Below, piece after piece: positions 1-64,000 of a stretch of DNA of 64,000 nt. Numbering within the stretch: position 1 is the first letter of the stretch; each line of letters opens with the position of its first letter. Below the pieces are notes generated by a model. It made no database searches and was not told the origin of the DNA. It was given only the letters and a program-made list of their open reading frames with translations. Where the stretch lies: positions 1 through 64,000 of the IMG/VR virus record IMGVR_UViG_3300031857_016701; one strand, written 5' to 3'. The position numbers were made by a program, and so were the translations under genes. Source of the stretch: a virus. Taxonomy: Duplodnaviria > Heunggongvirae > Uroviricota > Caudoviricetes.

Positions 1-1
1 T

Positions 2-805
2 CAGTGGGGTAGTCAGAAGGGAGTCAATGACTTTCCTCTTGTGACTGGTGGTGTCTTCTATAATCCTCTTACAGAAGATATCTATAAGTTCCCCACATTT
101 ATGCAAAATGCTGTGTGGGATAGGGCATCTGGTTCAAAGGAAAGTCCCGGCGATGATAGTGTTACATTCAATAGTATTGAGGGTGCAGTAGTTAATGCAG
201 ATATCGCACTTGCTTATACATTTGTGGCAGATAAGGTTCCACAAATCTTTGTTGAGTTCCGACAAGATCCAGACGTTATTACCCACGGATTTATGCGGAA
301 TGAAATCAATAACGCATTCAACCGAGTGGCTAGTACAATGAAGGCTAGTGATATCTTTGGTGAACGTAAGCAGTACCTTCTTGACAATGTAAAGAGTAAT
401 CTCAATACCCATCTTGGCCCCAAGGGATTCAAGTTTGAATTGATTAGTTTCCACGGTGGTCTTCGTGTAGACCAAAGTGTTCAAGCTCGTATCAATGCAG
501 TTCTTGAAGCATCACAACGTGCTATTGAAGCCGAGACTAAGGTCAAGCAGTCAAAGGCAGAGGCGGATCAAGTGATTGAAAAGGCTCGTGGTGAGAAGGA
601 AAGTAATATTGCTAAGGCAGAAGGTGAAGCAAAGAGTATTGCTCTAAAGGCAGAGGCTCAAGCAAAAGCTAACCTTGTGTTGGCACAGTCACTAACTCCG
701 TCACTAGTTCAGTATGAAGCTCTTCAGAGGTGGGATGGTAAGTTGCCGGTGTATAATGGTGGAGGTGTTGTTCCCTTCATTAATGTTGGAAATACCAACC
801 GATAA
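2..805 (+). CDS. SPFH/band-7 (stomatin/prohibitin-like) protein. The frame is open to the 5' window edge, so the gene is likely truncated at its 5' end. The first in-window start is GTG at 41.
   Basis: SPFH-like core followed by an Ala/Glu/Lys-rich coiled-coil tail (AEADQVIEKARGEKESNIAKAEGEAKSIALKAEAQAKA). No stop codon in frame between position 2 and 41. Confidence 0.55.
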   Translation, partial: QWGSQKGVNDFPLVTGGVFYNPLTEDIYKFPTFMQNAVWDRASGSKESPGDDSVTFNSIEGAVVNADIALAYTFVADKVPQIFVEFRQDPDVITHGFMRNEINNAFNRVASTMKASDIFGERKQYLLDNVKSNLNTHLGPKGFKFELISFHGGLRVDQSVQARINAVLEASQRAIEAETKVKQSKAEADQVIEKARGEKESNIAKAEGEAKSIALKAEAQAKANLVLAQSLTPSLVQYEALQRWDGKLPVYNGGGVVPFINVGNTNR

Positions 806-823
806 AAGGACAAATTAGTGGAG

Positions 824-856
824 AAACCCGACAGAGAAATCTGTCGGGTTTTTTGT
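824..856 (+). terminator. rho-independent terminator
   Basis: AAACCCGACAG-agaaat-CTGTCGGGTTT stem-loop followed by a T-run, directly after the stop of the band-7 gene. Confidence 0.7.
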
Positions 857-893
857 TGACTTTGTATAAACTCCGTGGTAACTTAGAGGAGTA

Positions 894-1211
894 ATGAATA
901 TCGTAGATTACATTGTACAGAACTGGGACACTCTTCCTAAGAGCAAGTTTGATGATGATGTCGTTGTCATTTTCAAGGAGATTGAGAATGAGAATTGGGG
1001 TTATGGTCATCACTCTTATGAGGGTGTTGGTGTAGACAAGGATGGTAACGTCACTTGGTGTTATAGCTCTGGTTGTAGCTGTAGTGGTGGACCTTCTACC
1101 GAGATTAAGAAGGATTTGAAGGTTTTTGTTGTTGATGGTGGTATTGATTTGGATGTAGATCCGTCTACTATCAATTTCAATTCACTTGATGTTGAGTTTG
1201 ACTCTTATTAA
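894..1211 (+). CDS. hypothetical protein (105 aa) with a CxxGCSCSGG Cys cluster
   Basis: ORF with an upstream GGAG-like RBS; tightly packed against the next gene. Confidence 0.35.
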   Translation: MNIVDYIVQNWDTLPKSKFDDDVVVIFKEIENENWGYGHHSYEGVGVDKDGNVTWCYSSGCSCSGGPSTEIKKDLKVFVVDGGIDLDVDPSTINFNSLDVEFDSY

Positions 1212-1227
1212 TTTAGAAAGGACAAAT

Positions 1228-2238
1228 ATGGAACGTAAATTGGCTAGTGTTGTAAAGATTGTTGACATTCAACCTATTGTTGGTGCTGATGCCATTGTTG
1301 TGGCTAATGTCAAGGGTTGGAAAGTTGTGGTAAAGAAGGATGAATATAAGGTGGGTGACTTGGCTGTTTATTATGAAATTGACAGCTTCTTACCTATCCG
1401 ACCTCAGTTTGAATTCTTGCGTAAGAGTAGTTTCAAGCGTATGGGAACCGCTGAAGGATTTCGTCTTAAGACCATCAAGTTGCGTGGACAATTGAGTCAA
1501 GGTCTATTGACTCCAATTCCAGATGGTATAATTGATCCAAAGGAGGGTGATGATTTGACAGAAGCTCTTGATATTGTCAAGTATGAACCTCCTATTCCTG
1601 CTCAATTGGCTGGAAAGATCAAGGGTACATTTCCTAGTTTTATTCCAAAGACAGATGAAACTCGTATTCAGAACTTTGAAAGTGACATTGGTTTTGTGCC
1701 TGTTGGAGAACGAGTGTATATCACTGAGAAGTTGGATGGTACTAGTTTCACCTGTTACTTCAACAATGGTGTATTTGGTGTTTGTGGACGTAATTGGGAA
1801 TTGAGTGAAACCAATGACAATAGTCTATGGCGTATGGCTAATATGCTTGAGTTGAAGGAGAAGTTGACTAAGTATGGCAAGAACATTGCGATTCAGGGAG
1901 AATTGATTGGTGCTGGTATCAATGGTAATTTGTATGGATTGAATGACCACAAGTTGTTTTTCTTTACTGGTTATGACATTGATAAGGGTCGCCGTATGTT
2001 CTATGATGAATTGGAGTGGTTGTTGTTTAGATTTGAAGTGCCTATGGTACCTGTACTTGAAAAGTATGGATATGTATTACCCACTGAAAACTTGGTGGAT
2101 AATATGTTGAAGTATGCTGAAGGTAAGAGTGTGTTGAATATGGGTGTTGATCGTGAAGGTGTAGTTGTTCGTGGTCTTGAAAGGGAGTTTAGTTTCAAGG
2201 CTATTAACAATACGTATCTTCTTGGAAGTAAGGAATAA
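1228..2238 (+). CDS. ATP-dependent RNA ligase (Rnl2-like nucleotidyltransferase)
   Basis: KxDG motif I (ITEKLDGTSF). EGVVVRG motif IV-like. Size about 337 aa. Start trimmed to MERKLAS with an AAAGGA RBS; the track ORF begins at 1186. Confidence 0.55.
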   Translation: MERKLASVVKIVDIQPIVGADAIVVANVKGWKVVVKKDEYKVGDLAVYYEIDSFLPIRPQFEFLRKSSFKRMGTAEGFRLKTIKLRGQLSQGLLTPIPDGIIDPKEGDDLTEALDIVKYEPPIPAQLAGKIKGTFPSFIPKTDETRIQNFESDIGFVPVGERVYITEKLDGTSFTCYFNNGVFGVCGRNWELSETNDNSLWRMANMLELKEKLTKYGKNIAIQGELIGAGINGNLYGLNDHKLFFFTGYDIDKGRRMFYDELEWLLFRFEVPMVPVLEKYGYVLPTENLVDNMLKYAEGKSVLNMGVDREGVVVRGLEREFSFKAINNTYLLGSKE

Positions 2239-2242
2239 CTAA

Positions 2243-2278
2243 AAGGGAGGTATGTAATAGTACCTCCCTTATTTTTAT
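2243..2278 (+). terminator. rho-independent terminator
   Basis: AAGGGAGGTA-tgtaatag-TACCTCCCTT followed by ATTTTTAT. Confidence 0.75.
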
Positions 2279-2507
2279 GAAATATAAGATTAAGACTAAT
2301 GGTATTGGTATGTGTATGAGTGTACGGTGTGATTTTTATCAGACTTGTGCGAATAATAGTGTTAACATGTATTATAAGACCAAACGAAAGTTTGAACCTA
2401 TACTTGAAGATAATGATTGTTTAAGTTTTGGTAGTGGGAAGAATACTGAAGTTTATCAAGACAATTGTTATCCCAAGGTTTTGAAGAAAATTTATAATTA
2501 TTCTTAA
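2277..2507 (+). CDS. hypothetical small Cys-containing protein (76 aa)
   Basis: ORF only. Confidence 0.25.
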   Translation: MKYKIKTNGIGMCMSVRCDFYQTCANNSVNMYYKTKRKFEPILEDNDCLSFGSGKNTEVYQDNCYPKVLKKIYNYS

Positions 2508-2513
2508 AACATA

Positions 2514-2912
2514 TTGATTTCAATGAATCGAAAGATTATCGGTCGCACCGTTGACATTGCGATGGCGTTGTGTCCGTTGAATTTGGAACATCGTTGTAGC
2601 CACATTGCTTTTTTAATTCGGTGTGGTAAAATTGTTCATATCGGCACCAACAGTTGTAAGAGTCATCCAGAGACTTTGAAATATGATTATAAAGATCATC
2701 AAAAGGTTGGAATTCATGCTGAATTGAGTGTTTGTATGAAGAGTGGCAAGGAAAATCTTAAGGATTATTCTATGGTTGTGTTGCGTGTTGACCGCAAGGG
2801 AAATCTGGCTAATAGTAAGCCGTGTTGTGGTTGTCAGAGCGTCATCAAACAGTTCAATATTGGAGAAGTTTGGTACAGTGACTCAAAGGGCGAAGTGGTG
2901 AAAAATTCTTGA
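2514..2912 (+). CDS. dCMP/cytidine deaminase (zinc-binding CDA fold)
   Basis: HAE...PCxxC zinc-ligand motifs (HAELSV ... PCCGCQSV). Size 132 aa. Confidence 0.6.
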   Translation: MISMNRKIIGRTVDIAMALCPLNLEHRCSHIAFLIRCGKIVHIGTNSCKSHPETLKYDYKDHQKVGIHAELSVCMKSGKENLKDYSMVVLRVDRKGNLANSKPCCGCQSVIKQFNIGEVWYSDSKGEVVKNS

Positions 2913-2936
2913 CTTTAACCGAAATTCTGATATTAT
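2909..2936 (+). promoter_or_regulatory. sigma70-like early promoter (TTGACT-16-TATTAT)
   Basis: -35 and -10 hexamers with a 16 nt spacer, 12 nt upstream of the DNA ligase ATG. Confidence 0.45.
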
Positions 2937-2947
2937 TTTTATAAGAT

Positions 2948-4045
2948 ATGAAACTACCTATGTTATTCGCTCGTACAAATACGGGTGCTGTCCAAACTTG
3001 GATCATTGAAGTTGAAGGAAACAAGTACCGTACTCATTACGGTCAAATTGACGGTGCAATTCAAATTACAGAATGGACTCTTTGTGCTGGTAAAAATACC
3101 GGTAAGAAGAATGCTACATCTGCTGAAGATCAAGCTGTAAAAGAAGCCAAATCCACTTGGAAAAAGAAGAAGGAAAGTGGTTATTTTGAAAATATCAATG
3201 ATATTGATGGTATTGGTTTTACTGAACCAATGCTTGCTAAGAGTTACGATGATTATAAGGATGAATTGAAGTATCCAGTTTATAGTCAACCCAAGTTGGA
3301 TGGTATTCGTTGTGTTGTAAAGAAGGATGGTATGTGGAGTCGTAATGGTAAACCTATTGTTTCTGCACCGCATGTATTGGTTGCATTGAAACCTTTCTTT
3401 GATAAGTTTCCCAATGCAATTCTTGATGGTGAACTGTATGCTGATAAGTTTGCCAATGATTTTAATGCTATTTGTAGTTTGGTAAAGAAGACCAAGCCTA
3501 CACCGGAAGATTTGACTGAGAGTGCAAAGAATATTCAATATTGGGTATATGACTGGATTGTACAGAAGACTTTTAGTGATCGTAATGCTGACATTACTAC
3601 TTATCTTGTTAATAACAATGTGGTTCGTCGTGTTCCGACTCACCTTGTGGACACGATTACACATTTGAATGAGTTGTATGAAAAGTACATTGACGAAGGT
3701 TACGAAGGTCAGATGGTTCGTACCGATGGGCCATATGAAAACAAGCGCAGTAAATACCTACTCAAGCGTAAAGAATTTCAAGATAGTGAATTCAAAATTC
3801 TTGATATTGTTGAAGGAATAGGCAACAAGAGTGGTATGGCTGGATATATGGTATTCAAGAATCATAAGGGAATTGAGTTCCATAGTAATATCAAAGGCAC
3901 TCGGGAATATCTAAAAGAACTCTTGAAGAATAAAAATAAACTTATTGGAAAGAGTGCTACGGTGAAATATTTTAATCTTACACCTGGTGATGAACTGCCC
4001 AGATTTCCGTATGTGACAAACATTGACCGTGAAAGTTATGAATAA
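2948..4045 (+). CDS. ATP-dependent DNA ligase (compact T7/T4-type)
   Basis: KxDG adenylation motif (KLDGIRC). Size 365 aa. OB-domain C-terminus. Confidence 0.75.
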   Translation: MKLPMLFARTNTGAVQTWIIEVEGNKYRTHYGQIDGAIQITEWTLCAGKNTGKKNATSAEDQAVKEAKSTWKKKKESGYFENINDIDGIGFTEPMLAKSYDDYKDELKYPVYSQPKLDGIRCVVKKDGMWSRNGKPIVSAPHVLVALKPFFDKFPNAILDGELYADKFANDFNAICSLVKKTKPTPEDLTESAKNIQYWVYDWIVQKTFSDRNADITTYLVNNNVVRRVPTHLVDTITHLNELYEKYIDEGYEGQMVRTDGPYENKRSKYLLKRKEFQDSEFKILDIVEGIGNKSGMAGYMVFKNHKGIEFHSNIKGTREYLKELLKNKNKLIGKSATVKYFNLTPGDELPRFPYVTNIDRESYE

Positions 4046-4226
4046 TAAAACTAAATCTGCTAAAATTGTATTGGAAATTGAATGGGAAGCTGTTGATGAT
4101 AGTGATCTACCAGCCCTATGGGATTGGAAACGCATCAAGATGCCTATGGATTTGACCAAGGTAAAGTATTTGGGTATTCATACATCAAATGGACCAGAGA
4201 ATGTAAGTAATTGGATGGGAAATTAA
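4023..4226 (+). CDS. hypothetical protein (67 aa)
   Basis: ORF overlapping the stop of the upstream gene. Translational-coupling layout. Confidence 0.3.
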   Translation: MTVKVMNNKTKSAKIVLEIEWEAVDDSDLPALWDWKRIKMPMDLTKVKYLGIHTSNGPENVSNWMGN

Positions 4227-4420
4227 ATTATATGACTATTGTAAAAACATCAGAAATTATTGAATGGGTTAAAAACGCAGTGGAAAAGAAGATGATTAAG
4301 GAACTAAATATACCTAATGCTAAGGTTTATCTTAGCTGTGATCGTCCAAATCCTGATGTAATTCTTGAAACCAAGAACGCTGATGGTGATCTGCAAATTG
4401 TAAGGTTTCTCATTATATGA
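4211..4420 (+). CDS. hypothetical protein (69 aa)
   Basis: ORF in a coupled array. Confidence 0.3.
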   Translation: MDGKLNYMTIVKTSEIIEWVKNAVEKKMIKELNIPNAKVYLSCDRPNPDVILETKNADGDLQIVRFLII

Positions 4421-4498
4421 ATGTTGATACACTATATTATGTATTGTGTTTTATTGGATTAATTTTAATAATCAGTGGATTTTTTATTTTAACAAAAG

Positions 4499-4696
4499 AT
4501 GACAACCAATAAGTTTTTTTTAACTCTAGCACGTACTATTGACCATCGTGTAGGTCATACAGATGAATGCAAGCCTGATGTGCCTGTATTGCCTGTAAGT
4601 TATGCTCTTGCTAGTTTTTTCTTGAGATTTATCATTGTTCTGGTAAACTTTATTACATGCGCTTTCATTATCGCAAACATTATTCATCACTGGTAA
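4499..4696 (+). CDS. hypothetical small membrane protein (65 aa)
   Basis: C-terminal hydrophobic helix (LASFFLRFIIVLVNFITCAFIIANII). Confidence 0.3.
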   Translation: MTTNKFFLTLARTIDHRVGHTDECKPDVPVLPVSYALASFFLRFIIVLVNFITCAFIIANIIHHW

Positions 4697-4700
4697 AATT

Positions 4701-4892
4701 ATGAGTGATCCAAAATATTATTTAAAAATTAATCTACCACCAAATTTCAATGATTTGGATGCGGAAGTTATTAAAAAAGATTTAATGACTTATATCAATA
4801 GCAGAAATCAATGGGGTGCTTTATATGGACCCAAATCTTCCAAGAAGGGTATTACCATTGATAAAGTAATTTACAGAACCAATGAAGACTAA
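4701..4892 (+). CDS. hypothetical protein (63 aa)
   Basis: ORF in an early small-gene array. Confidence 0.3.
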   Translation: MSDPKYYLKINLPPNFNDLDAEVIKKDLMTYINSRNQWGALYGPKSSKKGITIDKVIYRTNED

Positions 4893-5100
4893 CCAAGAAG
4901 TAATTAGTAGACTACGACAGTTCACAAGTTACAACTGCAATAATTTGCTTGATGCAAAACTGTGTGAAGACATTCGTTATCTGTGTGATGAAGTGGAACG
5001 ATTCAGTAAAGAAATCGTTAAAGCTAACAATCATATGGATGAAGATCACATTACAATTCAACGTTATAAAAACAAACTAAGTAAGTATGAATCGTTTTAA
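4882..5100 (+). CDS. hypothetical protein (72 aa)
   Basis: ORF. Start overlaps the upstream stop. Confidence 0.3.
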   Translation: MKTNQEVISRLRQFTSYNCNNLLDAKLCEDIRYLCDEVERFSKEIVKANNHMDEDHITIQRYKNKLSKYESF

Positions 5101-5311
5101 TAAAATTATAGTGGGGGGGCTAACAGCAATTCTATTGACTGCTATGACAGTAGAACCACCAAAACTTAAGGTATACCTCATTATGTCATATAGAGGAAAC
5201 GATCTGGCAATTGAGAAGGTATATCTCAAAAAAGAAAATGCTCAGAAATATTGTGATATGTACAAAGAAAGTCATAATTATTCAGTAGAAGAACGTGAGC
5301 TAACAGAATGA
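5087..5311 (+). CDS. hypothetical protein with an N-terminal TM helix (74 aa)
   Basis: IIVGGLTAILLTAMTV hydrophobic segment. Confidence 0.3.
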   Translation: MNRFNKIIVGGLTAILLTAMTVEPPKLKVYLIMSYRGNDLAIEKVYLKKENAQKYCDMYKESHNYSVEERELTE

Positions 5312-5553
5312 AGAATTTATTGATTATTGCATTGTTGTCTACTGGTTGTACTAGTGGAATGTATCTAAGATATAGTTATAATAGAGCATTAGAAAATCTA
5401 CCACCCTGTAGTAGAGTACATGCAATTAACAACGACTATATTACTTATAGTATGATTGAAAATTCAACAAACAGTGTATATACTGTGCATACCAATTATT
5501 ATAGAGCCTATTATAATTGTGACGGTAAAATTATTAACACTACTAAAAATTGA
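5308..5553 (+). CDS. hypothetical secreted protein or possible lipoprotein (81 aa)
   Basis: Signal-peptide-like N-terminus ending LLSTGC-TSG. The lipobox is imperfect. Confidence 0.3.
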   Translation: MKNLLIIALLSTGCTSGMYLRYSYNRALENLPPCSRVHAINNDYITYSMIENSTNSVYTVHTNYYRAYYNCDGKIINTTKN

Positions 5554-5762
5554 TGAAAGAACAAATTGATTCTATCATCAAAAAACATTGTTTGAAAATG
5601 CAAGAAGTAGATAAAACCAAAAGCATTCCAATGACAGTAAAAGATTTGGATCATATCGTATATGATATGTACAGAGAATTGTATGGATTGCGGGATATAC
5701 GTTCAAGTAACTATAATCTAAATAATTTTACTGCAGATGACAAGAAAGGACATTGTTGTTAA
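5550..5762 (+). CDS. hypothetical protein (70 aa)
   Basis: ORF. ATGA overlap with the upstream gene. Confidence 0.3.
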   Translation: MMKEQIDSIIKKHCLKMQEVDKTKSIPMTVKDLDHIVYDMYRELYGLRDIRSSNYNLNNFTADDKKGHCC

Positions 5763-6046
5763 TTATGAAAAAGAAACAAACTCCAGTGTGTCAGAAAGTG
5801 GAACTAGACAATTGTTTTAGTTGCAAAGTTGTTGCGGGTAAAATACACAAGAAAAAGTGTGACATTGAAAGATGTAGTGAATGTGGTGGACAAAAGTTAA
5901 GTTGTGAATGTGAAGGACATGATAAACAATTTAGCAGATGGACAGGATTCTGGCCTGGAGAGTTAGAATGTAAGTCATTGAATATGGATTTGAATACCTT
6001 TTATATGACTGGTATGCATAAGATATTCTTTGTTAAACCTTCCTAA
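5753..6046 (+). CDS. hypothetical Cys-rich (zinc-finger-like) protein (97 aa)
   Basis: Multiple CxxC pairs (CFSC, CSEC, CEC). Confidence 0.3.
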   Translation: MLLIMKKKQTPVCQKVELDNCFSCKVVAGKIHKKKCDIERCSECGGQKLSCECEGHDKQFSRWTGFWPGELECKSLNMDLNTFYMTGMHKIFFVKPS

Positions 6047-6464
6047 CTTTGTCGAAGAATTCAGAATTATAATTGGTGGTCATGTAAACTTTAATTTCTT
6101 TATCATTTAATTTAAAGAATTTCTTGGCTCTTTTATATAATTTTGTACCAATTCCTTGTCTACGGTACTTTCTTTTTATATAAACCATAAATTCAAACTT
6201 AAAATTTGTAGATCTAGATGATTTACGTTCTTTAATTACTGCCCATCCTATACAAACACCGTTATCTTTAACGATAAAAACTCTATTTTTTACTTTATGA
6301 CGGATGTCACAACATTCAACATACAATGTATAGATTGAACCGCTTGTAACAAGTTTGCTACAAGATTTTTCCTCCTCTAAATTGACTTTTAAAGCATCTT
6401 TAGAATAGATTCGGATCATAATTGACCGATTAATAAATATAAAAACAAAACTGTTGACATTCAA
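6033..6464 (-). CDS. GNAT family N-acetyltransferase
   Basis: Acetyl-CoA motif A RRQGIGTKLYKRA. Size 143 aa. Lone minus-strand gene in a plus-strand block. Confidence 0.55.
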   Translation of the reverse strand: MNVNSFVFIFINRSIMIRIYSKDALKVNLEEEKSCSKLVTSGSIYTLYVECCDIRHKVKNRVFIVKDNGVCIGWAVIKERKSSRSTNFKFEFMVYIKRKYRRQGIGTKLYKRAKKFFKLNDKEIKVYMTTNYNSEFFDKVRKV

Positions 6465-6481
6465 ACTAAATATTACTATAC
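6453..6481 (+). promoter_or_regulatory. sigma70-like promoter (TTGACA-17-TATACT)
   Basis: Near-consensus hexamers 19 nt upstream of the ATG at 6500. Confidence 0.5.
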
Positions 6482-6499
6482 TGTTAAAAATTAAATAAT

Positions 6500-6733
6500 A
6501 TGGAAAAAGAACTAACTATTAAAGACAAGGTAACCACCCCAATCATTATTCAACACGATGACTTGAAGTTTGATGGTAAAAACATCACTATTCCAAGATA
6601 TTACATTGATTCACTCTGTGAATATATTAAGGATTTTAAGACTGAAGGAGAATTACAAGCTGATATTGAAGACTATCAAGCATTTCGTAGTTTTCTATAT
6701 GATGTTCAAGAATACAAGAATGGAGGAAACTAA
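6500..6733 (+). CDS. hypothetical protein (77 aa)
   Basis: ORF downstream of a strong promoter-like site. Confidence 0.35.
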   Translation: MEKELTIKDKVTTPIIIQHDDLKFDGKNITIPRYYIDSLCEYIKDFKTEGELQADIEDYQAFRSFLYDVQEYKNGGN

Positions 6734-6736
6734 TTT

Positions 6737-7321
6737 ATGGGTATGTATGATGACATAGTATGTAAATACCCCCTTCCCTTACCAGAAGATACTAAGGGAT
6801 ATATTCCTAATGGATTTCAAACCAAAGATTTTGACAATGCTTTGGATCATTATGAAATCCGTGAAGATGGCACACTATGGTTGCATGAATGTGAGCGAGA
6901 ATATACTGAAGGCGATCCAAACGGTAAAACATTCTTTGAAAAGTATGGAATGGTAAAAGTAACCAAAGATTGGTGGACGCATGTAAAAACAACCAGTACC
7001 ATACTCATGTATCATTATAGCAATTATAATGATGGACCATATGACTATTGGGTTGAATTTGAAATTGTATTTATTGACGGAGTTATTGACAAAATTAAAC
7101 TAATTAAGTTTGATGCCACTGATAACTCTAAAAGAAAAGAAAACGATAGACAATTCATCGAAGAACTTAAAAAGAACAAAGAGTTTGAATCTACTAATCT
7201 TTATAAATTAGTTATCAAACCATATAATAAAATTATTAGGTTTATCTGTAGATTGTTGTATTCTACTGGTTCATTTTTGATTACTAATGTTTGGAAATTG
7301 GAACGTAAACTAATTGTATGA
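6737..7321 (+). CDS. hypothetical protein (194 aa)
   Basis: ORF. Confidence 0.35.
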   Translation: MGMYDDIVCKYPLPLPEDTKGYIPNGFQTKDFDNALDHYEIREDGTLWLHECEREYTEGDPNGKTFFEKYGMVKVTKDWWTHVKTTSTILMYHYSNYNDGPYDYWVEFEIVFIDGVIDKIKLIKFDATDNSKRKENDRQFIEELKKNKEFESTNLYKLVIKPYNKIIRFICRLLYSTGSFLITNVWKLERKLIV

Positions 7322-7572
7322 AAGATCAAGATTCAATATTTTTAATTTGTGATTGTTTTAGTCATGGCCTTCTCGTAGAGAAGTTCAAAGATGAAGAAGA
7401 AGTATCTTTGAGTTTATTTGAAAGAGGATTAAATGGTAGAGTTTTGGGATGGTCAGAAAGACTAAGATGGTGTTGGCAAATATTACGATATGGTAAACCT
7501 TGGTCTGACTTTATAATTCTAAATACAGAAAACCAAAAACAATTAAAGGAATTTCTAAATGAATGTAAATGA
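7318..7572 (+). CDS. hypothetical protein (84 aa)
   Basis: ORF. ATGA overlap. Confidence 0.3.
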   Translation: MKDQDSIFLICDCFSHGLLVEKFKDEEEVSLSLFERGLNGRVLGWSERLRWCWQILRYGKPWSDFIILNTENQKQLKEFLNECK

Positions 7573-7744
7573 ATTTGAACGCACTAAGCCTGTAGTTACG
7601 ATGCAGAAGATCAATGACTTAATTAAGTTGATTGAAGATGAACGTGTAAAAACAGAAATTTTGTACAAAGATCGTGTGCGTAGTCTTGATGATATTAGCA
7701 TTTTACTAAAAGATATGAAAGCTAGTTTCAAGAAAGGTGAATAA
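7559..7744 (+). CDS. hypothetical protein (61 aa)
   Basis: ORF. Confidence 0.25.
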   Translation: MNVNEFERTKPVVTMQKINDLIKLIEDERVKTEILYKDRVRSLDDISILLKDMKASFKKGE

Positions 7745-8010
7745 TGAAATTTAAGAATTTTGAAGGAGTTGAATATACAGTAAATTATAACAAACCACAT
7801 TATAGGTTAAGAGCTTCTGGTTTATGTGATAATCCTGACATTAAAAATCCACAAATTCATGTAGATCCAACATTAATGACTCGTAGACAACTAAATGTAT
7901 TGATTGAAGAAGTATTTCATGCTCATTTGTATGATTTACCAGAAAAGAAAGCACGTAAATTTGCAGCCAATTTAGGCAAATTGATTTACAATAGATTTTT
8001 AAAAAAGTGA
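7744..8010 (+). CDS. hypothetical protein (88 aa)
   Basis: ORF. Confidence 0.3.
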   Translation: MKFKNFEGVEYTVNYNKPHYRLRASGLCDNPDIKNPQIHVDPTLMTRRQLNVLIEEVFHAHLYDLPEKKARKFAANLGKLIYNRFLKK

Positions 8011-8162
8011 TGAGAATTATAGATTTGACAGTTGGACTAATCATAGGTAGTCTATTCGCAATAGCAATTTTATTAATACTTACAATTTTCTTTGTCGTAT
8101 TAATTCCTTTTCTATTTTATTTTACAGTAAGAGAAGTATTAAAACAATTAACAAAAAGATAA
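8010..8162 (+). CDS. small hydrophobic membrane protein (50 aa). Not in the supplied ORF track because it is under 60 aa.
   Basis: ATG overlaps the upstream TGA (tgATG). Translates to MRIIDLTVGLIIGSLFAIAILLILTIFFVVLIPFLFYFTVREVLKQLTKR. It exactly fills the gap before the next gene at 8164. Confidence 0.35.
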   Translation: MRIIDLTVGLIIGSLFAIAILLILTIFFVVLIPFLFYFTVREVLKQLTKR

Positions 8163-8163
8163 T

Positions 8164-8637
8164 ATGAACAAAATAAGTGAAAGCATCATAGTTACATACG
8201 CAAAAGCATTACGTAGAATTCAAACAGAACAAGTAGATCCATATATTGAACTAATTGAGAAAGAACTAATTAAACTTTATCCCGAATTGAAAGATCGTGA
8301 AGATAATGCTTTAAATTGGGCATATGATATTCTTAATGCGGATTCAACTTCAGAAGTAATTGAAACTCTTGACAGAATTAAACAAATTCTTGACGAAGAA
8401 CACAAAGAAAAGTGGGTGTGTTCTATTTGTCATGAAAGTACATACAATGTAGATAGTGATTATCTCGCAGGTACTAATCATTTGTCTTGTGTTCTTACAG
8501 AAGAAATTGAAAGTCTAAATAAAAAAGGATCATTTACAAATATCAAAAATGAACTTGAATCTTTGAAAAATTACACTAAACAACTTGAAGAACAAATTCA
8601 AAAATTAGAAGGCAATTACAATGAACCTACAAACTAA
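8164..8637 (+). CDS. hypothetical protein with a C-terminal coiled coil (157 aa)
   Basis: ORF. Contains a CSICHES...SCV Cys/His cluster. Confidence 0.35.
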   Translation: MNKISESIIVTYAKALRRIQTEQVDPYIELIEKELIKLYPELKDREDNALNWAYDILNADSTSEVIETLDRIKQILDEEHKEKWVCSICHESTYNVDSDYLAGTNHLSCVLTEEIESLNKKGSFTNIKNELESLKNYTKQLEEQIQKLEGNYNEPTN

Positions 8638-8827
8638 TATTCAAGTATCGAACATTGATGTTCACGCATATAAACTACGCAAAGTATTTGATGATTATGG
8701 TATTATAACATCATATCCTATCAATCGTGAACAATTTGTAAAAGATGTACTTAAAGTTGCAACTTCGGATAAAGTGTATGTCTTCAATGGAGAAGGTACC
8801 TGCGTCAACGTAGAAATTTCTCTTTAA
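8621..8827 (+). CDS. hypothetical protein (68 aa)
   Basis: ORF. Confidence 0.25.
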   Translation: MNLQTNIQVSNIDVHAYKLRKVFDDYGIITSYPINREQFVKDVLKVATSDKVYVFNGEGTCVNVEISL

Positions 8828-8869
8828 AAGGTTGACATTTAGAAAATTTTAGCGTAGTCTTGTCATCCA

Positions 8870-9121
8870 ATGATTACTTGTGGATGTGGAAATGAAATTC
8901 ATGCCGAAAGGTTTGAATTGGGTTACAAAATCTGTTTGAATTGCGGTGACAAGGCTGCGTTAAAGAACAAAAAATACGGTTATATGCACTTTGGTCATAA
9001 AACCGCCGGTAGTATCGTCGTCACTTCAAAACGAGCCGTAGAAAATTACCAAAAAGTATCCAAAAGAATGAATAAAGGTAGCAATATGGGTTATGCTAGC
9101 CGTTTGAGCACTTCATTCTAA
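8870..9121 (+). CDS. TraR/DksA-family C4 zinc-finger protein
   Basis: CGCGNEIHAERFELGYKICLNC matches the DksA/TraR CxxC-x17-CxxC finger. Confidence 0.5.
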   Translation: MITCGCGNEIHAERFELGYKICLNCGDKAALKNKKYGYMHFGHKTAGSIVVTSKRAVENYQKVSKRMNKGSNMGYASRLSTSF

Positions 9122-9133
9122 TATTTATACTAT

Positions 9134-9382
9134 ATGACTGCATCATTCTATAAGACAGTATATCAACGCAAATTCAACGAATTGCCACGATGGAAAAAGC
9201 TGGCAATCGTAGAAGATAGTGAAAGAAACAATTGGAGTGGTCTATTAACAGAATTTATTAAAGCCGTAATTGAAGAAGCAGAAAAGGATTACGCAAATTC
9301 CAAATCAACCGTTGTATCTCCATCTGGTCAATACGAAACAGTTCCACAAACGACTTCAAATTCTTTTAAGAAAAAGAATTGA
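9134..9382 (+). CDS. hypothetical protein (82 aa)
   Basis: ORF. Confidence 0.3.
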   Translation: MTASFYKTVYQRKFNELPRWKKLAIVEDSERNNWSGLLTEFIKAVIEEAEKDYANSKSTVVSPSGQYETVPQTTSNSFKKKN

Positions 9383-9415
9383 CTTTTTCTAAAATCATGA
9401 TAAATTGATTTCAAG

Positions 9416-9949
9416 ATGAATGTTTTGGATCATTTGAAGAGTTCGTCAGTTGACGATATTAAGTCCTATTGTAAGTCCACTTCCATTAACGCAGGTGTCG
9501 CAATGATGCATGTTAATGGTGACTTTAATCTATCTACTCTTGTTCGTAACGCCAATTTCTTTGGTTTTAAGGAAGCATTTTATGTAGGTGGTAGCAAGCA
9601 ATGGGATCGTCGTGGTACTGTTGGTACTCATCACTATACTGACTTAAAACATATTAAGACTGAAGAAGACTTTGTTACTTATATTAAGGATAATAATTAT
9701 ACACTAATTGCTGTAGAAAACAATATTCCCAAGTATAGTGACAAGACTGTATCTATCTTCAATCAATGGGTATTTACTGGTGTTGATAAGCCAATGTTTG
9801 TGTTTGGCGAAGAAAAGAGTGGATTGAGCGATTATATTCTTGACAACGCAGAATTTATCGTAACCATTCCAGCTTTTGGAAGCGTTCGTTCACTGAATGT
9901 TGGCACCACCAGCGGAATCGTGATGGCACATTACAGAAATAATTTTTGA
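9416..9949 (+). CDS. SpoU/TrmH-family (SPOUT) RNA 2'-O-methyltransferase
   Basis: SPOUT motifs: NxxxxxRxAxxFG (NLSTLVRNANFFG), FVFGEEKSGLS, SLNVGTTSGIVM. Confidence 0.6.
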   Translation: MNVLDHLKSSSVDDIKSYCKSTSINAGVAMMHVNGDFNLSTLVRNANFFGFKEAFYVGGSKQWDRRGTVGTHHYTDLKHIKTEEDFVTYIKDNNYTLIAVENNIPKYSDKTVSIFNQWVFTGVDKPMFVFGEEKSGLSDYILDNAEFIVTIPAFGSVRSLNVGTTSGIVMAHYRNNF

Positions 9950-9956
9950 AAAACCC

Positions 9957-9984
9957 TTGACGTTTTCCAAATCTAAGGTATAGT
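9957..9984 (+). promoter_or_regulatory. sigma70-like promoter (TTGACG-16-TATAGT) upstream of the NAD island
   Basis: Hexamers in a 114 nt intergenic gap before the NMNAT-Nudix gene. Confidence 0.4.
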
Positions 9985-10063
9985 TATGAATGTAGGGGAG
10001 ATAAGATTCAATAAGTCTTCACTACAATAAATCAAAAAAACATAGAAAGGTATAGATAAAACT

Positions 10064-11020
10064 ATGAAAGAAAAAGTTACAAAGGCTACTGATGTAGCTG
10101 TAATCGTTGGTCGTTTCCAGGTTAATGAACTCCATGAAGCTCATATTGACCTAATCACTTCAGTTCTGAATAAACATGACCGTGTGCTTTTGTTCTTGGG
10201 AAATAGCACTATCCGTAATACACTCAACAATCCTCTTGATTATCGTGCAAGACGTACAATGATTGCTGATAAGTTCCCCACAGTAGAGATTCATTATATC
10301 AATGATAATCCTTCTGATACTGCATGGACCAAGAATCTTGATAAGTTGATTGGTGAACAGTTGTTGCCAATGCAGACTGTTACACTATATGGTTCCCGTG
10401 ATAGTTTCTTGAAGTGTTATACTGGTAAGTACACTACTTGTGAGCTAGAAGCAACCACTTTTATTAGTGGTACAGAAGTTCGTCGTCGTGTATGTAACAA
10501 TTATCCTCCCACTGCAGATTATAGGGCTGGTATGATTGCTGCTACTGCATATCGTTTTCCTACAGCATTTCAGACTGTTGATATTGCTGTTGTAAATGAT
10601 AAGGGTGAACTGCTTTTGGCTCGTAAACCAGAAGAAAAGAAGTGGCGGTTTATTGGTGGATTTAGTGATCCTGCTTCTGTTTCTCTTGAAGAAGATGCTA
10701 AACGGGAAGTACAGGAAGAAGCTGGTGTAGAAGTTGGTAATATCACTTATCTTGGTTCTACACTTATCAATGACTGGCGTTACCGTGGAGAAATTGATAA
10801 GATTAAGACTGCATTGTTTGTTGCCAAGTATGTATTTGGCAAACCGGAGGGTGCAGATGATGTTGCAGAAGTGAAGTGGGTATCTATTAACAATTTGACT
10901 AAAAATGATATTGTTGAAACCCACCATGTTCTGATTGATATGTTCAATGAAAAGTTTGGAGCCAACCGGGAACTTCAGGAAAAGTTCTTCAAGCCAAATT
11001 TTGATGGAAAAATGCCTTGA
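10064..11020 (+). CDS. natV: bifunctional NMN adenylyltransferase / Nudix ADP-ribose pyrophosphatase (NatV/NadM-Nudix type)
   Basis: N-terminal nucleotidyltransferase with a GRFQ...H...H (HxGH-type) motif. C-terminal Nudix box (GGFSDPASVSLEEDAKREVQEEAGV). Confidence 0.75.
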   Translation: MKEKVTKATDVAVIVGRFQVNELHEAHIDLITSVLNKHDRVLLFLGNSTIRNTLNNPLDYRARRTMIADKFPTVEIHYINDNPSDTAWTKNLDKLIGEQLLPMQTVTLYGSRDSFLKCYTGKYTTCELEATTFISGTEVRRRVCNNYPPTADYRAGMIAATAYRFPTAFQTVDIAVVNDKGELLLARKPEEKKWRFIGGFSDPASVSLEEDAKREVQEEAGVEVGNITYLGSTLINDWRYRGEIDKIKTALFVAKYVFGKPEGADDVAEVKWVSINNLTKNDIVETHHVLIDMFNEKFGANRELQEKFFKPNFDGKMP

Positions 11021-11097
11021 CTTCGGGTGGAGTCTAGGGTAAAGTATTAAAAGTAAAGATTAAGGTACAGATAAAAATCATTACAGAAAGAAAAATT

Positions 11098-12495
11098 ATG
11101 AATAAAAACATTTGTTTGACTACGGATTCTTATAAGTTGAATCATTGGAATCAATATCCCAAGGGCACAGAAAAGGTTTATAGTTACTTTGAATGCCGTA
11201 AGGGATCTAAGTTTGCTGAAACTCCTTTCTTTGGACTTCAGTATATTATTAAGAACCACCTTGAAGGTGTTGTTGTGACCCGTCAGAAGATTGAGAATGC
11301 TGCTAAGGTGTGTAAGGCACATTTTGGTGATGAAAAGTATTTCAACCGTGAAGGTTGGGAATATGTTCTTAACAATTATGAAGGCAAGTTGCCTGTTGTT
11401 ATCAAGGCAGTTGAAGAAGGAACTGTTGTTCCTATCAACAATGTGCTTATGACTATTGAAAATACTGGCGGTGAAAAGACTGCTTGGTTGACCAATTTCC
11501 TTGAAACTATTTTGTCACAGGTTTGGTATCCTATTACAGTTGCTGCTTTGTCCCGTGAAGTGAAGGTTAATATCAAGGAATATCTTGATTTGACCAGTGA
11601 TGGTGGATTGCTTAACTTTGGTCTTCATGACTTTGGTTTCCGTGGAGCTAGCTCTTGGGAATCTGCTGGTATCGGGGGGGCTGCCCACTTGATTAACTTC
11701 TTGGGAACTGATACTGTTGTTGCTATGGAAGTGGCAATGAATTACTATAACGCTAATCTTGACGGTTTGGCATATAGTGTTGCTGCTACTGAACACTCTG
11801 TTATGACCGCACTTGGTAAGAATGGTGAAGAACAGGTTGTTGAGAATCTGTTGAATGAGTATCCTACTGGTATTCTGTCTGTTGTATCTGACAGCTATGA
11901 TATCTACAACTTTGTTGACAATATTGTTGGAAACAAGTTTAAGGTCCGTATTCTTGCCCGTGATGGTGTATTTGTAGTTCGTCCGGATTCTATTACTCCT
12001 ACTCACCCAACTCCTGAAGCAGAAATGGTTTGGATTATGCATAGTCTTTGGGATAACTTTGGTGGCACTATTAACAGCAAGGGTTATTGTGTTATCAATC
12101 CAAAGGTTCGTGTTCTTTGGGGTGACGGAATTGATATTGAAGGAATCAAGAAGATTCTGTATGCTGTTACCAAGGCTGGATTTGCAACTGAGAACATTGC
12201 TTGTTTTGGTATGGGTGGTGGATTGTTGCAGAAGGTTAACCGTGATACTCAGCGTTGTGCTTTTAAGTGTAGTGCTCAGTATCGTGATGGTCAGTGGTAT
12301 GACATTCAGAAGAATCCCAAGGATGTTTCCAAGGTTTCTAAGAAGGGTATTCTCAAGTTGATTAAGGTTGATGGTGAATTTGTTACTGTCAATGAAAATG
12401 AACCGGGAGAAGATTATTTGAAGGTTGTTTTTGAGAATGGTGTACTTGTCAAGGAAATTGATTTTGATACCGTTCGTAAAAATGCCGCTTTGTAA
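11098..12495 (+). CDS. nadV: nicotinamide phosphoribosyltransferase (NAMPT/NadV family; may act as a Namat-type enzyme)
   Basis: 465 aa with strong NAMPT-family similarity throughout (GLHDFGFRG, GTDT). Adjacent to the NMNAT gene. Confidence 0.8.
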   Translation: MNKNICLTTDSYKLNHWNQYPKGTEKVYSYFECRKGSKFAETPFFGLQYIIKNHLEGVVVTRQKIENAAKVCKAHFGDEKYFNREGWEYVLNNYEGKLPVVIKAVEEGTVVPINNVLMTIENTGGEKTAWLTNFLETILSQVWYPITVAALSREVKVNIKEYLDLTSDGGLLNFGLHDFGFRGASSWESAGIGGAAHLINFLGTDTVVAMEVAMNYYNANLDGLAYSVAATEHSVMTALGKNGEEQVVENLLNEYPTGILSVVSDSYDIYNFVDNIVGNKFKVRILARDGVFVVRPDSITPTHPTPEAEMVWIMHSLWDNFGGTINSKGYCVINPKVRVLWGDGIDIEGIKKILYAVTKAGFATENIACFGMGGGLLQKVNRDTQRCAFKCSAQYRDGQWYDIQKNPKDVSKVSKKGILKLIKVDGEFVTVNENEPGEDYLKVVFENGVLVKEIDFDTVRKNAAL

Positions 12496-12542
12496 TTGAC
12501 AACAAAAAGGTTTACGGTTATCCTTTAAAACCGTTTTTATTT

Positions 12543-12998
12543 ATGATTACAAATATTGATATAAACATTTTTGATTGTGACGCACACGGTATTATTCATC
12601 AAGCCAATTGTCAAAATACCATGCAAAGTGGTATTGCCAGACAAATTAGGGACAAGTATCCGGAGGCATATGAAGCAGATTGTAAAACAGTTGCGGGTGA
12701 TATTAAAAAACTGGGTACATTCAGTTGGGTAAAGACACATGATGATAAGTATATCTACAATTGTTATAGCCAATTTAGGTATGGAAAAGAACAACGTCAT
12801 ACAAATTATGAAGCAATTTATACTGGGTTGTCATCCATTAAAGACCACGCAAGCAGTATTGAGTTGACTTCTTTAAGTTTGCCATATAATATGGGATGCG
12901 CATTGGGTGGAGGGTCTTGGAATATTGTCAGAGCTATAATTCAAGATGTTTTTTATGATTCTGATATCAACCTTTTCATCTGCAAATATAACCCCTAA
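12543..12998 (+). CDS. macro-domain protein (ADP-ribose binding/processing)
   Basis: Macro signatures IIHQANCQNTMQSGIARQI and PYNMGCALGGGSWNIV (Gly-rich ADPR loop). Size 151 aa. Confidence 0.65.
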   Translation: MITNIDINIFDCDAHGIIHQANCQNTMQSGIARQIRDKYPEAYEADCKTVAGDIKKLGTFSWVKTHDDKYIYNCYSQFRYGKEQRHTNYEAIYTGLSSIKDHASSIELTSLSLPYNMGCALGGGSWNIVRAIIQDVFYDSDINLFICKYNP

Positions 12999-13001
12999 TT
13001 T

Positions 13002-13964
13002 ATGAAGACTATCAAGTTATTTTCAGGAACCAGTAATCTACCATTGGCACAGAAGATTTCACAAAATCTGAATGAACCTCTTGGTAAGATTTATCACCAC
13101 AAGTTTCCAAGTGGTGAAACCTATTGTCAATTCAAGGAAAATATCCGTGGCAGTGATGTATTTTTGATTCAAGGTATTACCAATCCAGCAAATGAAAACT
13201 TGATGGAATTGCTTGTAATGTCAGATGCTGCTAGACGGGCTAGTGCAGAACGTATTACTGCGGTAATTCCTTATTTTGGTTATGCTCGTCAAGACCGTAA
13301 GGATAAGAGCCGTGTTCCTATTACTGCTCGTCTTGTAATGGATTTGATTGCTACTGCTGGTATTGATAGGGTGGTGACTATGGATTTGCATAGTCCACAA
13401 GTGGGTGGATTTACTAATCTGCCATTTGATCATCTTACATTTGAACCAGTATTGAGTGAATATTTTAGGACCAAGTATCATTCATTAGATTTTAGGGATA
13501 ATGTTGTATTGATGGCACCGGATGTTGGTGCGGTTAAACGAGTGGAAAAGTATGCGGACTTGTTAAAGTGTGATTTTGGTTTTATCAGTAAGAAGCGTGT
13601 AAGTGATACCAAGGTAGAACTACAAAATGTTGTGGGCAATGTAAAAGATAAACATGTAGTTATTGTTGATGACCTCACTGAAAGTCTGGGAACAATGGTT
13701 CAAGCAGCAAAAGAATGTAAGAAACAAGGTGCTGTCAAAGTAACTTGTTCAGTAACTCATGGTTGTTTGACGGAGACAGGTATTCATAGATTGGCAGAGT
13801 CTATCAATGTAATTGATGAATTTATTCATAGTAATACAACAAATACATGGGGTAGTATTGGATTTAAGCCATCTAATGTTACTGAATTGGATGTAAGCAA
13901 CTTATTTGCTAAGGCTATTCGTAGTATCAACAAGAATGAAAGTGTAAGTGAATTATTCGTATGA
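13002..13964 (+). CDS. prs: ribose-phosphate pyrophosphokinase (Prs) homologue. The ribose-5-P loop is diverged, so it may be an ADP-ribose pyrophosphokinase (Adps-like).
   Basis: Near full-length colinearity with Prs (NLMELLVMSDAARRASAERITAVIPYFGYARQDRK, DLHSPQVGGF). The canonical DDxIDTGGT loop reads DDLTESLGT. Confidence 0.75.
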   Translation: MKTIKLFSGTSNLPLAQKISQNLNEPLGKIYHHKFPSGETYCQFKENIRGSDVFLIQGITNPANENLMELLVMSDAARRASAERITAVIPYFGYARQDRKDKSRVPITARLVMDLIATAGIDRVVTMDLHSPQVGGFTNLPFDHLTFEPVLSEYFRTKYHSLDFRDNVVLMAPDVGAVKRVEKYADLLKCDFGFISKKRVSDTKVELQNVVGNVKDKHVVIVDDLTESLGTMVQAAKECKKQGAVKVTCSVTHGCLTETGIHRLAESINVIDEFIHSNTTNTWGSIGFKPSNVTELDVSNLFAKAIRSINKNESVSELFV

Positions 13965-14491
13965 AATATATTGAAGCTCCTACTAAGTATAAAAATAAAC
14001 CAGGTATACCCTCTCTATTTTTAGGAGGTGGAATTAGTTCATGCAAAGATTGGCAATCCAAGTTGGTTGAAAAGTTGACGGATTATAATGTTACTATTTA
14101 TAATCCCCGTCGTAACGACTTTGATATCAACAATCCAAAAGCTAGTGAAGAACAAATCAAGTGGGAACATAAGTATCTACATGATGTAAATATTCTAGTG
14201 TTTTACTTTGCAGAAGAAACACTATGTCCAATTACATTGTTTGAATTGGGTGCTGCATTGGAACGAAACACTTATGCTACAATCAAACAAGATATTTTGG
14301 TATATTGTGAACCAGAGTATAAACGTAAGTTTGATGTAGAACTACAAATCAAGCTTGCAGTGAAAAATGCTAATCAACTATCTAAAAATAATGATGTTGC
14401 AGATGATTTGTGTGTATCATTTCATGATGATTATAGTGATTTTGTAGATGAATTGAAAGCAATTGTTGATATTGCTCAAGTTTATGTTTAA
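13961..14491 (+). CDS. nucleoside 2-deoxyribosyltransferase / DNPH1 (Rcl)-like N-glycosidase family protein
   Basis: FLGGGISS matches the YFxGxIxGG phosphate-binding motif. FELGAAL matches the catalytic YELG Glu motif of DNPH1/NDT. Size 176 aa. Confidence 0.5.
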   Translation: MKYIEAPTKYKNKPGIPSLFLGGGISSCKDWQSKLVEKLTDYNVTIYNPRRNDFDINNPKASEEQIKWEHKYLHDVNILVFYFAEETLCPITLFELGAALERNTYATIKQDILVYCEPEYKRKFDVELQIKLAVKNANQLSKNNDVADDLCVSFHDDYSDFVDELKAIVDIAQVYV

Positions 14492-14539
14492 CAAATATAA
14501 TATTGATTTAGTATCTATATGTTGATATAGTATTAACGT

Positions 14540-14851
14540 ATGAATAAATTAGTAATTATTGGATTGTTGTTGTCGGTTACAAATCTAAATGCGGGTATCT
14601 TTGCCAAGAAAAAGTCTGGTAGAACATGTATTGTATGTAAAGAACAAATGGCTTGGACAGATGGACATTTACTTACATTCCAGAATTATTTGGATGAAGA
14701 TGGTAAACATAAAGTGGTAATCGTCAAAACAGACAATTGTGTAAAAGAAGTATATGCTAACAAAGATTTGTATCTAAAAAAGAAACCATCCATTTGGTCT
14801 ATTAAAGATAATAAACATGGTGTAAGCATCAAAGAATTATTTAAAAACTAA
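14540..14851 (+). CDS. hypothetical secreted protein (signal peptide)
   Basis: MNKLVIIGLLLSVTNLNAG N-terminus. Sits downstream of a TTGATT-17-TATAGT promoter-like site. Confidence 0.35.
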   Translation: MNKLVIIGLLLSVTNLNAGIFAKKKSGRTCIVCKEQMAWTDGHLLTFQNYLDEDGKHKVVIVKTDNCVKEVYANKDLYLKKKPSIWSIKDNKHGVSIKELFKN

Positions 14852-14852
14852 T

Positions 14853-15269
14853 ATGGAAAAACTAAATCGTAAAGGGTTTTTCTCCACCCTATTTGGAGGA
14901 ATCGCAGGTGTTGTTGCTGGTTCAACTGTTAAAGCATCAGAACCTATTGTACCAACACCACCAGTTGAAAATGTTGTTACTTGTGACAAATTGATATTCA
15001 CAACTAGTGATGGTGCTAGTTGTGTAATGCAGTTTAGAGACAATGATAACTTTGAAATACGTGTAAATAATAGTGAGAATATTTCAATCAATATTTGTTC
15101 ACCACTAAATAAACCAACTACAATCAAAGCAGAATCTTCACCAAACTCATATGAGTATAGACAACACTCATTTTATAATGAACCACGACAACGATTGGTA
15201 ATTGCTTCAAATGGTAATATTGGATTGGGCACTCATACTCCTACAGCAAAACTTGATATTTGTGGTTGA
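14853..15269 (+). CDS. hypothetical exported protein with an RK-FF / Gly-rich hydrophobic N-terminus
   Basis: NRKGFFSTLFGGIAGVVAGS leader. Confidence 0.3.
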   Translation: MEKLNRKGFFSTLFGGIAGVVAGSTVKASEPIVPTPPVENVVTCDKLIFTTSDGASCVMQFRDNDNFEIRVNNSENISINICSPLNKPTTIKAESSPNSYEYRQHSFYNEPRQRLVIASNGNIGLGTHTPTAKLDICG

Positions 15270-15519
15270 TAAGAATCATTGTTGTTATATAGTTATTTGT
15301 GGGGACAACACCCTCTATTGTGGTTATAGTAATGATGTTGAAAAACGAATTAGTAACCATAATAGGGGGTGTGGTGCTAAATATACTAAGACACGATTAC
15401 CAGTTAGATTAGTATATACAGAATGTTTTGATAGTAAGAGTGAAGCAATGAAGAGAGAGTATCAAATCAAACAATTGACCCGTCAACAAAAGTTAAAACT
15501 AATAAGTGAAAAACAATAA
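15202..15519 (+). CDS. small GIY-YIG nuclease (UPF0213/YhbQ-like). True start uncertain; a GTG at 15262 would remove the overlap.
   Basis: CYIVICGDNTLYCGYSNDVEKRISNHN is a GIY-YIG core, with a downstream conserved E (KSEAMKRE). Confidence 0.5.
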   Translation: MLQMVILDWALILLQQNLIFVVDKNHCCYIVICGDNTLYCGYSNDVEKRISNHNRGCGAKYTKTRLPVRLVYTECFDSKSEAMKREYQIKQLTRQQKLKLISEKQ

Positions 15520-16006
15520 AGCATTTACATTAATAGAATTGGTATTAGCCATAACCATATTGCTTGGTATTATTGGTGCAATTGTTATTAACTATGATAG
15601 TTTGGTGGGCAATACCAGATATTTTGAAGCTAGAGAAAACTTAAAGACACTATTGATTAATCTCAAACATCAATCAGCATTTCAACAAAAGGAATTTGAA
15701 CTTACATTTGATGAAAATTATAATATGTACAGTACATTTGACGATTTCTATTTATTGGATGCTGTCACAAATGACTTGAAGATACTTGAATCAAGTTCTA
15801 CCAAAATTGTGTTTTTTCTTGACGGAAGCGTACAAGAGAGTTATATTGTTACTAGCAACTTGGAGGGAACCATCACCAACAAATTTATTATTAATGTTAT
15901 TGGTGGGGTAAATTACGAGGGTACAACAAATATTGTTTTAGAAAAAAATGAATCTAATTTACAAACAGACCAACAACCAGAAGTTCCACGTATTGACTCC
16001 GAATAA
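15506..16006 (+). CDS. type IV pilin / pseudopilin-like protein with a class III (prepilin) signal
   Basis: N-terminus MKNNKA-FTLIELVLAITILLGIIGAIV: a basic leader, Phe+1, Glu+5, then a hydrophobic helix. Size 166 aa. Confidence 0.6.
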   Translation: MKNNKAFTLIELVLAITILLGIIGAIVINYDSLVGNTRYFEARENLKTLLINLKHQSAFQQKEFELTFDENYNMYSTFDDFYLLDAVTNDLKILESSSTKIVFFLDGSVQESYIVTSNLEGTITNKFIINVIGGVNYEGTTNIVLEKNESNLQTDQQPEVPRIDSE

Positions 16007-16028
16007 TCATTTAGTTGGTGAACTTATT

Positions 16029-16184
16029 ATGGATGTTGACGGTTATTTCTATTTTTGGCCAAGTAACGATGGTTGCTGGCCGTCACATATAATGCGTTCT
16101 ATTGCTAACAAGTTGGATGATATCAACAAGCCTTGGAATGATGAAGTCACTGAATATTTCGATAAAGAAAAGATTATACTATGA
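16029..16184 (+). CDS. hypothetical small protein (start trimmed to MDVDGYF)
   Basis: ORF. The track version starts at 15948 and overlaps the pilin-like gene. Confidence 0.25.
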   Translation: MDVDGYFYFWPSNDGCWPSHIMRSIANKLDDINKPWNDEVTEYFDKEKIIL

Positions 16185-16672
16185 AAGCGATTATTGCGAT
16201 GGCAGAAAATAGGGTTATAGGCAAGAATGGTGGATTGCCATGGCCAAGTATCAAGGAGGATTTTAAGCACTTTAAAGAATTTACAATGGGTAATACACTT
16301 ATTGTGGGTAAAAATACATTTGATACATTACCACTTCTAAAAAATAGAGAATGTCTTGTACTAGTCAAAGAAGACAAAATAATGGCAGCGAATCCAAATC
16401 AATATCTAGTAAACAATAATTCTATGACGGGTAAACTGATTACGATGACAGATATTGAATCTTATAGTCAATTTAGAAAAGACTATTTGATTGTTGCTGG
16501 TGGTGCTAAAACTTATATTAATTTGTTACCATACATTACAGAGTTTTATGTTACGCATGTAAATGGTAAATATGATGGTGATACATTTATGCCACCATTT
16601 GAAGATTTGTTTACACATAAAGAAGTTGTAAAAGAATTTGACCTACACAAAGTTATAATGTATACTAAATGA
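16181..16672 (+). CDS. folA: dihydrofolate reductase
   Basis: MKAIIAMAENRVIGKNGGLPW N-terminal DHFR signature. Size 163 aa. Immediately upstream of thymidylate synthase. Confidence 0.8.
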   Translation: MKAIIAMAENRVIGKNGGLPWPSIKEDFKHFKEFTMGNTLIVGKNTFDTLPLLKNRECLVLVKEDKIMAANPNQYLVNNNSMTGKLITMTDIESYSQFRKDYLIVAGGAKTYINLLPYITEFYVTHVNGKYDGDTFMPPFEDLFTHKEVVKEFDLHKVIMYTK

Positions 16673-16673
16673 T

Positions 16674-17816
16674 ATGAATAGTTACGAAGAACAATATATC
16701 AATCTACTTTCAGAAATCTACAACGGGGGCACTTATTCCAAAAATAGAACCGGAATAAACACTCGTAAAATTTGGGGGGCTCAAATTCATGTAGATTTAT
16801 TGCATGAAGGATTTCCTCTACTTACCACAAAGAAAATGCACTGGAAGAGTGTAGTGCATGAACTATTGTGGATGATTAAAGGAGATACTAACATTCAGTA
16901 TCTTCTAAAGAATGGTGTTACATTCTGGACAGAATGGCCCTATCAAAAGTATCTTAACCATTGCAAAACACTCACTGAACCCGATTATGATGTTCATATC
17001 GAGGATCTTGAAAAAAATTGTGTGCGTGAAATGACACAAAAAGAATTTGAACAAGAAATCATCAATAACGATGAATTTGCCAAAAAGTGGGGTAGCATTG
17101 GACAATATGGTTATGGTGGAATGTGGAGAAACTTTCCACATCGTATTAACCCAATTGGTCAAAATAATGGTGATCACATGATCGTCAAAGGGTGGTCTGT
17201 TGAAACCGTGGATCAACTTAAAAATGCAATTAATGAACTAAACACTAATCCAGATAGTCGCCGGATTATCATCACTGCATGGCATCCGTATCATAGTAAT
17301 AACCGAGAAGATGCTCTATTGCCAGCCTGTCACAATTATATTCAGTTTGGTACTGAAGAATTGACACTAGAAGAAAGATTTAATATTTTTTCAAATGGAT
17401 GGAATGTAGAAGAATCAAAAAATGAGTGGAATAAAAATGGATTTACAGATTATGATTCCCTTCTTACAGATCATTATATTCCAAAATATCGTTTGAATTG
17501 TTACTTTAATATGAGAAGTAATGATGTACCACTTGGTTTACCATACAACATCGCTTTTTATGCTCTATTTACTCACTTGATGGCTCATTGTTTAAATATG
17601 ATTCCAAGTCAATTAGTTTATAGTGGTGCTGATGTTCATATCTATGAAAACCAACAAGAAGGAATTGTAGAACAATTGACTAGAACTCCCGGTAAATTGC
17701 CTAAGTTAGTTCTTAAACCAGGATGTCCTACCAATTTGTTTGATATTAAGTTTGACCACATTGATATTGTGGACTATAATCCTCAATCACACATTAAAAT
17801 GCCTGTAGCAGTATGA
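16674..17816 (+). CDS. thyA: thymidylate synthase (ThyA family) carrying two large insertions (380 aa)
   Basis: RTGINTRKIWG...FPLLTTKK...HELLWMIKGDTN. Active-site LPACH Cys. RSNDVPLGLPYNIAFYAL, with Asn at the dUMP-specificity position. Confidence 0.7.
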   Translation: MNSYEEQYINLLSEIYNGGTYSKNRTGINTRKIWGAQIHVDLLHEGFPLLTTKKMHWKSVVHELLWMIKGDTNIQYLLKNGVTFWTEWPYQKYLNHCKTLTEPDYDVHIEDLEKNCVREMTQKEFEQEIINNDEFAKKWGSIGQYGYGGMWRNFPHRINPIGQNNGDHMIVKGWSVETVDQLKNAINELNTNPDSRRIIITAWHPYHSNNREDALLPACHNYIQFGTEELTLEERFNIFSNGWNVEESKNEWNKNGFTDYDSLLTDHYIPKYRLNCYFNMRSNDVPLGLPYNIAFYALFTHLMAHCLNMIPSQLVYSGADVHIYENQQEGIVEQLTRTPGKLPKLVLKPGCPTNLFDIKFDHIDIVDYNPQSHIKMPVAV

Positions 17817-17998
17817 AATACAAATATACTATAAAAATACATACAGTCATTGATTATTCAGATCTTGAAAAGATAATGAATGATTATGGAACAAAAGGAT
17901 ATCGTGTAGTCAAAGCTGAATTTGTTGGTGATGTGTTTGAAAGTGGTAGACCGATGAAAAAGTTCGTGGTATACTTGGAAAAGAAGATTAATAAATGA
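17813..17998 (+). CDS. hypothetical protein (61 aa)
   Basis: ORF. ATGA overlap with thyA. Confidence 0.3.
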   Translation: MKYKYTIKIHTVIDYSDLEKIMNDYGTKGYRVVKAEFVGDVFESGRPMKKFVVYLEKKINK

Positions 17999-18201
17999 AA
18001 ACAAATTACTACGTTATAATTTTAGATCAAAACAACAATCTATGTGTTGATTCATTAGGCGAATGTTTCAGTGAAGACGCTTCATTAACTGAAGCAAATA
18101 AGTATCGTAAGAAACATAAAGCAGATGTACTCTGGACTTGCACAGAAAGTGCATTAAAAACACTAAAAGAATCACTTAAAAAATATGATAACCAACTATA
18201 A
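17995..18201 (+). CDS. hypothetical protein (68 aa)
   Basis: ORF. Confidence 0.3.
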   Translation: MKTNYYVIILDQNNNLCVDSLGECFSEDASLTEANKYRKKHKADVLWTCTESALKTLKESLKKYDNQL

Positions 18202-18565
18202 TTTATTTCTCGATGACAACCGCATTCCAACGAATGTCACTTGGGTTAATATTCCAAAAGATCAACATTACTCTGTGGTAAGAAATTATCAAGAGTTTGT
18301 TGACTTGATTACACTTCGTGGACTTCCTAAGTTTGTAACTTATGACCATGATTTGTCAGACTGCCACTATGGTCATGGTTTGAATAACGATGATATTCCA
18401 TATGACAAGTATACAGAAAAGACTGGATATGATTGTGCTAAATGGCTTGTGGAATATTGTATGAATAAGGGTGTTAAACATCCACCATATATGGTACATT
18501 CTATGAATCCCGTGGGTAAACAAAATATTATTAGTTATGTGGAATCGTATAACAAATCTGTTTAA
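18185..18565 (+). CDS. hypothetical small Rossmann/receiver-like domain protein (126 aa)
   Basis: Conserved-looking FLDDNR ... YDHDLSD ... DCAKWLVE ... HSMNPVG pattern. Confidence 0.3.
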   Translation: MITNYNLFLDDNRIPTNVTWVNIPKDQHYSVVRNYQEFVDLITLRGLPKFVTYDHDLSDCHYGHGLNNDDIPYDKYTEKTGYDCAKWLVEYCMNKGVKHPPYMVHSMNPVGKQNIISYVESYNKSV

Positions 18566-18743
18566 AGAAATTGCTAGTGGGTGTATAGTTATCTTTTTGT
18601 TTTATTTCGCTATTGCAAGTGTTGTCTTTGCACTTAGACATCCTTGGGCTACTAGAACAGAGCAAATGATTCATATTGGTGACGCTTTAATGTTTAATAA
18701 GGTATCTTACAAAGAAATGAGAGGTATGTATGAAGAGCGCTGA
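18537..18743 (+). CDS. hypothetical small membrane protein
   Basis: IVIFLFYFAIASVVFAL hydrophobic segment. Confidence 0.3.
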   Translation: MWNRITNLFKEIASGCIVIFLFYFAIASVVFALRHPWATRTEQMIHIGDALMFNKVSYKEMRGMYEER

Positions 18744-18924
18744 TAATGTAGTTGAATTAACCGAATCAGATATCAAAAAGTATACCAAGTTAAAAGAGGG
18801 TACTAAGATTGAAGTGGATGATTTGGTTCATGTATATGACAATACTTATGCAAAACTAAGTAAAGGCAGTCGTGTTTGCAAAGAAAGTGTGAGTAAGTTT
18901 AATACTATTTTGAGAAAAAAATGA
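18730..18924 (+). CDS. hypothetical protein (64 aa)
   Basis: ORF. Confidence 0.25.
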   Translation: MKSADNVVELTESDIKKYTKLKEGTKIEVDDLVHVYDNTYAKLSKGSRVCKESVSKFNTILRKK

Positions 18925-19262
18925 CCAAGTTATTATTAGGAGTAACAATACTAATTACAGTCTATGTAATTGGATGGCACCAATTATATGGTCAGTTTAT
19001 TCATAACTTTTATAAGAAGTATGAACTGTGGTTGATATGGTTGAGTGTACCTACTACATGGTTAACAATTTATGCAACTAGATTGTTAACTGAATATTTT
19101 GACGGTAAAATGTGGCCAAATAGAATATTCACATTTAGTATTGGTATTATCATGTTTACTATATTAACTACTATTTATTTCAATGAACGATTAAGTGTTA
19201 AAACTTTGACTTTAATCGGACTGTGTGGGTTAATAGTAACACTACAAGTTTTATGGAAATAA
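18921..19262 (+). CDS. hypothetical polytopic membrane protein (113 aa)
   Basis: 3-4 predicted TM helices. Confidence 0.35.
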   Translation: MTKLLLGVTILITVYVIGWHQLYGQFIHNFYKKYELWLIWLSVPTTWLTIYATRLLTEYFDGKMWPNRIFTFSIGIIMFTILTTIYFNERLSVKTLTLIGLCGLIVTLQVLWK

Positions 19263-19265
19263 ATT

Positions 19266-19442
19266 ATGAATAATAATATTGAAAAACTATCTAACGGTGA
19301 CTTTAAAGTTAGTGAAATGGATGAATGTATTGTCTGTGGAGTAGAAACAAATGAACCCAAAGATAAACACATTGATTATAGATATAATTATGTAGAAGGA
19401 GCTGGTCAACTTTGCAGTAAATGTGCTGAAAAATATGAATGA
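19266..19442 (+). CDS. small zinc-ribbon protein (58 aa). Not in the ORF track.
   Basis: MNNNIEKLSNGDFKVSEMDECIVCGVETNEPKDKHIDYRYNYVEGAGQLCSKCAEKYE with CxxC...CxxC. Fills a 160 nt gap. Its stop overlaps the next ATG (ATGAATGA). Confidence 0.35.
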   Translation: MNNNIEKLSNGDFKVSEMDECIVCGVETNEPKDKHIDYRYNYVEGAGQLCSKCAEKYE

Positions 19443-19836
19443 ACTAACAAAACCAAATGCTTTTGCGTTTAAAGCAAGAGTAGGAGAATCACAAGAAATT
19501 CAATTATGTATCTGTATTCGTGAAAACGATAAATGGATGGAAAATGAAATATTTTCTGTACCAGAAGGTCATCCAGAATTAAGTCCATATATTGATGAAC
19601 AATTATTTAACATCGTATTCATCGGATATGAACGAGACGAAAATAAAGAAGGATTTTGGATTAGTAATCAAAATTCATATTATATGAAGAGTGATACAAT
19701 CTTAACAGAAGATTTATTTAATAACGGAGAATTTTTTAAAACAGTAGAGAAAGGATATCAATCATTTTATGAGCAATCAATCACATCAGAACGGGAAGGG
19801 GAGCAAACCTCGACCAGTGAACAAGAAAAACTATAA
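19435..19836 (+). CDS. hypothetical protein (start moved to the ATG; the track start at 19423 is GTG)
   Basis: ORF. Confidence 0.3.
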   Translation: MNELTKPNAFAFKARVGESQEIQLCICIRENDKWMENEIFSVPEGHPELSPYIDEQLFNIVFIGYERDENKEGFWISNQNSYYMKSDTILTEDLFNNGEFFKTVEKGYQSFYEQSITSEREGEQTSTSEQEKL

Positions 19837-19893
19837 TTCCAATTACGATAAAATTAATTGGGGAGATAAAAATAAGTCCAAATCCACCGAAAA

Positions 19894-20139
19894 GTGAAAA
19901 AGTTAATTCTAACCAAACTTGAATATGATTTTCTAACCGAATGTTTAGAAAAATTGGAGAAACATACAGATGATTCACCAGCAGATTCAAAATGGTTAGA
20001 AAAAATGGAACAAACTCGTAGACTTTATGAATTGGAGATGGATCATTTTAATATCAAAAAATACGGTGAACCATCTACCAAATATCAAATGGTCAAATGG
20101 ATACTAACAAAAGTTAAGACCAAATCACTTGACTTTTAA
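19894..20139 (+). CDS. hypothetical protein (81 aa)
   Basis: ORF. Confidence 0.3.
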   Translation: MKKLILTKLEYDFLTECLEKLEKHTDDSPADSKWLEKMEQTRRLYELEMDHFNIKKYGEPSTKYQMVKWILTKVKTKSLDF

Positions 20140-20155
20140 AATAATCCTGTTATAC
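20128..20155 (+). promoter_or_regulatory. sigma70-like promoter (TTGACT-16-TATACT)
   Basis: Good hexamers 8 nt upstream of the ATG at 20163. Confidence 0.5.
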
Positions 20156-20162
20156 TGTCAAT

Positions 20163-20942
20163 ATGCTAAAGTTTAGTTCAAATAAACAAAAAATTGTAAT
20201 TGTTGCTGATCCTCACAATCATTACACAAAGTTGGATACTATCCTCAAGAAAGAGGACGGTGATATAAACATTTGTTTGGGTGATTGGTTTGATAGTTTC
20301 AATTTGGATGATGTTTCTGACTATATTGCTACAGCCAAATATCTAAGAGATATATTTCTTCCCAACCCAAAGAACTATACTCTATTTGGTAATCACGATA
20401 TACATTATTTGTTTAATGCTCCTATATCTTGGTGTAGTGGTTATGAACAATGGAAGTATGATGCAATTGATAAAGTCATTGGCAAAGTCAGAGGAGATAT
20501 ACAAGAAAAGTTTAATTGGTTAATTGCTGTTGACGATATTCTATTAACCCATGCTGGATTGGATAGACGATTGTTACCTCCAATTTGTGCCACTAATGAA
20601 ATTATCTTCAAGTATCTGGATGAAAATGACAATGATGCTAGAACCAAACTAAAGATCAATGAACCACATTGGTTTTATGGTGCTGGTCGTGCAAGAGGTG
20701 GTAGAAACAAGTGTGGTGGTATTGTTTGGTGTGATTTTAATGAAGAGTTTCAACCTATTGATGAGTTGAGACAAATTGTAGGTCATACAAATCAATGGCG
20801 AACTGGTAAAGCCGCACAATATCATAGAGAAGGATTTACAAATATTACCGAAGCAAATAACATTTGTATTGATTGTAATCTTAGTCAGTATATTACTATT
20901 ACAAATGGTAAGATGGAGTTAAAGAACTATAGTGACCTATAA
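20163..20942 (+). CDS. calcineurin-like metallophosphoesterase
   Basis: DPHNH, LGDWFD, GNHD, LTHAG and VGHT metal-ligand motifs in canonical order. Confidence 0.65.
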   Translation: MLKFSSNKQKIVIVADPHNHYTKLDTILKKEDGDINICLGDWFDSFNLDDVSDYIATAKYLRDIFLPNPKNYTLFGNHDIHYLFNAPISWCSGYEQWKYDAIDKVIGKVRGDIQEKFNWLIAVDDILLTHAGLDRRLLPPICATNEIIFKYLDENDNDARTKLKINEPHWFYGAGRARGGRNKCGGIVWCDFNEEFQPIDELRQIVGHTNQWRTGKAAQYHREGFTNITEANNICIDCNLSQYITITNGKMELKNYSDL

Positions 20943-20963
20943 TCAATTGTAACGATATTCTGT

Positions 20964-20998
20964 GGGGTGTAACGATTAAGTTACACCCCTTTTCTTTT
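20964..20998 (+). terminator. rho-independent terminator
   Basis: GGGGTGTAAC-gattaa-GTTACACCCC followed by TTTTCTTTT. Confidence 0.8.
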
Positions 20999-21024
20999 GC
21001 ATTTAGTATGATATTTTATTTACT

Positions 21025-21219
21025 ATGGAAGATATCACTGTATCATGTAATTATTGTAATACTCCTGCTAAAATAAAAAGAGACAAGATTTACATGCAAT
21101 GTCATTGTGATGATGACCGTCGTATCATTGATATTCGTGAATATCTTATAGAAGATAAACATCATGATTATCTATATAGCATGTTTAATGATGAATATGA
21201 GTATGTAAATGCAAAATAG
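21025..21219 (+). CDS. hypothetical zinc-ribbon protein (64 aa)
   Basis: CNYCNTPAKIKRDKIYMQCHC. Confidence 0.3.
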   Translation: MEDITVSCNYCNTPAKIKRDKIYMQCHCDDDRRIIDIREYLIEDKHHDYLYSMFNDEYEYVNAK

Positions 21220-21228
21220 TGGGGGGTG

Positions 21229-21238
21229 GGGGTACCCC
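21229..21238. terminator. short GC palindrome (GGGGTACCCC) between convergent genes. Possible bidirectional terminator.
   Basis: Perfect 10 nt palindrome in a G-rich run. Weak U-tract. Confidence 0.25.
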
Positions 21239-21246
21239 TAAAATAA

Positions 21247-22023
21247 TTATTTTAAATTTAGACATTTAAATCCACGATATAATTTTATATGTCCATTTAT
21301 TAATTGTGATAAACATTTTTTATTTAAATTATAATTTTTTCTTAAATTATACATAGTATCTTTTATAATATCTTTTGTATTTTGATTTTCTAAAATATAT
21401 ATTGTTTTATCATAAGATGAATTTTTTGATCCTCTTCTTTGTTTACTGAATAATTCTTTTGTTTCATTTGAATGTTTTTTACCAAAATTAGGTGCATTTT
21501 TACCTATCATTTCCATTCTTTTATTTTTTAATTTTTGTTTATGGTTTTTACTTAATTTTTTGCCTTTATGTAATTTTGAAATTTTTTCTTTCATTTCAAT
21601 TGTCCAATCCACTCTTCCGGCCAAAAATGTTTTATTATAACATAAATTTTTATTTAATTTAGCTATATTTAAATAATTTTGTTCTGTTTTTAATAGATCA
21701 GATTCTTTACAATATTGGATAATAATCCATTCAAAATTATCTTCACCATATTTATTCCACGCATTTTGAAGATGTAAATTGTGGTGTATATTTTTGTTTA
21801 AATAATATTTATGTTTATACCATCTTCCATAATTACCGTTGATGTTTTTAGAACTGCCAATATAATATTTCCCATCAATTTTACTAATTATTTTATAAAT
21901 TCCTATAGATTTTATTATATCGTTCTCTTGCTTTAAATCTTTCTTTTTCCACATTTTTCCAATAAGATTGCATTCTATATTTTCTATATCGGTTGAGTTT
22001 TTGATCTTTAGTTTCATTTTCAT
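21247..22023 (-). CDS. GIY-YIG homing endonuclease (I-TevI/Seg-like)
   Basis: GIYKIISKIDGKYYIGSS ... NIHHNLHLQNAWNKYGEDNF GIY-YIG core. Lys-rich C-terminal DNA-binding region. Extremely AT-rich gene. Confidence 0.7.
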   Translation of the reverse strand: MKMKLKIKNSTDIENIECNLIGKMWKKKDLKQENDIIKSIGIYKIISKIDGKYYIGSSKNINGNYGRWYKHKYYLNKNIHHNLHLQNAWNKYGEDNFEWIIIQYCKESDLLKTEQNYLNIAKLNKNLCYNKTFLAGRVDWTIEMKEKISKLHKGKKLSKNHKQKLKNKRMEMIGKNAPNFGKKHSNETKELFSKQRRGSKNSSYDKTIYILENQNTKDIIKDTMYNLRKNYNLNKKCLSQLINGHIKLYRGFKCLNLK

Positions 22024-22087
22024 ATATTTTTTTTCTCCCCATAAAAATAAATATTACAAAAATATTACAAAGTATATATATATCTAT

Positions 22088-22402
22088 ATGGAAGGGTATA
22101 TATACATAATAACAAATAAATCATTCCCAGGTTGGGTAAAAATTGGCGTTACTGAAGACATAAAATCAAGGTTGCGTACATATCAAACAAGTAGTCCATT
22201 AAGAAACTACAAAATAGAGTATTATATACATCATCCAGATTGTTATGGTGCTGAAAAAGACATACACGAACAAATGAGATATTTTGCAACCAACATTAAA
22301 AATGAATGGTTTGAAATTGGTAGTTTACAGATGGTAATTGATAGAATAGATGAAAGTCTACAACCAAAAGAAAAAATTTCTCTTGACCTTTATAAAAAAT
22401 AG
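22088..22402 (+). CDS. T5orf172 / GIY-YIG-like (MUG113) domain protein
   Basis: GYIYIITNKSFPGWVKIGVTEDIKSRLRTYQT. Start trimmed from 21968 to the Met preceding the domain. Confidence 0.5.
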   Translation: MEGYIYIITNKSFPGWVKIGVTEDIKSRLRTYQTSSPLRNYKIEYYIHHPDCYGAEKDIHEQMRYFATNIKNEWFEIGSLQMVIDRIDESLQPKEKISLDLYKK

Positions 22403-22428
22403 ACTATACTTATTTTGTAAGGTGAGTT

Positions 22429-23070
22429 ATGAATACTGTTGCGAATAAATTAATCTGTTTAAATCTAAATGCTAGTTGGCAACCTGTAGGGTTTAAGACC
22501 GTTAAAGATGCTATTGTGGATCTTTGTGGTTCTGAATCTAATGGTAAACCGTCTACAATGGCATTGGATATTGAATATGAATTGGATGAAAATGGACAAC
22601 CCATCTTTGATGAAGCAAAGAGTATGAATCCAGTTTCATGGGATGAATGGATGATGTTGCCTATTAGACCGTGGGATTTGGCTATAAATAGTCCTACTAG
22701 AAGCATTAGGGTTCCAACTGTTATCATCGCTACAAATTTCAACAAGATGCCTATTAAGTCATTTAAAGGAAAGCCTAGCAAAGATGGTATTTGGAATAGA
22801 GATCAAGGCATTTGTCAATATACTGGTAAGAAGTTGTCAAAAGATCAATCTACTATTGACCATGTAATTCCTCGTAGTAAAGGTGGTGGAGACACTTGGA
22901 CTAATATGGTTGTATGTGACAAAACTCTTAATAGTAAAAAAGGCAATAAACTAAACAGTGAAATGGGGTTGAAGTTAAGAAAAGATCCAATTGAACCAAA
23001 TCCAATGCCAGTGTCTGCTTTGATTAGAGAAGCAAAACATCACACTTGGAAACATTTTTTAACTATTTAA
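22429..23070 (+). CDS. HNH endonuclease
   Basis: DHVIPRSKGGGDTWTNMVVCDKTLNSKKGNK HNH motif. Confidence 0.7.
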   Translation: MNTVANKLICLNLNASWQPVGFKTVKDAIVDLCGSESNGKPSTMALDIEYELDENGQPIFDEAKSMNPVSWDEWMMLPIRPWDLAINSPTRSIRVPTVIIATNFNKMPIKSFKGKPSKDGIWNRDQGICQYTGKKLSKDQSTIDHVIPRSKGGGDTWTNMVVCDKTLNSKKGNKLNSEMGLKLRKDPIEPNPMPVSALIREAKHHTWKHFLTI

Positions 23071-23090
23071 TAAAAAAATTGTAACGAAAA

Positions 23091-23125
23091 CTTCTGATGA
23101 CATACTTATTCATCAGAAGTTTTTT
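23091..23125 (+). terminator. rho-independent terminator
   Basis: CTTCTGATGA-9 nt loop-TCATCAGAAG followed by TTTTTT. Confidence 0.75.
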
Positions 23126-23269
23126 ATGCGTAAAAGTAAAGTTGATAAAATCAGATTGCTGAATGAAGAACATGACTTGGAAGTCACAAGTGATATTATC
23201 AACGCATATAAAAACAACACCACCAGAAAAAGAGTTACAAAAAAAGGATTAGAAAAGTATTATAACAAT

Positions 23270-23716
23270 CTAATCCAATTTATGAACAGTAGATTTATTT
23301 GACATATCTTTAATAGATACATAACCTTTTTTCTTTTTGTAATCTTCTAAAGCTGCACTTAAGGCTTCATGTGCGAGTACACTGCAATGAATTTTCACTG
23401 GAGGCAATCCACCTAAAGCATTTACGATATCATCATTGCTAAAACATCTTTCCAATTCATCAATTGATTTACCCTTGATTAGTTCAGTAGCCATAGATGA
23501 AGCAGCAATTGCACTACCACAACCAAAAGTCTTAAATCTAGCATCCATTACAGTTCCAGTAATATCATCAATTTTAAGACTAATTTTCATTATATCACCA
23601 CATGCTGCAGCACCAACTTCACCAACTGCATCTGCATCTTTTATATCACCCATATTACGTGGGTTCATAAAATGATCCATTACCGTTTTATTATATAGTG
23701 TATAAGATTCACTCAT
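23270..23716 (-). CDS. iscU: IscU/NifU-type Fe-S cluster assembly scaffold
   Basis: NPRNMG, GAAACGD, FKTFGCGSAIASS and HC motifs (three conserved Cys plus LPPVK). Confidence 0.8.
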   Translation of the reverse strand: MSESYTLYNKTVMDHFMNPRNMGDIKDADAVGEVGAAACGDIMKISLKIDDITGTVMDARFKTFGCGSAIAASSMATELIKGKSIDELERCFSNDDIVNALGGLPPVKIHCSVLAHEALSAALEDYKKKKGYVSIKDMSNKSTVHKLD

Positions 23717-24879
23717 AGTCCGATTTGTTTAAGATCGTTTTTGACCATTTTATCAACAAGTTGTTCAAATGAAGTTTCTGGTTTCCATCCCAGTTCTTTT
23801 CTAGCTTTGGTGCTATCACCTAGTAATAGGTCTACTTCAGCAGGTCTATAAAACTTAGGATTGATTTTAACCAAGACAGAAACTAATGGATCATATTTGA
23901 TAGCATCTTTTGTGGTAATACTAAACTCCATAGATTCAGCCTCTCCATGCCATCCACCATCAATATCAGCGGCTTTAAATGCATACCATACAAATTCCGC
24001 AATAGTATGTGTTTCATTACTGGAAAGTACATATTCTTCAATTTGCATGTTACTATCCATGTCAACTCTACATTTTTCTTGATTCATCATCAACCAAATG
24101 CCTTTGACAAAATCTTCAGCATCACTCCAATCTCTTCTAGCTTTTACATTTCCCAATTCAATTGGTTGAAATGATTTACCTTCAAGTATAGCTTTTTTGA
24201 TTCTAGCTACCCCTTTTGTAATTTTACGAGTAACAAATTCTTCTCCTCTTCTAGTGCCTTCGTGATTAAATAACAATCCTTGAATTGCATATAAATGATA
24301 CGATTCTCTATATACTTTTACCAATTGTCTAGCTGCAGATTTACTTGCTCCATATGGACTACGAGGTCTTGCAGGATGATTTTCATCTTGTGGTGTATAA
24401 ACAACATTGCCATATTCTTCACTACTACCTGCGTTATAAAATCTACATGATGGTTTGTGTTGACGAATTGCTTCAAGAATATGAATTACTCCAGTTGTAT
24501 TACATTCCCATGTTTGTGATGGAAAATCCCAACTACTACCAACGAATGTTTGAGCTGCCAAATTAATAAAATAATCTGGTTTCAATGATTCTACGATCTT
24601 ACTAATACTATGCGCATCACTTAAATCAAAATTTACCAAATGAAATCTTGGATTATTTTCTAAATGTCCAATGTTTTCATGATTTTTAATGCTTAATCGT
24701 CTGGCACCACCAAAAATTAAATAATCAGTAGTTTTAAGAAGAAAATCAACCATATGACTTCCATCTTGTCCAGTTACACCAGTAACAAATACAACTTTAT
24801 TATTACCGATTATATTTTTTGCATCATTGATATTCAATATTTCCATAGTAACCTCTTCATTTTTTGTAGTAAAAACCAT
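23713..24879 (-). CDS. gmd: GDP-mannose 4,6-dehydratase
   Basis: VTGVTGQDGSHMVDFLL Rossmann motif. YGASKSAAR (YxxxK). About 388 aa, colinear with Gmd. Confidence 0.8.
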   Translation of the reverse strand: MVFTTKNEEVTMEILNINDAKNIIGNNKVVFVTGVTGQDGSHMVDFLLKTTDYLIFGGARRLSIKNHENIGHLENNPRFHLVNFDLSDAHSISKIVESLKPDYFINLAAQTFVGSSWDFPSQTWECNTTGVIHILEAIRQHKPSCRFYNAGSSEEYGNVVYTPQDENHPARPRSPYGASKSAARQLVKVYRESYHLYAIQGLLFNHEGTRRGEEFVTRKITKGVARIKKAILEGKSFQPIELGNVKARRDWSDAEDFVKGIWLMMNQEKCRVDMDSNMQIEEYVLSSNETHTIAEFVWYAFKAADIDGGWHGEAESMEFSITTKDAIKYDPLVSVLVKINPKFYRPAEVDLLLGDSTKARKELGWKPETSFEQLVDKMVKNDLKQIGL

Positions 24880-24905
24880 ATTAAAAATAACATAATTGTT
24901 AGTAT

Positions 24906-25304
24906 ATGTATATATATGAATATATGGTTACAAAAGAAATTATATTGGATATATTAAATGATAAAGACAATTTTGTCAATATAGTAAAAGAATTTCCTGG
25001 TTTATATTCATCGTGTGTAACTATAAAACAAAATGTATCCAAAGAAAATGTTGATATAGCTATGAATAAAATACTGGCTTTTATAGATAAAAATGAAAAG
25101 TTCAAGAACTTAATTCAAAGTTTAATACCAAAAATAAAAGAAAAAGAAACCGAAAAGAATAGTGTATCAGGTCTTGTTCTTGAAATAGATAAAAACGATG
25201 AAAGTTATTCTAAACTAATAGAAAAATCCAAGAAAGAAAAATGGAATTACAAAGGACTTACTATTGTTGATGGATATGATAAATTGAAAGTATATTTTTA
25301 TTAA
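24906..25304 (+). CDS. hypothetical protein (132 aa)
   Basis: ORF. Confidence 0.3.
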   Translation: MYIYEYMVTKEIILDILNDKDNFVNIVKEFPGLYSSCVTIKQNVSKENVDIAMNKILAFIDKNEKFKNLIQSLIPKIKEKETEKNSVSGLVLEIDKNDESYSKLIEKSKKEKWNYKGLTIVDGYDKLKVYFY

Positions 25305-25816
25305 AATTCGTCTTCGTCTCCGTAATCTTCGTCTTCTTCATCGTCAAAATCATCAAAGTCTTCTTCTTCATCATGCATATAATTTGGATTATGTTTTTGA
25401 TGAAAGTTCTTAAAATCTGCATCAGACAATCCCAATGAGTTAATCATTGAAATAAGAATAAAACACATTTGTTCTTTTGGTGCCTTTTTATCCAATATTT
25501 TTTTGGATAATAAATTTGAAAGAATCATCAATGAAATTACCTTTTTATCGTCTTTCATGAAACTATTATCCATGAATTTTTCTTTCACTATTTCTGTCTT
25601 TGACATTATTAAACCAGGAACATCAGTCAACTTCATAGAATCCATCGTATTTCTTTTGATTTCTTCTTCTAATAATTGATTCCGTGTTTTCTTGTCACCA
25701 CCCAATTTATTGATTTCATCACTAATCGTTTTAATACTTTCACGATTTAACTTTTTAGCTATACTAAAAGATATTAATACACCGTGTTGAGCAATTAAAT
25801 GATTAAATGTTTTCAT
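25301..25816 (-). CDS. hypothetical protein with a strongly acidic C-terminal tail
   Basis: C-terminus DEEEDFDDFDDEEDEDYGDEDEF. Confidence 0.4.
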   Translation of the reverse strand: MKTFNHLIAQHGVLISFSIAKKLNRESIKTISDEINKLGGDKKTRNQLLEEEIKRNTMDSMKLTDVPGLIMSKTEIVKEKFMDNSFMKDDKKVISLMILSNLLSKKILDKKAPKEQMCFILISMINSLGLSDADFKNFHQKHNPNYMHDEEEDFDDFDDEEDEDYGDEDEF

Positions 25817-25853
25817 AAAGTATAAATATCATCAATGATATAATAACTTTATT

Positions 25854-26627
25854 TTAAAATCTAGCTCGTATTGGTTTTTTTGCACCTTGAATTACATCAG
25901 GATCCATATTAAAATGAATTGTTCCCCGTCTAATATATCCTCTACCACTACAAAATGTACAATTGTAACATAGAATCTTTAAATTTTCTATATTGTGATT
26001 GGTTTTATTACCATCTTCAAAATTTAACAACAATGGAATCTTACCATCAGTAATTCTTCTTTCACCATACCCACATTGTTCACATTCAGCCTTCTTTGTA
26101 CCTGACCTAATCAATTTATCTTTTAATCTATGTACTGGGAAATTAGGACACTTACCGGCCAATATCTTACTCAACGGATATTTTCCTTTATGCGGGTCAA
26201 TTGTACTATTTAAATCTCTTGTTTTTCTTACTGTAGGATCACATACAACGTGAACACCATACATTCTAGCATATTTTTTATATGTAGTATAACTTACACC
26301 TAACTTTTTAGAACATTCTTTCGCACTTCTACTACTTGCTCTTGCTTCTTTAATTTCCGATTCCAATAATACTCTTGCAACACCAACCTTTTCAGTTCTT
26401 TTTGGAAACAATACAGATTCCGCTTGTTTTTCCAAGTGGGGAATACTAACACCGTTTTCCTTTAATTGATTTACTTCTTCGGCTACTTCTTTCGCAACAT
26501 CTTCACCTATACTACTAATTTCTTTTATTTCTTTAACATCTTTCTTAAGTGATTGTAAATCATTTAACTGTTTTTGCATTTCGGCCATTTGGGCCAATAT
26601 TACATTTATATCTGGAACATTACTCAT
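25854..26627 (-). CDS. HNH-type homing endonuclease-like protein with an N-terminal coiled coil/HTH
   Basis: C-terminal CEQCGY ... EDGNKTNHNIENLKILCYNC (HNH with a zinc finger). Confidence 0.5.
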   Translation of the reverse strand: MSNVPDINVILAQMAEMQKQLNDLQSLKKDVKEIKEISSIGEDVAKEVAEEVNQLKENGVSIPHLEKQAESVLFPKRTEKVGVARVLLESEIKEARASSRSAKECSKKLGVSYTTYKKYARMYGVHVVCDPTVRKTRDLNSTIDPHKGKYPLSKILAGKCPNFPVHRLKDKLIRSGTKKAECEQCGYGERRITDGKIPLLLNFEDGNKTNHNIENLKILCYNCTFCSGRGYIRRGTIHFNMDPDVIQGAKKPIRARF

Positions 26628-26629
26628 AA

Positions 26630-26944
26630 TTAACCTTTAATTGGTTCATCTGCCAAATCAACTTTAGTCTTTGATAAGAACACTGACCTTAAAATTTCTG
26701 CTTTACTATGAAATCCTGCGTTAATTAATATCTTATATGTATTGTATACGGATACATTTTTCTTAGACTTTGAATTTTTTGGTTCAACCCAACATTGTAG
26801 TAAAGCAGTTACCGTTAAACTTCCATTATTTATTGCTCTTTCCATTGCTTGAGTACACGCTTCTAATTTATAATCATCAAATATTGTTTCGTCTACTTCA
26901 ATCGTTTCTTTCCAGTTAATACTGGTTACTACAACTTTTTTCAT
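26630..26944 (-). CDS. hypothetical protein (104 aa)
   Basis: ORF. ATGA coupling to the helicase gene. Confidence 0.3.
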   Translation of the reverse strand: MKKVVVTSINWKETIEVDETIFDDYKLEACTQAMERAINNGSLTVTALLQCWVEPKNSKSKKNVSVYNTYKILINAGFHSKAEILRSVFLSKTKVDLADEPIKG

Positions 26945-28554
26945 AAGTCCAAATCTCCGTCATTTAGTAGGTCCATGTTGTCCAGTTTGCGTTTTACACT
27001 TTCACAAACCTTTTCTTCTACTGTATTAGCAACAAAGACAATTTTCTGAATACTCTTACTCTTGGCACTATCACGCCAAACTCTTCCAGTTGATTGTCTC
27101 ATTAATACAGCAGAATAACTGGGTGATATAATAGACATTCTAGGATGTTTACCGTTCAAATCATGTAAACTTAAACCAGCACCACCAGCCTGAATATTTA
27201 CCAATATTACCCGTTCTTTATCTGCTTGAAAATCGTCAATATTTTGTTGTCTTGCTTTTGCATACTTAGCTTCACCATTAACAATACACTTTGTATTCAA
27301 TCTTTCTGATAAAGCATCAATAGTTTCTGTAAAATTACAAAATACAACCACACTCATTCCACTTTCAACTGCTTCTTCAATCATTTCAATGAATAATGGA
27401 ACTTTTACCAATTCTACTTTTTGTCTCGCCCTAAGAATTGCCGTCAATTCACTAGTATTTTCTTTAATTTCCTTCTTTATCTTCTTTTGTAACTTAGCCA
27501 GTTCTGCTTCCATTTCCGCATAAATGCCGTTAATTTTATTTTGGGCATCTTCTTCCATGTTATAACATTCAGCGTCAATTTGACTTTCTGGAAAGTTTGG
27601 AATTGTATCTCTAGATAATCTTACACCCCTATTAACAAAAATATCATTGTGTAATTTCTTTAATACTTCTTTATCATTATTAAATTGTAATCCAAATCTA
27701 CCTTTAGTTACACCATGCGCATATAACCAAGTATAATACTGTTTACTATTTTCAAACAATTTAATTGCCATACCCACTGTCTTTAATTCCAGTGGATTTG
27801 TTGCATTAGTAGCACTACAGAACAACATCTTATATCCTTGTTTTAATGCTTCCAAACAAGTTTCACTGTTTTTTGTATTTGCACCCTTTAATTTTTGACT
27901 TTCATCCCAAATAATTAATGTGGATTTAGGTATTTTCCATACGAATTCATTACGTCTAGTATCTCTTCTCTTTACATAAGAAGCTATCATACTGTCTTTC
28001 TTACCCATTCTCAACATTTCATAGTTAATAACTCCTATTAATCTATGATTTATTTTAAAATGATTCTTAATTACTCGTTTCCAAGATTCCATTACTGCTT
28101 TTGGACATACTACAAGAATATCCATATCCAATTCTCTTGCAGTACCACATGCATTATATGTTTTGCCAACGCCAACGTCACTACCATCAATTGCACATCC
28201 CCATTTCTTAATGGCAGCACATAATTTTGATACCGCATTAACTTGCCATGGACGTAAACCATCCGATACTTTTACTTCATATGGTTTAAGTGGTTCGTCA
28301 GATTTAACAGTATCAGTTGTTTTCTTTTTAGAAAACTGTTCTTTGGTTGTATGGGTTTCTGTTAATAACCAATCATTGTCTACTTTTTTGACACCGTAAC
28401 CTTTATCTTTTAATTTAAAGCTGTTACCTTTCCAGTAAACAAAGAATTCATTACGATAATTTACTGGAATCAACCAATGTCTTGTCCAAAGAGGTATTCC
28501 ACTCTTTGATTCAATTTCATAAACATCACTCCATTTTACATCCAAATTAATCAT
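26941..28554 (-). CDS. SF2 (SNF2/DEAD-like) helicase
   Basis: Walker A GSDVGVGKT. DExx box IIWDESQKL. Motif VI QSTGRVWR. Confidence 0.65.
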   Translation of the reverse strand: MINLDVKWSDVYEIESKSGIPLWTRHWLIPVNYRNEFFVYWKGNSFKLKDKGYGVKKVDNDWLLTETHTTKEQFSKKKTTDTVKSDEPLKPYEVKVSDGLRPWQVNAVSKLCAAIKKWGCAIDGSDVGVGKTYNACGTARELDMDILVVCPKAVMESWKRVIKNHFKINHRLIGVINYEMLRMGKKDSMIASYVKRRDTRRNEFVWKIPKSTLIIWDESQKLKGANTKNSETCLEALKQGYKMLFCSATNATNPLELKTVGMAIKLFENSKQYYTWLYAHGVTKGRFGLQFNNDKEVLKKLHNDIFVNRGVRLSRDTIPNFPESQIDAECYNMEEDAQNKINGIYAEMEAELAKLQKKIKKEIKENTSELTAILRARQKVELVKVPLFIEMIEEAVESGMSVVVFCNFTETIDALSERLNTKCIVNGEAKYAKARQQNIDDFQADKERVILVNIQAGGAGLSLHDLNGKHPRMSIISPSYSAVLMRQSTGRVWRDSAKSKSIQKIVFVANTVEEKVCESVKRKLDNMDLLNDGDLDL

Positions 28555-28557
28555 GTT

Positions 28558-28863
28558 TTAATCACCCATTTCGGTACGGTATTTGCTATAATGTGCAACA
28601 TCATGGATGTTACAGCTTTTTAGTATACCACCTTTTCCTACAATGCCAATGTTAAATGTTGTTCTCATTGATTCTGTAAAATTTCTACCGTTATTGTCAT
28701 CTTCGCCATGACCCAAATCAATTAGATTTTGCATATAAAGGTCTCTAGTTTTTCCAAACTTTCGTTTAACTGTACCTTCTAAATGTTTTACTAAACCTTG
28801 TATATTTTCAAATATCAAAGGTGAATTCGTTAATGTAGTATCTATAATGTAAAATTTATTCAT
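28558..28863 (-). CDS. hypothetical protein (101 aa)
   Basis: ORF. Confidence 0.3.
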   Translation of the reverse strand: MNKFYIIDTTLTNSPLIFENIQGLVKHLEGTVKRKFGKTRDLYMQNLIDLGHGEDDNNGRNFTESMRTTFNIGIVGKGGILKSCNIHDVAHYSKYRTEMGD

Positions 28864-28937
28864 ACATTTATATATAGTCGTATATGTGTATATATTACAA
28901 TATAATAAATGAAAATCAAGTTATTATTAATCACATA

Positions 28938-29345
28938 TTACGAATTAGTTTTTTCTATTAAACCACGAATAATTTCTTGCAATGATTCTTTATAACTTAC
29001 TCTTACAGGAGCTTTACCTTTACCACCATCACCTTTTTCCCCTCTACCAGCTTTTCGTTGTGCAGATTTCTTTCTTTTTACCCAATTGGCAATAGCTTTT
29101 TTACCACCTTTGGATCGTAATCTAGCTGCATATTTTTTACCCAAACAAGCACTATAACTGCTTCCTTTTTTAGCATCACCACATTTACCAGCTTTTTTAC
29201 CACTACTGTCATATCTATCCCAACCACCTCCTGAACTACTACCTACACCGCCTTTGCCAAACCATCTACCCAATCCACTGTTGGCATAAATTTCATCTAT
29301 CAAATCAATCATTTGATTTTCTAATTTCTCAATTGGGTAAGACAT
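28938..29345 (-). CDS. basic Gly/Lys/Ser-rich low-complexity protein (possible DNA-binding or internal protein)
   Basis: GKGGVGSSSGGGW...KKAGKCGDAKKG...RKKSAQRKAGRGEKGDGGKGK. Confidence 0.35.
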   Translation of the reverse strand: MSYPIEKLENQMIDLIDEIYANSGLGRWFGKGGVGSSSGGGWDRYDSSGKKAGKCGDAKKGSSYSACLGKKYAARLRSKGGKKAIANWVKRKKSAQRKAGRGEKGDGGKGKAPVRVSYKESLQEIIRGLIEKTNS

Positions 29346-29373
29346 AATCGTTTATAAATATAATGTAATTAAG

Positions 29374-29381
29374 TATAAATA
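29374..29381 (+). promoter_or_regulatory. T4-type late promoter-like TATAAATA box, 18 nt upstream of the fibre gene. A second copy lies at 29353-29360 and a minus-orientation copy at 29387-29394.
   Basis: Exact TATAAATA octamers in a divergent intergenic region. The octamer is expected by chance in AT-rich DNA, so confidence is low. Confidence 0.3.
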
Positions 29382-29398
29382 TTCAATATTTATAAAAT

Positions 29399-31429
29399 AT
29401 GGCAAGTGCTAAAGACATCAGGTTTGACCAGAGAAATGTAACCAATACCGCATATCAAGAAAAATATGTAAACGGTAACAGTCTCATAATAAGAACAGAT
29501 TCTACAGGATCTGTTGTTGGTGCATCTACATTAGAAGGTGTTGCGATTGGAACAACTACACCAAGCACAGCAAATTTTACCAATGTTACCGCATCAGTAA
29601 TTAGTTCTTCTATATTAATTGGTAATTTAAGTGGAAGTTTGTCTGGCAGCAATATAATCGCAAATAATATTAGTTCCAGTACTCTTTATGTTAGTCAAAA
29701 CATTATAAATGATGGTACGTTGACTGTTGTTGGAAACAGCACATTATCAAATGTTACAGCAAGCAACATAAGCGCAAGCGGTAATATTAGTTCTTCAAAT
29801 TTATTCGTTTCTAACAATACCACATTAGGAAATGATGTAAATGATTTAATTAAAATCACTGGAAGTTTGTCTTTATCAGGTTCAACTTCTACAAATTCAT
29901 CATCATTTGTTGATTTAACCGCAAATAGAGTTGTTTATACTGATAATAATAGAATATTGTCAACTGATGATGATTTAATATTTGATGGCAATGCTTTAAC
30001 CGCTTCAAATTTATTAGCAAATACTGTTGATATTAATGGCGGTACTATAGATGGAACTACTATTGGTTTAACATCCGCAACAACCGCTAAATTCACAGAA
30101 ATAACAGCAAGCAACATAAGCGCAAGCGGTAACATTAGTTCTTCTACAGCAGATTTTAACACTCTAACTTCAATTTCGTCAACATTATTTAATGTTACAA
30201 GTAGTAATATTTCTGCAAGTGGTTATATTTCTGCATCTACTGTAGATACTACCAATTTAATATCTGTAAATAATATATTGACTAATATTACATCCAGTAA
30301 TATAAGTGCAAGTGGTAATACAGAACTAAACACATTATCAGTAAAAGGTAGTACAGTATTATATGGAGACTTAACTGTATATGGAAGCAGTTCAGTGGTT
30401 AACATCAGTTCAAGTACAGTAATCATAGGTGATAATAGAATACAATTAAATGCTTGGAGTACTGGTTCTTTAAGTCAAAGATATGCGGGGTTAGATTTAA
30501 CAGACAGTGGTAGCAATAATGCGGTAACTAGTTCATTATTATGGGATAGTGCAAACAATTACTGGTTATTGACCAACAATCAAACTGGTTCTAATCCTGT
30601 AGTAACAAGTAGTGCTTTAATATTACAAGGACCAGTAAGTAATTTTGGAAATGAAAAACAAGTTCCAATTAATACATTCTTAAAAGTTGAAACTACAGTT
30701 GGCAATTTAACTGCTTCAAATCTATCAGAAACAGGAAATACATTAACATATGATGGTACTGTTAGTTCTTCTGCTATTAGTGCATCATCTGCATTTTTTA
30801 GTTTGGATGTATTAATAAGTGGTGTACTAAAAGTAGTTAATAAAATTTACGCATATGCAGGTATCATTGGTGATATTACAGGTAGTTTATCTGGTAGTAA
30901 CATAATTGTTAATACAATAACAAGTAGTGTAATTACTGCTTCCAACATCATTTCAACTAATAACGATTTGTTTGTTGTTACATCCAGTGTAATTAGTTCA
31001 TCCACATTAATATCAAATAACAACACATTAGTTAATGTTACATCAAGTAATATAAGTGCAAGTGGTTATGTAAGCGCATCTTTTGCTAATTTTAATACAC
31101 TTACTTCAGTAAATAATATATTCACTGACGTAACATCTAGTAATATTAGTTCATCTACACTAATATCAAATAATAATATATTAGTCAATGTAACATCAAG
31201 TAATATAAGCGCAAGTGGATACATCAGTGGGTCCAATATATATGTTGAAAATACAATTACTGCAGATACTGGTTCATTTATATATTTTAACATAAATAAT
31301 ACTGGTTCTGCACCAACAAATTATACATCATCAGGAATGCCTGGTGAAGTAAGATTTGATAATAATTTTATTTATATATACGCTAACAATTTATGGGTTA
31401 GAACACCAATTGTTAGATGGTCAGATTAA
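29399..31429 (+). CDS. Ser/Thr/Asn-rich repetitive fibrous structural protein (tail fibre/whisker-like)
   Basis: 676 aa. Many copies of the NISASGNISSS / VTSSNISASGYISAS motif. The only plus-strand gene in a minus block. Confidence 0.55.
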   Translation: MASAKDIRFDQRNVTNTAYQEKYVNGNSLIIRTDSTGSVVGASTLEGVAIGTTTPSTANFTNVTASVISSSILIGNLSGSLSGSNIIANNISSSTLYVSQNIINDGTLTVVGNSTLSNVTASNISASGNISSSNLFVSNNTTLGNDVNDLIKITGSLSLSGSTSTNSSSFVDLTANRVVYTDNNRILSTDDDLIFDGNALTASNLLANTVDINGGTIDGTTIGLTSATTAKFTEITASNISASGNISSSTADFNTLTSISSTLFNVTSSNISASGYISASTVDTTNLISVNNILTNITSSNISASGNTELNTLSVKGSTVLYGDLTVYGSSSVVNISSSTVIIGDNRIQLNAWSTGSLSQRYAGLDLTDSGSNNAVTSSLLWDSANNYWLLTNNQTGSNPVVTSSALILQGPVSNFGNEKQVPINTFLKVETTVGNLTASNLSETGNTLTYDGTVSSSAISASSAFFSLDVLISGVLKVVNKIYAYAGIIGDITGSLSGSNIIVNTITSSVITASNIISTNNDLFVVTSSVISSSTLISNNNTLVNVTSSNISASGYVSASFANFNTLTSVNNIFTDVTSSNISSSTLISNNNILVNVTSSNISASGYISGSNIYVENTITADTGSFIYFNINNTGSAPTNYTSSGMPGEVRFDNNFIYIYANNLWVRTPIVRWSD

Positions 31430-31704
31430 CCTTTTAATAAAGACTTATTTTCAACAATGGGTTTTTCTTCATTTGGAATACCCATTCTCATTTTAAGCAT
31501 TCTTAATGCTGCTTTTGGATGCATTCGTCCACAATTAAACCCTATAATACCATACTTACGACAAAATGATTCCAATTCATTAATGTCTTGTTGTGGAAAT
31601 TCTTGTATAGGTGGTAGATTTGTATCTTCACCTTGTTGTTTTCTACGAACCAAACTTTGAAAAATCGGATCGTTTAATGTAGTTGGAATTTCAGGAAAGT
31701 TCAT
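31426..31704 (-). CDS. hypothetical protein (92 aa)
   Basis: ORF. Confidence 0.3.
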   Translation of the reverse strand: MNFPEIPTTLNDPIFQSLVRRKQQGEDTNLPPIQEFPQQDINELESFCRKYGIIGFNCGRMHPKAALRMLKMRMGIPNEEKPIVENKSLLKG

Positions 31705-33547
31705 ACATTTCTTGTAACTTCAAAAATCTGTGTTTACCATAGTCAGCAACTACTTTGTTTGAATCATACCAAGATGGTAAATTGCCACCCTTACGTTGTT
31801 GTTTAGTCAATTCTACATTTAAAAAGTGATTTGCACCCTTAGTAATATCCTTTAATGATCCACTCTTTGCTTTATTTACTAAATCTAAAGCACCTTTAAA
31901 CTTTGAATGGTTGCGTTTAGAATCAATAAATTGTTTAATAGATTCAGGATCTTTCTTATTTATTTTATTCCATCCACTAAATTGTTTAGGTTTTAAACAT
32001 TCAACTGCCGCTTGACGAATGTTTCCTTTAGCACGATTCATAATTACATTCAATACAGCATGCATTCCATCAATTGGATTCTTTTCACCACCGGCTTCAT
32101 CTACAAGTGTAGCAGCAACAATTTCTTCAATTGTATATGGTTGTCTTACTTGCGAAACCGCAGTTGTTTCTGGTCTAGTTAATGTAGGAGCTGCTTGAAC
32201 ATCTGGTGTACCAAACATAGTAGATGCAGCTAATGCAGCCGTAGCTAGTTTACTTTTCCAATTTTCTGTAATTTGATTTTCTTCAATGCTACTAAAATCT
32301 TTTATAATTTTACCTTTACCAGTTGCAGTTAGTAAAATAGCTTTATCCGCAATAAAGTTTTTGATTGCATCTTTTACAGATGAATTTACTGCGGGTATAT
32401 TAGAATCTCCATTCATAGAAAAATCATAATTTTGCATATTGGATAATGTCAAGAAATTATGATTTAAATCCAATACTGCTCTAATATAACCTTTTTTTAC
32501 CGCATTATCATACGTGTCAATCAATGTAGCACCAACAAGTGATGAATCATGGTTTCTAATCCATTCTTCATGACTATATCCAGCTTCAACTACTTTACCA
32601 TCAGGTGTAAACCAATATTTCTTTTCTGGTGATACTGTGGTATTAAAACGCAACATTCTTTGTTGTCTTTCTTTTTGTTTATCTTCGTAGTAACCTTCAT
32701 CAAGAGTTCTACCTTCTGCTCCAAAATGATCCAAATGATGATAAACATCATCAAGATATTCACCTGCAAGATTCAATTTAGCTTTTACCCAATCTTCCAA
32801 TTGAGTATTTGGTTGCAACATTGTTTCCAATTCTTTTGCATCACTATTAAGTTGTTTTAACGCACCCATTGCCATTGAACTATTTTGTTCTTTTAATAGT
32901 TCTTGAAGTGCTTCTTTATAATATTCTTTAACTGATTTACTTGAAGTTTGTCCACCAGCTTGTCTTTTTTTTCTACCTAGACAATGTGCTTTTTGACTAA
33001 ATCCTTTTGCGTTGCTACAATCTATTGATTTTTTATACTTATTTGACCACTTTTCTTCAATATTTTGTGTACCTTTTTGTTTTTCTTCATTGTAAAACTT
33101 AAGATAATCTCTTACTGTAGCTACATAATCACATGCATGATTCAATTTAGCCTTTACCCAATCTTCTAAGTTATCGTTAACATCAAACATAGATTGTAGT
33201 TTTTCACTATAATCAATGATTTTGGTAATATCACTTTGAGCCATTTCAGCATTTTCATCAAGTACACCTTGAATACTAGATGACTTATGGGTTAAAGCAG
33301 TATCTTTGAGTGACACTAATTTTTCCGCAACTTGTTTTTGTGCAGGAGTAAGATTTTGAAATCCGTTACTTTCACCCAATCCGTGTAGAATTGAATCAAC
33401 ACCACTTTTGGTAATCAATTTCAATCCAGCTTCACGAATTTTATCGGCTAATTTCTTACCTTTTAAAGATTTCTTGAAATCGGCCAATTGTTCCAATTCA
33501 TCAATTGCTTTTTTAGCGTAATTAGTATATGTAGTATAGTCACTCAT
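31691..33547 (-). CDS. large protein with a C-terminal SleB/Hydrolase_2-type cell-wall hydrolase domain
   Basis: GMHAVLNVIMNRAKG...AAVECLKPKQFSGWNK matches the SleB family. Internal repeat LEDWVKAKLN x2. Start trimmed to MSDYTT to remove the overlap. Confidence 0.5.
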   Translation of the reverse strand: MSDYTTYTNYAKKAIDELEQLADFKKSLKGKKLADKIREAGLKLITKSGVDSILHGLGESNGFQNLTPAQKQVAEKLVSLKDTALTHKSSSIQGVLDENAEMAQSDITKIIDYSEKLQSMFDVNDNLEDWVKAKLNHACDYVATVRDYLKFYNEEKQKGTQNIEEKWSNKYKKSIDCSNAKGFSQKAHCLGRKKRQAGGQTSSKSVKEYYKEALQELLKEQNSSMAMGALKQLNSDAKELETMLQPNTQLEDWVKAKLNLAGEYLDDVYHHLDHFGAEGRTLDEGYYEDKQKERQQRMLRFNTTVSPEKKYWFTPDGKVVEAGYSHEEWIRNHDSSLVGATLIDTYDNAVKKGYIRAVLDLNHNFLTLSNMQNYDFSMNGDSNIPAVNSSVKDAIKNFIADKAILLTATGKGKIIKDFSSIEENQITENWKSKLATAALAASTMFGTPDVQAAPTLTRPETTAVSQVRQPYTIEEIVAATLVDEAGGEKNPIDGMHAVLNVIMNRAKGNIRQAAVECLKPKQFSGWNKINKKDPESIKQFIDSKRNHSKFKGALDLVNKAKSGSLKDITKGANHFLNVELTKQQRKGGNLPSWYDSNKVVADYGKHRFLKLQEMYELS

Positions 33548-33551
33548 AAAA

Positions 33552-34340
33552 TTATCTCCAACTTCCACCTTTAGATTTGTACCATTTAGCTGCCCATGCA
33601 TTGGCATAAGCACTAGGATATACATCAAACTTTGATCTTGCTAATGATTTGGCTCTTGACCATAGTTTACTGTTTGTTGCTTTTGCACCTTTTTTCTTTT
33701 TCTTTGTCTTTGCTTCGTTTAAAGTAGGTTCTTCAATATCAATTTCAACCGTTTTATCAACTATTGGATTGCTTCTTCTTCCTTCTACTTGTCCATTTGA
33801 TGTTTTACCTATAGTACCGCCCATATTACCACCATCAACATTGTTATTTCCTACTCTTGATTTATCATTTAAGCTTTGTTTTGGATCACCTAAACCAGAA
33901 TTAGTAGTTGGTTTAAATTCGGTTGCAAGTCCTGCATCTACTAATTTAGAATAATATTCGGGATCTTCAGTTAAATGGTCCATTGCAATTTCAGTTGCAA
34001 TTTTTGGATCATTTGTATGTTCCATTTCTACTTGTACACCAATTGCTAATTCTTTGGTATCTACATTAGATGGCGCAGTTGTATCACCTACACCACCTGT
34101 AAGTTCTGTAACTTCTTCAGTTAAATGTTCATAAAATTCTCTATAAGATACATCCCAATCATTGTGTTCAGTATCTGTCCATTTATCAAATTCGTTAAGT
34201 TTTTTCATTTTAGCAATTTTTTTGAAAGTTTTACCGTCATCCCAATATGGGTCAATCATCCATCTTCTACCCTTCATTCTAGGGTCACCGACTAATGGAT
34301 CGTTTGGTTCTTTTTTAGGCTTTTGGGAATCGTTTTTCAT
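33552..34340 (-). CDS. hypothetical protein (262 aa), Lys-rich C-terminus
   Basis: ORF. Confidence 0.35.
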   Translation of the reverse strand: MKNDSQKPKKEPNDPLVGDPRMKGRRWMIDPYWDDGKTFKKIAKMKKLNEFDKWTDTEHNDWDVSYREFYEHLTEEVTELTGGVGDTTAPSNVDTKELAIGVQVEMEHTNDPKIATEIAMDHLTEDPEYYSKLVDAGLATEFKPTTNSGLGDPKQSLNDKSRVGNNNVDGGNMGGTIGKTSNGQVEGRRSNPIVDKTVEIDIEEPTLNEAKTKKKKKGAKATNSKLWSRAKSLARSKFDVYPSAYANAWAAKWYKSKGGSWR

Positions 34341-34911
34341 ATTTCTTTTGTGCCATTTCTCTAATTATTTTACCGATTTCCTTTTCTTGTGGTGTACGAT
34401 AATCTACAACTTCTTGTTGTGGAGTAGCCATTAAATTATATGGTTCTGCTTTTGATTCTGGTCCCATAAATGATGGTTTTACTGGTAACTTGTCGTCATC
34501 ATCAATGTTCAACATATGTAATTTACTGTAGTATTTGTTATCTTCTTTAAGATTTCTTACTACTAATTCTTTAGCCAAGTCTTTTCTTTTAAACACCATT
34601 TTCTTCAATTCATATTGTAAACCGGCTAAAACTTCATCTGGTGTTACTTTGTATTTGATGTCTTGAACATCTTGTTCATATTGACCTGGGTCATATGTGG
34701 ATTTATTATCATAATCATCAGGTGGTGGTGTACTGATATCACTTGCAGAACCAGCTATAGATGGCGCATATTTGAATGAATTAGGATTTTGAGATACATC
34801 TGGTGAACTATATGTATCCAAACCAGACGCACCGCCTAATCCACCTTGTATATAGGATTGACCTGTATACATTCTATCTCCCAAATCATTTTCATTTATA
34901 GTTTTCGACAT
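34315..34911 (-). CDS. hypothetical protein (198 aa)
   Basis: ORF. Confidence 0.35.
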   Translation of the reverse strand: MSKTINENDLGDRMYTGQSYIQGGLGGASGLDTYSSPDVSQNPNSFKYAPSIAGSASDISTPPPDDYDNKSTYDPGQYEQDVQDIKYKVTPDEVLAGLQYELKKMVFKRKDLAKELVVRNLKEDNKYYSKLHMLNIDDDDKLPVKPSFMGPESKAEPYNLMATPQQEVVDYRTPQEKEIGKIIREMAQKKYEKRFPKA

Positions 34912-34951
34912 AACTATAAATATAAGTAAACAACAGTTAATATCTATTATT

Positions 34952-35656
34952 TTAGATTATAGTTTTGATTGGATGATAATAACCGTTGACATTTTTATCA
35001 AATGTAATATTTTCGTATTTCCAGTTAATGTAATTATCTGATTCAGTAAAAGGTTTTTGTAATGTATATCCTGATTGTTGTAATAACGTTCCTAATCTGA
35101 TTTCCGAAAACATATTATCGTATAATCTAGGATTATCATACATTCTATTTACCATTGATGATAATACTGATTTAGTAAAGAATAATCCTGACGTTGGTCC
35201 CATTCCTCCAATATTAGATGTAAGTTTTTGATTTTCGGATAGTTGTGTATACCAATACCAATCATTTAATTTTTCTTGTGGATATATCATATGACTAAAA
35301 TGAGTCATATTCAATGCATTACTATAAAAGGTTTCTAAAGAACAATTCGAATAGGTATCCCATTCTATCACTAAATAAGTTGGTAGATTTGGATAATTTA
35401 AATAAAAATCATATATCAATAAATCAGCTTCACTCCAGTATTCAATTTTCTTATTTTCGTTTAAAATATTATTTTTAGGATATAAGTCTTTTTTTGAAAC
35501 AATATGGGAACCACTAATTAAATTATGATTTTCAAATCCAACCGGATAAATATTTTTAGTTGGATTGTATTTTTTTAACAATTCATAATTTTGAATAGTT
35601 ACATCATTAACTGAATAATGTAAAAATAATATACATATTCTATTTTTTAGTATCAT
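34952..35656 (-). CDS. hypothetical protein, paralogue A of a tandem pair (glycan locus)
   Basis: Aligns with the next gene (NMFSEIRLGTLLQQSG / NMLSEIRGGTLVSQF; YHPIKTI / YHPYKYI). Start trimmed to MILKNRIC. Confidence 0.4.
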   Translation of the reverse strand: MILKNRICILFLHYSVNDVTIQNYELLKKYNPTKNIYPVGFENHNLISGSHIVSKKDLYPKNNILNENKKIEYWSEADLLIYDFYLNYPNLPTYLVIEWDTYSNCSLETFYSNALNMTHFSHMIYPQEKLNDWYWYTQLSENQKLTSNIGGMGPTSGLFFTKSVLSSMVNRMYDNPRLYDNMFSEIRLGTLLQQSGYTLQKPFTESDNYINWKYENITFDKNVNGYYHPIKTII

Positions 35657-35660
35657 ATTA

Positions 35661-36353
35661 TTAAATATATTTGTATGGGTGATAAAAATGAGGTATTTTC
35701 GTATCGATATTGATATCATCAACCGTCCAACTTATATATTTTTCAATATCATCTCGTCCACTTTTAAGAAATGTAAACTGACTTACTAATGTACCACCTC
35801 TAATTTCCGATAACATATTATCATATAAAGATTTATTTTTTAATATTTCTTCAGTACATTTTTTTAGAATATGATTTTTAAAATATATACATGTAGATTG
35901 TCCATATGAATGTAAATTATTAAATTTGTGATTATTTGGATTTAATTTTCTATATTGTTTCACCCACCACCATTCTTCATCTGCCGGACTTCGTATTCCA
36001 TTTCCAAAAAAATCAACATTTGTATCAAAAAATTCTTCTATACCAACATTACTAATTGTATCATATTCATATAAAAAATATTCATCATAATTTGGAAACT
36101 CAGAATAACCACTGTATAAAAAGAAATCGGGATTTGACCAATCTTCGGTGTGTAAATTGTCTATTTCAACCAATTCTTTGTTTTTAGGATATATTTCTCT
36201 ATTAACAAATAATGAATTTGGTAATAAATCATATCCACGGAATCCAACTGAAACAACATCCCATGTAGGATTTAATCGTTTAACAAGATTAAATCTATTA
36301 ATTGTCAATTCATCTACTTTATGATGACTAAATAATATAATCTTTGTATTCAT
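35661..36353 (-). CDS. hypothetical protein, paralogue B of the tandem pair
   Basis: See paralogue A. Confidence 0.4.
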   Translation of the reverse strand: MNTKIILFSHHKVDELTINRFNLVKRLNPTWDVVSVGFRGYDLLPNSLFVNREIYPKNKELVEIDNLHTEDWSNPDFFLYSGYSEFPNYDEYFLYEYDTISNVGIEEFFDTNVDFFGNGIRSPADEEWWWVKQYRKLNPNNHKFNNLHSYGQSTCIYFKNHILKKCTEEILKNKSLYDNMLSEIRGGTLVSQFTFLKSGRDDIEKYISWTVDDINIDTKIPHFYHPYKYI

Positions 36354-36356
36354 AGA

Positions 36357-37238
36357 TTAAATTATATATTTTATTGTATTTAACAATTTTCGTTTATTTT
36401 TCTCATTTACTTCCAAAAAATGATGTCTGATATTATCACAATTGTTTTTTTGAAATTCAAATAGATATTCTTTATTATTCAATGTATCTTCAAATTTTGA
36501 TTTATCTACAAAATAACCTTTTCTAAGTTTATATAGTGGATTTGATAAATATTCATAATTTATTACAGATGTATAAATTGATTTAATTGGAATAAATTTA
36601 ACCAAATTAGGATCTAAATATTCTTTAAATACAGGTATTTCACTGCAAATTACTAATTTACCACAACTCATTGCTTCCCATAAATAATGTCCCCATGCTT
36701 CATATAAGCTACAACATATATGAATGTTATGGTTATTAAGTTCATATACTAATTCATTTTCATTTAAATATTTATGATTAGCATCAAGAATATTAATTTT
36801 TTCTTTATAATTCCGAATCAATTCATGATTTTTTTGTATAGACTTTCCTTTTAAGAATAATATTTCTTTATTATTTTTTGTAAAAAAATATCTATCTAGA
36901 CTAAAAAATCCAGTAATAATTATATTTTTATGATATTGATCTAATATTGATTTGGCATATTTAGATTTAACAAATATATAATCAAAATTATGTAGATAAA
37001 TCAATTCATCATTAGACAACCACTCTTCATTTGGAATTAAAATATTAATTTTATTATCATTCATATATGTTTCATATATGTTTTGTATAAAAATTCCAAT
37101 ATCACTTTTTCTATTTATGATTTCTTTTGAAATATCGTATATAACCACATCAAATTCTTTTAAAACTTGAGTTAATAAAATTATGTCATTTTTTAAACCG
37201 ACTCCATTGTTCCAATAATATATGTTGACTTTAATCAT
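36357..37238 (-). CDS. GT4-like glycosyltransferase
   Basis: YEAWGHYLWEAMSCGKLVI (E-x7-E GT4 C-domain motif). Confidence 0.5.
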   Translation of the reverse strand: MIKVNIYYWNNGVGLKNDIILLTQVLKEFDVVIYDISKEIINRKSDIGIFIQNIYETYMNDNKINILIPNEEWLSNDELIYLHNFDYIFVKSKYAKSILDQYHKNIIITGFFSLDRYFFTKNNKEILFLKGKSIQKNHELIRNYKEKINILDANHKYLNENELVYELNNHNIHICCSLYEAWGHYLWEAMSCGKLVICSEIPVFKEYLDPNLVKFIPIKSIYTSVINYEYLSNPLYKLRKGYFVDKSKFEDTLNNKEYLFEFQKNNCDNIRHHFLEVNEKNKRKLLNTIKYII

Positions 37239-37278
37239 GATGTTTTACAATTTAAATTAAATAAAATTAAGATATTGT

Positions 37279-37947
37279 TTATACCGAATTGTATAAAAAT
37301 TTCATACATTCTTCATTTGTAACATAATGAAAAGAATATAAATTACTTATATCATTTGTATTATTTAATTTTGAATAGTCTCTACAACAGTTATCTTTGT
37401 TTATTAATTTAATGTTATTATTTCTAAAATTAATTCCAATACTTACATCAGTATATCCGAATTTAAAATTTTTAAAATTAATTTGTTTTATAATTTTACT
37501 ACTTATAAAAAATCCCGTCCCGCCGGCTATATAAGAAAAGTCTGAAGGTATATCTTTATGTTTAAATATTGGATTATCTGTGTTATTATTTTTATTTAAA
37601 ATATAACCGTAAACATTATCTTCATTAAAATTTTTAATCATTGTAAATACAAGTTTGTAATTTACAAAAGTATCATCATCAACAAAATACATCCATTTAT
37701 ATAAATCTAAAATATATTCGTTATTCTTTTTTATATTTATTAACGAATTTAAAATATTAATACCTTTTTCTTCATTACTACTATAACTATCATCGTCAGA
37801 TACTTTTATAATATTGTTATCTACATCATAATGATCTGAATAATACAAATGATCCATATGTTTTGCCCATGTATTTTTAACCGAAAGTATTCTTTCTTGA
37901 TTTTTATGGGTAGTTGATATTAGAACAAATAACATATTATCATACAT
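37279..37947 (-). CDS. Fringe-like / GT31-type glycosyltransferase
   Basis: WMYFVDDDTFV DxD motif in a Fringe-like context. Confidence 0.45.
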   Translation of the reverse strand: MYDNMLFVLISTTHKNQERILSVKNTWAKHMDHLYYSDHYDVDNNIIKVSDDDSYSSNEEKGINILNSLINIKKNNEYILDLYKWMYFVDDDTFVNYKLVFTMIKNFNEDNVYGYILNKNNNTDNPIFKHKDIPSDFSYIAGGTGFFISSKIIKQINFKNFKFGYTDVSIGINFRNNNIKLINKDNCCRDYSKLNNTNDISNLYSFHYVTNEECMKFLYNSV

Positions 37948-37976
37948 ATATATAAATTAATTATATTATTTTTTAT

Positions 37977-38678
37977 ATGAAATATTTTATTAATTATGCT
38001 GATAAGTTTTATTTTAAAAGTCAACTATTATCATTAAATTGTGCTAAAGACTTCGGATTCAAATGTCAATCATATTCAAAAAATGATATCGATAATGATT
38101 TTATTGAAAAAAATAAAATTATTATAGATTGTACGAGAGGGGCGGGATATTGGTTATGGAAACCATATTTAATTCTTAAAAAATTAAATGAAATAGACTA
38201 TGGTGAATATCTTGTCTATATGGATTCGGGTGCCAATTTTATTAAACCAGTAGATGATTTATTAGAAAGTATCGATGATAAGGGTATATTGGCGTTTCAA
38301 CTTAAAAATAATAAAAATAATAAATGGATAAAAGGAGATTGTTTTTTTGCAATAAATTCTATTAATGATGTATACAAATTTAAAGATGATGAACAAATAT
38401 TAGCATCATTTATTTTTTTCAGAAAAACCGATTTCTGTATAAATTTTGTTAAAAAGTGGTTATATTATGCAGAACAAAAAAACGTAATTATGGATTTACC
38501 AAATGTATTTTTTCCAAATTGTAATGGATTTATTGATCATAGACACGATCAAGCTATATTTTCATTATTGTGTTATAATTATAATATAACATGTATACCA
38601 GATATATCACAACACGGATTAATATATGATAATATAACAACGGATAGTGTTAGAATAAATCATCATAGGAATTCTTAA
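37977..38678 (+). CDS. hypothetical protein, possible GT-A-like transferase (233 aa)
   Basis: ORF on the opposite strand within the glycan locus. Confidence 0.3.
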   Translation: MKYFINYADKFYFKSQLLSLNCAKDFGFKCQSYSKNDIDNDFIEKNKIIIDCTRGAGYWLWKPYLILKKLNEIDYGEYLVYMDSGANFIKPVDDLLESIDDKGILAFQLKNNKNNKWIKGDCFFAINSINDVYKFKDDEQILASFIFFRKTDFCINFVKKWLYYAEQKNVIMDLPNVFFPNCNGFIDHRHDQAIFSLLCYNYNITCIPDISQHGLIYDNITTDSVRINHHRNS

Positions 38679-38690
38679 ATAGTTTATTTA

Positions 38691-39725
38691 CTAATTATTT
38701 AATATTTCTTCGGTTATATGCTCTAAATTTTTAGTAATTTTAAATTGAGGATAATCATTTTTTAATTTTGTTAAATCGCTATAATAACAAATATGATCTC
38801 CTTTTCTATTTTCATCTACATATTCGTAATTAAATTTTTTTCTGCCTATATGTTCCAACATTGATATACATTCTATGATTGAACATGAATTGGATTTACT
38901 TCCGCCAATATTATAAACAGCAGCAATTTGTGGATTGTTAATAAACAATTGCATGAAATTAACAACATCAAATGAATGTATATTATCACGTACTTGTTTT
39001 CCTTTATAACCATATATTTTGTATAAGGTATCGGATTTATAACATTTAACCAGATAATTTAAAAATCCGTGTAATTCTACACCACTATGATTTCTCCCAG
39101 TAAGACACCCACCACGTAAACAAACAGTTGGAATTTTAAAATATCTACCATATTCTTGCACTAAAATATCAGCTGCAACTTTTGATGCACCAAATAATGA
39201 ATGTGTTGAATGATCTATCGATAACATTTCAGAAATGCCATTATTAAAGTTATCATCGTCATAGTCATATCTAGTGTTCAATTCTTTCAATTTAATTTCA
39301 TTTGGTTTGTCACCATATACTTTATTAGTTGACATGTGAATAAACACGCAATCTTTATTAGTTTGTCTAGTTGATTCCAATAAATGTAACGTTCCATTAG
39401 CATTTGTTTCAAAATCATCAAATGGTATAGATGATGATTTATCATGACTTGGTTGTGCGGCAGTATGAATAACTACATCAAATTTAATGGTTTTAAAAAG
39501 GTTATTGACTTCTTGTTTATTACGTATATCAATAAAATAATTTCTAAAATTAGAATGTGTATTTATTAGAACATTAAGTCTATTTAAAGTGCTTCCTTTT
39601 TCACCGAAAAATATTTGACGTTGATTATTTTCGATACCATAAATTTTATGTCCTTGTGTTGCAAAATAACTAACTGCTTCTGATCCAATCAATCCTCCTG
39701 CGCCTGTTATTAACATTGTCTTCAT
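38691..39725 (-). CDS. NAD-dependent sugar epimerase/dehydratase (extended SDR). The catalytic Tyr of YxxxK is replaced by Phe.
   Basis: ITGAGGLIGS Rossmann motif. HTAAQPSHD. The motif reads LFGASKVAAD instead of YxxSK. Confidence 0.6.
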   Translation of the reverse strand: MKTMLITGAGGLIGSEAVSYFATQGHKIYGIENNQRQIFFGEKGSTLNRLNVLINTHSNFRNYFIDIRNKQEVNNLFKTIKFDVVIHTAAQPSHDKSSSIPFDDFETNANGTLHLLESTRQTNKDCVFIHMSTNKVYGDKPNEIKLKELNTRYDYDDDNFNNGISEMLSIDHSTHSLFGASKVAADILVQEYGRYFKIPTVCLRGGCLTGRNHSGVELHGFLNYLVKCYKSDTLYKIYGYKGKQVRDNIHSFDVVNFMQLFINNPQIAAVYNIGGSKSNSCSIIECISMLEHIGRKKFNYEYVDENRKGDHICYYSDLTKLKNDYPQFKITKNLEHITEEILNN

Positions 39726-40348
39726 TAAAAATTATTAATATAAATATCATCACATCCTAAAGAGATAACTTTTCTAAAGTTGTTTGATGATAACAATTCA
39801 TAGACATCATTGCTTTGATAGTTATTTTCTACAGATATAGATTTAATTTTAATGTTTTTAAAATCAATTGTTTTTAAAATGCAATATTCAGCTCCTTCAA
39901 CATCTAAACTTAGATAATCAATTTTATTACATTGATATTTTTTTATTATGTCTTGAAAAGTAATTGTTTGGACTTCTATAATTTCTACAGATTTACCATG
40001 TATAAGTAATTCATTAAAAATTCTACTTAAATGTTCGGGTTTTTGTTCACATAATAGTCCGCTTAATCCTTTTATGTATCCATCGCATGATAAAAATTTA
40101 AATATGCCTGATTCTTTATATATTGCTACATTTTCCACAGGAGATTTTCTTTTATTTTTTAAATTTTCTAATTCTTGTTTTCTTGGTTCAATTAATATTC
40201 CATTCCATCCCAAATCTTCAAAGAAAAAAGTGTTATTTTGATATTCGTGTTCAGACGCCCCAATATCTATAAAAAATCCATCTGTTACGTTTTTAAAAAA
40301 ATTTTCATATAAAAATTGATCTTGTTTATATTGACTTTTATATTTCAT
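39725..40348 (-). CDS. FkbM-family methyltransferase
   Basis: GFFIDIGASEHEYQNN FkbM signature. Confidence 0.5.
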   Translation of the reverse strand: MKYKSQYKQDQFLYENFFKNVTDGFFIDIGASEHEYQNNTFFFEDLGWNGILIEPRKQELENLKNKRKSPVENVAIYKESGIFKFLSCDGYIKGLSGLLCEQKPEHLSRIFNELLIHGKSVEIIEVQTITFQDIIKKYQCNKIDYLSLDVEGAEYCILKTIDFKNIKIKSISVENNYQSNDVYELLSSNNFRKVISLGCDDIYINNF

Positions 40349-41168
40349 TTAAATAATTTTCTTTTATGTATTTCCACGGATACAAAAATGGTTCTGCTTT
40401 AATAAAATTTTCTTTTATTACTTCAATTCTATCGTTATAATAATTAACATCTGTATAAGATAAAATATCAATTAATTCTTCTGGTTCTGTAAATAAAATT
40501 ATTCCATCTTTATTAAAATAATTAATAATCTCGGGATCTCCTTTGTAAATTGGTATAGTTCCTGTTCTAAAACAATCTAATATTTTTTCTGTAAAATATC
40601 CTTTTACAAAACAATTTTCTACTGCAATAGAATATCTGTAATCCTTATGCCATTTAAGTTTTTGTTCAACAGGATCTCCATATTTATAACCATCTAACAA
40701 TTTTTTTGTCAATTCAAAACACTTATGCCTAAAATGATGTCCGTCAGTCCATAGTTTAGATGAACAAACTATACTTGAATTTTTATTTTTTTCATATATT
40801 TTTTGTTCATTCAAAGGAATAAAATAAGAACCCCAAGGATACCAAAATCCATTTTGTATAGAATTACAAAAATCTCTATTATGTGAAAAAACTTTTTTAA
40901 ATTTAGTATTTTCTTTTATGGCTAGTTGATATATGTGCGGATGAATTACTTCTGGTTCCGTAATCCATAAGTAAATATTTTTTGATTTAAGTTGATTTAG
41001 ATAATTTAAAGCAGCTTTATCAGTAATGACAATATTTTCACTATTATTTAGTTCTTGTATTTCAAATGTGTGTTTAAAACAATAATTTAAATCTAACAAC
41101 TCCGCTTCTTTTTGAAAATTAACCGGATTTAAATTTGCTTCAAAATCAAAAAATAATATTTCTTTCAT
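40338..41168 (-). CDS. GT10 alpha-1,3-fucosyltransferase-like glycosyltransferase
   Basis: YRYSIAVENCFVKGYFTEKILD matches the GT10 FucT motif (YxFxLxFENSxxxxYxTEK). Confidence 0.5.
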   Translation of the reverse strand: MKEILFFDFEANLNPVNFQKEAELLDLNYCFKHTFEIQELNNSENIVITDKAALNYLNQLKSKNIYLWITEPEVIHPHIYQLAIKENTKFKKVFSHNRDFCNSIQNGFWYPWGSYFIPLNEQKIYEKNKNSSIVCSSKLWTDGHHFRHKCFELTKKLLDGYKYGDPVEQKLKWHKDYRYSIAVENCFVKGYFTEKILDCFRTGTIPIYKGDPEIINYFNKDGIILFTEPEELIDILSYTDVNYYNDRIEVIKENFIKAEPFLYPWKYIKENYLNEI

Positions 41169-41198
41169 TTTATAAAATATCTACAATATTAAACTCAT

Positions 41199-41855
41199 TC
41201 AAGTGGTTGTAAATTCATCAATAGAATGATTATTTTTTATAAACAAATCATAATTTTCTAAAGATGGTTTTGTTACAGTTTCAGTAAAAATGCCTGTTTG
41301 ATAAAAAAATGGTCTTGATAAACCATAGATATTATACTTATATTGTTCTTGTGATGTATAATAATCAATACCCATTCCATTTGGTTGACATATAACGGGA
41401 TACATTTTACCAATTTCTTTTAAAGAATTTAAATATTTGTCGGTTAAAAACAAAACAGCATGAAAACTAGTCATACAATTTAATTTAAAATACGAATCAT
41501 TATATTTTTCTAATTCAAAATTATAAAGCTTAGATTCTCCATTTTTAACACCCCATAATGAAGTTCCTAAATATATAGCATCAGAATCATCGGGGACATC
41601 GATATTTAATTTAAAATCTTCGGTCACAAAACAATCATCTTCTAATACTAATGCGGGTAATTTTATTTTATTCCACAATTTAATAAGTGATATGTCACAT
41701 CCAATAGGATGTGGTAAACAAATACCATGAAAAATTTCAAATGACAATTTATTTTTAAGTTGTAATGTTAATTGATTCAATCTTTCCACATTTTGTGGTA
41801 TTGTAAGTATGTAAACATTTATATTTTTTAAGTCAATTTTCATATTAACAATCAC
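41199..41855 (-). CDS. GT25-like glycosyltransferase
   Basis: YILTIPQNVERLNQL ... GCDISLIKLW ... LVLEDDCF. Confidence 0.45.
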   Translation of the reverse strand: MIVNMKIDLKNINVYILTIPQNVERLNQLTLQLKNKLSFEIFHGICLPHPIGCDISLIKLWNKIKLPALVLEDDCFVTEDFKLNIDVPDDSDAIYLGTSLWGVKNGESKLYNFELEKYNDSYFKLNCMTSFHAVLFLTDKYLNSLKEIGKMYPVICQPNGMGIDYYTSQEQYKYNIYGLSRPFFYQTGIFTETVTKPSLENYDLFIKNNHSIDEFTTT

Positions 41856-42624
41856 AATGTCTTATCTCAAATTTAATACAACCATATATATTAAACCCAA
41901 GTTTTTTTGCATTTTCAGAAAAACTAACTCCTTCTAATTTACAAGGAATTACATTTCCACATAAGTCTGTGTATTCGTCATCTACAAATAAATATCTTAA
42001 TCCACTATCAAAAACTTTACGATTAATAAATGCTGCACATTCACATCTTTCTAATTCTATTATTTCTTCGTTTGGAAATATATGAGTAAGTTCATACAAT
42101 CTAGTTACTTTACCATTTAAATTTGTATAAGATGCACAATCATGATATCCATATGTGTTATGTGTATATAAAGGCATTACAATATCTTTATTAAGTGATA
42201 ATAAATATTCTATTGAATTTTCTTGAAAATTTTCTACATCTATATCTAACCACCACAAATAATCATTATTTTTTAAATAATTATTCACGATAAAATTTCT
42301 TAAAATAACTAAATTATTAATTCTTTGTTGATAATGTTCAATTTGATACCTACATTCATGTTTTAACAAAAATCCTAAATCTAATTTTAAAATTGTAATA
42401 TCTTTATATTCATGTATAGGTATTTTCTTACTTATAATTTCATTTAATATACTCCAAGTATCATCTTCACTGTCATTTTCTATAAAACATAACGATATAT
42501 TTTCTTTTGGGTATGATAAATTATTAAGTTTATTCAAAAAATTATCTAAAAATTTAGCTCCATTTTTAACTGGAGTACCTATTAATATATTTTTATTATT
42601 CATAATGCCCATCCTTTTGCCCAA
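41845..42624 (-). CDS. GT2-like glycosyltransferase
   Basis: IGTPVKNGAKFL ... ENDSEDDT (GT-A N-terminal motifs). Confidence 0.4.
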   Translation of the reverse strand: MGKRMGIMNNKNILIGTPVKNGAKFLDNFLNKLNNLSYPKENISLCFIENDSEDDTWSILNEIISKKIPIHEYKDITILKLDLGFLLKHECRYQIEHYQQRINNLVILRNFIVNNYLKNNDYLWWLDIDVENFQENSIEYLLSLNKDIVMPLYTHNTYGYHDCASYTNLNGKVTRLYELTHIFPNEEIIELERCECAAFINRKVFDSGLRYLFVDDEYTDLCGNVIPCKLEGVSFSENAKKLGFNIYGCIKFEIRHCDC

Positions 42625-43247
42625 TGATGTACTGAATATGATTCAGGTGAAGTTATATTAAAATCCTCATTTCTTCTTTCCATTTCATACCAAGAATATG
42701 GATAAAAATATTTAATATCATAAAATTTATATGTTGGATTATTTAAATATGGATTTAAAAATTGTGTAAAAAATTCAGGACCACTAATTTTCCATATTTC
42801 ACTACTTACTTTACCGTTATAAGTAAATTTTTTAATGTTTTCTAATACAGAATCAACATAAAAGCTAACAAGAGATTCATTGACCTTAGATCCCATAATA
42901 CCTATTGCAATTTCATTATTAGGTTGATAACCTGAAAAAAAGTTGTAATTGAGTATTTCATCTGGCATTCTTTTTAATGGTTCAGTGTCCACATCAACAT
43001 ATATTCCTCCAAATTTTTCTAATATTTTAAATCTAAGTAAATCTGCTTTTAATCCAATATTATAATCACCATAATAATATTGTTTAATATCACTACTTAA
43101 AATATCAGTTGATTCAACTAATTGATTATCCCAAAAAATAAAATTATAATCTGGATATAAAATTTTCCACTTTTTTAAAAAATTAATATAATCGGAAGGA
43201 AATGGTTTATCACCTATCCATATATGATGTATGAATTTTGGTATCAT
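42600..43247 (-). CDS. GT32-type (DXD sugar-binding region) glycosyltransferase
   Basis: IPKFIHHIWIGDKPFP ... GGIYVDVDTEP. Confidence 0.55.
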   Translation of the reverse strand: MIPKFIHHIWIGDKPFPSDYINFLKKWKILYPDYNFIFWDNQLVESTDILSSDIKQYYYGDYNIGLKADLLRFKILEKFGGIYVDVDTEPLKRMPDEILNYNFFSGYQPNNEIAIGIMGSKVNESLVSFYVDSVLENIKKFTYNGKVSSEIWKISGPEFFTQFLNPYLNNPTYKFYDIKYFYPYSWYEMERRNEDFNITSPESYSVHHWAKGWAL

Positions 43248-43930
43248 ATATATTTTGAATCAAGTGTTAATGAATCAAATGTAGTATCATCAAAATCATA
43301 TTTATCAGGATTTCTTTGTTTTAGCAAACTTACTTGTTCAACTAATGGAGGCATAAACACATAATGTTTAAGTATCTTTAGTGTTTTCTTTTGTATTTGT
43401 ATATCAACTGCTGCCCAAGCTTGATGATTAGTATCAAGTAAAACTGGAATACTTGATTTTTTAATCATATAAGCATGTGTACACATAGGTGCATGTGTAG
43501 TTGTAATAATGTTATTAGTTACTTTTAATTGATAATCTTCTGGAGGTAAACAACAATGCCCAACAAAAACATATTGCCAATCATCAGGAAGTTGTTTTTT
43601 AAATTCTAAAAATCTTTCATGAAAATTTTCACATAAAAATGCATCATCTTCTAAGATAAGAATTTCTTCATGATGTAAATGCCAAAGAGTTTGCCATAAC
43701 ATATAATGAGACAATAAACATCCAATTCTACCTTGTTTAATAAAATAGTCATCTCCGTCTGGATTATCATCTTTATATGGTATTGTAGTTTTCAATCCAA
43801 ACTTTGTACCATTAATTCCTTCAAAAAATTCAACATCTAATCCATGTTGTTTAAAATGTTGTTCTGCATACTCTTTTCTTTTAGGAGTATCTTTCAATGT
43901 TAAACAAAATATTTTTGGTAAATTATTCAT
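43244..43930 (-). CDS. GT25 (LPS beta-1,4-galactosyltransferase Lic2A/LgtB-like) glycosyltransferase
   Basis: IFCLTLKDTPKRKEYAEQHF ... GRIGCLLSHYMLWQ ... LILEDDAF. Confidence 0.6.
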   Translation of the reverse strand: MNNLPKIFCLTLKDTPKRKEYAEQHFKQHGLDVEFFEGINGTKFGLKTTIPYKDDNPDGDDYFIKQGRIGCLLSHYMLWQTLWHLHHEEILILEDDAFLCENFHERFLEFKKQLPDDWQYVFVGHCCLPPEDYQLKVTNNIITTTHAPMCTHAYMIKKSSIPVLLDTNHQAWAAVDIQIQKKTLKILKHYVFMPPLVEQVSLLKQRNPDKYDFDDTTFDSLTLDSKYI

Positions 43931-44654
43931 TTTTATATATGTCTGTCCAATTACTTCCCCATTTTAATATTATTTCATGTAAACCATCATTAGAATAATA
44001 ATCTTGATTTGCATGCATATGAGTTCTGCCTCCAAAATGATCTACTCTACTATTATATACAATTCCGTTTGTAATAGATGAATCTTTTTGTTTAATATAA
44101 TTTAAATACAAATCAAAATCTTTATCTTGATAATGTGCTTTTATATTTTCATCCCATTTATAATTTGATGATCTTTTAAGACAATAAAACCAAGCGGGTA
44201 TATGAACTCTATTAATAAATATTTTTTTATACGTTACATCAGTTCGATATACATCATACAATGGTGGTTCCCAATCAAATGATTTTGTAAACGGTGAAAC
44301 TACAAACAAGTTATTAATAATATCAAACCAATTAATTAAATTATAATACCAATCATGTTGAAACATTAAATCACTATTAGCATACATTACATATTCATTG
44401 TTACATAATTTAGCACCTTCATTATATAATTTACTTAAATTAAAATCAAAAGGCATATATACAAAATTTTGTTTTTTTGATTGTACATAATCTTTAAATC
44501 TTGAATGTGAGTCAGAATCTGAATTGTTTTCAATAATCCACAGTTTACATTCATCAGGAGTATTTTTAACAAATGAATCTATCATTTCTACTTGAAATTC
44601 TTCAATCTTTTCATTTCTTGTAGAGCACGGCATTATTATATCAGAATATTTCAT
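43923..44654 (-). CDS. GT2-like glycosyltransferase
   Basis: LWIIENNSDSDS. GT-A N-terminal pattern. Confidence 0.4.
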   Translation of the reverse strand: MKYSDIIMPCSTRNEKIEEFQVEMIDSFVKNTPDECKLWIIENNSDSDSHSRFKDYVQSKKQNFVYMPFDFNLSKLYNEGAKLCNNEYVMYANSDLMFQHDWYYNLINWFDIINNLFVVSPFTKSFDWEPPLYDVYRTDVTYKKIFINRVHIPAWFYCLKRSSNYKWDENIKAHYQDKDFDLYLNYIKQKDSSITNGIVYNSRVDHFGGRTHMHANQDYYSNDGLHEIILKWGSNWTDIYKNE

Positions 44655-44698
44655 GTTTTTTGTCTTTTAATGATAAACAAAATATTTTTGGTACCATA

Positions 44699-45526
44699 TT
44701 AAAAATGATATTTATTTCTAAAAAATAAATAATTTATATCAGAAAAAGAATCTGAATGATGGTATATTTCCGGATAATTTTTGTTTCTTCCAATTTTTAA
44801 AATTTTATATTTATTAAAATCAATTAAATTTAATAAATCATTGTGATTATCTTCACAAAAATCATGAAGTTCAATCCAAAGATTTGGAGTATAATCTTTT
44901 AATATTTTTTTTGTTCCGTTTAATACTTTTATTTCTTCTCCTTCAGTATCTATTTTTATAATAGAATTATCTGTAATATCAGAATAAAAATTATCTAAAC
45001 ATAAAGTCTTACAATCTTTAATTGGTTGATATAAATCATTATTAAATCTATAAAAGTCTTCTTTACTAAATGTTTGTATTCCATTTTTATTAGAAACAAA
45101 AGCATTATAAATTTCTACATTTTTAATATTATTTAATTTAATATTTGTTTTCAAAATATTATAATTATTAGTATCTGGTTCGAGTGAAATTACTTTTTTT
45201 GCGATTCTTGAAAAATTAAGAGTATAATGTCCATGATGAGCACCAACATCAATTATAGTATCTATATTATTATTTAAATCAACATTCAATGTTTTATACA
45301 TTTCAATCAAATATGCATTTATATCATTTTGATTTGAAATATCATTCCAATCAATTTTATTATAAAAATATAATATACCATATAATATTTCCAGAGAAAT
45401 ATAATCTCTATATCCTTCATAGTCTTGTTCTCCTACATCATACCATATTTTTCCTGTTCCATCATCAATAAAAAAATTAAATTTATTGTGTGGCAATCCA
45501 CATCTTGTTTTTATTATTTTATTCAT
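44699..45526 (-). CDS. FkbM-family methyltransferase (second copy)
   Basis: IIDVGAHHGHYTLNF. Confidence 0.5.
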   Translation of the reverse strand: MNKIIKTRCGLPHNKFNFFIDDGTGKIWYDVGEQDYEGYRDYISLEILYGILYFYNKIDWNDISNQNDINAYLIEMYKTLNVDLNNNIDTIIDVGAHHGHYTLNFSRIAKKVISLEPDTNNYNILKTNIKLNNIKNVEIYNAFVSNKNGIQTFSKEDFYRFNNDLYQPIKDCKTLCLDNFYSDITDNSIIKIDTEGEEIKVLNGTKKILKDYTPNLWIELHDFCEDNHNDLLNLIDFNKYKILKIGRNKNYPEIYHHSDSFSDINYLFFRNKYHF

Positions 45527-46718
45527 TTTTATATAAATACATATTTAGGTTATCATTTTCAATTGTCTTGATACAATTGTAATTTTTTATTTCTATAATA
45601 TCTTTTCTAAAAATTAATATATAATTTGAATCAATATAATTTATAATATCAACATCACAATCTTTATTTATAACCAACAAATCTGTTTTTTGTTTTATTA
45701 TATCACTAGTATTTAATAGTTTTATACTAATATTATAATTAAAAAGATAATTTAAATGATGACATATATCATGACAAAGATCAAATTTATCATCGTATGA
45801 TATTAATTCTTTAGGATTTAAATGTAAAAGTAAACGAGACACATAAGCTCTTTGTGTTTTATATTCAACAATATTAGTTATGTTTAGTTCTTTTAATTTT
45901 AAAATTTCATCTACAAATGGATATATATAATTTTCTTTGTTGTATAGATTCAAATCTTTTATTTTGTTTTTGCTATATTCGATTTCGAATTTATATAAAT
46001 CTACATCTTTTTGATTTATACAATAATTGATTGTATTTTCATGTATATCATTAGCACTTAAATTGTTTTCTTTCCATTTAAAAAGAAAATAATATAAATT
46101 TCTTTGTTTAAAATCAGAATAATAAGGAGCAATCAAAACTTCTCCTGTTCCTCTTCTATTTCCGATTACTTCAGTTTCTTCACAATTATTTATATAACTT
46201 ATAGATTTGTAACCGATACAATTGTGAGAAATAGTTGAATTTGCTTTTTTTCTTATCGTTTCTGTCAAGTCTGAATCTTCATGGTAACATGGCCATATAT
46301 TATCATCAAATAATCCAACACATTTAATCCACTCTTTTGATGCTATAAATGATGCCCAATGATTACACCATATTAAATGAATATTATTATTTTTTTCTTC
46401 CGTAAATTTATTAAAAATTGATTCTAATGATGTGTTTTTAATAAAATAATTATCATCACACATAAATAAAATGTCTTCGTTTTGATTTAACTTAATAATT
46501 TCATTAGTTCCTCTACATGTACCATAATTATAAGCATTTTTAATTATGGTAATAGGTATATCAATTTTTTCTTTTAGATGATATCCGATTCCATTATCAC
46601 TAATATAAATTTGTTTTGGCCATACATTTTGTATAATAATATCTTTAATTAGATCATCCAAATAATCATACCGATTATATGTTATAATTCCGATAATAAA
46701 ATTTTTTGTTACATTCAT
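45519..46718 (-). CDS. GT2-family glycosyltransferase
   Basis: IGIITYNRYDYLDDLI ... MCDDN. Confidence 0.5.
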   Translation of the reverse strand: MNVTKNFIIGIITYNRYDYLDDLIKDIIIQNVWPKQIYISDNGIGYHLKEKIDIPITIIKNAYNYGTCRGTNEIIKLNQNEDILFMCDDNYFIKNTSLESIFNKFTEEKNNNIHLIWCNHWASFIASKEWIKCVGLFDDNIWPCYHEDSDLTETIRKKANSTISHNCIGYKSISYINNCEETEVIGNRRGTGEVLIAPYYSDFKQRNLYYFLFKWKENNLSANDIHENTINYCINQKDVDLYKFEIEYSKNKIKDLNLYNKENYIYPFVDEILKLKELNITNIVEYKTQRAYVSRLLLHLNPKELISYDDKFDLCHDICHHLNYLFNYNISIKLLNTSDIIKQKTDLLVINKDCDVDIINYIDSNYILIFRKDIIEIKNYNCIKTIENDNLNMYLYKNE

Positions 46719-49216
46719 ATCTTTATAATTCCTGTCTTTTCATCATTTAATCCGAAGCTAACAACAAATTTACCATCTTTTTCAATTGCACCACATGGAA
46801 AAACTACTAACGGACTAATTTCATCCAAAATTCTTTCATCTGCTTCATTTCCATGTAAAATTGGTTCACTATCAATATGAACAATTTTAAATGGAGGAAT
46901 ACTTTCAAATTTGTAATATCCCATAAAGTATTGTCTTTTAGGAAATCTCCAAGGTAAACTACTATGGAAAAAATTGTGGTAATATCCATCTTTTAATATT
47001 GGATTACTTCCCATTCTACATTCACCAAAAATCCATTCTTTACTAATATCATGAAAATTTTTATATTCGGTTATTACCTTATTTGTTTTTAAATCTACTT
47101 CAATAAGAACATGTGGATTCATTCTATATACAACCATTAAATTTCCATTATATATAAAGAAAGTCCAATTTTTTTGATGATTTTTATTTTCATTTATACT
47201 ATTTCCATTACCATCATATTCTATATGAATATTATCAATGTGATTGAAATTTTTATCAAATACTAATATTTTTTGATGTATAAATTTTACTTTATTAAAT
47301 TGATAATTAGCACACCCAACATAATATTTATTATCATGAACTAATACTCTAGGATCTTCATATTGTTCATTATCAATTTCATCGATAATTTTTAAATTCA
47401 AATCTTTTATTATATTATAGTTTTCATCCAATTCATATAATTTTAAAGTATTTTTAAACTTTTTAAATCCTATTAATATAGACTCTCTCGTCATTAATAA
47501 TAATTTATTATCATAACCTTTAAAAATACAAGAGTTAAAATAAAAGTTTTTATTTGTATATGGTAAATCTACAATTTTTACATCATTCGATTGATTGAAA
47601 ACACTATCTTGTAGTTTGGATGATATATATCCATGTAAATTTTTTTCAATTATATTATAGATATATTTATCAATATGATTGATATCTTTAATAGAAAATG
47701 TTTTAAACGTATTATCAATATAATTCACTTTAATATTAAATAATTTAAATGATAATTCTCTTTCATCATCTAACTCTGGCTTTATTTTTTTAGGAACAAA
47801 ATATGGTTGAAAAGTTTCTATTTTGGAACCTTCAATTGTAACTTTATTAATTCCATTATAAACTATTTTTCTTTCACCATTTATTTCTATAAATGTTTCT
47901 TTATCAAGAGATTCAAATTCTAATTCAATTGACTTTATTGAAGAATGATATATATAAAATTCACTTGATTTACCCATCCATCTAAATGGTATTTTATTAT
48001 CATATTCTATATCATGGAATCCGTTTCCAATTGATATCTGATATCTTTCATAGAATGTTTCATTTTTTCCAAATAATGTACAATTTAACAATTTACTGGC
48101 GTGTTTTTTATCTGCTATAGCCCATTTATATGTGTCGTCTAATTTAAATTGGAAAAAAACACTTTCATTTTTATCTAATGAATTAAGTTTATAATCCACT
48201 AAACCATCATAATCTTTACCTAGATATTCCGTATGTCCACCATAACCAGTAATAATTACTTTTTTATCATTATTAAACGCATCAAATGCACCTAAACAAA
48301 ATCCTTCGGTCTTAGTTAAATGAAAATAACAATCTCCGATATCATGTAAAGATTTAATTTCGTCATAATTTAAATTATCTTTAATATAAATGATTGGTGC
48401 ATGATTATATCCACTCGTTACTTTTATTATTTCTTCTACACATTTATCTTGTTCTTCTTTAGAATAATTTAATTTAAATGTTTTTACTATTAAAAGTACA
48501 TTATCATCTGATGTAAAGGTATTACAATATGATTCAATTGTATTTAGTATTCCTTTTCTTTCAATTAATTGACCTATACAATAAAATTTATAAGAATTTT
48601 CTAAATTTACAATATCATCGGATTTACATAAAATCATACTCTTAGATAAAAGATGTTTTAATCCAGTTTTTTTGTAAGGATAATCTACATAAATGTGTGG
48701 TTCAACTATAATAGGTTTAGTTACTCCACTATTAATAAAACACTTTTTGTTCCATTCAGTGGGTACGCTTACAATATCAACTATACTAGCATTAATAGAA
48801 TCAACCCAAGATGGTAATAATTTTTCAAATTCCCATACCGTTCTACCAATAAGAGTTTTTCCTTCTAAATTGACATTAGGAGCATTTTTAATTACATTAG
48901 TCCAAATATCAGGGGTAGAATGTACAATAATTGTATTGTAATTAATATTAACTGATGTACATGAATTTAAATATTGATGAAATCTATCATTTTCATTAAC
49001 TTCATCACTGCAATTAAAGTATTGAGTTTTTACAGGTATCTTTTTACTAATGTAGTCGTAGATATATCCTTTAGCCGCATTAGCATATCCACTAGTACCA
49101 TTCTGACAAATATACAATATAGATTTATCTTTATATAAAAAAGTATTAGCCATTGTAACATTATTCTTTCTAAAGATATAACTATGTAGTAAATTAAATT
49201 TGTCAGTAGAAACCAT
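46715..49216 (-). CDS. two-domain glycan enzyme: N-terminal GT4-like glycosyltransferase fused to a C-terminal GH130/DUF377-like (beta-propeller glycoside phosphorylase/transferase-like) domain
   Basis: EGFCLGAFDAFNNDKKVIITGYGG (E-x7-E). C-terminal half ends VVFPCGAIEKDGKFVVSFGLND, resembling the GH130 C-terminus. Size 833 aa. Confidence 0.4.
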   Translation of the reverse strand: MVSTDKFNLLHSYIFRKNNVTMANTFLYKDKSILYICQNGTSGYANAAKGYIYDYISKKIPVKTQYFNCSDEVNENDRFHQYLNSCTSVNINYNTIIVHSTPDIWTNVIKNAPNVNLEGKTLIGRTVWEFEKLLPSWVDSINASIVDIVSVPTEWNKKCFINSGVTKPIIVEPHIYVDYPYKKTGLKHLLSKSMILCKSDDIVNLENSYKFYCIGQLIERKGILNTIESYCNTFTSDDNVLLIVKTFKLNYSKEEQDKCVEEIIKVTSGYNHAPIIYIKDNLNYDEIKSLHDIGDCYFHLTKTEGFCLGAFDAFNNDKKVIITGYGGHTEYLGKDYDGLVDYKLNSLDKNESVFFQFKLDDTYKWAIADKKHASKLLNCTLFGKNETFYERYQISIGNGFHDIEYDNKIPFRWMGKSSEFYIYHSSIKSIELEFESLDKETFIEINGERKIVYNGINKVTIEGSKIETFQPYFVPKKIKPELDDERELSFKLFNIKVNYIDNTFKTFSIKDINHIDKYIYNIIEKNLHGYISSKLQDSVFNQSNDVKIVDLPYTNKNFYFNSCIFKGYDNKLLLMTRESILIGFKKFKNTLKLYELDENYNIIKDLNLKIIDEIDNEQYEDPRVLVHDNKYYVGCANYQFNKVKFIHQKILVFDKNFNHIDNIHIEYDGNGNSINENKNHQKNWTFFIYNGNLMVVYRMNPHVLIEVDLKTNKVITEYKNFHDISKEWIFGECRMGSNPILKDGYYHNFFHSSLPWRFPKRQYFMGYYKFESIPPFKIVHIDSEPILHGNEADERILDEISPLVVFPCGAIEKDGKFVVSFGLNDEKTGIIKI

Positions 49217-50166
49217 TATTTTAAATCTTTAAGTAACTTTGCAATACAAGCCATGAAAGTAATCTCACGATTAACCACCATAGCACTTTGATATATATAT
49301 TCTGCCAAAGTTAAAATCACAAGAGTCTGTTTACCGTTTGAATATTCATCTACCTTATCAAACAATACTTCATATATCTCTTCATAATGTTTAATATCAC
49401 TATCCGCAATCAATTGTCTAATATCATTAAACGCAGTTGAACTACGAATCTTCAATAATTCAACAATCTTATTTTTAACATCAACATTGGTACTGTTCAA
49501 TTCACTAATCTTAACCTTACCATTGATAACACTCTGTTGACTATAATTGAGAATCTTACGAATGTCTGGATAATATGTATTGACAATATAACCCAAATCT
49601 TCTGGTGTATATTGTACTGTTTCTTTATCAAGAATATTCTTCAAATGTACCGCAACTTCTTTCTTGCTCAATGGTTCAATCTTATATGTCTGACAACGAG
49701 AAACAAGAGCTGGAATGATCTTTTCTACATAGTTACAAGTCAAAATAAACCGTGTAGTCAAACTATAGGTTTCCATCATGTTACGAAGAGCAGCTTGAGC
49801 TTCTGGACTCAAGAAGTCAGCTTCATCAAGAATAATAACCTTAATCTTCCTAAAACCAACACTACTAGCAAAGCTTTTAATCTTAGTTCGTACATTTTCT
49901 ACACTGTTTTCATCTGATGCATTGATATACATTACATCACAATCAATATTCTTTGTAATAGCCTTAGCCAAGGTAGTCTTACCAGTACCAGCAGTACCAT
50001 AAAACAACAAATGGGGAATATCCTGTTTCTCAATATAACCCTTTACAGTGTCCTTTAACTGTTGATTTCCAATGTAATTTTCTAATGTGTTGGGACGGTA
50101 CTTCTCAACCCATAGATAATGTTGCGTTTCAGTCTGTTTAACTTCTTCAAATGCAATAAAACTCAT
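49216..50166 (-). CDS. clamp loader ATPase subunit (T4 gp44/RFC-like)
   Basis: Walker A GTAGTGKTT. Walker B ILDEADFL. SRC sensor motif (VSRCQT). Confidence 0.8.
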   Translation of the reverse strand: MSFIAFEEVKQTETQHYLWVEKYRPNTLENYIGNQQLKDTVKGYIEKQDIPHLLFYGTAGTGKTTLAKAITKNIDCDVMYINASDENSVENVRTKIKSFASSVGFRKIKVIILDEADFLSPEAQAALRNMMETYSLTTRFILTCNYVEKIIPALVSRCQTYKIEPLSKKEVAVHLKNILDKETVQYTPEDLGYIVNTYYPDIRKILNYSQQSVINGKVKISELNSTNVDVKNKIVELLKIRSSTAFNDIRQLIADSDIKHYEEIYEVLFDKVDEYSNGKQTLVILTLAEYIYQSAMVVNREITFMACIAKLLKDLK

Positions 50167-50204
50167 ATCTTTAATAGTTTACCATACAAAATCCAAATGT
50201 CAAC

Positions 50205-50240
50205 CAACAAAAAACCCCGTATACTTTGAAATATACGGGG
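50205..50240 (-). terminator. rho-independent terminator on the minus strand between the clamp and clamp-loader genes
   Basis: CCCCGTATA-8 nt loop-TATACGGGG followed (minus sense) by TTTTTTGTTGG. Confidence 0.65.
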
Positions 50241-50260
50241 TAACATTTCATTAATAATGA

Positions 50261-50998
50261 TTAATCAATACTCTTGACTTCAACTAGGTAATATTCGGCA
50301 GTAATATCACCACATACGAATTCAACACTTGCCAATCCAGCTTCACTTACCTTCAAGTGAGCATTAGTACAATCCCTATTAGCAACAAGGATTTCCTTCA
50401 AGTGATTTGCATTGAAGTTGATGTTCTTGGTAACAGTATCCTTACCTTCAACCGCATTTACTGCCAATTTAATACGATTACTATTTATACTTGAATAACC
50501 AATAATCATCTCCAACTTACCCTTCTTGTTCATTGTTAATGTAAATGTATCTACATCGGCCAATGCACCCTTAGATGATACGAACTTAGAAATAAAGTCA
50601 GCATCCAAAGGAATTTCAACAGTAAATGGTGGAACCTTCTTAAGTGGAGGAGCAGATGGAATTACACTCAAATCTGCAATAACATACTGTACATCAGTAT
50701 TATCATCACTAAATACAACACTAGTAATCTTATCACCAGTCTTATTATATTCTGACTTGATTTCATCCTTCAAAACACCAAGAAGTTTAACCAACTTAGA
50801 TGTATCGTTAATACCCAACTCACCGTCAGGCAATTCATTGAAGTTGTTTAGTGTAACCTTCAATAGAACATTCTTATCCTCTGTAATCGCATTTGTAATC
50901 AATTGTTTGTTTGATGTATTTGCAACCCACTTTACGGATTCAACTGTTCCACCTAGATAATACTTATTAATGAATGTTTTTAATGTTTCTTTTGTCAT
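50261..50998 (-). CDS. sliding clamp (T4 gp45-like)
   Basis: Size (245 aa), position next to the clamp loader, and gp45-like architecture. Weak direct motif evidence. Confidence 0.5.
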   Translation of the reverse strand: MTKETLKTFINKYYLGGTVESVKWVANTSNKQLITNAITEDKNVLLKVTLNNFNELPDGELGINDTSKLVKLLGVLKDEIKSEYNKTGDKITSVVFSDDNTDVQYVIADLSVIPSAPPLKKVPPFTVEIPLDADFISKFVSSKGALADVDTFTLTMNKKGKLEMIIGYSSINSNRIKLAVNAVEGKDTVTKNINFNANHLKEILVANRDCTNAHLKVSEAGLASVEFVCGDITAEYYLVEVKSID

Positions 50999-51040
50999 AA
51001 CTTTTTTAATTTACCACTGTTTTTTTGTTTTGTCTATTTT

Positions 51041-51457
51041 TTATTTTGATTCGAAGTCAAAAAATTCTTTAGCTGTTTCTGTATAATCGTCAGGCAAAAT
51101 CATACAAGAAGAACCGTCAACTTTATATAAATCACTTGGTGAAATATAAAAGCATCCAATCTTGTAGTCTGCATAAGCTACACTTCTCATTTGATAATAC
51201 ACTTTTACATCAAAATCTGCTGTTCTAAATTCAATATAATATACTTTTGGGTCACTTAATCTATATAACTGACTATTTGGTATATACAATGCATTACAAC
51301 GGATTTGATTTTTATCAAATTCCACATATGGTCCCCGTTGTCCTATAACCACTCTGTTATAACCCTTAGAAATAACAAAATGTGGAGCATTTAGATACAG
51401 AGGTATATTTGATCCATCCTCTATTGGGATGGTTAACATTTCTTTATATTTACTCAT
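51041..51457 (-). CDS. hypothetical protein between the polymerase and clamp genes (possible clamp-loader small subunit or RegA-position gene)
   Basis: Positional inference only. Confidence 0.3.
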   Translation of the reverse strand: MSKYKEMLTIPIEDGSNIPLYLNAPHFVISKGYNRVVIGQRGPYVEFDKNQIRCNALYIPNSQLYRLSDPKVYYIEFRTADFDVKVYYQMRSVAYADYKIGCFYISPSDLYKVDGSSCMILPDDYTETAKEFFDFESK

Positions 51458-51462
51458 AACAA

Positions 51463-53997
51463 TTAAAATCCGAAAAATTCACTGGCTTTAGCATCATTTT
51501 CATTAGGATAATCCCAACCAAGAACCTTATAGAAATCTTCTAATTTACTCTTTAGTTCTTGTTCATACATTGCTTCACGATCAACATATTTCAAAATGAA
51601 TTCCATGATTTGATCTGGATCAGTACCGTCAGCTTTCATAGCCAATCCTTCAATGCCATATTCATTTTGTTTCATATATACCCATTTGATTTTCTGTCCA
51701 TGAAGAATCTTAGGAACAGTCTTAACCAAATTCCACTTAACAAGTAGATCATTATAAGCCAAAGCTGCTTTAGCTTGTGCTGGAGTACCACTTACAAACT
51801 TAAATGATGGTCGTTTGTTACTATCATACACTTTGGTTTTGTCTTGACTGCTAAATTTAACACTGGTGTTCTTAGCAATATCAACAACATTCAATGTCTT
51901 GATACTTTCTTTGAATTCCAAGATGTTCTTATCAATAGTCTCTTTTTCCACTTTTTTCAATAAGTCAATCAAGAAACCATGCATGAATGTTCTGAATTTG
52001 GCTGGAAATGATGTTCTAACAACGTCAATACCCTTTACTTCCAATTCATCACACACTACACCACCCTTATTGATAATAAACTGTGCGTAACGTTTCTTAG
52101 CTAACCAGAATGATGTCTTCGCAATAACTTCTTGTTTAGCGTCAAACCGATGTTTTTGAACATTAAACATACGGTCTGCCATGATATCAAACATCTTGTT
52201 TACGAAAGATTGTACCTCACCACAAACTTTCAAGATTGCTTTGGTCATTTGTTCTTCATCTTTGAGATCAATATCTGGCATTGTCTTTTGAATGATAGGT
52301 AAAGCGCTAGCAAAACAAGAGTCGGTATCAGTGTAAATAAGATAATCACCATCTTCCTTTAGTGTAGTTTTATAGTATTGATTGATAGATTTACCCGCAG
52401 TCTTAATGATATCAACGCCAGTCAATGTTACTGCTTCAGCGTTGTCCTTATCATAAAAACGGAATACAGGTAGACCCAAACATCCATAAATAGAGTTAAG
52501 CAAAATCTTTTGAATCTTTTGACGGTTATCATAAAATTCATACTGTTCCCATTCTTTAGCATCTGCATGTTTCTTAGCCAACTTTCGTAAATTCTTACGT
52601 TCATCGAACCACTTGACTAGAATACTAGGAATAGTTCCCATATCACCATTTTCTTCTGGTTTCTTATAAAGAACACCGTTACTAGCAATACTCAAATTGT
52701 TTTCCGTCAACATTGATTTAAAATCTGTAGGAGTATATGGTGTTCCTGAAATGTATATACTATTCAATCCATTCTTAACATATTCTTCGACGTTCCAATT
52801 GTCTACCTTACCTACTTTAGTCTCTGGACTGATGTTAAGTGAGATGATGATATTCGGATACATTGATGTAAGGTCCAAGTCAAACACCCAATCATAACGA
52901 CCGGGAATAGGATCTTTAACATAAGCACCTTCAAAACCTTCTTCATTTTGTTCCAATTGGTTTTCATATTCAGCCCGGCCTTCTAATGACTTATTAGGAG
53001 CAACTTGTTTCTTTCTGCGTAGATAAATAAGAATAGCACCTTCTAGAAACCTAGAACTCATACCGAAATTTTCATAACCTACATGTCCAGTATGACAAAT
53101 ACCCCTAGCCAAATCAATGAATTGTAACTTTTCATCAAGAGCAACAACAATCTTAACGTCATTTAAGTTATATTCAATGTACTTGTTAATATCTTCCTTA
53201 TACAAATCATTCAAACTACCTTTGTAACTGATCTTATCAATATTAACAACTTTCTTACCAATAGCACCTAGAGCATAACTTGGTTCGTTCTTACCACTGA
53301 ACTTCTTGTATAGAATCATATAATCTAAACAAGATACACCTGCAATAGTCATTCGTTCTTGGAACTTATTAAAGTAACAAATACCAATTGAACTCAATCG
53401 TTTTGCATTTGTTTCACCCACAACACGCTTTGCACGGTTGTACAAGTAAACCATATCGAAGTTATCAATGTTCCACCCAGTAACAATAGTTGGTTGAATT
53501 TCCTCCCACTTGGTAAAGAAATGCATCAACAATGATTCTTCGTTATCATACGATTTGATTTCAACACCATTGCTAATACTATCTTTCAACTTCATTTCTT
53601 TATCCAAAATGAATGCGGTGTATTGTTTTGTAGCATCATCGTAAATAGCAATAGCAGTAATTTCTTTATCACCTTCTTCAATGACTGGAAATCCACCTTC
53701 TGAACTAACTTCGATATCGATAGTAACTACACGATGTCCTTTTGATGGTTCATCACTATCTTCGTATGCATCAATTAGAATACGAGTTTCGGTTGGAACA
53801 TCACTTTCAAACAATGATGGGTCTCTTGGATTAAAGTTATAAATCTTTTCTAACTTATCACCATAAATTGAACGGTAAATGCCATTTGGACTCTTTCTAT
53901 AAGCATAATGTCTAAATGGAAATGTTACATAACCCTTTTCATCGTCCCAAAGATGAACAATGTTTTCTTTCTTATCTACGAATATATTTTGATACAT
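51463..53997 (-). CDS. family B DNA polymerase (T4 gp43-like)
   Basis: DLTSMYPNII (motif A), KILLNSIYG (motif B), YTDTDS (motif C), exonuclease motifs. Size 844 aa. Confidence 0.9.
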   Translation of the reverse strand: MYQNIFVDKKENIVHLWDDEKGYVTFPFRHYAYRKSPNGIYRSIYGDKLEKIYNFNPRDPSLFESDVPTETRILIDAYEDSDEPSKGHRVVTIDIEVSSEGGFPVIEEGDKEITAIAIYDDATKQYTAFILDKEMKLKDSISNGVEIKSYDNEESLLMHFFTKWEEIQPTIVTGWNIDNFDMVYLYNRAKRVVGETNAKRLSSIGICYFNKFQERMTIAGVSCLDYMILYKKFSGKNEPSYALGAIGKKVVNIDKISYKGSLNDLYKEDINKYIEYNLNDVKIVVALDEKLQFIDLARGICHTGHVGYENFGMSSRFLEGAILIYLRRKKQVAPNKSLEGRAEYENQLEQNEEGFEGAYVKDPIPGRYDWVFDLDLTSMYPNIIISLNISPETKVGKVDNWNVEEYVKNGLNSIYISGTPYTPTDFKSMLTENNLSIASNGVLYKKPEENGDMGTIPSILVKWFDERKNLRKLAKKHADAKEWEQYEFYDNRQKIQKILLNSIYGCLGLPVFRFYDKDNAEAVTLTGVDIIKTAGKSINQYYKTTLKEDGDYLIYTDTDSCFASALPIIQKTMPDIDLKDEEQMTKAILKVCGEVQSFVNKMFDIMADRMFNVQKHRFDAKQEVIAKTSFWLAKKRYAQFIINKGGVVCDELEVKGIDVVRTSFPAKFRTFMHGFLIDLLKKVEKETIDKNILEFKESIKTLNVVDIAKNTSVKFSSQDKTKVYDSNKRPSFKFVSGTPAQAKAALAYNDLLVKWNLVKTVPKILHGQKIKWVYMKQNEYGIEGLAMKADGTDPDQIMEFILKYVDREAMYEQELKSKLEDFYKVLGWDYPNENDAKASEFFGF

Positions 53998-53999
53998 AA

Positions 54000-54227
54000 T
54001 TAATAACCCAACTTACTCTTCAACGAATTGTAAATTTCAATATACTCTGGTTTGACATATTTGTCAAATTGAATCACTCGGTCTTTGAGTTTGTGTTCTT
54101 TTATAAATGGAAAGAGTGAAGGTTCCATTTGTTGTCCAGTTAACACGGGCGGATTTCCCATGTTAACGATACCCCAAAGCATTGCAACTTCATCTTCCGT
54201 AAATGATTGTAACTGGTCTAATGTCAT
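54000..54227 (-). CDS. hypothetical protein (75 aa)
   Basis: ORF coupled to the pol gene. Confidence 0.3.
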   Translation of the reverse strand: MTLDQLQSFTEDEVAMLWGIVNMGNPPVLTGQQMEPSLFPFIKEHKLKDRVIQFDKYVKPEYIEIYNSLKSKLGY

Positions 54228-54958
54228 TTTAGTTTAATACCAAATATATTGGTACTATAACTAACGAACAAAACATTGTCAAGTTTATTTTTTAGTTTTT
54301 CTAATTCTTTTGTATGAATTTCTTTTTCTGCATCATCTACTTCTTTGACGCTGAAACTATTTCCAGTACTAATACCTACATTGCTTCTTGGACTTAGATT
54401 AACTTGTGGAGTAATAACTAAATAATCTCCTTCTTTTAATTGTTTCATTTTACTGGATTTACCATCCAATACTAGAATTGTACCTTCTACTACATATATG
54501 TGTGTATATTTTGCACCGGATTTAGCAAAGAACTTACATTTACCACAGTTAATAAATCCCATAGCAGTACCGATATTGTATACATTTGTAGTTGCGTTGA
54601 CGCAATAAATTTCACCGTCAAATGTAAAATTAAACAAACTGTCTTTTACTCTAACGATGTCTGGTAATTTGAAATCGTTTTCATACACTGTTTGGGTTTG
54701 ACTAAAATATACAGATGTATTTTCTAATTGATTTACTGCAATTTTGTGTGGAAATACATAACTGGCATAATCATTGGTTTTGGTAGCAATGGATAAACCA
54801 TTTGATAATGTGAATGTTTTACCACTGGTAGTTGGTAATAAATTTAATTTGTTATCAATGACTTCGGATATTTCAGTCTTTTCGTTTGCGTCATATAAAA
54901 ATAATTCGTTGGCAAACAAGGACATACAGCTTAATAGGATGATTATAATATTCTTCAT
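54224..54958 (-). CDS. hypothetical secreted protein (signal peptide)
   Basis: MKNIIIILLSCMSLFANE leader. Confidence 0.35.
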   Translation of the reverse strand: MKNIIIILLSCMSLFANELFLYDANEKTEISEVIDNKLNLLPTTSGKTFTLSNGLSIATKTNDYASYVFPHKIAVNQLENTSVYFSQTQTVYENDFKLPDIVRVKDSLFNFTFDGEIYCVNATTNVYNIGTAMGFINCGKCKFFAKSGAKYTHIYVVEGTILVLDGKSSKMKQLKEGDYLVITPQVNLSPRSNVGISTGNSFSVKEVDDAEKEIHTKELEKLKNKLDNVLFVSYSTNIFGIKLK

Positions 54959-55015
54959 ATACGATAAATAGTTGTTATAAATTGACTTATGTTAATTATA
55001 GTGTAAAGTATACAA

Positions 55016-55924
55016 ATGGAATTACAAGAAATAAAAAAGAAAAAAGTAAGTTTCAGTCAATATTCTATGTGGATGAAGTGTCCGTATAGTTGGAAACTTA
55101 ACTATCTGGAAGGTAAACGAATCTATGATGCGAGTTTAAATATCTTCTTTGGTACTGCTATTCATCATTCAGTTCAAACATTTTTACAAACATTGTATAC
55201 AGAATCCGTTGAAAAGGCTGATAGTCTCAATCTGTATGAATTGTTCAAAGTTAAATTTGAAGAAGAAATCCAAAAAGAAAAAGCTAAACCAGGATCCAAG
55301 TTTACTTATACGGATGATGAATATACCGAGTTCGTATTTGATGGTGAAGATATCTTAAAGACTTTCCTAAGTTCAAAGAATCGTCTCAAATACTTTCCGT
55401 CACAGAAATATGAATTTATTGGTATTGAAGTACCATTGGATATGTCTATTAAAAACAATGTAGACTTCATTGCATATCTAGACTTGGTTCTTAAAGATAA
55501 AGAAACTGGTAAGTACAAGATTTATGACTTTAAAACCAGTTCTAATGGGTGGAATAAGTATCAAAAGGAAGATCCAGCGAAGTTTAGTCAAATCTTACTA
55601 TATAAAGCATTTTATGCGAAGAAGTTCGCTGTAGATTTGAACATGATAGAAGTAGAATTCTTCATCTTGAAGAGAAAACTATATGAAAATGCCGATTTCC
55701 CACAAAGTCGTATTCAAATCTTTGAACCAATGCATAATAAACAAGCCGTAATATCTACCATCAATGACTTTGGTACGTTTGTAACGGAATGTTTTACTAC
55801 AGAAGGAACTTATAATGTTAATGGTTCTTATCCAAAGATTCCTGGTAAAGCTAAGAAAAACTGTAAATACTGTTCTCATCACAAGGTAAATTGTAACGGT
55901 AAAGAAGACAAATTATTAAATTAA
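55016..55924 (+). CDS. Cas4-like PD-(D/E)xK nuclease with a 4-Cys Fe-S cluster
   Basis: N-terminal Cys (MKCPYSW). D...DFK core. QILLYKAFY (QxxxY). C-terminal CKYCSHHKVNC. Confidence 0.6.
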   Translation: MELQEIKKKKVSFSQYSMWMKCPYSWKLNYLEGKRIYDASLNIFFGTAIHHSVQTFLQTLYTESVEKADSLNLYELFKVKFEEEIQKEKAKPGSKFTYTDDEYTEFVFDGEDILKTFLSSKNRLKYFPSQKYEFIGIEVPLDMSIKNNVDFIAYLDLVLKDKETGKYKIYDFKTSSNGWNKYQKEDPAKFSQILLYKAFYAKKFAVDLNMIEVEFFILKRKLYENADFPQSRIQIFEPMHNKQAVISTINDFGTFVTECFTTEGTYNVNGSYPKIPGKAKKNCKYCSHHKVNCNGKEDKLLN

Positions 55925-55932
55925 AATTAATA

Positions 55933-55952
55933 TATATGTAATTGTACATATA
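55933..55952. repeat. perfect inverted repeat TATATGTA-attg-TACATATA in an intergenic gap
   Basis: Seen directly. Possible operator or small hairpin. Confidence 0.4.
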
Positions 55953-55964
55953 CGTATATGTTGT

Positions 55965-56195
55965 ATGAAATATGATAGTATAACAACAATTAAAGTAAAT
56001 AAACAGTTATATGATTCATTTAAGATTGATAATATCAAGAGCAAGTTCAACCTACAAGATTTGGTAAGTCGTTCAATGTATTTGTATATGAACGACAAAG
56101 ATTTTAGAGATAGACTTTATAATTTAATATTGCCAGTATTAAGTGAAGCTTCACAACAAACCGTTTTAAACATTTCAGGATCTAAAAAAGTATGA
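55965..56195 (+). CDS. hypothetical protein (76 aa)
   Basis: ORF. Confidence 0.3.
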   Translation: MKYDSITTIKVNKQLYDSFKIDNIKSKFNLQDLVSRSMYLYMNDKDFRDRLYNLILPVLSEASQQTVLNISGSKKV

Positions 56196-56722
56196 GTAAA
56201 AAGAAAATTCTATTATTGTCTGATGATTTGCGTATGCATAGTGGTATTGCTACTATGTCCCGAGAATTGGTATTGGGTACTGTTCATCATTATGATTGGG
56301 TACAAATTGCAGGAGCAATTAAACATCCAGAAGCAAATAAGGTTGTTGATTTGAGTCAAGCAACAAGAGATATGGTTAAAATTCCAGATGCGTATGTTAA
56401 ATTATATCCTACTGATGGTTATGGTAGTGACCAGATGTTATTTGCTGTAATGCAAGCGGAAAAACCAGATGCAATCATGCATTTTACCGATCCTAGATTT
56501 TGGGGATGGTTGTACGCAATTGAAAAACAAGTTAGAGCTAAAGTACCACTAACATATCTTCATATTTGGGATGATCTACCATATCCAATGTGGAACAGAC
56601 CATTCTATCAGAGTTGTGATGCGTTGTTTGCTATTAGTAAACAGTCAAACAATATTGCTAAACATGTATTAGGTGCAGAAAACTGTTTCTCACTAGACGA
56701 AGTTAACAATCAACCAGTTTAA
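56192..56722 (+). CDS. GT4-family glycosyltransferase, N-terminal domain only (split gene or frameshift)
   Basis: GT-B N-domain-like sequence. Ends 7 nt before the C-domain ORF, which is in another frame. Confidence 0.45.
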   Translation: MSKKKILLLSDDLRMHSGIATMSRELVLGTVHHYDWVQIAGAIKHPEANKVVDLSQATRDMVKIPDAYVKLYPTDGYGSDQMLFAVMQAEKPDAIMHFTDPRFWGWLYAIEKQVRAKVPLTYLHIWDDLPYPMWNRPFYQSCDALFAISKQSNNIAKHVLGAENCFSLDEVNNQPV

Positions 56723-56729
56723 TAAAGTT

Positions 56730-57716
56730 ATGCCATTTAAAAATAAAAAACATTTGTTACATTTAGTTCCACACGGTATCAATAGTGATGTATTTAGACC
56801 ACTAAGTTCCACCGAAAAACTTGTTAAAGATAAGAAGAAACAATTATTCGGTGATAAACAATATGACTTCGTATTGTTTTACAATAGTCGTAATGTACAA
56901 CGCAAAAAGACAAGTAATGCAGTATTAGCTTTTAGAGCTTTTTGTGATAATCTTACAACCGAACAAGCAGCTAAGTGTGTATTTGTATTACATACCGAAA
57001 AAGTACAAGATGCAGGTACTGATCTGCCAGAAGTAATTAAAGCATTATGTCCTAACTATGACGTAGTATTTGTTGAAAACAAGATTAGTCCAGAAGAAAT
57101 GTGTGCAATGTATAATATTGCAGATGCAACAATTTTAACTAGCTCCAATGAAGGGTTTGGATTAAGCATTGCAGAATCAATTATGTGCGGTACTCCAGTA
57201 ATTGTTAATGTTACTGGTGGATTACAAGATCAGATCGGTCAAGTAGATGATAACGGTAAACCAGTTGAATTTGATTTGAATTTTGGTACCAATAGTGTTG
57301 GCAAATATAGAAATCACGGTGTATGGGCTAAACCTATTTGGCCATGTGTAAAAACAATTCAAGGAAGTGTACCAACACCATATATCTTTGATGATGTTTG
57401 TACATGGGAAGAATCCGCAGAAGCAATTATGTATTGGTATTTAATGTCAAATGACCAACGTGAAAAGTGTGGTTTGGAAGGTCGTCGTTGGGCAATGAAT
57501 GAAGGTGGCATCAATGCAAAGAATATGTGTGATCAATTTATTAAAGCAATGGATTATACTATTAACAACTTTGTTCCAGAACAAGGATTTGATTTGTTTA
57601 CTTTAAATGATCATGTTGGTAATTATCAACCACATAATAGTATTGGTTTAGAAATTCCAAAGATTGATATTGACAAATTGAAGAATGACATTAATACTAC
57701 AGTAGCTAAACTATGA
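56730..57716 (+). CDS. GT4-family glycosyltransferase, C-terminal domain
   Basis: HLVPHGINSDVF hinge motif. SSNEGFGLSIAESIMCGTPVIV (E-x7-E). Confidence 0.55.
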   Translation: MPFKNKKHLLHLVPHGINSDVFRPLSSTEKLVKDKKKQLFGDKQYDFVLFYNSRNVQRKKTSNAVLAFRAFCDNLTTEQAAKCVFVLHTEKVQDAGTDLPEVIKALCPNYDVVFVENKISPEEMCAMYNIADATILTSSNEGFGLSIAESIMCGTPVIVNVTGGLQDQIGQVDDNGKPVEFDLNFGTNSVGKYRNHGVWAKPIWPCVKTIQGSVPTPYIFDDVCTWEESAEAIMYWYLMSNDQREKCGLEGRRWAMNEGGINAKNMCDQFIKAMDYTINNFVPEQGFDLFTLNDHVGNYQPHNSIGLEIPKIDIDKLKNDINTTVAKL

Positions 57717-58393
57717 AAATTCAAGTTTTAAAAAACGAAACTTATCAATCTGTAGATGATCTACCAAAGAAAGGTACTAATAGAGCTACTGGTTTTGATG
57801 TAATTGTTACAAGTGGTCCAGAGATAATTGGGGAAACATATGATAACGGTGCATACAAACGAGTAGATTATATTCAATATAAGACCAATCTTAAACTAGC
57901 TGTACAAAAAGAAAAAGTGTTTAGTAATTTTGGTCATACCGATTTAGACTATGATATTCTAGCATTTCCTCGTAGTAGTGTTAGCAAGTACAATTTAGTA
58001 TTGGCTAACTGTATTGGATTGATCGATGCAGATTACCGTGGAGAAGTATTACTTCGTTTTAAATATCAATGGCAACCAGAAGACTATAAAATTAGAACCG
58101 ATAATCTATTAGAAGGAACGGTAAATTACAGTAAACTATACAATAAAGGCGACAAAGTTTGTCAACTTAAAGTTACTAAAGTAGAAAATGTAGAATTCGT
58201 CATTGTTGATGAATTAGATTCTACTAATAGAGGTGAAGGTGGATTTGGTAGTACCGATACTAAATCAACAGAACAACCTAAACAAACAATGAAAAACATT
58301 GCGGATTTGTATGAAAAAATTAGTGGAAATATTACCACTCCATCAAAAAAATATGTAGATTCAATTAAAGAAAGAGAAAGACAATTAGGATAA
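57713..58393 (+). CDS. dut: dUTPase (long form, 226 aa)
   Basis: RATGFDV (motif 1), RSSVSKYNL (motif 2), GLIDADYRGEV (motif 3). Confidence 0.65.
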   Translation: MKIQVLKNETYQSVDDLPKKGTNRATGFDVIVTSGPEIIGETYDNGAYKRVDYIQYKTNLKLAVQKEKVFSNFGHTDLDYDILAFPRSSVSKYNLVLANCIGLIDADYRGEVLLRFKYQWQPEDYKIRTDNLLEGTVNYSKLYNKGDKVCQLKVTKVENVEFVIVDELDSTNRGEGGFGSTDTKSTEQPKQTMKNIADLYEKISGNITTPSKKYVDSIKERERQLG

Positions 58394-58397
58394 ATTT

Positions 58398-59705
58398 ATG
58401 AGCAAACCATTATGTGTAATTCAAGGTCCAGTCTTCAATAGAAGCGGATATGGTGATTTAGCAACCGATTTAGCAAAGAGTATTGTTAGATACGGTAAGT
58501 ATGATGTAAAAATCAATCCTACTAGATGGGGTGGATGTCCATCTAAAGCAACAGTTGAAGATTTATCATCTGATGAGGATAGACAATTAGCAACAATGTT
58601 TCTTACTCAACAATTAAATAAACAACCCGATTTGTTCATTCAAATTAGTATCCCAAATGAATTTCAACCAGTAGGCAAATATAATGTCGGAATTACTGCT
58701 GGTATTGAAACTACAATGGCATCTGGACAATTCGTTGAAGGATTGAATCGTATGAACATGAATATTGTTACCAGTAATCATGTCAAGAAAGTATTTGAAT
58801 CTGCTCAATATCAAAAACAATTTGAGGATGGTCGAAAAGAACTTCTTAAGAGTGAAAAACCAATGGAAGTATGTTTTTGGGGTGCAGATACAACAGTTTA
58901 TAAGAAAACCGATGAAAAGGTTGAATCAATTGAAAGTGTACTTTCTTCTATTCCAGAAAAGTTTGCATTCTTATTCGTAGGACAATGGACTCATAGAAGT
59001 TTATACAATGATCGTAAAGACATTGGTAATCTTATTAAGACATTTAGTAATGCATTTAAGAACAAATCTCCAGAAAATAGACCATGTTTATTATTAAAGA
59101 CAAGCGGAGTTAATTTCTCCGTAGTAGATCGTGATGAAATCTTAGGAAGAATCAAACAAATCCAAGCAGAAGTTGGTGATAATTGTCCAAATGTATATTT
59201 ACTTCACGGTGAATTAACTCCTACGGAAATTAACGGACTATTGAATCATGAAAAAGTAAAAGTACACGTTAGTTTTACTCACGGTGAAGGATTTGGACAT
59301 CCATTGTTGTTGGCTTCATTGAGTGGTAAACCAGTATTATCATCAAATTGGAGTGGACATTTAGATTTCTTGAATCCAAAGTATACATCTTTCTTTGAAG
59401 GTACATTGAAACAAATTGATCCTGCATCTGCAAATGATTGGTTGATTAAAGAATCTAGTTGGTTTTATGTTGCTTATGGATTGGCTGAAGATAAGTTTAA
59501 ACAATATTATCATAGTTACACCCAATCTTTTACAGATAAAGCAGAACAACTTCGTCTTGAAAATGTTGAAAAGTTTAGCCTTCAAGCAATGGATACAAAA
59601 TTGTGGGGAATTTTGGACAAATATGTTCCAGAATTTGCTGTGGAAAAGAAGATTGTACTACCTAAATTGAAGAAGATCGAACTTCCAAAATTAAATAATG
59701 TTTGA
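58398..59705 (+). CDS. GT4-like glycosyltransferase (435 aa)
   Basis: FTHGEGFGHPLLLASLSGKPVL (E-x7-E type motif). Confidence 0.5.
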   Translation: MSKPLCVIQGPVFNRSGYGDLATDLAKSIVRYGKYDVKINPTRWGGCPSKATVEDLSSDEDRQLATMFLTQQLNKQPDLFIQISIPNEFQPVGKYNVGITAGIETTMASGQFVEGLNRMNMNIVTSNHVKKVFESAQYQKQFEDGRKELLKSEKPMEVCFWGADTTVYKKTDEKVESIESVLSSIPEKFAFLFVGQWTHRSLYNDRKDIGNLIKTFSNAFKNKSPENRPCLLLKTSGVNFSVVDRDEILGRIKQIQAEVGDNCPNVYLLHGELTPTEINGLLNHEKVKVHVSFTHGEGFGHPLLLASLSGKPVLSSNWSGHLDFLNPKYTSFFEGTLKQIDPASANDWLIKESSWFYVAYGLAEDKFKQYYHSYTQSFTDKAEQLRLENVEKFSLQAMDTKLWGILDKYVPEFAVEKKIVLPKLKKIELPKLNNV

Positions 59706-60379
59706 TGATTATGTCAAAACCATTCATATCATATTTAGTAACTACTAAAAATACAGGATTTGAACTTCAACTTCTGTTAGAAAGACTATACAAATATGGT
59801 CAAAATAATGAATGTATTATTTTAGATGATTATAGTGATAATCCAGATACGTTACAAATATTAGATAACGTATCTGGTAATAATTTCTTTAAAGTTCATA
59901 AACACAAACTGGATAGAAATTATAGTGAACACAAAAATTATGGTAAAAGTCAATGTCAAGGAGATTATATTTTTCAAATTGATGACGACGAATTGCCATC
60001 TGAAATATTGTTAGATTCATTAAAAGAATTAATTGAATTAAATAGTGACGTTGATTTGTTTTGGATTCCTCGTATAAATGATTTTAAAGGAGTTAATATT
60101 GAAAACTCTAAACAGTGGGGATGGCGATTAACATCCTATGAAGATAGATTAATCGTTAATTGGCCAGATCCACAAGGTAGATTATTTAAAAATGTACATT
60201 ACATTGAATGGAAACGTAGACTACATGAAAAAGTAGAAGGTGCAAAAACATATGTACATTTACCGTCAGTATATGAATTAGCTTTACATCATAATAAAAC
60301 AATTCAAAAACAAATTGAAACTAATGTAAAATATAATAAATTATTTACGGAAGAAGAAAATAAAGGATTTAAAGTATGA
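59702..60379 (+). CDS. GT2-family glycosyltransferase
   Basis: IILDDYSDNPDT and QIDDDE (DxD motifs). Confidence 0.5.
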   Translation: MMIMSKPFISYLVTTKNTGFELQLLLERLYKYGQNNECIILDDYSDNPDTLQILDNVSGNNFFKVHKHKLDRNYSEHKNYGKSQCQGDYIFQIDDDELPSEILLDSLKELIELNSDVDLFWIPRINDFKGVNIENSKQWGWRLTSYEDRLIVNWPDPQGRLFKNVHYIEWKRRLHEKVEGAKTYVHLPSVYELALHHNKTIQKQIETNVKYNKLFTEEENKGFKV

Positions 60380-60425
60380 TATTTTTATGTAATGTATTTA
60401 AAAAAATACAAATATCAAATATAAT

Positions 60426-62294
60426 ATGAATATAGTAATTCCACTTGGAGGAAAAGGAGAACGATTTAAAAATGAAGATTATAATTTACCAAAAGTATTA
60501 ACTCCTGTTTTTGGAAAAAAGATTATATCATGGGTAATAGAATCTTTTAAATTAAATAAAAATGATTGTTTTACTATAATTTATAATAATCATTTGGATC
60601 AATATAATTTTGAAGACGTTTTAAAAAAAGAATATAATTTTAACTTTAATTTCATTAAGTTACCGTTTCAAACATCAGGTCCAGTTGAAACTATTCTATA
60701 TGGTCTATCAAAGTTAGATAATTCAATTTTAGATGAACCACTTATTATTCATGATGGCGATTCATTCATTAAAAATAATATAGTACAAAATATAAACAGC
60801 AAATCAAATACAATATTATATACAATTGATACAAATCCAAATCCTATATTCAGTTATATTCAATTGGATGAACATAATTATGTAACCGATATAAAAGAAA
60901 AATCTAAAATTAGCAATTTTGCTAATATTGGATGTTATACATTTAAAAATTCTCATATCTTTAAAAAATATGCATCTCAATGTGATCAATCATTGAACGA
61001 AATTTATATTTCTCATGTATATAAAAAAATATTAGATAATAAATTAGAAAATGTTATTGGTTATGAAGTAGCAAAAAATGAATATGTATGTTTGGGCACA
61101 CCACTACAAGTAATCGAATTTTGTAGAAACAATACAATTAATTCGTCATCAAAGTTTTGTTTTGATCTTGATAATACATTGGTTACGTATCCAAAAGTAA
61201 ATGGTGATTATACTACAGTCGAACCAATTCAAAGAAATATTGATTTTTTAAATCATCTAAAATCACAAGGACATTATGTTATAATTCATACTGCACGTAG
61301 AATGAAAACGCATAGTGGAAATGTATCTAAGGTAATAAAAGATATTGGAAAAATTACATTCGATACATTAGATAAATTCAACATTCAATATGATGAATTA
61401 TGTTTCGGTAAACCTCACGCAGACTTTTATATTGATGATTTAGCAGTAAATTCATTTTCAAATTTAGAAAAATCAACAGGATTTTATATCAATACTATTA
61501 CTCCAAGAAGTTTTAATACAATTAAAACGACAGAGAATTCTATTATTAAAACATCTGAAAAAGATTTATCGGGGGAAATTTATTATTATAAAAATATACC
61601 AAAAGAAATTTCAGATTTATATCCAAACTTAATTAATTGCGATAATTCTTATTTAGAAATTGAAAAAATTAACGGTACAGTAATGTCTATAATGTATTCA
61701 CATAAAGAATTTACATCTAAACATTTAGATATGTTGTTTAATGTGTTGGATAGAATTCATTCGGTAAATATTGATGATATAAATAATATTAATATTTACG
61801 AAAATTATTCATCAAAATTAAAAAATAGATATGATAACTATAATTATTCCAGATTCAAAAATTCAAAATTGATTTATGACAAAATTCTAAAAAATTTAAA
61901 TGAATATGAAATAAATGGAAAAGGATATAAATCAGTAATTCACGGTGACTTTGTATTTTCTAATATCATTCTAACTGATACTTCAATTAAATTAATTGAT
62001 ATGAGAGGAAAAATTGCAAATAAGGCTACTATATTAGGTGATAAATTTTACGATTATGCAAAGTTATATCAGTCTTTAATAGGTTATGATTTTATATTAA
62101 ATAATAAATCAATTTCATTTTCATATATAGATACATATATCAAATCATTTGAATCAAAATTCGTTTCAATGTATGATGAAGAACAACTTAAATATTTAAA
62201 GAGTTTAACTGCTAGTTTGTTGTTTACATTAATTCCTCTTCATAACGATCATAAATGTGAAGATTACTATAATCTAATAAATTACCTAATTTAA
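60426..62294 (+). CDS. trifunctional fusion: sugar-phosphate nucleotidyltransferase + HAD-family phosphatase + APH/choline-kinase-fold sugar kinase
   Basis: N-terminus MNIVIPLGGKGERF...LPKVLTPVFGKKII (G-x-G-x-R). Middle FDLDNTL...IHTAR...GKP...YIDD (HAD motifs I-IV). C-terminus IHGDFVFSNIIL...LIDMRG (Brenner HGDxxxxN plus D-x-x-G). Confidence 0.55.
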   Translation: MNIVIPLGGKGERFKNEDYNLPKVLTPVFGKKIISWVIESFKLNKNDCFTIIYNNHLDQYNFEDVLKKEYNFNFNFIKLPFQTSGPVETILYGLSKLDNSILDEPLIIHDGDSFIKNNIVQNINSKSNTILYTIDTNPNPIFSYIQLDEHNYVTDIKEKSKISNFANIGCYTFKNSHIFKKYASQCDQSLNEIYISHVYKKILDNKLENVIGYEVAKNEYVCLGTPLQVIEFCRNNTINSSSKFCFDLDNTLVTYPKVNGDYTTVEPIQRNIDFLNHLKSQGHYVIIHTARRMKTHSGNVSKVIKDIGKITFDTLDKFNIQYDELCFGKPHADFYIDDLAVNSFSNLEKSTGFYINTITPRSFNTIKTTENSIIKTSEKDLSGEIYYYKNIPKEISDLYPNLINCDNSYLEIEKINGTVMSIMYSHKEFTSKHLDMLFNVLDRIHSVNIDDINNINIYENYSSKLKNRYDNYNYSRFKNSKLIYDKILKNLNEYEINGKGYKSVIHGDFVFSNIILTDTSIKLIDMRGKIANKATILGDKFYDYAKLYQSLIGYDFILNNKSISFSYIDTYIKSFESKFVSMYDEEQLKYLKSLTASLLFTLIPLHNDHKCEDYYNLINYLI

Positions 62295-62295
62295 A

Positions 62296-63342
62296 ATGTC
62301 ATATAAAATTATAAATTTTGATATTCCATATCATACCGCTGGTAAAAACAGAGAATTCTGTATAGAATACAATAACATTTATATTATCAATAAACAAGGA
62401 GATGACTGTATTATTGATGCGTTTCATAATGGTAAAAAAGTAATAGGTGGTATTGATAAACACCATCAAATGATAGGAAACAGATCGATCATTTACGATA
62501 GTAATGTAACAAACACAAACGAGTCATATGATGTATACGAATCAGACCCTTCATTTTTATTATACGATGCTGCAGGATTAAATTATATTCATTTTTTCTT
62601 TTGTTTCTTTGGTAAATGTTATTACTATGACGAATTGACTAAAGACAACAAAATTAAATTGTATATACCTGAACAATTATATAGAGATACAGGCAAAAGT
62701 AATTTTATCAAACAGTGGTTATCATTGTATTATGAAAAAATTGAAGTTAATATTTTAAAAACAAATATTAGATATAAATTTAATAGTTTAATATTACCAA
62801 ATGCATTTTATAACTTCCCACAACCTTACGGATATGATGCAATATACCCTATGATCCGAAAAGTAACGGATAAAATACCTGTAAATGAATCTTTAAAAAA
62901 TAAAGGAGTCTACATTTCTAGACAAGATACTATAAAAAGAGGGTGGTATCATAATAGAGTTCTAGAAAATGAATTGGAACTAATAGAAAAAATTAAAAAT
63001 AAATTAAACTATGACATCATAGAATTGATGGATTATGACATGGCAGATAAAATTAAACTTTTTAAATCATATAAAACAATAGTTCAACAATCTAGTGCAT
63101 CAGTTATAGGAATATTATTTTCAAATAAAACAACAAATCATATAATTTTAGAACATCCTAAGATGAATTGGTGGTTGACACCAAAATGTAAAGAATTTTC
63201 AAACTTAACAAAATCAACATTAGTTACAGTAGAAGGTTTTGGTGAATTAGTACAATCAGAAAAACAAGTGGACGATAACAACTATCCGTGGAAATTAATT
63301 GAATTAGATTATTTAATTGACAATATAGCTTCTGTATCATAA
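62296..63342 (+). CDS. GT61/DUF563-like glycosyltransferase
   Basis: HFFFCFFGKCYYY ... RVLENELELIEKI ... KIKLFKSYKTIVQQSSASVIGILFSNKTTNHIILE pattern typical of DUF563. Confidence 0.4.
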   Translation: MSYKIINFDIPYHTAGKNREFCIEYNNIYIINKQGDDCIIDAFHNGKKVIGGIDKHHQMIGNRSIIYDSNVTNTNESYDVYESDPSFLLYDAAGLNYIHFFFCFFGKCYYYDELTKDNKIKLYIPEQLYRDTGKSNFIKQWLSLYYEKIEVNILKTNIRYKFNSLILPNAFYNFPQPYGYDAIYPMIRKVTDKIPVNESLKNKGVYISRQDTIKRGWYHNRVLENELELIEKIKNKLNYDIIELMDYDMADKIKLFKSYKTIVQQSSASVIGILFSNKTTNHIILEHPKMNWWLTPKCKEFSNLTKSTLVTVEGFGELVQSEKQVDDNNYPWKLIELDYLIDNIASVS

Positions 63343-63351
63343 CATAAATCT

Positions 63352-64000
63352 ATGAATAATATACTTGAATCAGTAAAATCTTATATTTTAGAAAAACAAT
63401 CAAATAAAAAATGGGAAGCAGGAAAAGATTGGGTCCAATACGCAGGACCATTCTTTGATGATAAAGAATATGTAGCAGCTATTCAATCATTATTAAATGA
63501 ATGGTTAGTCTTAGGACAAGATGCAATTACATTCGAAACAAATTTTCCCAAATTATTTAACAAAGAATATGGAATTCTTACAAATAGCGGTAGTAGTTCT
63601 AATTTATTGATGATGTTGGCAATGACATCAAAAAGATTATACAATCTACCAAAAGGAACCAAAGTAATTACTCCTATTGCAGGATTTCCTACTACTTTAA
63701 ATCCTATTTTTCAAGTGGGATTTGAACCAGTATTCGTTGATATTGATTTGGGTACACTTAATCTCAATTTAGATCAAGTCGAAGAAGCATCAAAGAAAGG
63801 TGCAAAAATTATTACATTTGCACATGTTTTGGGAAACCCACCAAATATGAATCGTTTAATGGAAATCATTAAACAATACAATTTAATTCTTCTAGAAGAC
63901 TGTTGTGATGCGCTTGGATCGACATATGATGGTAAACCATTAGGAAGTTTTGGTGAATTATCAAGTTGTAGTTTTTATCCAGCACATCATATGACGATGG
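63352..64000 (+). CDS. DegT/ColD/E1-family PLP-dependent sugar 3-dehydratase/aminotransferase (3' end truncated by the window)
   Basis: LTNSGSSSNLLMMLA, EDCCDALGSTYDGKPLG, SFYPAHH (His in place of the PLP Lys, as in ColD/E1 dehydratases). Confidence 0.55.
   Translation, partial: MNNILESVKSYILEKQSNKKWEAGKDWVQYAGPFFDDKEYVAAIQSLLNEWLVLGQDAITFETNFPKLFNKEYGILTNSGSSSNLLMMLAMTSKRLYNLPKGTKVITPIAGFPTTLNPIFQVGFEPVFVDIDLGTLNLNLDQVEEASKKGAKIITFAHVLGNPPNMNRLMEIIKQYNLILLEDCCDALGSTYDGKPLGSFGELSSCSFYPAHHMTM

Follow-up and report, generated by a model that had tools for sequence, protein, structure and literature searches.

A phage protein that joins nucleotidyltransferase, HAD phosphatase and APH-fold kinase domains: a candidate one-polypeptide route to a nucleotide sugar

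The DNA analysed here is a stretch of 64,000 nucleotides, called the window below, and its source is a marine or freshwater T4-like phage. A giant-virus origin was considered and rejected; against it stand a full-length T4-type DNA polymerase, a clamp loader, DNA and RNA ligases and a cell-wall hydrolase. A megablast search with the window found no near-identical deposited phage, the sole match being 50 bases of a dUTPase. Towards its end the window carries the co-directional genes listed in Table 1, where a gene for a three-domain protein stands among GT61, GT2 and sugar-modifying genes. The phage glycan locus expected in the original prediction is what the neighbourhood shows.

Table 1. Genes and domains of the co-directional block (positions in the window)
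Feature	Position	Strand	Details and basis
GT4-type glycosyltransferase as two ORFs, start of the co-directional block	56192..57716	+	Pfam; 56192-56722, N-terminal domain; 56730-57716, C-terminal domain
435-aa protein with a weak GT-B (Glycos_transf_1) match, same operon	58398..59705	+	Pfam E 9.9e-5, below cut-off
GT2-family glycosyltransferase, directly upstream of the three-domain gene, same operon	59702..60379	+	225 aa; Pfam PF00535 E 1.2e-11
Three-domain protein, complete ORF	60426..62294	+	622 aa; ATG start, TAA stop, stop codon included
Domain 1, sugar-1-phosphate nucleotidyltransferase, RmlA/GlmU-NTD/4evw type	60426..61133	+	residues 1-236; Pfam, PDB, invariant residues
Domain 2, minimal HAD phosphatase, 1xpj/EcbF-BcbF/AfhF type	61149..61481	+	residues 242-352; TIGR01689, 1xpj, 9iqw
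Domain 3, APH/choline-kinase-fold small-molecule kinase, AfhE C-terminal-domain family	61497..62291	+	residues 358-622; BLASTP, PHROGs, model
GT61-family glycosyltransferase	62296..63342	+	348 aa; Pfam PF04577 E 2e-11; junction sequence
DegT/DnrJ/EryC1-type sugar aminotransferase, 5' part, runs off the window	63352..64000	+	Pfam PF01041 E 9e-44

The ATG of the GT61 gene lies one base past the stop codon of the three-domain gene, and the GT61 enzyme is the probable user of what the fused protein makes. Of 82 viral loci, 20, the Fadolivirus locus included, have a GT61 gene directly downstream in the same orientation, and every viral locus that has one inside 5 kb (20/20) has it immediately downstream of the fusion gene. 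The GT2 gene is kept just upstream in 21 viral loci with a median gap of 43 bp, the gene for the 435-aa GT-B-like protein is conserved in phage relatives, and the split of the GT4 gene into two ORFs is repeated in relatives. At the position where the aminotransferase gene runs off our window, loci L003 and L005 have a full-length DegT/DnrJ/EryC1-type gene. No terminator-like site was found on the + strand between 54 kb and about 63.43 kb, and a promoter scan found promoter-like sites to be rarer than in shuffled sequence.

Judged by its sequence, the ORF encodes a single intact protein with three catalytically complete domains in the order nucleotidyltransferase (NT), HAD, kinase. All motifs on which the original prediction was built are in place: GGKGERF at residues 8-14, DLDNTL at 247-252, IHTAR at 287-291, GKP at 328-330, IDD at 336-338, HGDFVFSN at 506-513 and IDMRG at 524-528. 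All three regions match the families that had been named for them, the linkers are short and the catalytic residues are intact; in an alignment of 35 sequences of 46-91% identity, the residues of the catalytic motifs are invariant or nearly so. The AF2 model of the whole protein is confident (pLDDT 89.5, pTM 0.79), and a BFVD fold search found a full-length structural twin of it in an Indivirus protein (TM 0.89/0.87).

The fusion itself is upheld. Of 86 independent viral loci, 85 have this architecture in one ORF, with lengths of 608-1030 aa, and it is common to more than 120 database proteins, including those of Fadolivirus, Tupanvirus, Satyrvirus and Indivirus; the best 120 database matches cover 96-100% of the query, one 420-aa fragment excepted. 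This conservation rules out an artefact of assembly or a frameshift. It also corrects the original picture, for the fusion is not rare. Many giant viruses and a T4-like phage clade have it, and public databases carry it under uninformative names, family members being labelled merely "nucleotidyl transferase", "hypothetical protein" or "capsule biosynthesis phosphatase".

The NT domain matches the Pfam family NTP_transferase (PF00483) over residues 7-203 with 37.4 bits against a gathering cut-off of 21.2 (E 2.8e-9), and PDB entry 4evw both by sequence (E 1.6e-10) and by fold (Foldseek E 1e-16, target-normalised TM 0.80). ST0452 and GlmU structures rank directly behind 4evw in Foldseek, RmlA and HddC are also among the matches, and the Rossmann-like nucleotidyltransferase fold is present. 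The motif reads G8-G9-x-G11-x-R13...P22-K23, together with D110/D112 and E158-K159; G9, G11, R13, P22, K23, D110, D112, E158 and K159 are invariant in the 35 sequences. In NCBIfam, Arch_glmU, rmlA_long, GlmU and MurU match, all of them below cut-off (MurU with 22.7 bits against 250), and the best of these matches are archaeal GlmU/ST0452-type enzymes. The equivalog models for RmlA, GlmU, MurU, GalU and HddC stay far below their cut-offs and point to no particular NTP or sugar. The domain groups with the separate 240-aa 4evw-type NT of bacterial operons (E about 1e-40). BLASTP found no alignment between it and the N-terminal domain of the AfhE-type protein of Mosigvirus, and on sequence grounds it is not an orthologue of the AfhE N-terminal domain.

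All four motifs of the HAD domain are complete: motif I is D247-x-D249-x-T251, motif II is T289 (plus R291 and R292), motif III is K329 and motif IV is D337-D338. D247, D249, T251, T289, K329, D337 and D338 are invariant or nearly so among the 35 sequences. The TIGR01689 model reaches 64.8 bits (E 7e-18, model positions 3-111 of 126) against a curated cut-off of 162; by sequence, the domain is a clear relative of EcbF-BcbF, yet no member of that family by the NCBI rule. The HAD-IIIA model TIGR01662 gives 21.1 bits against a cut-off of 44.6. PDB matches are 1xpj (E 2.7e-12) and 9iqw (E 1.3e-7). The 9iqw chain is an orthologue of the AfhF-type protein of Mosigvirus, with which our HAD domain shares 31% identity (E 3e-11).

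The motifs of the kinase domain are K375, E384, H506-G-D508-x4-N513, D525-x-R527-G528 and G538-D-x2-Y542-D543-x2-K546. No variation is seen at H506, D508, N513, D525 and E384; K375 occurs in all 22 bacterial sequences and in 12 of the 19 fused viral ones that were sampled. Pfam APH (PF01636) misses its gathering score on this domain (14 bits against 23.2, E 0.043) and NCBIfam APH_3p matches weakly (E 1.6e-3); 32 of 43 family members match Pfam APH at E <= 0.1, the best at 7e-9. A model of the domain, for which the alignment was built from sub-sequences of the proteins found in the homologue search, has the bilobal kinase fold (pLDDT 93.8, pTM 0.92). Foldseek places it with APH(2''), LicA, ethanolamine kinases and Mak at probability 1.00 and TM of about 0.55-0.67, for example APH(2'')-IVa with E 1e-7 and 3dxq with TMq 0.67 (probability 1.00). 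The sequence evidence is more specific than a shared APH fold and places the domain in the family of the AfhE C-terminal domain: BLASTP aligns it with a 561-aa AfhE-type protein of Mosigvirus at 26% identity over 223 aa (E 3e-13), an HMM of the fused family finds that protein with E 3e-26, and PHROGs 24015, 4098 and 21938 match at 6e-19 to 3e-13. Conserved residues outside the catalytic set, including the basic R361, K464, R468, R527 and K546, are common to the fused viral, the bacterial and the Mosigvirus proteins. With these five basic residues conserved, an anionic phosphosugar would fit as the substrate of the kinase.

In bacteria, homologues of the three activities form a conserved operon of three adjacent genes in O-antigen/EPS loci. 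The operon encodes an NT'-kinase protein of about 540-620 aa, a HAD protein of about 120 aa and an NT of about 240 aa, and its family includes 4evw and 1xpj of V. cholerae and EcbF/BcbF (TIGR01689) of P. multocida. It has homologues of all three of our domains and shares the glycan-locus context, but its genes are separate and in another order, and the kinase protein has an extra NT-like domain. It is accompanied by GT4, GT2, Wzy and Wzx-type flippases, where the fused phage gene has GT61; the neighbours enriched around it are generic polysaccharide genes. Besides this operon, HAD-NT, NT-KIN and NT-HAD-KIN fusions occur. The bacterial operon, the partial fusions and the full fusions in viral loci are evidence of the Rosetta-stone kind for a joint action of the three activities.

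Further domains are joined to the set in some relatives. A WecB domain (non-hydrolysing UDP-GlcNAc 2-epimerase; Pfam E 2.5e-78, TIGR00236 266 bits against a cut-off of 210) is fused to NT-HAD-KIN in the giant-virus homologues L104 and L109, which are about 1030 aa long. Two relatives, those of cyanophage S-SKS1 and of a Saprospiraceae MAG, have a genuine RibB domain, either fused or adjacent. These WecB and RibB fusions point to substrates other than pentofuranose-5-P. A search of the window and of the sequence flanking about 165 loci turned up no SIS, RibB or WecB domain for the window clade.

The closest characterised system known to us is the Afh pathway. Its route is given in PMC13326640, a secondary account citing He et al. 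2026 (Nat Chem Biol), as Araf5P to Araf-1,5-P2 to Araf1P to UDP-Araf. The same account, which also summarises Mahler et al. 2025 (Cell Host Microbe), describes AfhE as an Ara5P 1-kinase plus UDP-Ara pyrophosphorylase, and AfhF as a Mg2+-dependent phosphatase that converts Araf-1,5-P2 to Araf1P; the module serves DNA arabinosylation in RB69-like phages and adjoins their DNA polymerase gene. Our protein has in common with the Afh systems of RB69-like Mosigvirus, HY126 and DLP3 phages a homologous APH-fold kinase, a HAD phosphatase of the homologous 1xpj/9iqw type, the set of three activities, a viral origin and proximity to the DNA polymerase gene. The identity to the AfhE C-terminal domain and to AfhF is low, 26-31%. 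Afh consists of a two-domain NT'-kinase and a separate HAD protein, whereas the fused protein is one chain, with an NT of the 4evw-like sub-type that bacteria encode separately. Also unlike Afh, it has no arabinose-5-P isomerase, 5-hydroxy-dCMP synthase or DNA arabinosyltransferase nearby, and its partner is GT61 in a glycan locus. By this comparison, the fusion would most likely be a new fused variant of the recently characterised Afh pathway. Its chemistry is less novel than originally assumed, since it has a characterised precedent in split genes.

We infer from these relationships a reaction order, a sugar, a nucleotide and an acceptor. First, the C-terminal kinase would phosphorylate the anomeric hydroxyl of a terminally phosphorylated sugar to give a sugar-1,5-bisphosphate, the preferred substrate being a pentofuranose-5-phosphate, where homology speaks for D-arabinose-5-P and availability for D-ribose-5-P. 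The central HAD domain would then strip the terminal phosphate to leave the sugar-1-phosphate, and the N-terminal domain would join this to an NTP (UTP by analogy) to give an NDP-sugar. Finally, the translationally coupled GT61 would use the NDP-sugar as donor in a glycan made by the surrounding phage glycosylation genes. The pair of kinase and phosphatase would act as an irreversible stand-in for a phosphomutase. That one self-contained protein relocates phosphate at the expense of ATP and activates a sugar phosphate of central metabolism with a nucleotide seems to us about an even bet.

Such an order is known from the heptose pathways, HldE (or HldA/HldC) with GmhB and HddA-GmhB-HddC, which have the identical logic of C1 phosphorylation, dephosphorylation by a HAD enzyme and nucleotidylylation. 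Among the three analogies offered by the original prediction this one has fared best, the kinase domain being a specific homologue of the AfhE C-terminal domain and the HAD domain one of AfhF. HldE is, like our protein, a kinase-nucleotidyltransferase fusion. The resemblance is one of logic only: our HAD domain falls short of the HAD-IIIA type of GmhB, the heptose kinase has a PfkB or GHMP fold and is non-homologous to an APH-fold kinase, the transferase of HldE is cytidylyltransferase-like (Pfam CTP_transf_like) and ours is RmlA/GlmU-type, and the heptose-7-P substrate comes from the isomerase GmhA. An anomeric sugar kinase and an NDP-sugar pyrophosphorylase also share one polypeptide in the bifunctional L-fucokinase/GDP-fucose pyrophosphorylase (FKP) and related salvage fusions, but there the kinase has the GHMP fold, a phosphatase domain is lacking and the substrate is a free sugar. 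If the proposed mechanism holds, a sugar phosphate of central metabolism would become a glycosyl donor in one polypeptide, irreversibly and without a mutase, and the virus would control a glycan precursor independently of its host. The newly described Afh chemistry would then reach beyond DNA hypermodification into glycan synthesis.

As to the sugar, we favour a pentofuranose-5-P by analogy with Afh. A more far-reaching suggestion is that the enzyme makes UDP-D-arabinofuranose or UDP-D-ribofuranose from an intermediate of the pentose phosphate pathway, and that aquatic T4-like phages and giant viruses place furanose pentoses on their virions. The viruses in question would be the aquatic T4-like phage clade and many giant viruses, namely Klosneuvirinae, Tupanvirus, Fadolivirus and one with a CroV-sized genome, acting via GT61 and other transferases. 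In its full form we regard this as rather unlikely. According to the abstract of 10.1101/2025.07.18.665579, GT61 enzymes of plants decorate xylan with side chains of arabinofuranose and xylose, both pentoses. Arabinose-5-P isomerase is absent from the 64-kb window (tblastn and phmmer with the Mosigvirus KpsF as query), and none was found within 8-10 kb of the target, less on short contigs, in about 165 environmental loci; for this reason arabinose specifically is weakened. As far as we are aware, protist hosts of giant viruses would not be expected to supply arabinose-5-P, and we know of no UDP-D-arabinofuranose or UDP-D-ribofuranose from such hosts. If the suggestion is true, viruses would have a mutase-independent route of their own to a viral glycan of a new class, and viruses of bacteria and of eukaryotes would have it in common through horizontal transfer.

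Other sugars can be considered. The enzyme could bypass an N-acetylhexosamine mutase, turning GlcNAc-6-P (or another hexose-6-P) into the 1,6-bisphosphate, the 1-phosphate and then a UDP-sugar; GT61 would use this UDP-sugar, or in some giant viruses the fused WecB would first epimerise it to UDP-ManNAc. Hexosamine-6-phosphates are present in bacterial and eukaryotic hosts, which would explain the missing dedicated isomerase, and the animal GT61 members EOGT and POMGNT2 use UDP-GlcNAc. The archaeal GlmU/ST0452-type matches of the NT domain and the place of ST0452 and GlmU in the Foldseek ranking would also agree, but the NT scores are far under the curated cut-offs of the GlmU-type families. 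The WecB fusion is seen in only 2 of 86 viral loci and may simply join two branches of one glycan pathway. Among the homologues of the kinase and HAD domains, the only ones with a biochemical anchor use a pentose-5-P, according to PMC13326640. We regard a hexosamine as unlikely.

A different order of steps, that of MupP-AmgK-MurU, would avoid a bisphosphate: the HAD domain would release the free sugar, the kinase would make the sugar-1-P and the NT would make the NDP-sugar. The MurNAc-recycling route MupP-AmgK-MurU and NahK-type anomeric kinases resemble our protein in that a HAD phosphatase, a sugar kinase of the APH fold and a small nucleotidyltransferase of RmlA-like type serve one route to a UDP-sugar; the difference is that the proteins are separate and that the phosphatase acts before the kinase, which takes the free sugar, and the transferase. 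The APH-fold anomeric kinases NahK and AmgK, and also Mak, which is among the fold matches of our kinase, use unphosphorylated sugars, an observation that counts against a bisphosphate route. The five basic residues conserved in the kinase family would rather suit a phosphorylated substrate. PMC13326640 can be quoted for either order. Its Table 1 annotates the RB69 and DLP3 proteins as 'Dephosphorylates Araf5p to Ara' and 'Phosphorylates Ara to Araf1p', but its text, from in-vitro work on phage HY126, calls AfhE an arabinose-5-phosphate kinase and gives the bisphosphate route, with AfhF acting on Araf-1,5-P2. On this evidence, dephosphorylation as the first step appears improbable.

The original prediction also drew on LicA-LicC, and of its analogies this one is the weakest. 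A CDP-linked head group, as in CDP-ribitol or CDP-glycerol, would be made for phosphodiester decoration, from an alcohol, a polyol or a four-carbon unit derived from ribulose-5-P as the substrate of the kinase. Choline kinase LicA and ethanolamine kinases are among the fold matches, IspD and TarI-type cytidylyltransferases match the NT weakly, and the N-terminal domain of AfhE-type proteins has its best match in LicC (PDB 1jyk). Yet the HAD domain, invariant in the family, would have no role in LicA-LicC logic, the coupled gene encodes a Leloir-type GT61 glycosyltransferase and no phosphotransferase, and the NT matches sugar-1-P nucleotidyltransferases much better than cytidylyltransferases. 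The RibB domains of the two relatives would supply 3,4-dihydroxy-2-butanone-4-P, but the RibB-linked kinase of S-SKS1 has E in place of both R468 and D555, which are otherwise conserved, and may be a diverged sub-type. We consider head-group activation very unlikely.

That the NDP-sugar goes onto modified pyrimidines in phage DNA and not onto a glycan, as suggested by the homologous Afh module of RB69-like phages, by a co-directional block that starts about 2 kb from PolB and holds a dUTPase/Dcd-like gene, and by the match of its GT4 to the 'GT4-conflict' family, we find scarcely credible, given that RB69-type 5-hydroxy-dCMP synthase and DNA arabinosyltransferases were not found in the 64-kb window, which is part of a genome, that the ThyA homologue of the window retains the dUMP-specific signature, that the partners GT61, GT2 and sugar-modifying enzymes are typical of glycan synthesis, and that the nearest non-phage relatives lie beside GT14/GT61 of giant viruses or in bacterial O-antigen/EPS loci.

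Whatever the sugar is, the family is large, with hundreds of members in giant-virus and phage metagenomes, and many O-antigen/EPS loci of bacteria have it in split form. Once its sugar is assigned, these members would all be annotated together, an unrecognised component of the surface glycans of giant viruses and phages would be predicted, and a compact one-enzyme tool would be at hand for the chemo-enzymatic synthesis of NDP-sugars. In giant viruses the sole recurrent neighbour of the fusion gene is a 252-aa protein without a Pfam or NCBIfam match, and relatives there adjoin GT14/GT61 genes. The contexts examined, in phages, giant viruses and bacterial O-antigen/EPS loci, are all glycan loci. 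In a neighbour-joining tree, which is coarse, as it has no support values and noisy phage and giant-virus tags, the clade of the window is distinct from a large giant-virus radiation.

The original prediction of a nucleotidyltransferase (NT), a HAD phosphatase and an APH-type kinase in one protein is borne out. All motifs that it named lie in one ORF where it had placed them, and all three parts have kept their catalytic residues. In an alignment of 35 homologues (46-91% identity), in which conservation was scored, G9, G11, R13, P22, K23, D110, D112, E158 and K159 of the NT part are invariant or nearly so, as are D247, D249, T251, T289, K329, D337 and D338 of the HAD part and E384, H506, G507, D508, N513, D525, R527 and G528 of the kinase. 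The start codon has AT-rich surroundings, with no obvious Shine-Dalgarno sequence upstream.

Coordinates of the three-domain gene, its domains and other features of the window and of related loci
Feature	Position	Strand	Remarks
Three-domain gene	60426-62294	+	single ORF, 622 aa, ATG start, TAA stop
NT domain	residues 1-236		Pfam NTP_transferase and 4evw match
HAD phosphatase domain	residues 242-352		minimal HAD, related to TIGR01689
Kinase domain	residues 358-622		APH fold; weak profile match for window sequence
GT4-type glycosyltransferase in two ORFs	56192-57716	+	176-aa N-terminal and 328-aa C-terminal domain
Glycosylation island	36357-49216	-	13 kb, 21-25% GC
833-aa protein	46715-49216	-	GT1-type region 205-339, GH130-like region 568-831
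NAD-salvage/ribose-phosphate module	10064-13964	+	NUDIX 10064-11020, NAMPT 11098-12495, PRPP synthetase 13002-13964
ThyA homologue	16674-17816	+	380 aa, with large insertions that E. coli ThyA lacks
Homing-endonuclease-type GIY-YIG/NUMOD3 gene	21247-22023	-
Homing-endonuclease-type HNH gene	22429-23070	+	near the GIY-YIG/NUMOD3 gene
676-aa ORF	29399-31429	+	no Pfam or PHROG match
Four-domain WecB-NT-HAD-kinase proteins, ~1030 aa	L104 8813-11896; L109 8807-11899		giant-virus MAG contigs
Genuine RibB (DHBP synthase) linked to the module	L002 5001-7733; L083 328-3195		S-SKS1; Saprospiraceae MAG

Each region matches the family proposed for it. The NT domain scores 37.4 bits against Pfam NTP_transferase (curated cut-off 21.2). 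Its nearest solved chain is 4evw, an NDP-sugar pyrophosphorylase of Vibrio cholerae, both by sequence search (E 1.6e-10) and by Foldseek (E 1e-16, target-normalised TM 0.80), where ST0452, GlmU, RmlA and HddC follow in that order. The HAD domain matches TIGR01689 (EcbF-BcbF "capsule biosynthesis phosphatase") at E 7e-18, with a score of 64.8 bits that lies below the model cut-off of 162 bits, and the solved chains 1xpj (E 2.7e-12) and 9iqw (E 1.3e-7). The kinase region alone gives a faint profile signal (APH_3p E 1.6e-3; Pfam APH E 0.04); Pfam APH is matched by 32 of the 43 members of its family (best E 7e-9), and the alignment between the profile of the family and APH(3') spans the catalytic loop. 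Its AlphaFold model (pLDDT 93.8, pTM 0.92) matches APH(2''), the choline kinase LicA, ethanolamine kinases and the maltokinase Mak with probability 1.00 and TM of about 0.55-0.67. The full-length model is also confident (pLDDT 89.5, pTM 0.79). Over its whole length it can be superposed on the BFVD model of the Indivirus homologue, which was predicted independently (TM 0.89/0.87); this agreement suggests that the three domains are packed in a compact, fixed arrangement, not as beads on a string.

The fusion is present in databases and is not rare. A protein search with the three-domain protein found 1967 relatives; the best 120 of these stem from numerous separate assemblies, are 616-649 aa long and align over 96-100% of the query with 45-95% identity, with a 420-aa fragment as the sole exception. 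In IMG/VR, 323 stretches match. It had been considered that separate genes might have been joined by misassembly. Such an artefact is ruled out, since, of the 86 viral loci examined, 85 have the three domains in a single ORF (608-1030 aa), and the fusion recurs across many independent assemblies. Named viruses that have it are Fadolivirus, two Tupanviruses, Satyrvirus and Indivirus, and among the loci compared only viral contigs and a small number of marine MAG or SAG contigs carry it in complete form. Databases label these proteins only as "nucleotidyl transferase", "hypothetical protein" or JGI's "capsule biosynthesis phosphatase", and a literature search for the fusion returned no paper describing such a protein. 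Assigning its function would give a large family its annotation all at once.

Related modules are known from phages in which they are split. When deposited phages are searched by tblastn, over 100 T-even phages show similarity to the kinase region in a gene that is labelled "glmU" or "hypothetical". In a Mosigvirus, a relative of RB69, the polymerase neighbours are a KpsF arabinose-5-P isomerase, a 561-aa protein in which an NT-like domain (NT') precedes a kinase, and a 128-aa protein. The window kinase resembles the C-terminal half of the 561-aa protein (26% identity over 223 aa, E 3e-13), with which it has the motifs RSFN, VIHGDxxFSN, IDxRG and GxxYDxAK in common. The window HAD resembles the 128-aa protein (31% identity, E 3e-11), an orthologue of 9iqw (E 2.4e-86). 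These are proteins of the AfhE and AfhF type, from the phage route to UDP-arabinofuranose. In the available text of PMC13326640 (citing He et al. 2026, Mahler et al. 2025), AfhF of HY126 is a Mg2+-dependent phosphatase that converts arabinofuranose-1,5-bisphosphate to the 1-phosphate. Compared with this split pathway, characterised in 2025-26, the window version is fully fused and its domain order is permuted. Judged by its sequence, the three-domain protein is a new fused and permuted variant, with a predicted function, of a recently characterised pathway. The fusion is less surprising than the original prediction held, because its chemistry has precedent and fusion is common.

RefSeq phage records and PHROGs call AfhF-type HADs 'phosphoheptose isomerase' (Mosigvirus L001 5050-5436, Synechococcus phage S-SKS1 L002 7377-7733, phrog_1238). 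This name is apparently an error that has been propagated, since the proteins carry HAD motifs and match 9iqw/1xpj.

In bacteria we compared 80 loci from genomes and MAGs (Planctomycetota, Bacteroidota, Verrucomicrobiota, Chloroflexota, CPR and others). Whereas the window has a single chain, a conserved operon here carries the three activities on separate genes, namely an NT'-kinase of ~540-620 aa, a HAD of ~120 aa and an NT of ~240 aa; HAD-NT or NT-kinase fusions are occasional. The counterpart of the window NT is the separate NT (E ~1e-40), not the NT' that precedes the kinase. Neighbouring genes encode GT4, GT2, Wzy, Wzx-type flippase, AsnB-like and carbamoyltransferase proteins, and the operons are part of O-antigen/EPS loci. 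That the same three modules are repeatedly fused and permuted is strong evidence that they act in one pathway. The bacterial operons (L014-L087) appear to hold two NT-like domains (e.g. L034 7272-10136): nearly all have the separate 240-aa NT, and at its N-terminus the kinase protein has a weaker NT-like region, picked up in about 13 loci by HMM and in L034 by NCBIfam.

The following chemistry can be suggested. The kinase domain would convert a sugar ω-phosphate to the 1,ω-bisphosphate, the HAD domain would then strip the ω-phosphate to leave the sugar-1-phosphate, and the NT domain would turn this into an NDP-sugar to be consumed by the GT61 encoded downstream. Whatever the sugar, we consider this heptose-like order probable, and of the three analogies originally offered the heptose type fits best. 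Non-catalytic, family-specific kinase residues are conserved across fused viral, bacterial and Mosigvirus proteins; five of them are basic (R361, K464, R468, R527, K546) and may bind a phosphorylated substrate.

Which sugar enters is less certain. A pentose-5-phosphate has about an even chance, and D-arabinose specifically takes well under half of that. The same chemistry acting on hexosamine-6-P is unlikely; our confidence in the heptose-like order is the sum of that in the pentose and hexosamine readings. Several observations speak against a firm choice. SIS isomerases are absent from the 64-kb window and from the flanks of ~165 loci, and giant-virus hosts are unlikely to supply arabinose-5-P. 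Two giant-virus proteins bear a genuine WecB domain (non-hydrolysing UDP-GlcNAc 2-epimerase) N-terminal to the three domains, with 266 bits in L104 (cut-off 210) and by sequence similarity in L109. RibB is fused to the NT domain in S-SKS1, whose kinase has diverged at R468 and D555, and lies directly upstream of the kinase gene in the Saprospiraceae MAG. The substrate of RibB, ribulose-5-P, is also that of the arabinose-5-P isomerase of RB69-like phages. Rivals to the heptose-like order are the salvage order of MupP-AmgK-MurU (sugar-6-P to sugar to sugar-1-P to UDP-sugar) and head-group activation of the LicA-LicC type, both poorer fits.

As to the product's destination, the GT61 gene has its ATG one base past the stop codon of the three-domain gene. 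Of 82 viral loci, 20 have a GT61 on the same strand, 0-39 bp downstream of the three-domain gene, and no viral locus with a GT61 within 5 kb has it anywhere else. The 20 loci are mostly phage clades and the Fadolivirus type; most giant-virus loci have no coupled GT61. In L152, a 617-kb giant-virus genome, the three-domain gene adjoins a GT14-type transferase and an NDP-sugar dehydratase. Animal GT61 enzymes use UDP-GlcNAc. Those of plants, according to the available text of 10.1101/2025.07.18.665579, add arabinofuranose and xylose side chains. In Fadolivirus (L007 20650-21884), a gene of HldE architecture (PfkB + CTP_transf_like) lies ~9 kb from the three-domain gene; the virus may therefore hold both classical and APH-type kinase-transferase systems.

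DNA glycosylation as in RB69 is disfavoured: a 5-hydroxy-dCMP synthase homologue was not found in the 64-kb window, the ThyA homologue retains dUMP-type signatures (catalytic Cys in LPACH, dUMP-specificity Asn in PYNIA), and the partners of the three-domain gene are all glycan enzymes. In the fused variant, the Afh-type pathway would serve glycan synthesis instead of DNA modification; T4-like phages and giant viruses share this variant.

The window itself is phage. A giant-virus origin is excluded by its full-length T4-type DNA polymerase (phrog_262, E 4e-178), clamp loader, ATP-dependent DNA ligase, RNA ligase and cell-wall hydrolase; NAMPT and ThyA are also encoded. No close relative was found in the deposited phage collection. 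The co-directional block holding the three-domain gene begins ~2 kb from the polymerase gene and contains the two-ORF GT4, a dUTPase/Dcd-like gene, a weak GT-B match, GT2, the three-domain gene, GT61 and a DegT-type aminotransferase that extends past the window edge. Within the block, + strand terminator-like sites are absent before ~63.43 kb. The 328-aa ORF of the GT4 has its match in the 'GT4-conflict' family; since the relatives L003-L006 show the split too, a sequencing error does not account for it. Given its NAD-salvage/PRPP synthetase module, the phage also draws on ribose-5-phosphate.

The 13-kb island encodes at least a dozen glycosyltransferases (among them GT1, Fringe/GT31-like, GT10-like, two GT25, Anp1/GT62-like, GT32 (Gly_transf_sug) and two GT2), two FkbM methyltransferases and one epimerase; a GDP-mannose dehydratase gene lies elsewhere in the window. 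The GH130-like mannoside-phosphorylase region of the 833-aa protein scores below the Pfam cut-off. Several of the island's families are typically eukaryotic, and the island directly adjoins the clamp-loader gene of this T4-like phage.
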